DNA of 32,000 nt from Acaryochloris marina MBIC11017 (lineage in GTDB: Bacteria; Cyanobacteriota; Cyanobacteriia; Thermosynechococcales; Thermosynechococcaceae): the NCBI RefSeq assembly GCF_000018105.1, contig NC_009925.1:3330001-3362000 (forward strand). The letters are read 5' to 3'. Numbering within the stretch: the stretch's first letter is position 1; each line of letters begins with the position of its first letter. The notes under the pieces were generated by a model. It searched no databases and was not told the origin of the DNA. It was given only the letters and a program-made list of their open reading frames with translations. This document shows positions 1 through 32,000 of the stretch, piece by piece. The position numbers and the translations under genes are program-made.

Positions 1-3000
1 ACCCGCCTCCACAGAAGAGACTAATCTTCCTCCCCAAGCCCCTTCGGACGCTCCATCCCAGACTTTAGAAGAACCCGCACCTTCAGCCAGCCTCGACATC
101 CCCTACTTCGTCGATGCTGAATTTCGAGGCAGCACCCGTCGCCAATTTGGCGTGCTCAACCTTCGACTCCCCTTCTTCCAAGACGAGAAATCCTTCGCTT
201 TTGCCGACGTCCACTTTGAAGCAGGCAGCAACGAAACCTTCCTGGGGAACCTCGGTCTTGCCTATCGTCGCGTCCTCAATACCGCCGAAGAGAATCCCTG
301 GATCCTGGGCACCCATGCCTTCTACGACACCACCCGCAGTGAAAATGGCTTTCAATATCACCAAGGCAGCCTCGGCGCAGAACTCATTAGCAAGAAATTC
401 GAATTTCGAGTCAACGGCTACCTCCCCGGCAGTAACCCCAATACCGTTGGTCAACGCACCATCAATGATGTCCTCGGCATCCAGCCCAGAGCCAATGGCC
501 TAGGCACTAACATCGTCCGACAAGACATTACCCTCACCGCCCAAGAACGCGCCCTCGCAGGCTTTGATTTTGAAGTCGGTCATCGTCATCACTTTAGTGA
601 CAAAGTCAGCCTCGGTCTCTTTGGTGGCTATTTCTTCTTCGATAGCAGCGAAACCCTCAGCATCGATGGCCCCATGGCCCGTGCCCAACTCGAAGTCCAA
701 GACCCTTTAGGTATGAATGGGGGACTCCTCCAAGTCGGCAGCCGCTTCCGCTTCGATGAAACCCGTGGATCCGAACTCGAGGGCTTTGTCCGCCTCGGAA
801 TTCCCTTTGGTGGCCCCCAACGATCTGAACCTTTGAGCCTAACCCAGCGGTTAGCCCGCCGCCCCATTGAACGCCACTACGAAATCACCACCTTTGCTCA
901 GGACATCAACCGCCCCATCTCCCTTACCGAACTTCAAGCAGCCGTAGTTGGTCAAAGCACCCTCTCGCCCCTAGGCCCACAGATTTCCGCTATCACATCT
1001 CAAGTTGCTCTCAACCCTGCCACCGGACAACCCCTCAATATCTTCTTTGTGGATGGCGATGGCACAGCAGGTGATGGTACCCAAACCAATCCCTTGACAG
1101 TTGCCCAGGCTACTAGCTCCATTACCCAAGCGAATGACGTTTTATTTTTCTTAGATGATGCAGGCTCCATTGATACCCAGACAGGTCTAGGAAATTCCCT
1201 TACTCTCAAAACAGGACAACAGGCCCTTGGCATTGGCACCACCCCCAACTTTGTTTTCACCGTCCCCAATCTGGGTTCAGTCACTGTCTTCGATGCCGGA
1301 CAACCCCAACTGGTCAATGGGGCGAACAACAACGTCCTCACCCTTGCCAACAACAACACCATTGACGGTCTCGCCTTCAACGGGCAAAATACAGCTCCTC
1401 GGGGAATCGCCGCCGTTACAGGCGCCACCAACACCACCATCCGTAACAGCAACCTCAGCAATTTCACCGTCGCTGGCGTTCAGATCACCCCCTCCACCAA
1501 CACCATCATTGATAATGTGGTCTTCAACAACAACGCCACAGACGTTATCGTCAATGCCGCCAACACGACCTTAACCAACGTTGTAAGCAACAACGCCACA
1601 GGTCCCGCCATTCAGATCCTCAATGCCACAGGCACCACCACCCTCACCAATGTCAATATCTCCAATTCAGGTGGAGACGGTCTCCAGTTTGCCAACCCAT
1701 CAGGAACTATCACGGCCACTAATGTCGATATCACCAATGCTGACGATAACGGCCTAGAGATTACGAGCGGAGATGGCACCTTTATCTTTGATGCCACCAG
1801 CTCGATTACCGATACCACCAATGCGGCGCTCAATGTTGTAGGTGGCACCACCACGATTACTTATAACGGCACCATTACTCAAAACAATCCTGCGAGTGCG
1901 GTCAATATCACTGACAAGACAGGAAGCACTACGACCTTTAATGGTCTAGTCACGGCCAATACGAGTACGGCACCTGGAGTAAACCTGACAAATAATACAG
2001 GCAGTACCATTGCCTTTAATGGGGGCTTAGATATTGATACCACCACAGGGACTGGATTTAACGCCACCAATGGCGGTACCGTCAATGTCGCTGCCACAAG
2101 TGAAGATGAATCGGTCACCACAACCAGTGGTACTGCCCTGAATCTCAACAATATAGCGGCCAATATCACCTTTGATTCAGTGTCTTCGACTGGGGGAACG
2201 AATGGCATCAACCTGGATACAGTGATAGGTTCGGTGGGTGTATCTGGAACCACTACGATTGCCAACACCACTGGAGATGGGTTCTTAGCGACCAATAGTA
2301 CTGGAACCTATACCTTTGGTCCCGTAACCATCACCAATGCTGGGCTAGATGGCTTAGATCTCTCGGGAATTAATGATGCCACTACAGTGTTTAACTTGGG
2401 GGCATTGACGATTAATGGCTTTACGGGAACAGGAATTAATCTAGCGGGAGCGAATGTTGGTGTCACAGCTCCCACGGTAGCGATTACGAATACGGGCAAT
2501 GTGGGCACGGGGATTGACCTGACGAATACCACGGGCAATCGAGTGATTACCTTAGGTGATCCAACAAATACGGCTGGAGATACGCCCAGTTCGATTGCGG
2601 GGGTGAATGTTGGGGCGCAATTGAATAATGCCAATGCCAACTTTACCTTTGGCGATGGAGAGCAGACGACCGATACTCCCAGTACGATTGCAGCGACGAC
2701 TCCCATTGATGCTAGTGCGGTGGGGGCAAATGGTACCTATAACTTCCTGGATATTGCCTTTGCAGATAGCCCTGGCCTTCGGTTCTCAGATGTGTTCTAT
2801 GTGGATAATGTGCCCGGTGGTACAGGAACACGCACGAATCCAGCAGATGTGCCTTTAGGAGAGACGAATACTAATCCGAATGATGTGATTGTGTTGGTGG
2901 ATAATTCAGGCACAGATGTCATTGATGCTGCTGGGAGTAATGGGAATAATACGTTCCAATTACAGGATGGTCAGACGTTGGTGAGTTTCTTGAATGGTTC

Positions 3001-4555
3001 TGTGACGGTTGGGGCGGGGGGACCTGCCAATGTGCTGGCGAATATTACCATCACGGATCCCACGGGGAATGGAGCACCGACTTTAACAACGACTGGAGCT
3101 AATACCAATACGGTGACACTAGCCAATAACAACACCATTGATGGTGTGCAGATCGCAACGAATGCTACGAGGGTTGATGCAATTGATGGAACTAATATTG
3201 CTAGCATGACGATTCGGAATAGTGCGATCAGTAGCTCTAGGAGTGGAATTGAACTCACTAATCCTACAGGCACTGTGACCATAGAGAACAATCAAATTAC
3301 GGATGCCGGGTCTCGAGGTATCCATGTAAATGACTTTGCTGATACTGGGGAAGTTACGATTACTGTTGCCAATAATCAAGTCAATAATACGAATAATGAT
3401 GCGATTCATTTTGACACGATTAATAACGATGCTAATGTCACGATCACAGTTAATAACAATCGCATTGATGGTGGCAGTCGGAGAACTGATGATGGCATTG
3501 AGTTTGATGATATTGAAGGGAATGCAGTCGCCAATATTACGATTACCAATAATCAAATCACTGATGTTGCTTTCGAAGGGATCGAATTCGGTTTTTTTGA
3601 GAATAATGCTCAATCGACCATTTTGATTGACAACAACCAAATCACCAATGCAGGGGACATTGGTATTCAATTTGATGATTTAGAAAATAGAACTACTACG
3701 AATATCATCATCTCAAATAATATTCTGACTGATATTGATGAAGAGGGTATTGAGTTTGATTTGATTGAAAACTCGGCCGTGGCGAATATAACAATTGATA
3801 ATAATCAGATAACCAATACAAGCTTGGAAGGTATTGAGTTTGATGATATCGAAAATACTGCTACTGCCACTATCAGAATCTCAAATAATGTTCTCAATAC
3901 TATTGGGCAAGAAGGTATTGAATTTGGCTTTATTGAAAACTCATCCATGGCCAATATTACAATCGATAACAATCAAATAACTAATATAGCTACTGAGGGT
4001 ATTGAATTTGACGATATCCAAAATACTGCCACTGCTAATATTCAAATCGCCAATAATGTTTTTAACACTATTGGTCAAGAAGGGATTGAGTTTGACTTTA
4101 TTGAAAACTCAGCTGTGGCCAATATTACGATTGCAAATAATCAGATGAATAATTTAGGTGCAGATGGTATTGAGTTTGACGATATTGAAAATACTACCAC
4201 TGCCAATATCACGATTAGTGATAACACCATTAATGATGCTGGTGCTCATGGTGTTTTCTTTGACAGAATTGAACAGAATGCAAATGCAACAGTGACTCTG
4301 ACTGGCAATACGATTGCGAATCCAGGGGGAGATGGCATACAAGCAAGACATACGGCAAATACTAACTTCTGTTTGACCTTAAGTACCAACACTGTCAATA
4401 CTCCTGGTGGAGCTGGCTTTCATTTTATTAGTACTGGCGCAGGAGACTTTCAAATCGCAGATCGGGCCAATGTCCTGACTAATAACACAGGTGCCTTTAA
4501 TCCGGCTGATGTAGAGACCAATGCTAATTTTGCGAGTGTGGCAACTTGCCCATAG
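1..4555 (+). CDS. Large surface protein, 5' end outside window: inverse-autotransporter (intimin/invasin-type) outer-membrane beta-barrel followed by two right-handed parallel beta-helix passenger modules
   Basis: Frame 2 is open from nt 2 to the TAG at 4553-4555, so the listed GTG at 152 is internal and the true start lies upstream. nt ~95-900 encode LDIPYFVDAEFRG...FLGNLGLAYRRV...ILGTHAFYDTT...SLGAELISKKFEFRVNGYLP...ERALAGFDFEVGH...GGYFFFD. This fits my recollection of the inverse-autotransporter beta-domain consensus (GlGyR, G.NaFyD, lGaE, aNgYlP, GfDle). Two downstream modules each open with F(F/Y)VD...G.GT.TNP (nt ~1040 and ~2790). Both continue as T/N/G/I-rich 22-28-aa coils typical of parallel beta-helices. 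Confidence 0.8.
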   Translation, partial: PASTEETNLPPQAPSDAPSQTLEEPAPSASLDIPYFVDAEFRGSTRRQFGVLNLRLPFFQDEKSFAFADVHFEAGSNETFLGNLGLAYRRVLNTAEENPWILGTHAFYDTTRSENGFQYHQGSLGAELISKKFEFRVNGYLPGSNPNTVGQRTINDVLGIQPRANGLGTNIVRQDITLTAQERALAGFDFEVGHRHHFSDKVSLGLFGGYFFFDSSETLSIDGPMARAQLEVQDPLGMNGGLLQVGSRFRFDETRGSELEGFVRLGIPFGGPQRSEPLSLTQRLARRPIERHYEITTFAQDINRPISLTELQAAVVGQSTLSPLGPQISAITSQVALNPATGQPLNIFFVDGDGTAGDGTQTNPLTVAQATSSITQANDVLFFLDDAGSIDTQTGLGNSLTLKTGQQALGIGTTPNFVFTVPNLGSVTVFDAGQPQLVNGANNNVLTLANNNTIDGLAFNGQNTAPRGIAAVTGATNTTIRNSNLSNFTVAGVQITPSTNTIIDNVVFNNNATDVIVNAANTTLTNVVSNNATGPAIQILNATGTTTLTNVNISNSGGDGLQFANPSGTITATNVDITNADDNGLEITSGDGTFIFDATSSITDTTNAALNVVGGTTTITYNGTITQNNPASAVNITDKTGSTTTFNGLVTANTSTAPGVNLTNNTGSTIAFNGGLDIDTTTGTGFNATNGGTVNVAATSEDESVTTTSGTALNLNNIAANITFDSVSSTGGTNGINLDTVIGSVGVSGTTTIANTTGDGFLATNSTGTYTFGPVTITNAGLDGLDLSGINDATTVFNLGALTINGFTGTGINLAGANVGVTAPTVAITNTGNVGTGIDLTNTTGNRVITLGDPTNTAGDTPSSIAGVNVGAQLNNANANFTFGDGEQTTDTPSTIAATTPIDASAVGANGTYNFLDIAFADSPGLRFSDVFYVDNVPGGTGTRTNPADVPLGETNTNPNDVIVLVDNSGTDVIDAAGSNGNNTFQLQDGQTLVSFLNGSVTVGAGGPANVLANITITDPTGNGAPTLTTTGANTNTVTLANNNTIDGVQIATNATRVDAIDGTNIASMTIRNSAISSSRSGIELTNPTGTVTIENNQITDAGSRGIHVNDFADTGEVTITVANNQVNNTNNDAIHFDTINNDANVTITVNNNRIDGGSRRTDDGIEFDDIEGNAVANITITNNQITDVAFEGIEFGFFENNAQSTILIDNNQITNAGDIGIQFDDLENRTTTNIIISNNILTDIDEEGIEFDLIENSAVANITIDNNQITNTSLEGIEFDDIENTATATIRISNNVLNTIGQEGIEFGFIENSSMANITIDNNQITNIATEGIEFDDIQNTATANIQIANNVFNTIGQEGIEFDFIENSAVANITIANNQMNNLGADGIEFDDIENTTTANITISDNTINDAGAHGVFFDRIEQNANATVTLTGNTIANPGGDGIQARHTANTNFCLTLSTNTVNTPGGAGFHFISTGAGDFQIADRANVLTNNTGAFNPADVETNANFASVATCP
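3743..4246 (+). repeat. Three tandem copies of a 168-bp unit (two 84-bp / 28-aa sub-repeats each) inside the beta-helix gene; more diverged copies extend from ~3270 to ~4450
   Basis: Unit starts read directly at 3743 (gagggtattgagtttgatttgattgaaaactc), 3911 (gaaggtattgaatttggctttattgaaaactc) and 4079 (gaagggattgagtttgactttattgaaaactc), exactly 168 nt apart. Protein repeat: ANITI(D/A)NNQ(I/M)(T/N)N...(E/D)GIEFDDI(E/Q)NT(A/T)TA(T/N)I.I(S/A)NNV(L/F)NTIGQEGIEF(G/D)FIENS.. Confidence 0.9.
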
Positions 4556-4849
4556 ATCAAGCTGCTGACAATGGTTTTAATCATCATGAGATGATCGTTA
4601 ACATTGAGCTGGAATGATTTGTTGGTGTCTAATCTGCAATTTATGGGAGATGTATGGGAAATTTTTGCAGCCAGTCTAATTGCGTAAACCAGCTTCCTAG
4701 AGATACTTCCCTTAGATTATGAATTCCGATTAACCTCTTATGTTCTAGAGATCTCATAAATTCTGGGAGTAAGGATCAGATACCATCACTATCGCTTAAT
4801 CTGGTTGAGGTTCGATGAGTAATGAGAAGGGGCTGTATGGCACCTGTTA

Positions 4850-5752
4850 GTGGCAATGGATAATGCAGAACAGCTTACCCCTCAACTCACAGGTGATGGC
4901 TCCTTTACTTTTTATTCCACTGAGTTTGGAGAAACTTTCCATAGCCATTATGGAGCGCATCAGGAAGCCATAGGAAAATTTGTCTATCCCACCTTGCTGC
5001 CAGAAAAAGCGAAGCAGGGACCGATCAAGATTCTAGATGTTTGCTATGGCTTGGGGTATAACACTGCTTTGGCTTTGGAGACAATTTGGCAGGTTAACCC
5101 GGATTGCCAGGTTCAGGTTTATGCTCTCGAACTGAATCCCGTGGTACCGAGAGCTGCGATAGCCGAAGGCCGGTCTTTGACCATCGCAAATGCCGGATTG
5201 CAATCGTGGTCACCCCGAGTGCAGACCTATTTAAACACTTTGGCTCACGATCTAGAGATTCAATCCCCCGATTGTCAGGCACAATTACTTGTAGGTGATG
5301 CTCGTCAAACCCTTCAGGTGGTTCTGAAACAGCCGTTTCTCGCAGATGCGATTTTTCTCGATCCGTTTTCTCCCCCGAACTGTCCGCAGCTTTGGACCGT
5401 AGAGTTTTTTCAGCTGTTAAGGCAATGCCTCCATCCCCAAGGACGCTTAGCGACGTATTCCTGTGCAGCGGCGGTGCGGACGGGATTAATGTCAGCAGGA
5501 TTTGCGATCGCAGCCAGTCCCCCTGTGGGTCGGCGCACGACTGGAACCGTTGCCGGGTTCACCCTAACCGATTGCCTGGCCTTAACGCCTCAAGAGCAAG
5601 AGCATCTGCAAACGGTCGCCTCTATTCCTTATCACGATCCTCAGCTGATCGATCCTGCCTCTACCATTCTGAATCGACGCCAGCAAGCACAAAAACAGTC
5701 CTCTTTAGAACCCACCAAAGTTTGGAAAAAACGGTGGCAAAAGTCCTCCTAG
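4850..5752 (+). CDS. MnmC-family SAM-dependent methyltransferase (stand-alone tRNA mnm5s2U34 methyltransferase-like domain)
   Basis: N-terminus LTGDGSFTFYSTEFGETFHSHYGA, then ILDVCYGLGYNT (SAM motif I-like) and DAIFLDPFSPPNCPQLWTVEFFQLL...GRLATYSCAAAVRTGLMSAGF. This matches the remembered MnmC methyltransferase-domain consensus (DAwFLDGFaP.kNPemW...laTyt.Ag.VRr.L..aGF). Start is GTG 4850 or ATG 4856. Confidence 0.8.
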   Translation: MAMDNAEQLTPQLTGDGSFTFYSTEFGETFHSHYGAHQEAIGKFVYPTLLPEKAKQGPIKILDVCYGLGYNTALALETIWQVNPDCQVQVYALELNPVVPRAAIAEGRSLTIANAGLQSWSPRVQTYLNTLAHDLEIQSPDCQAQLLVGDARQTLQVVLKQPFLADAIFLDPFSPPNCPQLWTVEFFQLLRQCLHPQGRLATYSCAAAVRTGLMSAGFAIAASPPVGRRTTGTVAGFTLTDCLALTPQEQEHLQTVASIPYHDPQLIDPASTILNRRQQAQKQSSLEPTKVWKKRWQKSS

Positions 5753-5958
5753 GTAACAGTACATAAACAACTAAGACTTTCATGCCTCACCAAAGCCTGA
5801 AGTGATAGGCAAGAGAAGGCTCTAGGATTCAGTGATCCATCATGGCTGGGCTGATTAGGTTGTAATTGAGTGAAATAGCATAGAAACTTAGATTAAAGTG
5901 GGTTTAAAGTAAGGAATTAGCTTAGATATCGATTTATTTCTTCTGAAAAAAGGAATTT

Positions 5959-6978
5959 ATGAGTCAGACTCAGATCGAAAGTGGTTTAAGCCATGCTGAT
6001 TTACTGCAGCTTGTATTGCGTGGTTCTGATGTTTGGAATCAGTGGCGTACTGAAAACTCCCATGAGAGTATTAACCTGCCTCTGGCAGACCTCAGCGATG
6101 TCAGCCTTAGTAATGCCAATCTCAGCCATATCAACTTCAGCTTTGCCATCCTCGAAGGGACCGATTTAAGTGGTGCTGATCTTAGAGGTACCGATCTGAG
6201 TGAAGCGAATCTAAATAATGCCCACCTTGCCCGTGCCAATCTCAAAGGTGCCAAAATTTCGGATGAAACGCAGATTGATCCGAAATGGAGGTTAGTCCAT
6301 GTATTAGTGACAGAGGGGGGAGAGACCAAAGATCTCTGCAACGTTGACCTGCGTGCCGCCAATTTGCGGGATGCCATCCTCAACAGTGCTGATCTGAGTG
6401 GGGTGAACCTTAGTTGGTCTGACCTTTGCGAGGCTAACCTCAGTGATGCCATCTTGAGGGATGCGAATCTGATTTTGGCGATGCTTGAGCGTGCCAATCT
6501 CAATGGTGCGAACCTCAGCAATGCCAATCTTCGCAGTGCGAACTTGAGTTATACCAACCTCAGCAGTGCAGACCTCTTCGGTGCTGATCTGTTTGTTGCC
6601 AACTTGAGCAGTGCCAACCTGCGGGGAGCTGACTTCAATGGTGCGAACCTCAGCAACGCTAATTTGGATAGTGCCGATCTCAGCAATGCGAATCTCAGCA
6701 ATGCCAACCTGATCGGTGCTGATCTGAGTCATGTGAATCTCAGCAACGCCAGTCTCCGAGGCTCGAACTTTAGCAATGTGAATCTCAGCAATGCCAACCT
6801 AGACGGTGCCGACTTGAGCAATGCCAATTTCCGAGGGACGAACCTCAGTGGTGCGAATCTCAGCAATGCCAATCTGATCGACGCCGATCTTTTGGATGCC
6901 AACCTCTTCAATACCACTCTGGATGGTATTGACCTTTTTGAGACTACGCTCATGACATCAGCTGGGGCAAGGCGATGA
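5959..6978 (+). CDS. Pentapeptide-repeat protein
   Basis: Dozens of consecutive A(D/N)LSx pentads (ANLSNANLSNANLIGADLSHVNLSNASLRGSNFSNVNLSNANLDGADLSNANFRG...). AGGA sits 6 nt upstream of the ATG. Two repeat blocks are separated by a non-repeat insert (KISDETQIDPKWRLVHVLVTEGGETKDL). Confidence 0.95.
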   Translation: MSQTQIESGLSHADLLQLVLRGSDVWNQWRTENSHESINLPLADLSDVSLSNANLSHINFSFAILEGTDLSGADLRGTDLSEANLNNAHLARANLKGAKISDETQIDPKWRLVHVLVTEGGETKDLCNVDLRAANLRDAILNSADLSGVNLSWSDLCEANLSDAILRDANLILAMLERANLNGANLSNANLRSANLSYTNLSSADLFGADLFVANLSSANLRGADFNGANLSNANLDSADLSNANLSNANLIGADLSHVNLSNASLRGSNFSNVNLSNANLDGADLSNANFRGTNLSGANLSNANLIDADLLDANLFNTTLDGIDLFETTLMTSAGARR

Positions 6979-7010
6979 TACGAGCAAGGGTTAAAGGCTA
7001 ATCCCAATCC

Positions 7011-7778
7011 TTACTGAGTGCCTAAAAACTTTTGGTAATCCTTGGCAATGGATTCCACCGCTGCTTCATAGAGACTCCGCCCATGTTCTGGTGTCGCTAA
7101 AGACGGATCAGACCCCATGCGTCCATCCGGATAATGTTGGCGGAAATTGGCGGCGCCATAAATCGGATGTCCAGAGGCCACTTCAGGATTCAGAGGTGCA
7201 TCTTTAATGGCTTCAGGATAGACAAATTGGGTGACGGCCACTTCGCTGGGTGTTGCGTGGGAGCCTTCGCGATTGCCGTAGAGTTCTTTCGCCAACTGAT
7301 AGACCTGGGAATTCATATACCAGTTATTGAGGCGGCATCGGGTTTGATCCGCTTCCGGCAGGTTTAAATCCGCAATTGTGGCGTAGGTTTCTGAAAAAGC
7401 TGCTTTCAGGGTAGCAACATTCCCTCCATGACCATTGATAAAGAAAAACTGACGAAATCCCGCCCGCGCCAGACTCACCAAATAGTCTCGAATAACCAAC
7501 AGTAGAGTAGACGGACGCAGACTCATACTGCCAGGGAATTCGGTATGGTGGAGGGCCATGCCGACATTAATCGTCGGACCCACCAGGGCTTCGGTTGCTT
7601 CTCCGACCCCTTTAGCAATCACCTCGGCACAAATGGCATCCGTGCCAATCAACCCCGTAGGACCATGCTGTTCTGTGGAGCCAATCGGCATAATAATGCC
7701 TTGGGAACGTTGCAGATAAGTTTCAACTTCTAACCAGGTACAGAGATGAAGCTGCATAGGACTTCCTGTGGGGGACAT
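7011..7778 (-). CDS. Creatininase-family amidohydrolase
   Basis: IIMPIGSTEQHGPTGLIGTDAICAE matches the creatininase-family metal-binding motif (G..EqHG.hlPlgtD). Length ~250 aa is typical. The ATG at 7757 (MQLHL...) is preceded by GGAAG and may be the true start rather than 7778. Confidence 0.8.
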   Translation of the reverse strand: MSPTGSPMQLHLCTWLEVETYLQRSQGIIMPIGSTEQHGPTGLIGTDAICAEVIAKGVGEATEALVGPTINVGMALHHTEFPGSMSLRPSTLLLVIRDYLVSLARAGFRQFFFINGHGGNVATLKAAFSETYATIADLNLPEADQTRCRLNNWYMNSQVYQLAKELYGNREGSHATPSEVAVTQFVYPEAIKDAPLNPEVASGHPIYGAANFRQHYPDGRMGSDPSLATPEHGRSLYEAAVESIAKDYQKFLGTQ

Positions 7779-7802
7779 GTCATTCTATTGTGCCAGGTCT
7801 AT

Positions 7803-9002
7803 CTAAACCTGGAGGCGAACCTCAGTCACGCCCTGTCTGAGCTGCTGTTGCCGCCGCAGCCAAGAGGCTCGGATGATGGGGCCACTAAACGGTAAGGTCG
7901 CTTTGACGATCCCTCGTAATAGAGGGCTATGACGGAGGCGATCGCCTTGAGCGAGTTCTTCGTTTTGTAGGGTTTGCGCCTCAATAATTTCTGGTTCTCG
8001 CTCGGCTTGAATGGTGGGTAAAGCCTGAGCCAGCCTATCAAGGTCCACGGAGCCTTGCAGTATCGGCACCAGATGATTCGCTGCCACAATCACATCCCGG
8101 AGGGCCATATTAATCCCTTGGGCTCGAATTGGCGACATGGGATGGGCGGCATCTCCTAAGATGAGTAGCCCTGGCATTGACCAGTGAGGACAACGACCCA
8201 CCACTACAGACAGCAAGAGTGGACGTTCAATCTCTTGAGCATGTTGGAGTAGGTGCTGTGCTAACCAAGGTGGGGAAGCAGCGGCAATCTTGGGAGGCCA
8301 ATCTACCTGCTTCCAATCGGTCGGATCATCGTCATACAAAGCCCAGGCTAACTGTAAGCTGCCTTCCGCACTGCGAAATAAGCCCATCGTTTGGCAGCCA
8401 TGCACGATGGCATAAAAGATATTCTCTGGGGGAAGGCAGGAGCTATCTGCTAGCTTGAACCACAGTAAATCAATGGCATGGGATAGGGTTTCCATCTCTA
8501 GGTTGGCCTGCTGACGGACGAGGGAATTACGGCCATCTGCCCCGATTACCAAATCCGCTTCTAAGGTGCGACCATCTCCTAGCTGGACGCCATTAATTCG
8601 ATGCTCCTTGTGTAGTAATGCTTTGACAGCAGTGCCTGAAATCCACTCAAACTGGGGGTGCTGTTGGGCTTGTTTGACGAGTGCCTCTAGTAAATCGGGT
8701 TGTGATACTAAAGTGCAGGGCAGGGTATTGGCTTGGAACGGTTCGGAGGCTTGGAACATTCTGCGCCCTTCTAAGATATATTCCCAAGCCGTTAGGGCTT
8801 GGTGGGGTACTGTTTCAATCAGCCCCAATAATCCCATTTGTTCTAAAGCATCTAAGCCACTGGGCATCAGACCTTCACCCCGAAAAGTTCGTCGAAAGTT
8901 GCGGGCTGCTTCAACTAATGTGACGTCAATTCCTCGCTGAACGAGTATCAGTGCTAAAGCTGCCCCTGTGGGTCCAGCGCCGACAATGACAACCTTGGCC
9001 AT
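7803..9002 (-). CDS. FAD-dependent aromatic-ring monooxygenase family protein (UbiH/PheA-like fold)
   Basis: N-terminal Rossmann motif KVVIVGAGPTGAALAL...LVEA, DG motif GADGRNSLVR, and GD motif LGDAAHPMSPIRAQGINMALRD. Lies 24 nt upstream of the creatininase-family gene on the same strand. Confidence 0.85.
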   Translation of the reverse strand: MAKVVIVGAGPTGAALALILVQRGIDVTLVEAARNFRRTFRGEGLMPSGLDALEQMGLLGLIETVPHQALTAWEYILEGRRMFQASEPFQANTLPCTLVSQPDLLEALVKQAQQHPQFEWISGTAVKALLHKEHRINGVQLGDGRTLEADLVIGADGRNSLVRQQANLEMETLSHAIDLLWFKLADSSCLPPENIFYAIVHGCQTMGLFRSAEGSLQLAWALYDDDPTDWKQVDWPPKIAAASPPWLAQHLLQHAQEIERPLLLSVVVGRCPHWSMPGLLILGDAAHPMSPIRAQGINMALRDVIVAANHLVPILQGSVDLDRLAQALPTIQAEREPEIIEAQTLQNEELAQGDRLRHSPLLRGIVKATLPFSGPIIRASWLRRQQQLRQGVTEVRLQV

Positions 9003-9678
9003 AATGCGAAGTTTGATTGGGTCTCTTTCAACCTAACGGAATTGGCAGAAGGACAGAAAATTGTTGCGAAATTGATAGGGGTAGAGGCATGACCGTCGCA
9101 TCATTTTGAAAGATGCTTAGTGCAGAGCGCTGAGAATTTAGGTCAGACTCATGGTCTTCTCAGACACATAAATTAAATTTAGGAAATAGTACTATTGAAT
9201 TAAATTAAGAAATTCTTGATTGTTTGACCGCTTTCATGGGTTTTGCTCTATAAAACTACTAGTTTGCTCAATTAAGCTCTTCTAAGCAACAGGCTGTGAT
9301 CTGTGTCATATCGCAAATTGCAATCGGTCACAGCTCCCCTTTGAATTAATGGTGACGATAGAAAAAAGAATCGCTCGTTTGCATTGATAAGGACGCCAGT
9401 TAATGGACACACTCAAAATTAATCCAAAAATTCTGGCTGCTGTCTTTGCAAGTGTCGTCATCATTGCTGATTTGGTGCCTGCCCCCAACCTTGGGCCGGG
9501 GCTGATCGTGTCGTCTTATAACTGGGCTGCTTCGCAGGTGCAGTCACCCCCGGATACTCAGCACGCCAATCAAAAGATACGAGCAAAGCGATCGCAATCC
9601 CGTAACCCTGCCTACAACCAATAATGGGCAGATAACGCTGCAGTTTTGATACTGCTGAATCTTTGTTCTCAAAATATT

Positions 9679-9718
9679 CGGTCGTCAAGCATAGCAATGG
9701 CTGTGTGCCTGACGACCG
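9679..9718 (-). terminator. Possible terminator hairpin downstream of the flavodoxin-like gene
   Basis: 9-bp perfect inverted repeat cggtcgtca (9679-9687) / tgacgaccg (9710-9718) with a 22-nt loop, starting 10 nt past the stop at 9728. A short T-run follows on the minus strand. The large loop makes this weak. Confidence 0.3.
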
Positions 9719-9727
9719 GCATTAGCT

Positions 9728-10486
9728 CTATCGTTTATGTTCTGGATTCTTAAAGTCTGTTTTGCACCCTGCATCCCAAGCATCCGGTAAATTGCCATGA
9801 GCTGGAATCCCCCCATTGTCTTTCAGGAGGCGGGCCATATGCATACAGTTCCAGGCTAAGAAAGTGGTATTACGGTTGGTGAAATCATTCTCGGGTCCAC
9901 CTGATCCGGGATCGAGATAAGAGGGGCCGGGACCGACTTCCCCTAACCAGCCAGCATCCACCTGGGGGGGGATGGTATAGCCAATATGGGAGAGGGAAAA
10001 CAGAATATTCATGGCGCAATGCTTCACCCCATCCTCATTGCCCGTAATGAGAGTTGCACCCACTTTTCCGTAATCTCGATATTGGCCTTTGTCGTTGAGG
10101 AGATGGGTATAGCCATATATGCGCTCTAAGACTCGGTTACAAACAGAGCTTTTCTCCCCCAGCCACACGGAGGTACATAGCACCAAAATATCCGTGGCAT
10201 CCACCTCTTTTTGAAGTTGGGGCCAGTCATCTTTATCCCATTCATCGGTTTGGGACATATCTAAGCCCAAACCAGCCGGGATGTCATAATCCACGGGGCG
10301 AATAATCTTAGTTTGCACCCCATTAGCTTCAAAAATTGTTTGGGCAATTTTAATCACCCCTTCGGTATGGGATAAAACGGGGGTGCGATTCAGGGTGCAG
10401 TTGAGAAAGAGGGCTTTGAGATCGTCATATTTGGCCGGGGCATTTTGGCATTGGTGCTGAGTGATGTTCGTAAGCTGTTCAGACAT
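9728..10486 (-). CDS. Flavodoxin-like-fold NAD(P)H-dependent FMN reductase family protein
   Basis: LKALFLNCTLNRTPVLSHTEGVIKIA...ILVLCTSVWLGEKSS...ITGNEDG resembles the flavodoxin-like NADPH-FMN reductase layout (nucleotide loop right after beta-1). Good SD (GAGGA) upstream of the ATG. The family label rests on memory only. Confidence 0.6.
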   Translation of the reverse strand: MSEQLTNITQHQCQNAPAKYDDLKALFLNCTLNRTPVLSHTEGVIKIAQTIFEANGVQTKIIRPVDYDIPAGLGLDMSQTDEWDKDDWPQLQKEVDATDILVLCTSVWLGEKSSVCNRVLERIYGYTHLLNDKGQYRDYGKVGATLITGNEDGVKHCAMNILFSLSHIGYTIPPQVDAGWLGEVGPGPSYLDPGSGGPENDFTNRNTTFLAWNCMHMARLLKDNGGIPAHGNLPDAWDAGCKTDFKNPEHKR

Positions 10487-10548
10487 AATTCCTCTGGGTA
10501 GATGTATAAACGTCTTATAGGTTCAAGGTGTAGGCCGCACCAGACAGC

Positions 10549-12501
10549 CTAAATCAATTCTGGGTCAGACATGATTTCTACGAGTGCAGGCCCCTGATAA
10601 GCCAGGGCCTGGGCCATAGCATCATCTAGTTCGTCCGGTTGGGTGACTCGGATTCCAAATCCACCGCAATTCTGAGCATATTGGGAAAAATCAGGATTGT
10701 GTAAGGAGGTTTGCCAGACATCCCATTCCCCCGCTCTCTGCTCCTTAGAAATTTTGCCCAACTGATCGTTATGGAGCAGGATATGGGTGATATTCATCTG
10801 GTACTTCACGGCGGTGGTAAATTCCGCCAAATATTGTCCAAACCCGCCATCACCTGATACAGACACAATGGGACGCTTATGGCCTGCGGCAGCCCAAGCG
10901 CCCATGGCAGCCGGGAAGGCAAACCCGATGGACCCGAGATATCCCGACATTAAAACGGACTGAGCCTGACACTCAAAATATCGACCAAAGGAATAGGTGT
11001 TGTTGCCTACATCCACCGCAATTACAGCATGAGCAGGCACCCATCGCGTCATGGCGGCAAAAATAGCGGCAGAGTTTAGCCCTTGTCCTCGGTCATCCAA
11101 TTCTCGCCGGGCTTTTTCTGCCCGCCAGATGGCCCAACGTTCGGCGATTTCAGATTGCACATCCTCCGTATCCACCTGCATCGAGAGGGCGGTCTTGAGC
11201 TGCTCCACCACAATACTAATTTCCCCCCAAACGGGAACTTCGATGGGATGAAATTTACCTAGGGCCAGCGGATCAAAATCTACCTGAATAATCGGTTTGC
11301 CTGGATAGATGCCCGTGTGATTAGAAAAAGAAGCCCCCAATACCAACAGCACATCCGCCTCATTCATAAACCAGCTGGCAATGGGAGTACCACTGCGCCC
11401 CAATACTCCACATCCCAGAGGATGGTCATCGGCAATCTGCCCTTTACCTTTAAAGGTTGTTAGGACGGGCGCGCCCAAAAGTTCAGCTAGTTCTATCACC
11501 GCAGGCATATGAAACCGAGCGCCATGACCCACAATGATGACGGGGCGGCGTGACTGTTTCAGTTTGCCAATGGCCTGCTGTAAAGACTCCGGGGGTGGCG
11601 CGATTTGCAGCGGGGTGATGCGTCCAGTGGGCGTTGCCGCAGGGACATCAACAGCAGGCTGGACTTGAATCTCATCGGGAAAAATCAGGTGAGAGACATT
11701 GCGTTCTAAGAGAGCATGCTTGATCGCCAGAGTCATCAATTCGGCATGCTTGCTGTGACTAAGAACCGTTTGACTCCAAGCTGCCACCCCACTAAAGGCG
11801 GCAGATAAATCACATTCTTGAAAGTTACCAGTCCCCAAGACTTGAGAATTGACCTGTCCGGTTAAAGCCAAGATGGGGGCACAATCGACTTTGGCGTCCC
11901 ACATTCCGGTCAGGAGGTTGGTTGCACCGGGGCCAGCAATGGTCAAACAAGCAGCGGGGGTACCCGTGAGTTTGGCATAGGCGGAGGCAGCAAAGGCTGC
12001 GGCTCCTTCATGGCGAATGCCAATATAGGTGAGCTTGCCCTGTTCTTCCTGACGGCGTAGGGTATCAGCCAGTCCTAAATTCGAATGGCCTACCATACCA
12101 AATACATGGGTAACGCCCCAATTCACCATGGTTTCAGCCATCACATCGCTAACGGTGCGGATGTGCGGTTTCTCCACGGGTAAACCCACATAGACACCGT
12201 CATCTCGCACCTCAACCGGAAAGGTTTCGAGGGCATCATCGACATCCAAGCCACCGGGCGGTTGCCCCGTCAGTGGGCAATAATCCCACCCATGCCAAGG
12301 ACAGCGCAACAGGCCATTTTCAATAGAGCCTTCGCCGAGGGGGCCGCCTTGGTGAGGACAGCGATTATCAAGGGCACCATACTGGCCTTGGTGATGGGTT
12401 AAGGCCAGACTTTTATGACCTGCAACGACGGTTTTGACCCGACCTTCGGGTAGTTCGTCTAGGTCTAAGACCCGAAACCACTGAGGGGTTATCTCAGGCA
12501 T
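10549..12501 (-). CDS. Fusion protein: N-terminal Rieske [2Fe-2S] domain + thiamine-diphosphate-dependent enzyme (pyruvate oxidase / acetolactate synthase superfamily)
   Basis: Rieske ligand boxes CPHQGGPL and CPWHGWDY lie in the first ~100 aa. The ThDP N-domain follows (GVTHVFGMVGHSNLGLAD...IRHEGAAAFAASAYAKLTG...IAGPGATNLLTG). The ThDP-binding motif is GDGGFGQY...ITHILLHND near the C-terminus. The frame is continuous across the junction. AAGGAG SD precedes the ATG. Confidence 0.9.
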   Translation of the reverse strand: MPEITPQWFRVLDLDELPEGRVKTVVAGHKSLALTHHQGQYGALDNRCPHQGGPLGEGSIENGLLRCPWHGWDYCPLTGQPPGGLDVDDALETFPVEVRDDGVYVGLPVEKPHIRTVSDVMAETMVNWGVTHVFGMVGHSNLGLADTLRRQEEQGKLTYIGIRHEGAAAFAASAYAKLTGTPAACLTIAGPGATNLLTGMWDAKVDCAPILALTGQVNSQVLGTGNFQECDLSAAFSGVAAWSQTVLSHSKHAELMTLAIKHALLERNVSHLIFPDEIQVQPAVDVPAATPTGRITPLQIAPPPESLQQAIGKLKQSRRPVIIVGHGARFHMPAVIELAELLGAPVLTTFKGKGQIADDHPLGCGVLGRSGTPIASWFMNEADVLLVLGASFSNHTGIYPGKPIIQVDFDPLALGKFHPIEVPVWGEISIVVEQLKTALSMQVDTEDVQSEIAERWAIWRAEKARRELDDRGQGLNSAAIFAAMTRWVPAHAVIAVDVGNNTYSFGRYFECQAQSVLMSGYLGSIGFAFPAAMGAWAAAGHKRPIVSVSGDGGFGQYLAEFTTAVKYQMNITHILLHNDQLGKISKEQRAGEWDVWQTSLHNPDFSQYAQNCGGFGIRVTQPDELDDAMAQALAYQGPALVEIMSDPELI

Positions 12502-12992
12502 AGGCTGTACTCCTTATGGGATGAGCGGCGATGGCTGGCTCAGCACTTTTTGTCAGGTTGATGCTGGTTTATAGGCTCCAGTCTGAGTATGCAGGTTGGG
12601 TGGCGTATTCAGATGATAATTTGCTGAAGTCCGGTGATGAAGTAGGCAAGGTTTGCCTAAAAATATGCTGAGTATGGCGATTCTCATCAGTGAAAATGCT
12701 CCCTTGTCTTGTACCGATCGGTAATGATATTTCCATAGCAAGAGGTTGGGTGAGTTGATGCAATGTAACGGTGGATGAGTCTCCGATTTCGCTTTACCAT
12801 GAGTCAGAAATCTGGTTGGTGGCCGTTATCTAGCGTTTATTGCAAGATAGCGCTTCAGTATTGGGTTGTAATCGCAAAGTATGACCGTTCCACAAAAGCT
12901 GTGGAGATGCCCTTAGAGATGAATGGTCGATTTCAAACGTTTACTCTGGAAGTTTAAAATCGATCACCAGACTCAAACAGTGGTGCTGTCGT

Positions 12993-13697
12993 TCATACTC
13001 CAATCACATGGCGAGTTCCCCAATGCTGCTGTTGCAGAGTATCCATGGCCTGTCGGGTGGCGGTCATCAGTTCCCTGACTCCGCTGGTGGGAAAAATGGG
13101 TTTGTCCAACACCACTTTGACCGCTTGGTATTGAGGAATATGCTGAATTAGCGCCAAATCATGGGATTGGGCGATATGGTTTTGCAGTTTGGAGGGAATG
13201 CTGAGACGAGTTAGCTGTTCCTGTTGGGGGCAGATCATCATGGGCACGATCGGCACTTGGGCTTTCAGAGCGAGGACTGCAAAGCCCCGATGAAAGTCAG
13301 CTAGGGGAGCCGAAAAATCATTCTGAAAAATATAGCGTTCACCTTCGGGAAAAATCCCCAGCAAGGCTCCTCGGGATAGAACGGCTAGGGCTTGCTTAAA
13401 AGAACTGGGCTTGACCTGACCCTCCACCTCCATCAACACCATCCCCGTCCGCCGAATGAGCCAATGAGTAACGGGCAGATTCTGCATATAGGCTGCGGTC
13501 ACCCAGGAGATATAGCGGGGAATCGCTACGCTGACAATCGACGGATCAATATTGGAGCGATGGTTGCACACCAGAAGGCCTGCTCCCGTTGGTAAATGCT
13601 CTAGGCCGATCACCTCTAGGTTAAGGCGATGGCGGAGCCAGGGGGCGACCAGCCAGCGACAGGCCTGATAAAACCGTTGTTGGGATACAGAGGTCAT
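12993..13697 (-). CDS. 1-acyl-sn-glycerol-3-phosphate (lysophospholipid) acyltransferase family protein
   Basis: HX4D motif (CNHRSNIDP) and FPEG motif (GIFPEGER). I prefer the ATG at 13697 (MTSVSQ...) because it forms an ATGA overlap with the upstream stop. The ORF track's ATG at 13733 would overlap the VWA gene by 40 nt. Confidence 0.8.
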   Translation of the reverse strand: MTSVSQQRFYQACRWLVAPWLRHRLNLEVIGLEHLPTGAGLLVCNHRSNIDPSIVSVAIPRYISWVTAAYMQNLPVTHWLIRRTGMVLMEVEGQVKPSSFKQALAVLSRGALLGIFPEGERYIFQNDFSAPLADFHRGFAVLALKAQVPIVPMMICPQQEQLTRLSIPSKLQNHIAQSHDLALIQHIPQYQAVKVVLDKPIFPTSGVRELMTATRQAMDTLQQQHWGTRHVIGV

Positions 13698-14866
13698 TGC
13701 GAAGCGGTGACAATCTCTTCTTTGGCGGCCCATTGGCCGATATCTTGGCGTTGGATGGCGGCAGCCATTAAGTCCGCAAACTTATCGGGCGTGCAGGCAA
13801 AGGCAGGAATGCCCAGGGTAGCAAACTTCGCAGCATTGCTATGGTCAAAGTAAGGGGCACCGTCATCACTCAGGGCTAATAGGGTCACCATCTGCACCCC
13901 TGAATTGACCAGGGAGGCAACCCGCTTGAGCATCGCTTCCCGATTGCCCCCTTCATACAAATCGCTAATGAGGACTAGGATCGTTTCCTCCGGTCTGCGA
14001 ATTAAGCCTTGGCAATAGCCTAAGGCGCGGTTGATATCCGTTCCACCCCCCAGTTGAGTGCCAAACAATACATCCACTGGGTCTTGCAGCAGGTCCGTTA
14101 AATCAACAATGGCCGTATCGAAAACGACGAGTTGAGTCTTGACCGTAGGAAGAGACGCCAAGACTGCCGCAAAGATACTGGCATAGACCATAGAAGTGGC
14201 CATCGAGCCGCTTTGATCCACACAGAGGACAATATCGCGGAGGGCTGAGCGCTTGCGGCCAAAGCCAATCCGAGTTTCAGGAATAATCGTGCGATACTCT
14301 GGTTGATAATGACGCAGGTTAGCCCGAATGGTCCGGTGCCAGTCAATTTCATGATGGCGCGGGCGACGATTGCGAATCGATCGATTTAAACTGCCCTGGA
14401 CGGCTTGTTGCATGGGGTTGGAGAGCTGGCGAAGTAAGTCCTCAACCACCCGCTGCACCACCAGTCGGGCTGTTTCTTTGGTTTTGCTGGGCATCACCTG
14501 ACTCAGGGACAGTAGATTGGCCACTAGATGCACATCCGGTTCGACTGCCGCTAGCATTTCTGGCTCTAACAGCATCTGCTGTAAGTTCAGTCGTTCCAGG
14601 GCATCCTGCTGCATTACCCGGACAATGGAGCTAGGAAAGTAGCTGCGAATATCCCCCAGCCAGCGGGCGACTTTGGGAGATGAGCCCCCTAGTCCGCCAG
14701 AGCGTTTTCCCTGGGATTCGTACAGGGTTGCCAAGGTTTGATCCATCGCCGTATCTTGGGTATCGAGGGTTAACCCACCCTCTGCACCAATGCCATCTGC
14801 CTCACCTCCCCCAAGGATCAGCCGCCAGCGTCGATTGCGTTCGGAATGATTCTGAAACTCTGCCAT
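13694..14866 (-). CDS. VWA-domain protein (CoxE-like family)
   Basis: N-terminal RWRLILGGG motif, as I recall it for CoxE-like VWA proteins. MIDAS motif DQSGS (VLCVDQSGSMA) lies in the C-terminal half, and a later LISDLYEGG strand is typical of VWA folds. Confidence 0.8.
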   Translation of the reverse strand: MAEFQNHSERNRRWRLILGGGEADGIGAEGGLTLDTQDTAMDQTLATLYESQGKRSGGLGGSSPKVARWLGDIRSYFPSSIVRVMQQDALERLNLQQMLLEPEMLAAVEPDVHLVANLLSLSQVMPSKTKETARLVVQRVVEDLLRQLSNPMQQAVQGSLNRSIRNRRPRHHEIDWHRTIRANLRHYQPEYRTIIPETRIGFGRKRSALRDIVLCVDQSGSMATSMVYASIFAAVLASLPTVKTQLVVFDTAIVDLTDLLQDPVDVLFGTQLGGGTDINRALGYCQGLIRRPEETILVLISDLYEGGNREAMLKRVASLVNSGVQMVTLLALSDDGAPYFDHSNAAKFATLGIPAFACTPDKFADLMAAAIQRQDIGQWAAKEEIVTASQ

Positions 14867-14893
14867 AGCTTATTCAGAAGGAGACGACCCGGT

Positions 14894-15862
14894 TTATTCA
14901 GAGGGAGACGATACTAATGTCGGAATGACCTCAGTCGGAGGAGCAGCCTTGGAGTATAAGGTTTCTGAAGAAGCAATATGATGGCCGGCATCGACCCAGG
15001 CGAGCTGTACGTCCGTGACTTGATGGTCTTGCAGCGTTACTAGAGAGAAATTACGCTGCAATCCTTGCTCGGTTTTGATAATCCGTGGCACACAGGCAGC
15101 ATTGAGATAGACCGTGCCTGCTTCATCTACACAGAGTCGCTTGCGCTGAACGGCTTTGGTATGGCGCAGGTTGTGGTGCATATGGCCAAAGGTGACGAGG
15201 GGAACGCGCTTGCCGGTGGTTCGGGTGGTTGCGATCGCATCTCGCAAATCCGGATCACCAAAATCTCCGCCTAGCTGTTTCCAGTCTTTTCCACAGGGAT
15301 CTTCCGCCTGATCGCCTAACCCAGAGGGACCATTATGCCCGAGAAAAATAATGGTCTCGGACGGGGCTTGGGCCGCAGCTTTGGCAATTTGCGCGGTAGA
15401 CTCTTCAAAATCCTTGACCCCAAAGCGATCGCGGTAAAATCCGGCACAGCGCCAGTCAGGTCCACCCCAGCTAAAGGGTCGCCCCCCCACGACGCTCAGA
15501 TCGAGCCGGGGAAACGTACGCTGAGAATAGCCCACATGGGCATCGGCGAGCAGGTCTAACTGCTGCTGGACCCAGTCTTCCTTGCTGCGATCGTAGGGAC
15601 AATTTTTGGTACCCCAAGGTGTGGCCGTGTACCAGGCATCATGGTTGCCAAAGGAAGCGGCATAGGGCAATTCTAGGTTGGAAACGGCCTCTACCACTTC
15701 CACCGCTTCATTCCCAAAATCGCCCACAAATAGCACTAAATCGACGCCGAGCTGCGCTAACGCTTTTGGATCCTCTTCATCCCAAGCGTCATGGATATCT
15801 CCAATCACAGCAATTTTGATGGATGGGGAATTAGCGGTAGGGGTAGAGAGTGGCTCAGTCAT
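14894..15862 (-). CDS. Calcineurin-like metallophosphoesterase
   Basis: All canonical motifs appear in order: GDIHD, GDFGNE, GNHD, GHNGP, GHMHH. Confidence 0.85.
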   Translation of the reverse strand: MTEPLSTPTANSPSIKIAVIGDIHDAWDEEDPKALAQLGVDLVLFVGDFGNEAVEVVEAVSNLELPYAASFGNHDAWYTATPWGTKNCPYDRSKEDWVQQQLDLLADAHVGYSQRTFPRLDLSVVGGRPFSWGGPDWRCAGFYRDRFGVKDFEESTAQIAKAAAQAPSETIIFLGHNGPSGLGDQAEDPCGKDWKQLGGDFGDPDLRDAIATTRTTGKRVPLVTFGHMHHNLRHTKAVQRKRLCVDEAGTVYLNAACVPRIIKTEQGLQRNFSLVTLQDHQVTDVQLAWVDAGHHIASSETLYSKAAPPTEVIPTLVSSPSE

Positions 15863-15871
15863 TCATATTAG

Positions 15872-16255
15872 TTAGTCTTGGATATATTCTTGGTCCTGGG
15901 CCAGGGCAATTTCAGCTCGGATAAACTCACGGCCCAAATAGGCCGCGTGATCGAGCTTAGTCACCAGGCAAGTTTGCGGCTCTTCAAAAATCGCAATACA
16001 GAGTTCCTTGGCTGTCTTAGCTCGGAACTTGGCATCGGGTTTTCGTTCCACCTTACCTCGACAGGATAAGGGTTCTCCCGTATCTGGGTCGACGGCTAAG
16101 CCTTTGTCATCAATGTCATTGGCATAGTGATCCGCACAAATGGCTGGGGCTTGCCGATCGAGATAAATCAAAAAGTAGCCACCGGGATCTAAAGCAATAA
16201 AGCGTTGAGATAACTGGTTATTGATGGCAGCTTGATCGCTAACAATGGTGTTCAT
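15872..16255 (-). CDS. Small conserved protein, DUF4346-like
   Basis: LDPGGYFLIYLD near the N-terminus and HAAYLGREFIRAEIAL near the C-terminus resemble the DUF4346 signature as I remember it. The stop is 9 nt upstream of the metallophosphoesterase start. The CDS call is firm; the family label is tentative. Confidence 0.6.
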   Translation of the reverse strand: MNTIVSDQAAINNQLSQRFIALDPGGYFLIYLDRQAPAICADHYANDIDDKGLAVDPDTGEPLSCRGKVERKPDAKFRAKTAKELCIAIFEEPQTCLVTKLDHAAYLGREFIRAEIALAQDQEYIQD

Positions 16256-16336
16256 GAACTCAAAGCATCGAGTGGGTAGGATGCGACTCCAAGATCCAGT
16301 CTAGTACGTGAACTCCAATTAGGTGTATTGGTGGGG

Positions 16337-18112
16337 TTAGCTTTGGGCTTGCGACGTCATGGTGCCCGAGTAGACCAACCCTTTTTTCATATCTAACGTA
16401 AGGTGGGTGCCATCCCGAATCATCCGAGTTGCATTTTCAACCCCGACGATGACTGGAATTCGCAACCGCAGCCCTAATACGGCAGCGTGACTGTCCATAC
16501 CGCCGACTTCAGTAATGATGCCAGCGGCTTTGCGAATCGCATCGACATGGCTAGCGTCAGTTTCCTTCGCTACTAAAATATCGCCCCGATTAAAGCCTTT
16601 AACACCGTTGGATGCTGTAATGACGCGAGCTAAGCCGCTCACAGAGCCATTGCCAATGCCAGTGCCCTGACCCATAACAGCGGTGACAATCTCGACTTTG
16701 ATAAAGTCTGTGGACCCCGCGACCCCCTGGAGAGTGCCTGCGGTCACCACTACTAAGTCGCCTTCTTCCACTAAGCCTTTCTCCTGGGCCACATTGAGTG
16801 AGGCTTGTAGGGTTTCATCAATGGAGGGCAAATTGAGAACCAGCAACGGCTGTACACCCCAAACCATTTGCAGTTGGCGAGCGACCTCTACATGGGGCGT
16901 CACAGCCAGAATGGGAATATTGGGCCGATATTTGGAAACGTTGCGTCCGGTCGATCCAGTTTTGGTAAAGGTGAGAATCGCTTTGGCTTTGAGCTGAGTG
17001 GCGATATGCCCAACCGCTTGGCTAATGGCACTGGGAATGGCAGTTTCTGAGGTGTCTAGGGCAGTACGATTTTGAATATTTTTTTCATAATCAATCCGCT
17101 CTGCGATTTTGGCCATGGTCGCCACCGCTTCCACAGGATAGTTGCCGACGGCGGCTTCATTGGACAGCATCACCGCATCAGTGCCGTCCAAAATGGCGTT
17201 GGCCACGTCAGAGACCTCTGCCCGCGTGGGTCTGGGGGAATTGACCATGCTATCCAGCATTTGCGTGGCCGTAATCACAGGAATGCCGAGACGGTTTGCC
17301 GTGGCAATCAACCGCTTTTGCAGAATCGGGACATCCTCTGCAGGCAGCTCAACCCCTAAGTCACCCCGAGCGATCATTACCCCATCACATAGGCTGAGAA
17401 TCTCTTCCATTTGGGTAATGGCTTCATGTTTTTCGATCTTGGCAATGACGGGGATGGATTTGCCTGCGTTAGCAATGATTTCTTTAATCTCGATCACGTC
17501 TGCTGGATTGCGGACGAAGCTGAGGGCAACCCAATCGACACCATGGGTCAGACCGAATTGTAAATCTTCGCGATCTTTATCGGTGAGCGCTTTGACGGAT
17601 AAATAGACTCCTGGAAAGTTCACACCTTTAGAGTCCGAGAGCTTGCCTCCCACAACGACGCGGCAATTCAAGGTCTTAGAAGATTGATCTACAGATTCAA
17701 CGATCATCTCGACTCGGCCATCATCGAGAAGAATGGTGGCTCCTGCAGACACTTCGTCAGCCAGTTTGGAATAGGTGACCATGCTGCTGGTTTGCGTGCC
17801 GGGAATAGCCTGACTCGTCAAGGCAAAGGGATCACCGTTTTTGAGGGTGATGGGGCCGTCCGCGAATTTACCAAGGCGGATTTTAGGCCCTTGCAGGTCT
17901 TGCAGAATGGCAACGGGCTGGTTCATCTCATAAGAGAGTTGCCGAATCAGACGAATGGATCGCAGATGATCGTCATGGGTGCCGTGGGAGAAGTTGAGGC
18001 GGAGGGTGGTGGCCCCTGCTTCAATGACCGCCCGCAGCATATCTGGCTTGGAGATGGCTGGCCCTACGGTGGCCACAATTTTGGTACGACGGTCGGTCTC
18101 AGGCAAGGACAT
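16337..18112 (-). CDS. pyk: Pyruvate kinase with C-terminal PEP-utilizer (swivel/mobile) domain
   Basis: RRTKIVATVGPA, LRLNFSHG, MIARGDLGVE and TQMLDSM are classic PK motifs. The C-terminal ~110 aa (GLARVI...ILVAKETDASHVDAIRKAAGIITEVGGMDSHAAVLGLRLRIPVIVG) is the PEP-utilizer mobile domain seen in cyanobacterial and Bacillus-type PKs. The track start at 18124 is TTG, so I prefer the ATG at 18112. Confidence 0.95.
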   Translation of the reverse strand: MSLPETDRRTKIVATVGPAISKPDMLRAVIEAGATTLRLNFSHGTHDDHLRSIRLIRQLSYEMNQPVAILQDLQGPKIRLGKFADGPITLKNGDPFALTSQAIPGTQTSSMVTYSKLADEVSAGATILLDDGRVEMIVESVDQSSKTLNCRVVVGGKLSDSKGVNFPGVYLSVKALTDKDREDLQFGLTHGVDWVALSFVRNPADVIEIKEIIANAGKSIPVIAKIEKHEAITQMEEILSLCDGVMIARGDLGVELPAEDVPILQKRLIATANRLGIPVITATQMLDSMVNSPRPTRAEVSDVANAILDGTDAVMLSNEAAVGNYPVEAVATMAKIAERIDYEKNIQNRTALDTSETAIPSAISQAVGHIATQLKAKAILTFTKTGSTGRNVSKYRPNIPILAVTPHVEVARQLQMVWGVQPLLVLNLPSIDETLQASLNVAQEKGLVEEGDLVVVTAGTLQGVAGSTDFIKVEIVTAVMGQGTGIGNGSVSGLARVITASNGVKGFNRGDILVAKETDASHVDAIRKAAGIITEVGGMDSHAAVLGLRLRIPVIVGVENATRMIRDGTHLTLDMKKGLVYSGTMTSQAQS

Positions 18113-18252
18113 GTATGATTTCAAAAAAGTTTAGGCAGTAAGATGAACAATCAACAGGGTTGCCCATCAACTTAACAGTTTAGGCTGAGACGTTACCCCA
18201 AGCGAATTTTTGGCGGAATTCCTGTCGATAGATTGATAACACGGAGATCAGG

Positions 18253-18696
18253 GTGAAGTTAACGACACGGGGACACTATAGTGTAAAGGCGTTGCTGGAT
18301 TTGAGTTTGCAGCCCAATTTTGGACCGGCATCGGTGAATGTGATCTCACAACGGCAGTCTCTCCCAGCCCCCTATTTGGAAAAGCTGCTGATAGAGTTGC
18401 GACAAGCGGGTTTGGTGCGGTCGGTTCGGGGCTCGAAAGGAGGCTATCAGTTGGCCCGTCCCCCGGTCCAAATTTCCTTAGGGCACATTTTGGAAGCGGT
18501 TGGAGAAACGGTTGAACCTTTTACGGAAAAGTCGGCTGCAACCCAGCAGGCTGAAGATTGGGTCACCCTGACCCTTTGGAAACGCCTACACCAAAAACTC
18601 AAGGAATCCCTCTACAGTATTTCCTTAGAAGATCTTTATTTTGATGCCCGCAGTTGGCAAGCGGCACAGGGGGCTGAGACGAGTTTTGTCGTCTAA
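18253..18696 (+). CDS. Rrf2-family transcriptional regulator
   Basis: MKLTTRGHYSVKALLDLS...ISQRQSLPAPYLEKLLIELRQAGLVRSVRGSKGGYQLARP is the Rrf2 winged-helix signature. GTG start with GGAGA 6 nt upstream. No three-Cys cluster is visible, so it is probably not an Fe-S-binding member. Confidence 0.9.
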   Translation: MKLTTRGHYSVKALLDLSLQPNFGPASVNVISQRQSLPAPYLEKLLIELRQAGLVRSVRGSKGGYQLARPPVQISLGHILEAVGETVEPFTEKSAATQQAEDWVTLTLWKRLHQKLKESLYSISLEDLYFDARSWQAAQGAETSFVV

Positions 18697-18753
18697 AGAT
18701 TGTCTGTTAAGTTATCTACTGTGTTCGTCAAATTGCGTATTGCAGAGATTTAA

Positions 18754-20004
18754 TTAGCCTGAAGAATCTGGGGCGACTGTTGTTGAAGAATCTGGAGTGA
18801 TGGTTGCAAGAATGACTATATCTTGAAAATCATAGGAATCATCACCGGGGCTACCACTGCCTAATTCAAATAGAAAAATAACTTGGTTGTCGGCAATGGT
18901 CACCCTTTGGTTGGTATCAATATAGCCTTGAGTAATTGTAGAAATAGGTAACTGATTACCGTAAGGTGTATAGTCCGGAATTGAATCCCCATTCTGTAGT
19001 GTTAAAACACGATTAGAATTATTGTCCGATGATACAGAAATGTTTGGAGAACATGATCCACCAGTGGTTGATGCACCATCAGTGGCTAATTCAGTTCCGG
19101 GCGCTACTGAGATATTCGTTTGCACACCTAAAGGAGCCACTGTTGAGAGCGCAGATTGGCTGATTTGCTGGCCATGAGTGAGTTCATAAGCTGCTGAAGT
19201 ATTGATGGGGGGGCCGCCTACACCACAAGTTATTTCACTTCCTAAGACCCTAATATCCATCTTAGATTTTTCTAAGATCGTTACTGTGGAACCACCTGTT
19301 ACGGTAACAATCCGCGAATTACGGGTTGCAACTGTTGTGTTAGCGGTATAGATATCAGAACCCTGCAATGGAGTATCGTACACTCCAGCATGAAACAGTT
19401 TAGCCATTTTGCCTGTGGAATCTACACAAGCTCCAAACCCCAAGTTGCCATTCGCAGTCCAGTTTGTGTCTGGGCAGCTAGGAGAAGTACTATTATCCTG
19501 AATGGAATCAATCAGTGGTTCATGACTCCAGTTAGCTAGGTCGGATGGATCTGCATAGGTGCCATCACCATTGTGTTTTGGTCCCCATCTATACACTACT
19601 TGGGGACCTAACCATAAGTTGTTAGGGGATGGAGCGGTGTAATAAACGACTGACTGCTGGACATCAGTAAAACCAGGCATTTTCAGCATAAGAACTGATT
19701 CCGCTCCACTGGGTAGAGCGGTATTAAAACCCGGAGGAGCTGGTTCGTTGTCTGCATCAAGAAGAATTCTGTCAGCGTGACGAACTTCGGTAGCCATGAA
19801 ATCTAAAGATCGATTGAGTTCTACTCTTCTCTCATTTTGAGCATTGGCAACTTGGCTAGAGCGGAAGATAGAGACTAATCCAAATCCACCTATGGCTACA
19901 ACGCCTAGGCTAATTACAGCCGCAACTAATAACTCAGGGAGTGTAAATCCTTGTGAGGTGCGTTTTTGATAAATGGCCTGTTTTATAGGGAATTTAGTTT
20001 TCAC
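18754..20004 (-). CDS. PilW-like minor pilin / pseudopilin with large C-terminal domain
   Basis: Prepilin motif QG|FTLPELLVAAVISLGVVAIGGFGLV (Gly-1, Phe+1, Glu+5, hydrophobic helix). It is followed by ERRVELNRSLDFMATEVRHA, which resembles the PilW N-domain. GTG start, with no in-frame ATG upstream of the cleavage motif. Confidence 0.75.
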   Translation of the reverse strand: MKTKFPIKQAIYQKRTSQGFTLPELLVAAVISLGVVAIGGFGLVSIFRSSQVANAQNERRVELNRSLDFMATEVRHADRILLDADNEPAPPGFNTALPSGAESVLMLKMPGFTDVQQSVVYYTAPSPNNLWLGPQVVYRWGPKHNGDGTYADPSDLANWSHEPLIDSIQDNSTSPSCPDTNWTANGNLGFGACVDSTGKMAKLFHAGVYDTPLQGSDIYTANTTVATRNSRIVTVTGGSTVTILEKSKMDIRVLGSEITCGVGGPPINTSAAYELTHGQQISQSALSTVAPLGVQTNISVAPGTELATDGASTTGGSCSPNISVSSDNNSNRVLTLQNGDSIPDYTPYGNQLPISTITQGYIDTNQRVTIADNQVIFLFELGSGSPGDDSYDFQDIVILATITPDSSTTVAPDSSG

Positions 20005-20253
20005 TTATATCAATTGCGAATAAAATCATGAATAGAACATTGTTTGTCAAAGTTCACGGTACTTGAATGGCTTTGAGAAAGCTGTTATTCAAATCACGAA
20101 ATTGACATAGGCATTATTTTTATGCCGTTGGAAAAATAATTTTACCATTGTTATAGAAAGTTTGGCTTGCCCTGAAAGCACCTGACAAATCAACTGTGTG
20201 TTGATGCTAAGTACTCCTAAAAGAAGCTGATGATGGGTTCTTATGTAGTTCAC

Positions 20254-20832
20254 TTATGATGAATGGCAATTACTTGCGTCTGCCTGGGCGGTAGTGGGTG
20301 GATGATTTCCTCTAAATTCACCCATTCTAATAATTCCAATTCCTGCAGTAATCGCTAGACAACGCATCCCTTGAGATTGATCGGGATGGAAAAACACTAA
20401 GACATTACCGGAAGAGGTCGATCCTTTCGGGGAAAACTGTATATCGTCGTTGGTTGCAGCGATCAAAGTGACAGCAGAAGGACTTGTGCCTCCACCCAGT
20501 TGTGTTAAATCCCGCGTTCCTGTTGGTAAGCAGCTTTGAGGATTGGCTATGATAGAAGAACTGCTAATGCTAAGGCTACATTGTTGACTGGTGCGAATGG
20601 CGGTTGCTTGGGCTTCTTTTAGGGCTCCCTCTACTTGTTTGGAAACATCTTCTATTCTTTTGTTGTTGATCCAGCCTAAAAAGCTAGGAGCTGCTAGGGC
20701 AGCAAATATGCCTGAAATCACTACGATCGCTAGGACTTCAGGCAATGAAAACCCAGAGCTTTTGTGCTGATATTGAGGCAATATCATGAAATTTTCTTGC
20801 GAGTTATCATTATCGAAATCAACTAAGGGCAT
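20254..20832 (-). CDS. GspH/FimT-like minor pilin / pseudopilin
   Basis: SG|FSLPEVLAIVVISGIFAALAAPSF prepilin motif. GspH-like features are ...VEGALKEAQATAIRTSQ... and the C-terminal RCLAITAGIGIIRMG. An alternative ATG at 20787 gives a 12-aa leader and removes the 10-nt overlap with the upstream gene. Confidence 0.75.
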   Translation of the reverse strand: MPLVDFDNDNSQENFMILPQYQHKSSGFSLPEVLAIVVISGIFAALAAPSFLGWINNKRIEDVSKQVEGALKEAQATAIRTSQQCSLSISSSSIIANPQSCLPTGTRDLTQLGGGTSPSAVTLIAATNDDIQFSPKGSTSSGNVLVFFHPDQSQGMRCLAITAGIGIIRMGEFRGNHPPTTAQADASNCHSS

Positions 20833-21347
20833 TCAAGCGATTTATCAGGAATGACCTTAGTTTGAACGACAGCAATAGGGATATTATCAGCAGATACAAC
20901 TTGATATTCCAGGCTCAGTACATTGAATGGAGCATCAGAGGGGAGATCTGGGGTACGTATAAGGGTATATGGCCGATTACCAATAGCGCTCAGTTTGTCA
21001 GTATCTACTGGTGCATTTGCATTAATTTCATCTTGCAAGAGAGCCGCATATCCTGATGTGTTATCAATAGCCTGACAGGCTGATAGGTTAACGTCTTCAC
21101 CTAAACCGAATCGCTTGGATTCAAATCGAACCCTTTCTATATCTTCTTGGATCCAGGTTGTGGCTTCACTGAGTTCTTGCCCTTTCACTTTAAAGACTGT
21201 GGCTGTCACTAACGCTTGCATGGCAGTACTAATAAAGCCAACAATTACTAAGAGACCAACTAAGACTTCCACTAAGGTAAATCCAACATGTGGATGTTCA
21301 TTTGACTTGAATTTTGTAATCATTGGACTTATAAATTCTGAGAACAT
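20823..21347 (-). CDS. PilV-like minor pilin / pseudopilin
   Basis: VG|FTLVEVLVGLLVIVGFISTAMQAL prepilin motif, then ...EATTWIQEDIERVRF, which resembles PilV. Small size (174 aa). Confidence 0.7.
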   Translation of the reverse strand: MFSEFISPMITKFKSNEHPHVGFTLVEVLVGLLVIVGFISTAMQALVTATVFKVKGQELSEATTWIQEDIERVRFESKRFGLGEDVNLSACQAIDNTSGYAALLQDEINANAPVDTDKLSAIGNRPYTLIRTPDLPSDAPFNVLSLEYQVVSADNIPIAVVQTKVIPDKSLECP

Positions 21348-21440
21348 GTCATCAGCCCTGTTTTTCTGTTAAAAATTTTTAATCATTTTAGTTGTCATAA
21401 AAGTTGATGATAAAAATGAACGATTTGGATCGATTTATCA

Positions 21441-22781
21441 CTAATTTACAGAACGCTCGTTGGTGCCCCATGCTTGAATTGGATTGAGTTGTGGTGGATA
21501 CAGTATGTTTATGGGTGCATTACTCCATTTACGCGAGCTTGTTGGGTTGATTTCTTGTACATTATCTAGAACTGGTGTGTGCACGTTCCCATTGTTGGAC
21601 CAGCTATTCACCCAAAAAACGCTCGTATTAAAAATTTCACGGCCACTAGCATTTGTGCCACATATATTTGGGGTAGTCGGCAAACCACCCCCAGGATTGC
21701 TTTCAAAGTTAGAAGTATTATTGACATTATGGGATGGTGCGTGAATAAAGACATTACATAAAACGGTGCCTTTATTTAAGAGGATATTGCCGCTACCTTG
21801 GCCATATATTTTTACTTGAAATTCTTGGCAATTTTCTGGAGAACCTCCGCAACGAATTACAGTATTTTGTAGATCAATATTCCCGTCTACCCAAATTTCA
21901 ACATTCTGATTGGCATTAACATCGATGAAATTGGTTGCACTATTATTGGGAGTTTCTAGGCCGATGGGATTAAAATATTCAGATATACTGCTATCCAACT
22001 GGATGGTGTTATTTGTTGGATCTCTTAAAGGTAAAGAAGGAGCGGGGAGAGTAGGAAGAGACGGTATGCCAGGAATTAATATACTCAGGTTCTTTGTAAA
22101 GTGGTTATTTTGAGGTAGTGCAGTGATAGAGCTACTACAAGATCCCACAATGTCTGTGTTTATAGACCCAACAGTAGCGTCATTGGCAACCCACAGACCT
22201 GCAAGGGGGAACTCTTCTACTGAAAAATCTACTTCTAATTCAGAAATTGATTCACTGGGTTGGTCTTCGTTAACCCGACCTTGAACTCGAAGTGTGGAGT
22301 TTTGATCATCATAGGTTAACAATCTATATTGGCCTTGACTAGGTTCACTAGGATTAATATTTTGCCATTCTCTGTTCGCTAAGCTCACGATCTCAGCTGT
22401 GCGATTAATCCCACATTCTGCCAAGATATTAGGAATATTGTTAGGTAACGCCCAGCTCTCAGTAGAGTTGCCGCTATCTGAACAAGTACCATCAGCATTT
22501 CTAGTGGGGGGTGTGTTCAGATCTGTTGTACAGGCTGGATAGTTAGCGATTGCACGATGCTGATTCATTAAAGCTCGGATTTCATTTACCCCGGTTTCTG
22601 CGGCGTTGAGGCTTTTGGCGGTATCTTTTTGTGCGATCGCACTTACCTGACTATCTTGCGATCGCAATAGCATCGTCAGCCCTACCAAAAGGATAATCAG
22701 CCCCATGCCAATGGCGACAGGCAGCGCAAAGCCTGCTTGGCTTTTGCGACATTTCAGAGAGTATAAAATCCAGTCTTTCAT
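21441..22781 (-). CDS. PilX_N-type pilus-associated protein (possibly HpsA-like)
   Basis: QAGFALPVAIGMGLIILLVGLTMLL lacks Glu+5. SLNAAETGVNEIRAL follows, which is the PilX N-terminal pattern. The track start at 22799 is TTG; the ATG at 22781 (MKDWILYSLKCRKSQAG...) is preferred. It is the first gene of the minus-strand pilin module. Confidence 0.65.
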   Translation of the reverse strand: MKDWILYSLKCRKSQAGFALPVAIGMGLIILLVGLTMLLRSQDSQVSAIAQKDTAKSLNAAETGVNEIRALMNQHRAIANYPACTTDLNTPPTRNADGTCSDSGNSTESWALPNNIPNILAECGINRTAEIVSLANREWQNINPSEPSQGQYRLLTYDDQNSTLRVQGRVNEDQPSESISELEVDFSVEEFPLAGLWVANDATVGSINTDIVGSCSSSITALPQNNHFTKNLSILIPGIPSLPTLPAPSLPLRDPTNNTIQLDSSISEYFNPIGLETPNNSATNFIDVNANQNVEIWVDGNIDLQNTVIRCGGSPENCQEFQVKIYGQGSGNILLNKGTVLCNVFIHAPSHNVNNTSNFESNPGGGLPTTPNICGTNASGREIFNTSVFWVNSWSNNGNVHTPVLDNVQEINPTSSRKWSNAPINILYPPQLNPIQAWGTNERSVN

Positions 22782-23036
22782 GGCTGAGAGTCTATGCAAA
22801 CCTAGAGGTAAGGCATTCTATCCAATACAGATTTTGTAGAATGTTATACAAACTATACCGAATATCCCAATAAAAATTAAGTATTTTTCCCCACGACAAT
22901 CAACGATTTTAGGTATAGCCATTCTAGCAGTTCGCTTCTATTCTGTTGGGCAATAATTTCATAAAACTAGACCTTTACTGTCCCTCGTTTCAGAATCATC
23001 AAGCATTTTGTCTGTGAATAAATAAAAACGCTGCTG

Positions 23037-23052
23037 TGTGATCTAGATCACC
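23037..23052. promoter_or_regulatory. Candidate CRP/SyCRP1-type binding site TGTGATCTAGATCACC in the divergent pilin control region
   Basis: Read directly: TGTGA-N6-TCACC, 9 of 10 half-site positions of the TGTGA-N6-TCACA consensus. The core GTGATCTAGATCAC (23038-23051) is a perfect 14-bp palindrome. It lies ~256 nt from ATG 22781 and ~650-710 nt from the plus-strand module start. Confidence 0.5.
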
Positions 23053-23762
23053 CAAGTTGGTGATTTCGATTCTTAGACTAGACTTTCAAGAAAAATAATT
23101 TGTACAGCTCTATATGCTTAGATCATAGAGGTTGTGCTCGGTTCTTTACCTAACTGATCCGGCAGACTTTTGTACTTCCGCATTGAGTTAGATTCATTCT
23201 TGTCATCTCAAACGGACTAATCATTTAAAAAAGCTTTGTAATGAAATAGAGCTCAAGATTTTTATTGTCACTTGATTTCACTTGCCAATAAAAAATTAGT
23301 CTTAATTTTATCTGGTTTTTTATCTTGCCTATATTTCCTCTAAGATCATTATTTTGCCGAGGAATTATATTTAAAAATTGTATATTTCAGTGTCTGAAAT
23401 GTATGACTTATAAGATTTCCGAGATATCACTGAGGTGACTAAGGAAGATTTTATATACAGTTATTGTCAGGGATTGCAAACTCGTAAGGCAATATCTACC
23501 GGACTTAGTTCTGGCATTGGTGCGTGGGAGCTGCTGAGGCCAGCATAGGAGTTAATCAAGAGCTACTGATTAGTGAGATCTTGATGTGTTTTTGCATGGC
23601 GATTTTCTTGACATACAAAACATTATTCATCGTCCCTTATAGACCGTGATCAGTTTTGTTCACGTTGAGTCCATCCTAGGAATTAAGAATAGAGTTTATC
23701 TCATGGGTCAGTACAAGTTGTCTTTGGTACTTTACAACCGCTTAATTAAATATCAGCAGCAA

Positions 23763-24281
23763 ATGGATTCTGATGAAGGATTCTCGCTTATTGAAGTCAT
23801 AGTTGTGATTGCACTTACGGCATTTTTAGCTGCTTTTGCCGTGCCAGCTATCACTTTTGGTAACAATCCGCTTAGAGATTCATCCGACCGCATTGCCGCG
23901 AGTATGAAGTGGGCAAGAGCGCAGGCAATGGCTTCGACGTCTGCAGTTCGGATTCGCCCGATCTCAAATACAGAATTTGTGATGGAGCGAGCGAATAGAT
24001 GCACCGAGGCGAATAATGCCAACTGGACCATTATTAGTGACCAAGTCGAAAGAGATGGGCAATTGGTCTATGAAGATTTAAGTCTAGATACACCAGCACA
24101 ACTGACTACCGTTACTGAGGATGGAGTGGCTGCGACCCCTACAACCTGGGATATCTGTTTTAACACTCGCGGAATAGCGGATAAAACCCTGGTTTTAACA
24201 ATGGAAGATACGGGGAATAGTGACCAACGAACCATGACTATTTTTCGAGGTGGCACGGTGGATCTTACTGCTATCAATTAA
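23763..24281 (+). CDS. GspH/FimT-like minor pilin / pseudopilin
   Basis: MDSDEG|FSLIEVIVVIALTAFLAAFAVPAI prepilin motif. GspH-like features are RIAASMKWARAQAMAS and the C-terminal RTMTIFRGGTVDL. ATG 23763 gives a typical 6-aa leader; alternative starts are ATG 23703 and GTG 23646 (the track start). Confidence 0.75.
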   Translation: MDSDEGFSLIEVIVVIALTAFLAAFAVPAITFGNNPLRDSSDRIAASMKWARAQAMASTSAVRIRPISNTEFVMERANRCTEANNANWTIISDQVERDGQLVYEDLSLDTPAQLTTVTEDGVAATPTTWDICFNTRGIADKTLVLTMEDTGNSDQRTMTIFRGGTVDLTAIN

Positions 24282-24327
24282 CGGTAACTCTTTAGACATG
24301 CGAAATGTATCGTAGATCGAGAAATTT

Positions 24328-24768
24328 ATGAAAGCTCATAGACCTCACTCCCTAAATCCATTTTGGTTCAGAATGTTGCGGACATCACGTACGGACAACA
24401 AAGGATTAACTCTGGTAGAAGCACTGGTTTCGTTGCTAATCTTTTTTGTCGCTGCAGCATCGATTGTGCCTGTTTTTTTGAACTACACAATTTCTACGAT
24501 TAATAACGAAAGACGAACTGGAGGGATTGCTGTCGCCCAGCAAGTGCTAGATGGCTTGCGTCAGGTGGATCCAACCACTCTAGATGCTACTGGCACATTC
24601 ACTCTGACGGATGTTTCTTACTTGGGTAAGACTTACACCCCTATCGTTACTTACTGCCAGAATCCTGCATTCTGCACTAACCCAGACTCACGGCACATCA
24701 CACTTCAGGTATTCCACAATGGCAACGAAATTTACCAAGCTGAAACTGTTTTCACCAACCTCCAATAA
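24328..24768 (+). CDS. PilV-like minor pilin / pseudopilin
   Basis: KG|LTLVEALVSLLIFFVAAASIVP has Leu at +1 and Glu at +5. Followed by GIAVAQQVLDGLRQ. Small size (146 aa). An alternative ATG at 24373 gives an 11-aa leader. Confidence 0.7.
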   Translation: MKAHRPHSLNPFWFRMLRTSRTDNKGLTLVEALVSLLIFFVAAASIVPVFLNYTISTINNERRTGGIAVAQQVLDGLRQVDPTTLDATGTFTLTDVSYLGKTYTPIVTYCQNPAFCTNPDSRHITLQVFHNGNEIYQAETVFTNLQ

Positions 24769-25771
24769 GGGTTTTACGCTGGTTGAACTATTAGTCACCA
24801 CTTTAATTGCTACCGTTGTTCTGGTTTCTTCTCTTGGGCTGATTAGCGACCAACGTAGGCGCTTTGTCTCCGATCAGGTGCGTGCAGAGTCTAATCAAAC
24901 CTTACGTGTGGGTTTGGATCTCATCGGTGCTGATATTAAAAACACAGGAGACTTTTTAGAGACAGACATTAATTTGCCTGTGGTGACTGTGATTGATGGT
25001 GCTTCAGGAGCGCCAGATGAAATTATTCTGCAGCGCAAACTGATCTCTGACACATTGACTGTTTGTGAAGATGTGAACGCTGGCGCGACAACAACCATCA
25101 CCGTTGCAGTGAGACCAGGTGCGGGTGACTGCCCCATCTATTCAGATGGTAATAATGATGATTTGAACGACCCACTCACCCTGGCTAGAAGAGAGCGCTG
25201 TGAACAAGACGATGTTGCTGGATGTGCGCGGAATGCGGCACTAGCCGCGAATACTTGCGATGACGAATGTGTAACAGCTTACATCTATGACCCAGTAAAC
25301 CAAGAGGGTGAATTTTTTAGTTATATGTTTGAGGAGCCTGATGCGTCGCCTAATCCAACTTTAAATCGGATTTATTTAGGAGACAGCGCTACTTTTGCTA
25401 ACACCTATCAATTGGCCAATAGACCCATTATCTATCTCCTTGAGCAGCGACATTATCGTCTGAATAACAATGTGTTACAGCTGAGTGTTAATCGAGGTAA
25501 TTTCGTATCAATCGTTAACCAGGTTGCAGATTTCCAGGTGCAAGCCCAATTGACGACTAATCCCAATCCCCAAGACTCCTTTAACTCTAACCCTTCAGTC
25601 AGTGGCGATCCAGGAGTGTATCAGCAGACGACTCCGTGGCAAACCTTGCAATTCTTACAGGTAGATTTGCAGTCTGTCGATCCATCTGAGTCTGACTTAA
25701 CTGAATTAGATGCCGATCAGCGTCAGATTGCTTCCAGATTCTATCCCCGTAACGCTCGGTCCCAAGATTAA
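24719..25771 (+). CDS. PilW-like minor pilin / pseudopilin
   Basis: MATKFTKLKLFSPTSNKG|FTLVELLVTTLIATVVLVSSLG prepilin motif, then QTLRVGLDLIGADIKNTG, which resembles PilW. The track ORF begins at 24611, but that extension lies inside the upstream gene. ATG 24719 is the only in-frame ATG just upstream of the cleavage motif. Confidence 0.75.
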   Translation: MATKFTKLKLFSPTSNKGFTLVELLVTTLIATVVLVSSLGLISDQRRRFVSDQVRAESNQTLRVGLDLIGADIKNTGDFLETDINLPVVTVIDGASGAPDEIILQRKLISDTLTVCEDVNAGATTTITVAVRPGAGDCPIYSDGNNDDLNDPLTLARRERCEQDDVAGCARNAALAANTCDDECVTAYIYDPVNQEGEFFSYMFEEPDASPNPTLNRIYLGDSATFANTYQLANRPIIYLLEQRHYRLNNNVLQLSVNRGNFVSIVNQVADFQVQAQLTTNPNPQDSFNSNPSVSGDPGVYQQTTPWQTLQFLQVDLQSVDPSESDLTELDADQRQIASRFYPRNARSQD

Positions 25772-25839
25772 GTATTTGTTGCCCCTTTGCCTTCCTATTC
25801 TAGATTCTTTGCCTTACTTTTTAGAGACTTATTACAGTT

Positions 25840-28344
25840 ATGAAGTACAATTCCAGCCGCTTTCAACATTCCTTATTTCAACTGTTGGTTCGTCTTCAGC
25901 AGACTCGGAAAAATGAGGGAGGGTATAGCTTAGTCGTCACTGTGGCGATGCTGTTGATTTTATCTACCCTGCTCATTAGTGCTGCAGTAGTAAGCAAAGT
26001 GGATACAGCGAGCACCAATGCTTCTGCTAGAAGTAGTAATGGCTTTTATGCTGCAGAAGCTGGGCTGAATTTACGTGCTGCACAGATTCAAACCCAGTTC
26101 CGAGGATTTCAGCGTCCTACCGGAACTTCTCCCACAGACAGCGATAATGATGGTGAGATTTGGGATGATTGTGCCGCTGGCAGCAGTGTTGGCACTGGCG
26201 ATTTTGACTGCCGCGATTTTTCATTCCAAGGTCAAGATGTATTTACTTTCATTGAAGAGGTTGGGCAAGATGACAACCTGGATGGTGTCCCTGATGATTT
26301 AGATGGTGATGGTGTGACTGATCCCATCTCCATTGTTGTGCCACCAGGAGAACGATTTGCAGGGCTCAGTGCTCAAGAATATCGGTATAACTTATGGTCG
26401 GTTGCTCAGCGTGACGATCTGCCCTCTGCAGTATTAGGCATGACTTTCAAGAGTCGAGTTATTCCTTTATTCCAGTTTGCAGTGTTCTATGAAAATGATG
26501 CGGATTTCACCATCCCACCGGATATGACTATTAATGGACGGGTTCATAGTAATGCTGATCTATATCTGAATTCGGCTAGTAATTCCTTTCGATTAACAAT
26601 CAATGGTGATGTCACTACTGCAGGAAAGCTTTATAGAGGAGATAAAGCGAATGTAGGGGGGCAGCAATGTGCGGGTAATGTAACGATTCGCAGACAGGAT
26701 GGTAATCCCCAAGATTTGCTTTGTGGTAGTGGCATTACTGAGTATTTAGATAGCACTACCACTCCTTCTAATATCAGTACGTGGGGGACTGCAATTGATA
26801 CTCAAGTGCCAGTTTTAGAGGTACCACAACCTGAAGTTTATGACCCGACTCCAGGAAGTGCCTATTGGGATGCATCGGATCTTAGGATTGTATTAGAGGT
26901 CGATGCTAATGGTAATCCGACTGATAGAAACGGCAATGGTTATGTGATTGAAATTCGGAACCAAGATGGTACTTCTAATGACACTTTATCTGAACGTCTT
27001 CTAAATGATTGTCCGGTTGCTAGCACAACGTTAAGAAATGAAAATGGTTCGGGTAATCCCAGTTACGAAGTCAATGATACCCGAGTAAAGACTGATAATA
27101 GTACATCTCTCAATGACTTTACGACGGGTGACTTTATCACAATTGGTAATGATATTGATAGTAATGTAGTAACTTCTATCTCTAATGGTGGTAATAAGCG
27201 GTTGTTCATCAGAAGGCGCTTAGGACATGGGTATCAGTCTAATCCTGTTGCAACATCAGGTGAATCTGTTCGTAAAGCAGTTGTTTCTACTTCTGATACC
27301 TTCTATAACTATCGCGAAAAGCATAACGGTACTGATGGAAATGCGGGTAATTATATCCGTATGCTTAACGTAGATGTGCAGGCACTGCTTGACTGTGTCC
27401 ATGACCAGCAACTGATGGGGACTACTCAGCTTGATGATCGTACTGAAGGGGGATTAGTCTGGTTCTTCACGGTTGATGATACAGATCCACTAGTTGATGA
27501 TGATGGTGATTCTTCGACTGCTAATGATTGGATTGAAAAAACGCTCAATTTAACGGGCAGTACTTCTCCGGTGGGCAGTACTTATGGTGTGCGTCTCTAT
27601 AATGGTGCCTCGCTAAATACCACTGCAGCAGTTTCTGGTGCACCTACTATTGAAGGCTTAACCATCATTTCCGATGAAGCTATTTATGTGCGAGGAGATT
27701 ATAACTTGCATACTAATGCTGACCCGGCGCTCGATACGTGGCGACCGGCAGCCTTTATGGCTGACACCATCAATGTTTTATCCAATAGCGCACAATTGGA
27801 TGATTCTGATCAGCGGGCGTATGGCAGCGATAATATTCCTAATGCTTCCTCTAGCGGAAAAATCAATTATTTTGATAATCGTCGTCGAGCTTCTACAACG
27901 ACGATTAATGCAGCCTTTCTATCTGGATCTGAAATTACTGGTACTGAAAATGGGCCTACCTATCAAGCGGGTGGCACCGATTTTGTTGCCAATAGCGATA
28001 GCGGCGGTGTCAACAACTTTCCACGTTTCCACGAAAATTGGTCAGGCATTAGTCTGAACTATCTAGGTTCGCTGGTTAGCCTCAATGAACCACGTCGTGT
28101 AAATTCCAGCTTCTGCGGAAGTTTTAACTCTGGTACGTGTAATATTTATACGCCACCCGTCAGAAATTGGGATTTTGAACAGCGGTTTAATGATGCAGGT
28201 GATTTACCTCCCCTCACACCCCGAACCGTGTATTTGCGCCAAGAATTGTTCCAGCGTGATTTTGATCGAAACTCCAATCGCTCCACTCAGTTGTTTGCGT
28301 CTGCGCCTATTATTCCTTCCATTCAGCCTAAGTTTTCCCTATAG
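25840..28344 (+). CDS. Large (834 aa) PilX_N-type pilus-associated protein with Ca-binding-like Asp-rich motifs; candidate tip adhesin / HpsA- or slr2018-like
   Basis: EGGYSLVVTVAMLLILSTLLISAAVV (no Glu+5) followed by GFYAAEAGLNLRAAQI is the PilX N-terminal pattern. DSDNDGEIWDDC sits at aa 100-111 and DDNLDGVPDDLDGDGVTD at aa 144-161. It is the last gene of the plus-strand module and is followed by a strong hairpin. Confidence 0.7.
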   Translation: MKYNSSRFQHSLFQLLVRLQQTRKNEGGYSLVVTVAMLLILSTLLISAAVVSKVDTASTNASARSSNGFYAAEAGLNLRAAQIQTQFRGFQRPTGTSPTDSDNDGEIWDDCAAGSSVGTGDFDCRDFSFQGQDVFTFIEEVGQDDNLDGVPDDLDGDGVTDPISIVVPPGERFAGLSAQEYRYNLWSVAQRDDLPSAVLGMTFKSRVIPLFQFAVFYENDADFTIPPDMTINGRVHSNADLYLNSASNSFRLTINGDVTTAGKLYRGDKANVGGQQCAGNVTIRRQDGNPQDLLCGSGITEYLDSTTTPSNISTWGTAIDTQVPVLEVPQPEVYDPTPGSAYWDASDLRIVLEVDANGNPTDRNGNGYVIEIRNQDGTSNDTLSERLLNDCPVASTTLRNENGSGNPSYEVNDTRVKTDNSTSLNDFTTGDFITIGNDIDSNVVTSISNGGNKRLFIRRRLGHGYQSNPVATSGESVRKAVVSTSDTFYNYREKHNGTDGNAGNYIRMLNVDVQALLDCVHDQQLMGTTQLDDRTEGGLVWFFTVDDTDPLVDDDGDSSTANDWIEKTLNLTGSTSPVGSTYGVRLYNGASLNTTAAVSGAPTIEGLTIISDEAIYVRGDYNLHTNADPALDTWRPAAFMADTINVLSNSAQLDDSDQRAYGSDNIPNASSSGKINYFDNRRRASTTTINAAFLSGSEITGTENGPTYQAGGTDFVANSDSGGVNNFPRFHENWSGISLNYLGSLVSLNEPRRVNSSFCGSFNSGTCNIYTPPVRNWDFEQRFNDAGDLPPLTPRTVYLRQELFQRDFDRNSNRSTQLFASAPIIPSIQPKFSL

Positions 28345-28371
28345 CCGATGTGAAGGATTGGAAATTTCATA

Positions 28372-28413
28372 ATAGAGAAACCAGGAGCTATGCTTAGCCC
28401 CTGGTTTCTCTAT
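28372..28413 (+). terminator. Strong stem-loop 28 nt after the stop of the 834-aa gene (likely terminator of the plus-strand pilin operon)
   Basis: 14-bp perfect inverted repeat atagagaaaccagg (28372-28385) / cctggtttctctat (28400-28413). The loop can extend the stem by gcta/tagc (28387-28390 / 28395-28398) around a tgct tetraloop. No clear U-tract follows. Confidence 0.55.
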
Positions 28414-28625
28414 ATGCAGAGTGAACTGAACAAGTCTGATCACTGGCCCAGTAATAGGATTTGGTCTCCATCAAAGGGGTAGGATCAGGTAGTCTAGACT
28501 ATGCCCCTATATTCCATACCGACTGCTTATCCCTTAAGACAGTCAGTCCTCAAGCCAAGTTGAAGATGATTTTTGCTCCCATCATTCATCGATTTATCTC
28601 AATATTTGTGTGTGCTTTGTAGCCG

Positions 28626-29645
28626 GTGATCAGCTCTGATACTGGAGTAGCTTTTGACCAGCCGTTAGCCATCATGGTGCTGATCAGTGCAGCAGTGCTT
28701 GATTTTGCCATTGGAGATCCCTGGTGGTGTCCTCATCCTGTGCAAATGATGGGATGGATCGTCCAGCGCTATACCAAGGGAGCATTGCGGTGGTGGAATG
28801 AACCGTGGCAACTGCGGATAGCGGGTATACATCTGACGATTGCCCTGGTCTGTAGTGTGAGCTTGGGCAGCTGGCTGCTGTTTTATGGGTTAGATCGATG
28901 GGCTTGGCCGGTTAGTTTGGGATTAGAAGTTGTTTTGCTCGCCAGTTGTTTTGCGGGACGTAGTTTACATGATGCAGCAGTTGATGTTCTCAAACCGTTA
29001 GAGAGAGCGGATTTGACCGTGGCGAGATCGCGGCTGCGTCGCTATGTCGGGAGAGACACAGATACCTTGGCAGAGCAAGATATCTTAAGGGCTTTACTGG
29101 AGACTGTTGCTGAGAATGCCACGGATGGTGTGATGGCTCCTTTGTTTTATGCTCTAGTCGGTCTTGCCATTCCTGGAGTGGGGCCTGTGCCTGTGGCGTT
29201 GTTCTACAAGGCAGTTAGTACATTAGATTCTATGATTGGGTATCGCACGGCTCCCTACACTGATCTGGGTTGGTTTAGTGCGCGCCTCGATGATGTTTTG
29301 ACCTGGTTTCCTTGCCGATTGATGGTGCTGACGGTGGGGTTGTTATCGGGAAAACTCAAGTCTGTCTGGGTGATTGGTTGGCGAGATGCTCGTAAGGACC
29401 CTAGCCCTAACTCAGGTTGGAGTGAATGTGCCTATGCTGCCATTTTGGGTGTGCAGTTGGGGGGACAAAATTGGTACCGGGGTGTGGCTAAGTTGAAGCC
29501 CCTGCTGGGCAATCCCCTGCAACGGATTACTGAGAAGCATATCGAGGTGGCGATTCGCCTGACCCGCAATTGTTTTTTGCTGTGGTTGGGATTGGCAGTG
29601 GCCTTCACTTGGTTGACAATGCCAACCCCTATGTCCTGGGGCTAA
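28626..29645 (+). CDS. cobD: Adenosylcobinamide-phosphate synthase CobD/CbiB
   Basis: LDFAIGDPWWCPHPVQMMGW, the multi-pass membrane profile, ENATDGVMAPLFYALVG and PNSGWSECAYAAILGVQLGG are characteristic CobD/CbiB blocks. The track start is GTG 28626; ATG 28674 (MVLISAAVLD...) is an equally plausible start. Confidence 0.9.
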   Translation: MISSDTGVAFDQPLAIMVLISAAVLDFAIGDPWWCPHPVQMMGWIVQRYTKGALRWWNEPWQLRIAGIHLTIALVCSVSLGSWLLFYGLDRWAWPVSLGLEVVLLASCFAGRSLHDAAVDVLKPLERADLTVARSRLRRYVGRDTDTLAEQDILRALLETVAENATDGVMAPLFYALVGLAIPGVGPVPVALFYKAVSTLDSMIGYRTAPYTDLGWFSARLDDVLTWFPCRLMVLTVGLLSGKLKSVWVIGWRDARKDPSPNSGWSECAYAAILGVQLGGQNWYRGVAKLKPLLGNPLQRITEKHIEVAIRLTRNCFLLWLGLAVAFTWLTMPTPMSWG

Positions 29646-29650
29646 TGGTA

Positions 29651-30829
29651 TCAGTTGTCTTTGAGTAGTAAATAATAGAGCTGCCCGGATCCCGTCATGA
29701 CTCCTGCCCGTTCTTTTGCTTTTGCCCCAGTGCCCATAAAAATATCTACCCGGCCTGGACCCTTGATGGCGCTGCCTGTATCGTGATCCAGCACAAATCG
29801 GCTGACATCTTTGAATTCCAACGTCTGGCTGGCATTGTAGTAGGGCAAGTTGGTTTGAATCAGCGCTAGCGCGCCAGGGGGCATCAGCGATTTATCCGTA
29901 GCAATGGACCGCTCATCGGTGACGGGGACATTGAGATTGCCCATGGGAGGTGAGCCAAAGGTTTCCTGGAAGAAAACAAAGCTTTTGTTTTTGGGGATAT
30001 AGAGATCTAAATCTTGAGGATTCTCTTCGAAGTACTGGAGGACGACGGGAAGACTCAATTCCTCTAGAGTGAATTTGCCATCGGCAATTAAAGCTTTACC
30101 GATACTGGTGTAGGGATGAGCGGTTTTTCCAGCATAACCGACAGTCATTTCTGTTCCATCTGTTAATCCGAGGCGGGCGGATCCTTGGACTTGCACGAGG
30201 AATGCCTGGATGCGATCGCGTAGCCATACCAACTCCAATCCCTTTAACGGACCTTGAGAGGCTTGCAAACCATCGGCCCCCTCTAACTCGGCGCGGGTGG
30301 GATGGGGCTTGGGCCATGCCTTTAAATCTGCTGGAGCCTGATATAGGGGATAGCGAAACTCGGTGGTGGGTTGGCGGCTCGCGGGATAGGTCGCCTCATA
30401 ATATCCCGTAAAATCGACATTACCCTTTTGGTCATTACCGATGGATTGGTAAAACTGAAACTCCTTTTTGACTGCTGTTTCCAGCGCCTGTGGAGACTTC
30501 GCCTGCACCACTAGCTGACGAAACCGACGAAGGCTACGGGAAACGCGATCGCGGGTAATCCCTGGAACTTTGTAGTCTTGATAATCCTTCTGAGCTTTGT
30601 CAGTTCCTAAATACTCCAAGCTATGATCAATGGCCGTCAGTAACGCTTTATAGTCACCTTTCTGACCATTTACTTTGTTCCATAACTGTTGGTCCTTTGC
30701 TAGACCCTTGGGCAGTTGATCTGTAGAGACGACCTTTAAGGGTAGAGGGTCCACCGGGGGTGTTGCCGCCGTGAGCGGCGTGGTGGCAGCGGTACACCCC
30801 AAAAGCAAAGGCAGAGTCAGAAAAAACAT
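29651..30829 (-). CDS. mltA: Membrane-bound lytic murein transglycosylase A (MltA family) lipoprotein
   Basis: Lipoprotein signal with lipobox LLLGC. The MltA-domain layout is present, and the C-terminal 3D domain shows DHDTGSAIKGPGRVDIFMGTG. Confidence 0.85.
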   Translation of the reverse strand: MFFLTLPLLLGCTAATTPLTAATPPVDPLPLKVVSTDQLPKGLAKDQQLWNKVNGQKGDYKALLTAIDHSLEYLGTDKAQKDYQDYKVPGITRDRVSRSLRRFRQLVVQAKSPQALETAVKKEFQFYQSIGNDQKGNVDFTGYYEATYPASRQPTTEFRYPLYQAPADLKAWPKPHPTRAELEGADGLQASQGPLKGLELVWLRDRIQAFLVQVQGSARLGLTDGTEMTVGYAGKTAHPYTSIGKALIADGKFTLEELSLPVVLQYFEENPQDLDLYIPKNKSFVFFQETFGSPPMGNLNVPVTDERSIATDKSLMPPGALALIQTNLPYYNASQTLEFKDVSRFVLDHDTGSAIKGPGRVDIFMGTGAKAKERAGVMTGSGQLYYLLLKDN

Positions 30830-30848
30830 GCAGTCAAACCATCAGAAC

Positions 30849-31100
30849 TTAATAACGGTCGACGCTAGATAAGAAAACAGGTTCCACACGAATGGCCGTA
30901 ATACTAGATGGCCGGATCACCATATACTCCCCCTGGATATTTTTGATGGGGACGTTAATGAATTCCTTGGAGTCAGACTTGGGAACTAGCTCGTTGCTGT
31001 ACCACTGCTGAAATTCTTGAATGGTTGCAAACCGAACCTCTTCTTTGTGGCCCCCTTCGATAAACAGGTGGACCGCATATTCGTTGGCAGTTCTTGGCAT
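30849..31100 (-). CDS. Small hypothetical protein (83 aa)
   Basis: Clean ATG-initiated ORF 19 nt upstream of mltA on the same strand. Composition is balanced and not low-complexity. I do not recognise a family. Confidence 0.5.
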   Translation of the reverse strand: MPRTANEYAVHLFIEGGHKEEVRFATIQEFQQWYSNELVPKSDSKEFINVPIKNIQGEYMVIRPSSITAIRVEPVFLSSVDRY

Positions 31101-31729
31101 TGTTGGGTGTTGTGATGTACTCCGAGCTAATTATGGACAAAAACTAGCACAAACATAACGAATTGCAAGAACTTATTGTCCAAACCGATTCCAACAACGG
31201 GTAGAAGCTAGGGTAAACCTCCTCCTAATAGGTCGTTGCAGATGTCTGAGTGATAGACAGATATGAACTTTTCATTTTACGGGAATAGTTTTAGAGGGCG
31301 GGATGGATCTAGCTCAAGGTTGACTCAGAGTGACCGCATGATCACTCTTATCTGAAATTTGGCACTGTTCATCGGTTGATAAAGTAGGGAATACTGGGGG
31401 GTTATGGAGGTAATATCTAATAAAAATCTCATTAATTTTTAATGTATTTGTGAATTGAAACTCAATGCAAAAGTTTTCTCGTTAAAGGTTAAGTATCTGC
31501 GAACATCCATGTACTGAGATGAATATCGAAATTAGCTCTAAGTATTGATTGAGCTCAGATGAGCGGATGTTATACCATTTACGAAAATACCAATTTATTC
31601 GTTAAAATAAAAAGTGTTCCCTGTGCTGATAATGTGTGTCAATCGATGGTAAAAACTGATCTAATCCTGAGAATATTAAGGATCTCAGCAGCCAGTTTCA
31701 ACCGTTCTAATTCAGGTCAGCAAAGCAAT

Positions 31730-32000
31730 ATGGACTATAAAAAGTATGGCTGGCTGTGGAAGATCGCAATTGTGCCATCCCTTTCTGGTGGCTTTCTAGC
31801 GGCAATGCCGAATGCTATCGCAGAAGAGAATATTTTAGTTATCCATTCTTATCACCCAGAACTATCTTGGACGGATCAAGTTAAACAGGGGATTGACCAG
31901 TCTTTTCAAAAATATCGGCCAGATGCAAAAGTTTTCCATGAATATCTAGATAGCAAACGTCTGCCAGCGCTAGAACATTCTCAAAACTTTCTAGCGTTGA
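31730..32000 (+). CDS. 5' end of a signalling protein with periplasmic ABC-substrate-binding-like sensor domain (3' end outside window)
   Basis: My own translation from ATG 31730 is open to the window end: MDYKKYGWLWKIAIVPSLSGGFLAAMPNAIAEENILVIHSYHPELSWTDQVKQGIDQSF... It has an N-terminal signal/TM segment. The IL(V/L)xHSYHxxxxWT block is one I associate with the periplasmic domain of many histidine kinases and diguanylate cyclases. It is not in the ORF track because it has no stop. Confidence 0.5.
   Translation, partial: MDYKKYGWLWKIAIVPSLSGGFLAAMPNAIAEENILVIHSYHPELSWTDQVKQGIDQSFQKYRPDAKVFHEYLDSKRLPALEHSQNFLAL

Follow-up and report, generated by a model that had tools for sequence, protein, structure and literature searches.

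Within a 32,000-nucleotide window of the Acaryochloris marina MBIC11017 genome, to which all window positions below refer, one gene joins a Rieske iron-sulfur domain to a ThDP-dependent enzyme and is followed on the same strand by a gene for a flavodoxin-like protein. The locus raises the question of where the electrons of such an enzyme go, and what part the flavoprotein plays. At a probability of roughly 0.7, we read the fusion as a dehydrogenase that has an Fe-S electron outlet of its own and works with an FMN partner protein.

Architecture of the Rieske-ThDP fusion

The fusion gene occupies 10549..12501 on the reverse strand, starts with an ATG preceded by AAGGAG, and encodes 650 amino acids in a single intact ORF. 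It is confirmed as a Rieske domain joined to a PoxB/POX-type ThDP-FAD core: Pfam places Rieske at residues 7–81 (E 1e-16), TPP_N at 116–233, TPP_M at 307–435 and TPP_C at 497–643, the motifs CPHQGGPL, CPWHGWDY, GDGG and LHND are all present, and the AlphaFold model of the whole chain has a mean pLDDT of 91.8 and a pTM of 0.90. An initial annotation of the locus had described this continuous ORF and its three-domain ThDP enzyme, and had considered that a frameshift might conceal two genes. The same architecture, at 648–660 amino acids, recurs in more than 100 independent proteins and at 80 GTDB loci, which counters such an artefact.

The Rieske [2Fe-2S] domain (residues 7–105; 12187..12483, reverse strand) is of the ferredoxin/oxygenase type, with CxH...CxxH ligands and no disulfide, and its closest solved structures are T4moC and BphF. 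The ligands C48, H50, C67 and H70 (12292-12360, reverse strand) are invariant in 79/79 aligned sequences, so that the loss of ligands in homologs that the annotation had allowed for is not seen. The linker is constant at 9–10 amino acids. Within the core, the PYR domain (11803..12156, reverse strand) houses the catalytic E165, the pair F227-Q228 and a family-specific GHS motif that includes H139, while the PP domain (10573..11013, reverse strand) contains the GDGG...N578 motif along with invariant K583, K586 and E587. The middle domain (11197..11583, reverse strand) is predicted to bind FAD, as its motifs (G325-H-G327, T349-F-K-G-K-G, R369, G389 and D408) align with the FAD stretches of LpPOX and PoxB and are conserved across the fusion family. 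The chain terminates 5 residues past D646 in 78/78 sequences, leaving no membrane anchor.

Upstream of the fusion lies a 491-nt spacer whose only ORFs are 60–64 amino acids long, as expected from the earlier view that it holds no convincing ORF. On the suggestion that it may hold regulation, blastn and alignment of four Acaryochloris genomes identify a conserved non-coding stretch at 12529..12681 (reverse strand), which is kept even in a genome where a ZIP-like gene separates it from the fusion, and which is likely a promoter or leader judging by this conservation. Within the spacer, Rfam gave no match, the coding strand showed no sigma-70 site and no canonical NtcA box was present, promoter/terminator and Rfam scans did no better than on shuffled sequence, and 12529-12681 held no known motif.

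Relation to known ThDP enzymes

By sequence and fold, the closest solved relatives of the fusion core are PoxB, LpPOX and PQO, although the core is only 26–27% identical to POX/PoxB and falls under every NCBIfam cut-off (NF006377, the best-scoring model, 392 bits against 742; the PoxB model NF006591, 304 against 792; the LpPOX model TIGR02720, 265 against 638; TIGR00118 likewise under its cut-off). E. coli PoxB and C. glutamicum PQO (PDB 3EY9, 3EYA, 9EV3-9EV6) are the best sequence match (E 8e-69; TM 0.89 by target) and share the three-domain ThDP/FAD fold, the catalytic Glu, the GDG...N motif, the Phe-Gln pair and the Glu of the C-terminal helix. Compared with PoxB, to which it is 27% identical, the fusion gains the N-terminal Rieske domain and lacks the C-terminal lipid-binding anchor, its alignment reaching only residue 528 of 572; D27 is replaced by H139, F465 by K583 and a Met by Q556. 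The top Foldseek match is L. plantarum pyruvate oxidase, LpPOX (PDB 1POW, 2EZ4), whose FAD-site stretches G220-G222, T244, R264, G284 and D306 align to conserved fusion residues, but which has no Rieske head. The LpPOX/SpxB signature (the F479 relay, H89 and the G35-S36 phosphate loop) is not found in the fusion, which has K583, N195 and H139-S140 in these places, the Asn at the H89 position being shared with AHAS; D396 is likewise exchanged, for N500. In POX and PoxB, the Phe at F479/F465 relays electrons from ThDP to FAD, and K583 of the fusion sits at this position. Assignment of the fusion to IlvB (AHAS) or to cyanobacterial OgdA was considered and rejected on orthology and on the signature motifs (GMHG, MVRQWQ / GGEN-type loop, YGLIEWK).

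GTDB species genomes yield at least 566 matches to this widespread family, which is patchily distributed across phyla. In line with the earlier remark that no characterised member was known, a literature search, to which most subscription papers were out of reach, found no study of it. The nearest relatives carry a rubredoxin in place of the Rieske head, or extra CDGSH, 4Fe-4S or second Rieske heads, with the arrangements rubredoxin, CDGSH-4Fe4S-CDGSH-Rieske and double Rieske all represented. The rubredoxin- and CDGSH-headed sisters (P0247, P0254, P0265, P0242) are 41–60% identical to the fusion and, like it, have a one-electron carrier fused N-terminally, but they differ in the Fe center; the nearest, P0247 and P0255, also have the GHS motif and K583. 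Together, the invariant ligands, the retained FAD motifs, the absent anchor and the swapped sister heads uphold the original idea of an Fe-S outlet fused to a POX-type core.

The flavodoxin-like neighbor

The neighbor gene (9728..10486, reverse strand; 252 amino acids) lies beyond an intergenic gap of 62 nt (10487..10548, reverse strand) that contains a GAGGA ribosome-binding site and in which no terminator-like site was called. The spacing and strand first reported are correct; the label of FMN reductase is probably too generic. The protein does match Pfam FMN_red (E 4e-7, 30 bits against a cut-off of 24), but its only sequence match in the PDB is RosB, the 8-demethyl-8-aminoriboflavin-5′-phosphate synthase of Streptomyces davaonensis (PDB 5MJI, 5MLD; E 2e-37, or 1e-49 by profile), which Foldseek also aligns with it (E 5e-15, TM 0.70, 31% identity). 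Both proteins have a flavodoxin-like core with the phosphate loop and the GNEDG-x-x-H loop, which is invariant in the neighbor's group as GNEDGxKH. WrbA/ArsH-type reductases come next in structure, at 12–19% identity, TM about 0.45–0.55 and Foldseek E 3e-7 or worse. From these comparisons, we assign the neighbor to the RosB clade in preference to the canonical NAD(P)H:FMN reductases.

RosB works with FMN and glutamate and is reported to be defined by a specialized stretch of 52 C-terminal residues (PMC11039241). The alignment ends at residue 205-206 of 257, so this extension is unmatched in the neighbor. RosB-like genes are also common where there is no fusion: they occur in 33/137 background genomes, and a fusion is nearby in 9/82 metagenomic loci.

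Two apparently interchangeable partners

Of 81 fusion-bearing genomes, a GltS-like gene alone is present in 56, a RosB-like gene alone in 22, both in 2 and neither in 1, where chance would give about 17 with both and 16 with neither; most of these genomes are incomplete MAGs, and Fisher P values for the table count kin as independent and hence overstate. RosB-like neighbors at the fusion loci, counted by tblastn, number 16. In an independent sample of Thermoleophilia, a RosB-like gene is present in 10/10 fusion genomes without a GltS-like gene, against the background of 33/137 (24%), while two of three GltS-positive Thermoleophilia carry it as well. On the tree, from which row L053_2275 was left out as a different protein, there are only 4–5 independent partner switches, which puts significance out of reach (sign test, p 0.125). 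The RosB-like genes that lie next to the fusion in distinct clades belong to different subfamilies (about 90% vs 60% identity), gene order varies, and fusion and RosB-like gene co-occur even when unlinked (6 genomes).

The majority partner is a stand-alone, Rieske-headed FMN enzyme of the GltS type, and was not found in this Acaryochloris genome. It shares its 2-oxoglutarate/FMN residues and cluster cysteines with the FMN/[3Fe-4S] synthase domain of GltB/Fd-GltS (PDB 1EA0, 2VDC, 1LLW): residues aligned to GltS K937, R957, K999 and T1030 and the three [3Fe-4S] cysteines are retained in 28/28 sequences, while GltS E978 and the amidotransferase domain are missing. By gene distribution, the RosB-like and GltS-like FMN enzymes appear as two unrelated, interchangeable partners of the fusion, the RosB-like neighbor being the minority form that appears to replace the other. 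A predicted complex of the Rieske domain, a RosB-like dimer and FMN scored 0.00 and carries no weight either way.

Other genes of the window that flank the pair (FAD monooxygenase, creatininase-like, acyltransferase and VWA) do not recur as neighbors at the 81 loci, and the sister groups show no recurring partner gene in the few contexts examined. DUF5996-like genes flank 25/81 fusion loci and were not found in this Acaryochloris genome. An MsrQ-like cytochrome b-Rieske protein, in this genome at C1:4191872-4192933, is encoded by 13/15 of the cyanobacteria that have the fusion and by 1/300 others; a search of 10 Thermoleophilia-clade genomes did not recover this cassette.

Proposed mechanism and alternatives

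We propose that the fusion belongs to the PoxB/POX lineage and serves as a soluble ThDP/FAD 2-oxo-acid dehydrogenase, which by homology would decarboxylate and oxidize a 2-oxo acid, its two electrons leaving singly through the fusion's own Rieske cluster and not to quinone by way of a membrane anchor. The FMN partner would most likely act upstream, oxidizing glutamate, or an amino acid like it, to give the 2-oxo acid, and the fusion would turn an acidic 2-oxo acid, probably 2-oxoglutarate, into a carboxylate and CO2. An acidic substrate is suggested by the invariant K583, K586 and H139 in the active site, together with a lysine on the same helix of cyanobacterial KGD that was docked to 2-oxoglutarate (docking only; PMC10418658). 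In cyanobacteria, the electrons would probably drain to the co-occurring cytochrome b-Rieske membrane cassette. In this full form, with mechanism, upstream partner, acidic substrate and cytochrome sink, the scheme is tentative and somewhat short of even odds. Points against it are the low identity of the core to POX/PoxB and its scores under the family cut-offs, the change of the Phe relay to Lys and of POX H89 to Asn, the small number of partner switches, the RosB-like gene in two of three GltS-positive Thermoleophilia, the frequent occurrence of RosB-like genes alone, the failure to find the cytochrome cassette in the Thermoleophilia clade, the prevalence of incomplete MAGs, and the origin of the KGD lysine in docking.

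The link to the flavoprotein that was first suggested is supported by co-occurrence and partner exchange, more strongly than by adjacency alone, whereas its role as direct electron acceptor is one of two readings, the other being supply of substrate. In the direct case, a 2-oxo acid, possibly pyruvate, would reduce FAD, then the Rieske cluster, then the partner's FMN, with O2 or quinone (RosB-like) or the reductive amination of 2-oxoglutarate (GltS-like) as the end. We regard this as possible but unlikely. It accounts equally well for the need for a partner, and both partners are FMN proteins; RosB-partnered Thermoleophilia-clade genomes, in which no cassette was found, would need another sink, and WrbA/ArsH-type reductases are the neighbor's next structural relatives. 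Against this, the neighbor is far closer to RosB than to those reductases, and direct transfer alone leaves the basic active site unexplained. A ferredoxin-type Rieske cluster, at about -150 mV, is also a weak donor for reductive amination at low ammonium.

It is improbable that the fusion is a non-redox ThDP lyase or carboligase with a structural FAD, as in AHAS and glyoxylate carboligase, and a Rieske head acting as redox sensor or regulator. The AHAS-like GPGATN motif, the lost F479/F465 relay and the good alignment of AHAS and HACS structures would suit it, but POX, PoxB and PQO rank first in sequence and fold, the clade has three different electron-carrier heads, all partners are redox proteins, and the genome has its own IlvB-like and OgdA-like genes (C1:3116797 and C1:1848981), 28–30% identical to the fusion. 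Co-travel of two uncoupled genes in a mobile redox/stress island, which the patchy spread, the solitary RosB-like genes and the few independent events would allow, is still less probable: it does not predict complementarity with the GltS-like gene, and runs against adjacency that arose in separate clades and co-occurrence that persists without linkage. Least probable is flavin modification, in which the RosB-like protein oxidizes the FMN 8-methyl group and the ThDP enzyme performs the thiamine-dependent step of RosB to make or remove a modified flavin; RosB is the neighbor's only close solved relative and its assays contain thiamine, a requirement that is disputed (PMC9516700, PMC9713284), but the RosB-specific C-terminus is unmatched, rosA, rosC and rib genes do not recur as neighbors in 81 + 82 loci, and most fusion genomes have the GltS-like Fe-S flavoenzyme in place of a RosB-like gene.

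Implications

Known POX-type enzymes pass their FAD electrons to O2 or quinone; a POX-type core whose Fe-S head is built in and exchangeable would, if our reading holds, be a third electron outlet for the fold. The partner swap gives a clue, the first one found, to the function of the many RosB-like flavodoxins outside roseoflavin synthesis, and it predicts that RosB-like and Rieske-GltS-like proteins should do the same job. The host, an Acaryochloris, can be cultured, and both small genes encode soluble proteins, which makes this prediction directly testable. More speculatively, and with the odds well against it, the fusion may be the core of an undescribed NAD(P)-independent catabolic module from glutamate through 2-oxoglutarate to succinate and CO2, with either FMN enzyme performing the first step and electrons flowing through Rieske-tagged proteins to a membrane cytochrome. 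Such a module would show which activity is ancestral to the large RosB-like family, and would give some cyanobacteria one more bypass of the 2-oxoglutarate dehydrogenase that they lack.

Architecture and Distribution of the Fusion

The fusion gene (window 10549-12501, minus strand) is an uninterrupted frame of 650 amino acids, in which a Pfam search assigns residues 7-81 to a Rieske domain and residues 116-233, 307-435, and 497-643 to the three ThDP-enzyme domains. Its AlphaFold model is confident (mean pLDDT 91.8, pTM 0.90). The closest named homologues are Acaryochloris proteins (97-98% identity), and the fusion is a genuine protein, not an artefact, because the architecture is common to the best 120 database relatives and recurs in at least 566 GTDB matches (66-87% identity). 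This bears out the single Rieske-ThDP frame of the initial annotation and answers its question about phyletic spread: the matches listed include cyanobacteria, Acidobacteriota, Actinomycetota, Myxococcota, Planctomycetota, Bacteroidota, and others. The distribution is patchy, with the fusion in none of 300 evenly drawn cyanobacterial genomes and in three of seven Acaryochloris congeners. A literature search, with most subscription journals outside its reach, found no paper on the Rieske-ThDP architecture. A Nitrospirales MAG (L031:6301-6303) has an in-frame TGA in place of the conserved Gly codon at the end of the Rieske domain, so that the frame is interrupted precisely at the linker; this one case is probably a sequencing error or a nonsense mutation.

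Enzyme Core and Active Site

By sequence and fold, the nearest solved structures are Escherichia coli PoxB, Lactobacillus plantarum pyruvate oxidase (LpPOX), and Corynebacterium glutamicum PQO, at 24-27% identity, and the fusion falls below every NCBIfam equivalog cut-off. The Rieske domain is of the dioxygenase-ferredoxin type, and its ligand motif is complete as first described: Cys48, His50, Cys67, and His70 are invariant across 79 loci, with no loss among them. Catalytic Glu165, the Phe227-Gln228 pair, and the GDGG...Asn578 motif are conserved, as are Gly325-Gly327, Thr349, Arg369, Gly389, and Asp408, which align with the FAD-binding stretches of LpPOX and suggest that the middle domain, whose FAD site the initial annotation had left to be checked, may bind the cofactor. 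The linker is 9-10 residues, and in all 78 sequences the chain ends five residues past Asp646; the C-terminal membrane anchor of PoxB is therefore absent.

Judged from the alignments, the active site is distinctive. His139, Asn195, Gln556, Lys583, and Lys586 are invariant, where His139 corresponds to Gly35 of LpPOX and Asp27 of PoxB, Asn195 to His89 of LpPOX, and Lys583 to Phe479 of LpPOX and Phe465 of PoxB, so that the Phe relay is lost. Since the Acaryochloris genome carries separate IlvB-like and OgdA-like genes, the fusion is not a housekeeping enzyme.

Exchangeable Heads and the Cytochrome b-Rieske Cassette

In the nearest outgroups, the Rieske position is taken by other electron carriers, namely a rubredoxin (relatives P0247, P0254, P0265), a CDGSH-4Fe4S-CDGSH-Rieske array (P0242), or two Rieske domains (P0117). 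Such apparently exchangeable one-electron heads on one core clade are the strongest argument that the head serves as an electron port. Several Thermoleophilia fusions lie within open frames of 880-930 amino acids, perhaps of the CDGSH type.

A second Rieske protein, an MsrQ-like, ferric-reductase-like cytochrome b fused to a Rieske domain, occurs in 13 of 15 fusion-bearing cyanobacteria, including Acaryochloris (C1:4191872), versus one of 300 others; a search of 10 Thermoleophilia-clade genomes did not find it. Its Rieske domain is 35% identical to that of the fusion. It belongs to a four-gene cassette found around the fusion at about 10 of 81 loci, whose other three genes encode two small proteins, one of them a membrane protein, and a Cys-motif protein with a single TM segment; the Acaryochloris copy of the cassette lies in the same genome as the fusion (L174:11026-13701, equivalent to G000:C1:4191025-4193700). 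At L174:1165-1509 (plus strand), just upstream of a YHS-domain gene, is a secreted-looking 114-residue protein in which NPCAAK/DPCAAK is repeated in tandem about 12 times.

The RosB-like Neighbour and Partner Genes

The initial annotation placed a flavodoxin-like FMN reductase 62 nt downstream of the fusion. The 252-residue same-strand frame (9728-10486, minus strand) and the spacing stand, but the protein belongs to the RosB clade. RosB is its sole PDB sequence match (E 2e-37; family profile 1e-49), and Foldseek ranks RosB (E 5e-15, TM 0.70, 31% identity) ahead of the ArsH/WrbA-type reductases (E 3e-7 or worse, below 20% identity). The neighbour and RosB share a GNEDG-x-x-H loop that is invariant in 68 relatives. 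RosB is the FMN-to-aminoflavin synthase of roseoflavin biosynthesis, with glutamate as amino donor (PMC11039241). Its C-terminal 52 residues, treated as RosB-defining (PMC11039241), lie beyond the end of the alignment, which marks the neighbour as RosB-clade but not RosB.

Across 81 loci (the window and 80 from GTDB), the proteins encoded repeatedly beside the fusion include a Rieske-headed glutamate-synthase FMN-domain (GltS-like) protein at 35, a DUF5996-like protein at 25, and the RosB-like protein at 16, a degree of neighbourhood conservation that the initial annotation had wished to see examined. GltS-like and RosB-like genes never share a locus (0 of 81). Whole-genome searches found the GltS-like protein in none of 15 RosB-adjacent genomes, nor in Acaryochloris, and the RosB-like protein in one of 35 GltS-adjacent genomes. 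Thirty genomes have neither partner adjacent; 23 encode the GltS-like gene elsewhere, and six of the remaining seven encode the RosB-like gene. In total, 56 genomes have only the GltS-like gene, 22 only the RosB-like gene, two both, and one neither, where independence would give about 17 with both and 16 with neither. The pattern needs five changes on the fusion tree; four independent pairs on well-supported branches are nearly all concordant, too few for significance (p 0.125).

An independent sample of 150 genomes, from the class holding the Solirubrobacterales matches, contained 13 with the fusion. Ten lack the GltS-like gene, and all ten have the RosB-like gene (background 33 of 137); the other three have the GltS-like gene beside the fusion, two of them with a RosB-like gene as well. 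At least one partner was thus present in 13 of 13, while strict exclusion did not hold. Dependence is one-way, of the fusion on a partner, because RosB-like genes frequently occur without the fusion.

Other Genes at These Loci

DUF5996-like proteins, which flank the fusion at L013:8064-8990, L050:5111-5974, and 23 other loci, also lie beside RosB-like genes at nine of 82 loci; none was found in the Acaryochloris genome, and the literature search returned no paper mentioning DUF5996. A ZIP-like membrane protein gene adjoins the fusion in several cyanobacteria (L178:3484-4300; L175:5694-6425; L002, L003, L004, L007, L013, L014), and the Acaryochloris orthologue (C1:929702-930424) lies away from it, convergent with a heavy-metal P-type ATPase. 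Pairs of an ECF sigma factor and a small anti-sigma gene occur within 5 kb of the fusion at L018, L036, L064, L071, L075, and L080, mainly actinobacterial. Within the window, 4-6 kb from the fusion, a pyruvate kinase that carries a PEP-utiliser swivel domain (16337-18124, minus strand) is divergent from an Rrf2 regulator (18253-18696, plus strand), a pair that does not recur beside the fusion at other loci. A type IV prepilin/GspH-like cluster of low GC (0.38-0.45) occupies both strands at 18754-28344, and a 1467-residue protein (152-4555, plus strand) combines an inverse-autotransporter beta-domain fragment with beta-helix repeats, its distal part falling to 0.39 GC from about 0.5.

Proposed Mechanism

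Pyruvate oxidases decarboxylate their substrate, and FAD oxidises the resulting enamine. By analogy, the fusion would decarboxylate its substrate, its FAD would oxidise the enamine, and one-electron steps would pass the electrons to the Rieske cluster. For both partners, the closest characterised relatives are FMN-binding proteins that use glutamate or 2-oxoglutarate. In the GltS-like protein, the three cluster cysteines and the residues aligned with GltS Lys937, Arg957, Lys999, and Thr1030 are retained (28 of 28 sequences), but Glu978 and the amidotransferase domain are lacking. In the cyanobacterial 2-oxoglutarate enzyme KGD, a lysine is docked to 2-oxoglutarate (PMC10418658), and two invariant lysines of the fusion lie on the corresponding helix. 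Given these lysines and the substrates of the partners' relatives, we tentatively favour, at a probability of about 0.42, a two-step oxidation in which an amino acid would become a 2-oxo acid and then a carboxylate, and the Rieske heads would act as outlets. The main rival is the model of the initial annotation, a direct wire with the FMN partner as electron acceptor; it fits the partner distribution equally well, and we consider it rather unlikely. Loss of the Phe relay leaves some room for a non-redox role, which we regard as improbable. What the Acaryochloris locus newly contributes is the placement of the neighbour in the RosB clade and the complementary distribution of this gene and the GltS-like one.

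Follow-up and report, generated by a model that had tools for sequence, protein, structure and literature searches.

Back-to-back minor pilin operons resembling the EPS-type and Com-type sets of cyanobacteria in Acaryochloris marina MBIC11017

The fimU-pilVWXY1E genes of Pseudomonas aeruginosa encode four core minor pilins and also form a pilin island exchanged between strains. In cyanobacteria, a 2026 preprint (bioRxiv 10.64898/2026.02.12.705559) describes 'Com' and 'EPS' sets that prime two distinct pili, and names Acaryochloris marina as having multiple sets. Either set alone is enough for pilus priming and Synechocystis is piliated with either, the filaments being different; in Thermosynechococcus, deletion of the Com set abolishes transformation and deletion of the EPS set motility. 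The same authors caution that 'Com' and 'EPS' denote lineages, not strict functions. In model strains, the EPS-type lineage produces long, adhesive motility pili and the Com-type lineage short, dynamic pili required for DNA uptake. The former includes pilA9-pilA10-pilA11-pilA12(slr2018) of Synechocystis sp. PCC 6803, encoding in order FimT, PilV, PilW and a large PilX without Glu at +5; the latter includes Synechocystis PilA5-PilA8 with PilX1-3, S. elongatus PilA3/PilW/RntA/RntB and T. vulcanus tll2333-35.

The window analysed here is a 32,000-nucleotide stretch of the A. marina MBIC11017 chromosome. It carries a block of eight genes, AM1_3317 to AM1_3324, all of them present as open reading frames at the coordinates first given:

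18754-20004, minus strand: A4 (AM1_3317), PilW/GspJ-like minor pilin, 416 aa; SQG↓FTLPE; large C-terminal extension
20254-20832, minus strand: A3 (AM1_3318), FimT/GspH-family minor pilin, 192 aa; SSG↓FSLPE; the RefSeq start at 20787 gives 177 aa
20823-21347, minus strand: A2 (AM1_3319), PilV-like minor pilin, 174 aa; HVG↓FTLVE
21441-22781, minus strand: A1 (AM1_3320), PilX-type minor pilin, 446 aa from ATG 22781; the longest ORF, 452 aa, reaches TTG 22799
23703-24281, plus strand: B1 (AM1_3321), FimT/GspH-family minor pilin, 192 aa from the conserved ATG 23703; DEG↓FSLIE; longest ORF 23646-24281, 211 aa
24328-24768, plus strand: B2 (presumably AM1_3322), PilV-like minor pilin, 146 aa; NKG↓LTLVE
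24719-25771, plus strand: B3 (AM1_3323), PilW-like minor pilin, 350 aa from the likely start ATG 24719; NKG↓FTLVE; longest ORF 24611-25771, 386 aa
25840-28344, plus strand: B4 (AM1_3324), large PilX-type minor pilin, 834 aa, assigned to the HpsA/PilA12 (EPS) lineage

A six-frame scan of the window for G[FLMIV][ST]LxE followed by a hydrophobic run returned exactly six matches, all inside the block, and these are the canonical motifs that the initial annotation had quoted for six of its eight prepilin-type genes. The remaining two, the PilX-type proteins of 452 and 834 aa, carry AG↓FALPV and GG↓YSLVV; as it also described, they are without Glu at +5 and have an AAE(T/A)G(V/L)N block in common. 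The G+C content of positions 18754-28344 is 0.425, against 0.523 in the left flank and 0.512 in the right, which bears out earlier spot counts of 23/60 at 21841 and 34/60 at 17941, both of them exact. Neither a Pfam scan of the ten upstream genes nor the products of the other genes flanking the block (pyk, Rrf2, CobD and MltA) revealed a major pilin, PilB/T/C/MNOPQ or a prepilin peptidase in the window, in agreement with the reported absence of pilus machinery.

The claim that each arm holds one member of each of four classes was followed up with profile matches and database names. PF12019 (GspH/FimT) scores above its gathering score of 21 in both H genes, with 24.9 bits for A3 and 31.7 bits for B1; 'GspH/FimT family pseudopilin' is the RefSeq name of A3 and the name of ABW28315, which B1 matches exactly. 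No HMM placed a gene in the PilV or PilW class above threshold, and these assignments combine sub-threshold matches with RefSeq and UniRef names, which are 'PilW family' and 'PulJ/GspJ family' and, in a close relative, 'PilV family'. Thus A2 matches TIGR02523 (PilV) at a sub-threshold 19 bits, while B2 has sub-threshold matches to PilV and ComGE, a cluster-mate named 'type IV pilus modification PilV family protein', and a Thermus homologue that matches Pfam Tt1218-like. B3 is identical to WP_041659887 ('PilW family protein') and combines N_methyl with an N-terminal HpsC match; the N-terminus of A4, a 'PulJ/GspJ family protein' in RefSeq, matches HpsC and GspJ, and Pfam identified no further domain in it. 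A1 corresponds exactly to ABW28314/WP_012163719, 'PilX N-terminal domain-containing protein'. The original GenBank model of A2 (149 aa) does not include the signal peptide.

The two arms are complete and deeply divergent sets, and the view that they are not a recent duplication is upheld: resemblance between the two PilX families is confined to the N-terminal ~55 residues, as it is between the two PilV families, and in a profile-profile comparison A1 and B4 could be aligned over the first ~57 residues only. The HpsA model NF038301 matches 15 of the 15 B4-family members tested, weakly, but none of 22 A1-family members, seven of which contain DUF7305. B4 itself matches with E 4e-16 and 57.8 bits, far under the cutoff of 400. 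The HpsA relationship thus belongs to the plus-arm PilX, and so the minus arm, which the initial annotation had likened to hpsABCD, is not hps-like; its comparison of the plus arm with pilA9-slr2018 stands, since both order and size pattern agree (Slr2018 has 773 aa, B4 834 aa). With the HpsA matches lying in its PilX family, the plus arm (H-V-W-X) appears both 'pilA9-like' and of hps lineage, and on sequence grounds we place it in the pilA9-pilA12/HpsA, 'EPS-type' lineage; the minus arm (X-V-H-W) can be read as the other, Com- or competence-type lineage. These labels rest on the weak HpsA match (58 bits against 400), gene order and size, PilA5-8, PilX1-3, RntA/B, PilA9-12 and HpsA-D having been compared by description only.

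In common with the Synechocystis pilA9-12 and Nostoc HpsA lineage, the plus arm has an HpsA-family relationship and a CRP-type site upstream. Unlike the pilA9 operon, it has no slr2019-like ABC gene after the cassette, and it is paired head-to-head with another set. Its H-V-W-X cassette recurs in cyanobacteria, Thermus, Meiothermus, Bdellovibrionota and Binatia; 286 relatives of B4 were confirmed among those stretches of GTDB species genomes that gave a match, and a B4-type PilX is always the last gene of the cassette. Thermus genomes encode a PilX of ~600 aa in this position (tblastn E 1e-59 to 1e-75 against B4), without a major pilin gene downstream in the locus examined. By sequence, this Thermus homologue is not ComZ: it gave no PDB match.

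The minus arm resembles the Com-type sets in its smaller PilX (446 aa) without HpsA signal and in the position of this gene beside the PilV-like A2, an X-V-H-W order that Stanieria PCC 7437 and Crinalium PCC 9333 also have and that fits the published observation that PilX1-3 homologues adjoin pilA5 homologues. It differs in that its four genes form one compact operon, whereas the Com-type genes of Synechocystis and S. elongatus are split. An AF2 model of A1 (pLDDT 77.7) finds ComZ of the Thermus thermophilus pilA1-pilA2-pilA3-comZ genes as its best PDB match (6QVI; E 8e-3, TM 0.22), followed by ice-binding beta-solenoid proteins, both weak, and A1 reads as a Com-lineage PilX whose C-terminal domain is rich in beta structure. 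Cyanobacterial PilX has been likened to the same two structures (bioRxiv 10.64898/2026.02.12.705559); what is published on the beta-solenoid PilX and on synteny fits the minus arm. The B4 model (pLDDT 61) is too poor for use. The division of labour among the four minor pilins is that of P. aeruginosa, but gene order differs, there are two sets and not one, and PilY1 and PilE are lacking; the large PilX domain has been proposed to replace PilY1 (bioRxiv 10.64898/2026.02.12.705559).

The 920-bp intergenic region common to the two arms contains these conserved elements:

22921-22929, minus strand: candidate extended -10 TGCTAGAAT of the minus arm, a consensus match; predicted TSS near 22914
23037-23052, no strand assigned: CRP-type palindrome TGTGATCTAGATCACC, with core GTGATCTAGATCAC at 23038-23051 and one mismatch to TGTGA-N6-TCACA
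23074-23079, plus strand: candidate -10 box TAGACT (TAnAnT), 21 nt past the CRP 16-mer; predicted TSS near 23086
23380-23702, plus strand: conserved non-coding leader (~320 nt) of the plus arm, upstream of B1

The CRP-type core is unchanged in 10 of 11 aligned loci (L005 has one spacer change) and the palindrome is near-identical to the Synechocystis slr0442 site (PMC2633013). As background, 460 kb of cyanobacterial loci contain 13 sites with at most one mismatch, five of which come from the five of the 11 Acaryochloris loci that this set included. Since the start codons of the plus and minus arms are ~650 and ~260 nt away from the site, respectively, only geometry indicates which of them it would serve: TAGACT begins 29.5 nt downstream of the centre of the site, a class II (-41.5) arrangement, and the box fits the 'TAN3T ~22 bp downstream' rule for CRP-activated cyanobacterial promoters (PMC2633013). 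This best-placed element would therefore suit a plus-strand promoter. The T, A, A, C and T of TAGACT are conserved, with zero indels between site and box in the 11 loci. TGCTAGAAT is largely kept across the same 11 regions, the window, L002, L005 and L008 each differing at one position at least, and the predicted minus-arm 5' UTR of ~133 nt is conserved. The leader has 81% mean column identity (five loci) and 72-86% nucleotide identity to the window, exceeding that of the adjacent B1-B3 (54-70%) in four of six compared strains, the others being L085 and L086 (B1-B3 83-90%). It contains the invariant runs ACTGAGGTG, GATTTTATATA and GTCCATCCTA; its small ORFs are broken by indels, Rfam returned no match, and its fold lacks covariation support.

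We think it probable that these divergent operons are complete EPS-type and Com-type core minor pilin sets with back-to-back promoters and CRP-linked control, serving type IV pili. Each operon would supply one set, a FimT/GspH, a PilV-like, a PilW-like and a large PilX-like protein without Glu+5, to a type IV pilus machine encoded elsewhere in the genome. Once processed by prepilin peptidase, the four pilins of one set would assemble into a tip or priming complex on the inner-membrane platform; its bulky PilX domain would cap the filament, the major pilin would polymerise underneath, and the kind of pilus would depend on the set in use. Promoters in the 920-bp region would transcribe the two arms; with the CRP-type site placed at -41.5 of the plus-strand promoter predicted above, the EPS-type arm would respond to activation by cAMP/CRP-type signalling, while the Com-type arm would have its own extended -10 promoter ~170 bp away. 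That this one control region acts as a reciprocal switch is plausible. We know of no documentation of motility or natural transformability in A. marina MBIC11017.

The proposal of two alternative priming complexes on one machine agrees with the experiments in Synechocystis and Thermosynechococcus (bioRxiv 10.64898/2026.02.12.705559). Its novelty is weakened, because the two-set concept is published, A. marina was named, and a prediction from 2009 had already placed AM1_3323-3324 under CRP control (PMC2633013). As the arms match the two published kinds, competence-type and motility/EPS-type, the locus is a clear new example and not a new system; what is added here is the divergent pair at a fixed site, its hypervariable mosaic genes, the conserved CRP-type palindrome and the conserved 320-nt leader.

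The pair occupies the same site, between pyk-rrf2 and cobD-mltA, in nine complete Acaryochloris loci (L002, L008, L017 and L081-L086), two partial loci (L004, L005) are consistent with this arrangement, and at least 10 Acaryochloris assemblies carry it there. Similarity among the pilin genes is mosaic gene by gene, the proteins being just 42-73% identical in a strain with an identical (100%) Pyk. Together with the low G+C content, the variable insertions beside cobD, the occurrence of the plus-arm cassette elsewhere alone or in tandem, and the piliation of Synechocystis with either set (bioRxiv 10.64898/2026.02.12.705559), this might indicate redundant priming sets in a recombination-prone pilin island, accreted as exchangeable surface-protein cassettes (under phage or grazer pressure, for example) without a regulatory switch. 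We consider this unlikely: the lineages are anciently split, co-occur across cyanobacteria and have distinct phenotypes (bioRxiv 10.64898/2026.02.12.705559), the Acaryochloris loci examined all retain the arrangement and the intergenic elements, and hypervariability is compatible with functional specialisation.

Slightly less probable still is that one or both arms, the plus arm especially, supply pseudopilins for T2SS-like or Hps-type polysaccharide export and not the tips of retractile type IV pili. Nostoc hpsA-D reportedly have a proposed role in polysaccharide secretion. B4 and its family match the HpsA model, several of the proteins weakly match GspH, GspJ and GspG models, and 'PulJ/GspJ family' and 'type II secretion system protein' occur among the RefSeq names. 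However, the HpsA match is far from the equivalog threshold, neither hpsE-G-type glycosyltransferases nor T2SS genes were found nearby, the homologous Synechocystis pilA9-12 set primes genuine PilA1 pili (bioRxiv 10.64898/2026.02.12.705559), and the Thermus copy of the cassette lies in a pilin context.

That the genes are decaying or silent remnants, functionless in a non-motile marine strain, as the missing machinery in the window and the truncated original GenBank gene models could suggest, is very improbable: none of the eight reading frames is disrupted, either here or in the nine complete related loci, and signal peptides and regulatory DNA are conserved.

The block at 18754-28344 holds eight minor-pilin genes in two divergent arms, and an ORF check recovered all of them where the initial annotation had placed them. 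Seven of the eight were matched by exact look-up to MBIC11017 GenBank/RefSeq entries, and three start codons were refined by conservation.

Genes of the block, with strand, class and database name
A4, minus strand, PilW/GspJ-like: AM1_3317 (ABW28311), 'PulJ/GspJ family protein'
A3, minus strand, FimT/GspH: AM1_3318, 'GspH/FimT family pseudopilin'
A2, minus strand, PilV-like: AM1_3319, hypothetical
A1, minus strand, PilX-type, start refined to 22781 (446 aa): AM1_3320, 'PilX N-terminal domain-containing'
B1, plus strand, FimT/GspH, start refined to 23703 (192 aa): AM1_3321, 'GspH/FimT family'
B2, plus strand, PilV-like: a cluster-mate carries the name 'PilV family'
B3, plus strand, PilW-like, start refined to 24719 (350 aa): AM1_3323, 'PilW family protein'
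B4, plus strand, PilX-type (834 aa): AM1_3324, 'PilX N-terminal domain-containing'

The exact 146-aa product of B2 was found in Logan assemblies only, with no NCBI accession in the look-up. In the original GenBank annotation AM1_3319 (149 aa; 20823-21347) and AM1_3323 (287 aa; 24611-25771) start beyond the signal-peptide sequence, which concealed that they encode pilins; the RefSeq re-annotation gives them 174 and 350 aa respectively.

A six-frame scan of the whole 32 kb for canonical prepilin cleavage motifs returned six matches, with the strings first reported, all inside the block and none outside it. They correspond to the FimT/GspH, PilV and PilW members of both sets, each of which has a class III signal peptide with Gly-1, Glu+5 and a hydrophobic helix, and N_methyl matches. 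The two large PilX proteins lack Glu+5, reading AG/FALPV in A1 and GG/YSLVV in B4, and have in common only the N-terminal helix and the AAE(T/A)G(V/L)N block. The compositional claim was equally accurate: the G+C content of the block is 42.5%, against 51-52% in its flanks, and both of the original spot counts were exact. Pilus machinery is absent from the window, as noted at the outset, and the neighbours of the block are housekeeping or unrelated genes (pyruvate kinase, Rrf2, CobD, MltA, an acyltransferase, a VWA protein and a phosphoesterase).

Profile HMMs bore out the assignment of each arm to four minor-pilin classes only in part; the GspH and N_methyl models were matched, while PilV, GspJ, HpsC and PilX_N models gave sub-threshold matches. 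The FimT/GspH domain (Pfam PF12019, gathering score 21) is present above the gathering score in one member of each set, A3 (24.9 bits) and B1 (31.7 bits). The PilV-like and PilW-like genes gave mostly N-terminal matches to TIGR02523 PilV, ComGE, GspJ and HpsC, all below threshold, and so these two class labels rest on position, size and source annotation. Family profiles of B2 and B3 matched the pilin helix in the PDB and nothing beyond it, and a Pfam scan of the A4 family revealed no extra domain. PilX_N was matched at E <= 0.01, below the gathering score, by one member of the minus-arm PilX family and by a Thermus homologue of B4. Sequence searches of the PDB with both PilX proteins, the B4 family profile and the Thermus homologue returned either nothing or the N-terminal helix only. 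The top Foldseek matches of the AF2 model of A1 (pLDDT 77.7) were ComZ of Thermus thermophilus (E 8e-3, prob 0.60, TM 0.22) followed by ice-binding beta-solenoid proteins, both weak; a ComZ-like beta-solenoid set into the pilin fold is one mark of a Com-type PilX (see below). The B4 model was so poor (pLDDT 61) that its matches to a V-ATPase and phage proteins are meaningless.

Recent duplication of one arm from the other, which the initial annotation had already discounted, is ruled out by profile-profile comparison, since the PilX families of the two arms, and likewise their PilV families, are similar only over the first ~55 residues. The suggestion that the arms encode two alternative priming sets is probably correct, and they fall into two lineages that have recently been described. 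In a February preprint, Schuergers et al. 2026 (10.64898/2026.02.12.705559) divided the pilins found in 90 cyanobacterial genomes among six families and recognised two core sets of minor pilins: an EPS-type, the PilA9-12/HpsA lineage, in which PilX is expanded and HpsA-homologous (Synechocystis PilA9-12), and a Com-type, represented by PilA3/PilW/RntA/RntB in S. elongatus and by PilA5-8 with PilX1-3 in Synechocystis. Either set alone primes PilA1 pili, which then differ in length and dynamics, and in Thermosynechococcus loss of the corresponding loci abolishes motility or transformation, respectively; a tip/priming complex needed for piliation is demonstrated there for the homologous Synechocystis sets only. 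The same preprint credits A. marina with up to 44 pilins and multiple sets. The novelty originally attached to the two-set idea is therefore weakened, the scheme being published and A. marina named there; the locus is not a new kind of system but an instance of one recently described and already generalised. The present analysis adds that the head-to-head arrangement is conserved, as are the CRP-type promoter architecture and the leader, that the strains are mosaic gene by gene, and that the plus-arm cassette is widespread beyond cyanobacteria.

By the published criteria of gene order and an expanded, HpsA-homologous PilX, the plus arm is classified as EPS-type, in agreement with the pilA9-like character first proposed for it. 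Its FimT-PilV-PilW-PilX order is that of Synechocystis pilA9-pilA12, and an earlier preprint places the 773-aa Slr2018 at the end of pilA9-11. B4 matched the NCBIfam HpsA model NF038301 (E 4e-16), as did all 15 of the aligned B4 relatives (best E 1.9e-22). From its sequence, however, B4 is HpsA-related and not HpsA itself; HpsA proper, the NF038301 equivalog, belongs to an hps locus with hpsB-G that includes glycosyltransferases, whereas B4 scores 57.8 bits against an equivalog cutoff of 400, and the window contains no glycosyltransferase. By the same published criteria the minus arm would be Com-type, although this is the weaker of the two labels, drawn from gene order, PilX size and the lack of an HpsA match. 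A1 is a PilX of a non-HpsA subfamily adjoining its PilV partner, as in Stanieria PCC 7437 (L087) and Crinalium PCC 9333 (L088), and the earlier preprint reports that PilX1-3 homologues adjoin pilA5 homologues in other cyanobacteria. None of the 22 A1 relatives matched HpsA, and seven of them contain Pfam DUF7305. When distant DUF7305 members were taken as the starting point of a profile search, no protein of Synechocystis or S. elongatus was recovered, and a literature search on competence-protein locus tags that might anchor the minus arm found the Schuergers et al. preprint alone. Given these assignments, the initial description of the minus arm as 'hpsABCD-like' was mistaken; the HpsA signal lies on the opposite arm, in B4.

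Both cassettes occur more widely than their divergent pairing. Scanning one genome per GTDB species confirmed 286 B4 relatives among the stretches matched. In cyanobacteria the B4 homologue is always the terminal gene of a FimT-PilV-PilW-PilX (H-V-W-X) cassette, in taxa that include Acaryochloridaceae, Thermosynechococcaceae, Aliterella, Lyngbya, Petrachloros, Altericista and Aphanothece. Beyond cyanobacteria, the cassette with its large PilX is present in Thermus/Meiothermus (loci L047, L051, L062 and L072) and also in Bdellovibrionota, Binatia and other phyla (L028-L080). The V gene of one Thermus cassette matches Pfam 'Tt1218-like'; the Thermus PilX homologue of B4 is, by sequence, not ComZ. 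One Synechococcus MAG (L024) and one unclassified bacterial MAG (L029) each have two copies of the cassette in tandem. In three Acaryochloris species genomes the divergent pair itself is flanked by pyk-rrf2 on one side and cobD-mltA on the other; two partial contigs are consistent with this, and six further Acaryochloris assemblies have the same arrangement. A Thermosynechococcaceae MAG likewise has the two cassettes in divergent orientation. Lyngbya confervoides has its minus-arm cassette downstream, in convergent orientation, and in many other cyanobacteria the plus-arm cassette stands alone, for instance after radA in an Acaryochloris MAG. Stanieria PCC 7437 and Crinalium PCC 9333 share the X-V-H-W order of the minus arm; in both, the Com-type genes and a second FimT-like gene (L087 6001-11018; L088 6001-10465) lie directly 3' of rpmB, the gene for ribosomal protein L28.

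The region between the arms (22782-23702) was aligned across 11 Acaryochloris loci, and four elements were recognised.

Elements of the intergenic region
22929-22921, minus strand: candidate extended -10 box TGCTAGAAT
23037-23052: CRP-type site, with the palindrome GTGATCTAGATCAC as its core (23038-23051)
23074-23079, plus strand: candidate -10 box TAGACT (TA[G/C/A]ACT among loci), 21 nt downstream of the CRP-type site
23380-23702, just upstream of B1 on the plus arm: conserved non-coding leader of 320 nt

The palindrome GTGATCTAGATCAC is invariant in ten of the 11 loci, with one spacer change in the remaining locus, and the full site differs from TGTGA-N6-TCACA by one mismatch in the window and by none in the Acaryochloris locus L002. 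Its spacing from the TAGACT box is constant in all 11 loci. The first base of the box follows the centre of the site by 29.5 nt, which is class II (-41.5) geometry for the predicted plus-strand promoter and places its predicted TSS near 23086. Xu and Su (PMC2633013) give 'TAN3T' ~22 bp downstream of the site as a rule for cyanobacterial CRP-activated promoters, count A. marina among crp-encoding genomes and had already predicted CRP control of MBIC11017 'type IV pilus synthesis' genes AM1_3323-3324; the Synechocystis slr0442 site in their list, TGTGATCCAGATCACA, is nearly identical to that of Acaryochloris. A search ahead of plus-arm cassettes that lie outside the divergent loci, and ahead of the separate minus-arm cassettes in L009 and L018, found no such site, which is therefore specific to the Acaryochloris divergent locus. 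On the minus strand, the candidate extended -10 box is largely conserved, a few loci differing at one or more positions, and would place the TSS near 22914, with a conserved 5' UTR of ~133 nt. Synechocystis offers a parallel: there pilA5-6 and pilA9-12 are oppositely regulated by the CRP-family proteins SyCRP1 and SyCRP2, acting with the c-di-GMP receptor CdgR. By analogy we may reasonably infer reciprocal control of the two Acaryochloris arms, and the shared region may act as the switch first proposed.

The leader shows 72-86% DNA identity among strains, compared with only 54-70% for B1-B3 in most of these strains, and contains the invariant runs ACTGAGGTG, GATTTTATATA and GTCCATCCTA. Its last ~60 nt are conserved also upstream of stand-alone plus-arm cassettes (L001 and L003). 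A small gene was dismissed because indels break its reading frames. A structured RNA was likewise abandoned, because the covariation terms from RNAalifold were positive, that is, unfavourable, with both 5 and 11 sequences, and the candidate stem is broken in several strains. At gathering thresholds Rfam matched nothing anywhere in the window, and even at E <= 10 the intergenic region gave chance-level hits alone.

The pilin genes on either side are hypervariable. Across the block, comparison with nine complete Acaryochloris divergent loci (L002, L008, L017 and L081-L086) gives a mosaic of similarity among close strains, in which flanks show 80-94% DNA identity. L081 and the window have Pyk and MltA proteins that are 100% and 98% identical, yet A4 is 42%, A1 45%, B1 67% and B4 73% identical. 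In L085 and L086, B1-B3 are ~90% identical to the window, B4 71% and A1 45-50%. The flanks of L017 are among the most divergent, yet its A2 and A3 are the most similar to the window. Some strains carry insertions between B4 and cobD. This pattern suggests either gene-scale recombination or diversifying selection, and the mosaicism, insertions and lower G+C together mark out a pilin island that is prone to recombination yet keeps a conserved regulatory core. We tentatively go further, while regarding the idea as doubtful, and envisage a 'tip-complex exchange locus': genes of both sets would be replaced by recombination and diversify around a fixed control region, so that one second-messenger input would balance competence-type and motility-type pili whatever allele is present. 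The bidirectional control region retained in such exchanges would comprise the CRP-type operator, the two back-to-back promoters and the 320-nt leader. The 249-nt gap between A3 and A4 (20005-20253), which at 39-67% identity is conserved less than any other stretch of the minus arm, may contain an internal promoter or may be a recombination junction.

The locus is a compact natural example of the recently proposed rule that in cyanobacteria one machine yields two specialised pili by swapping a four-protein priming complex. Since both complexes lie head-to-head within ~9.6 kb around one intergenic control region, reciprocal-regulation and set-swapping experiments would be simple to design. The strain mosaicism also suggests that pilus tips in a marine cyanobacterium are under diversifying selection, and tip diversification is relevant to phage susceptibility, the specificity of DNA uptake and attachment to surfaces.

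Several other features of the window deserve mention. The N-terminus of a ~963-aa GGDEF-EAL protein of c-di-GMP turnover, identified through a 91%-identical homologue in L081 (15859-18753), is encoded at 31646-32000 and runs off the window end; in several strains this gene lies ~3.3 kb downstream of the plus arm. A gene at 152-4555 encodes a 1467-aa protein that combines an inverse-autotransporter beta-domain with a region of right-handed beta-helix; the 3' part of the gene, with the next spacer (3000-4800), is markedly AT-rich (G+C 0.36-0.40). Finally, the 650-aa product of 10549-12501 on the minus strand has an unexpected combination of domains, an N-terminal Rieske [2Fe-2S] domain fused to a complete thiamine-pyrophosphate enzyme (N, M and C domains).
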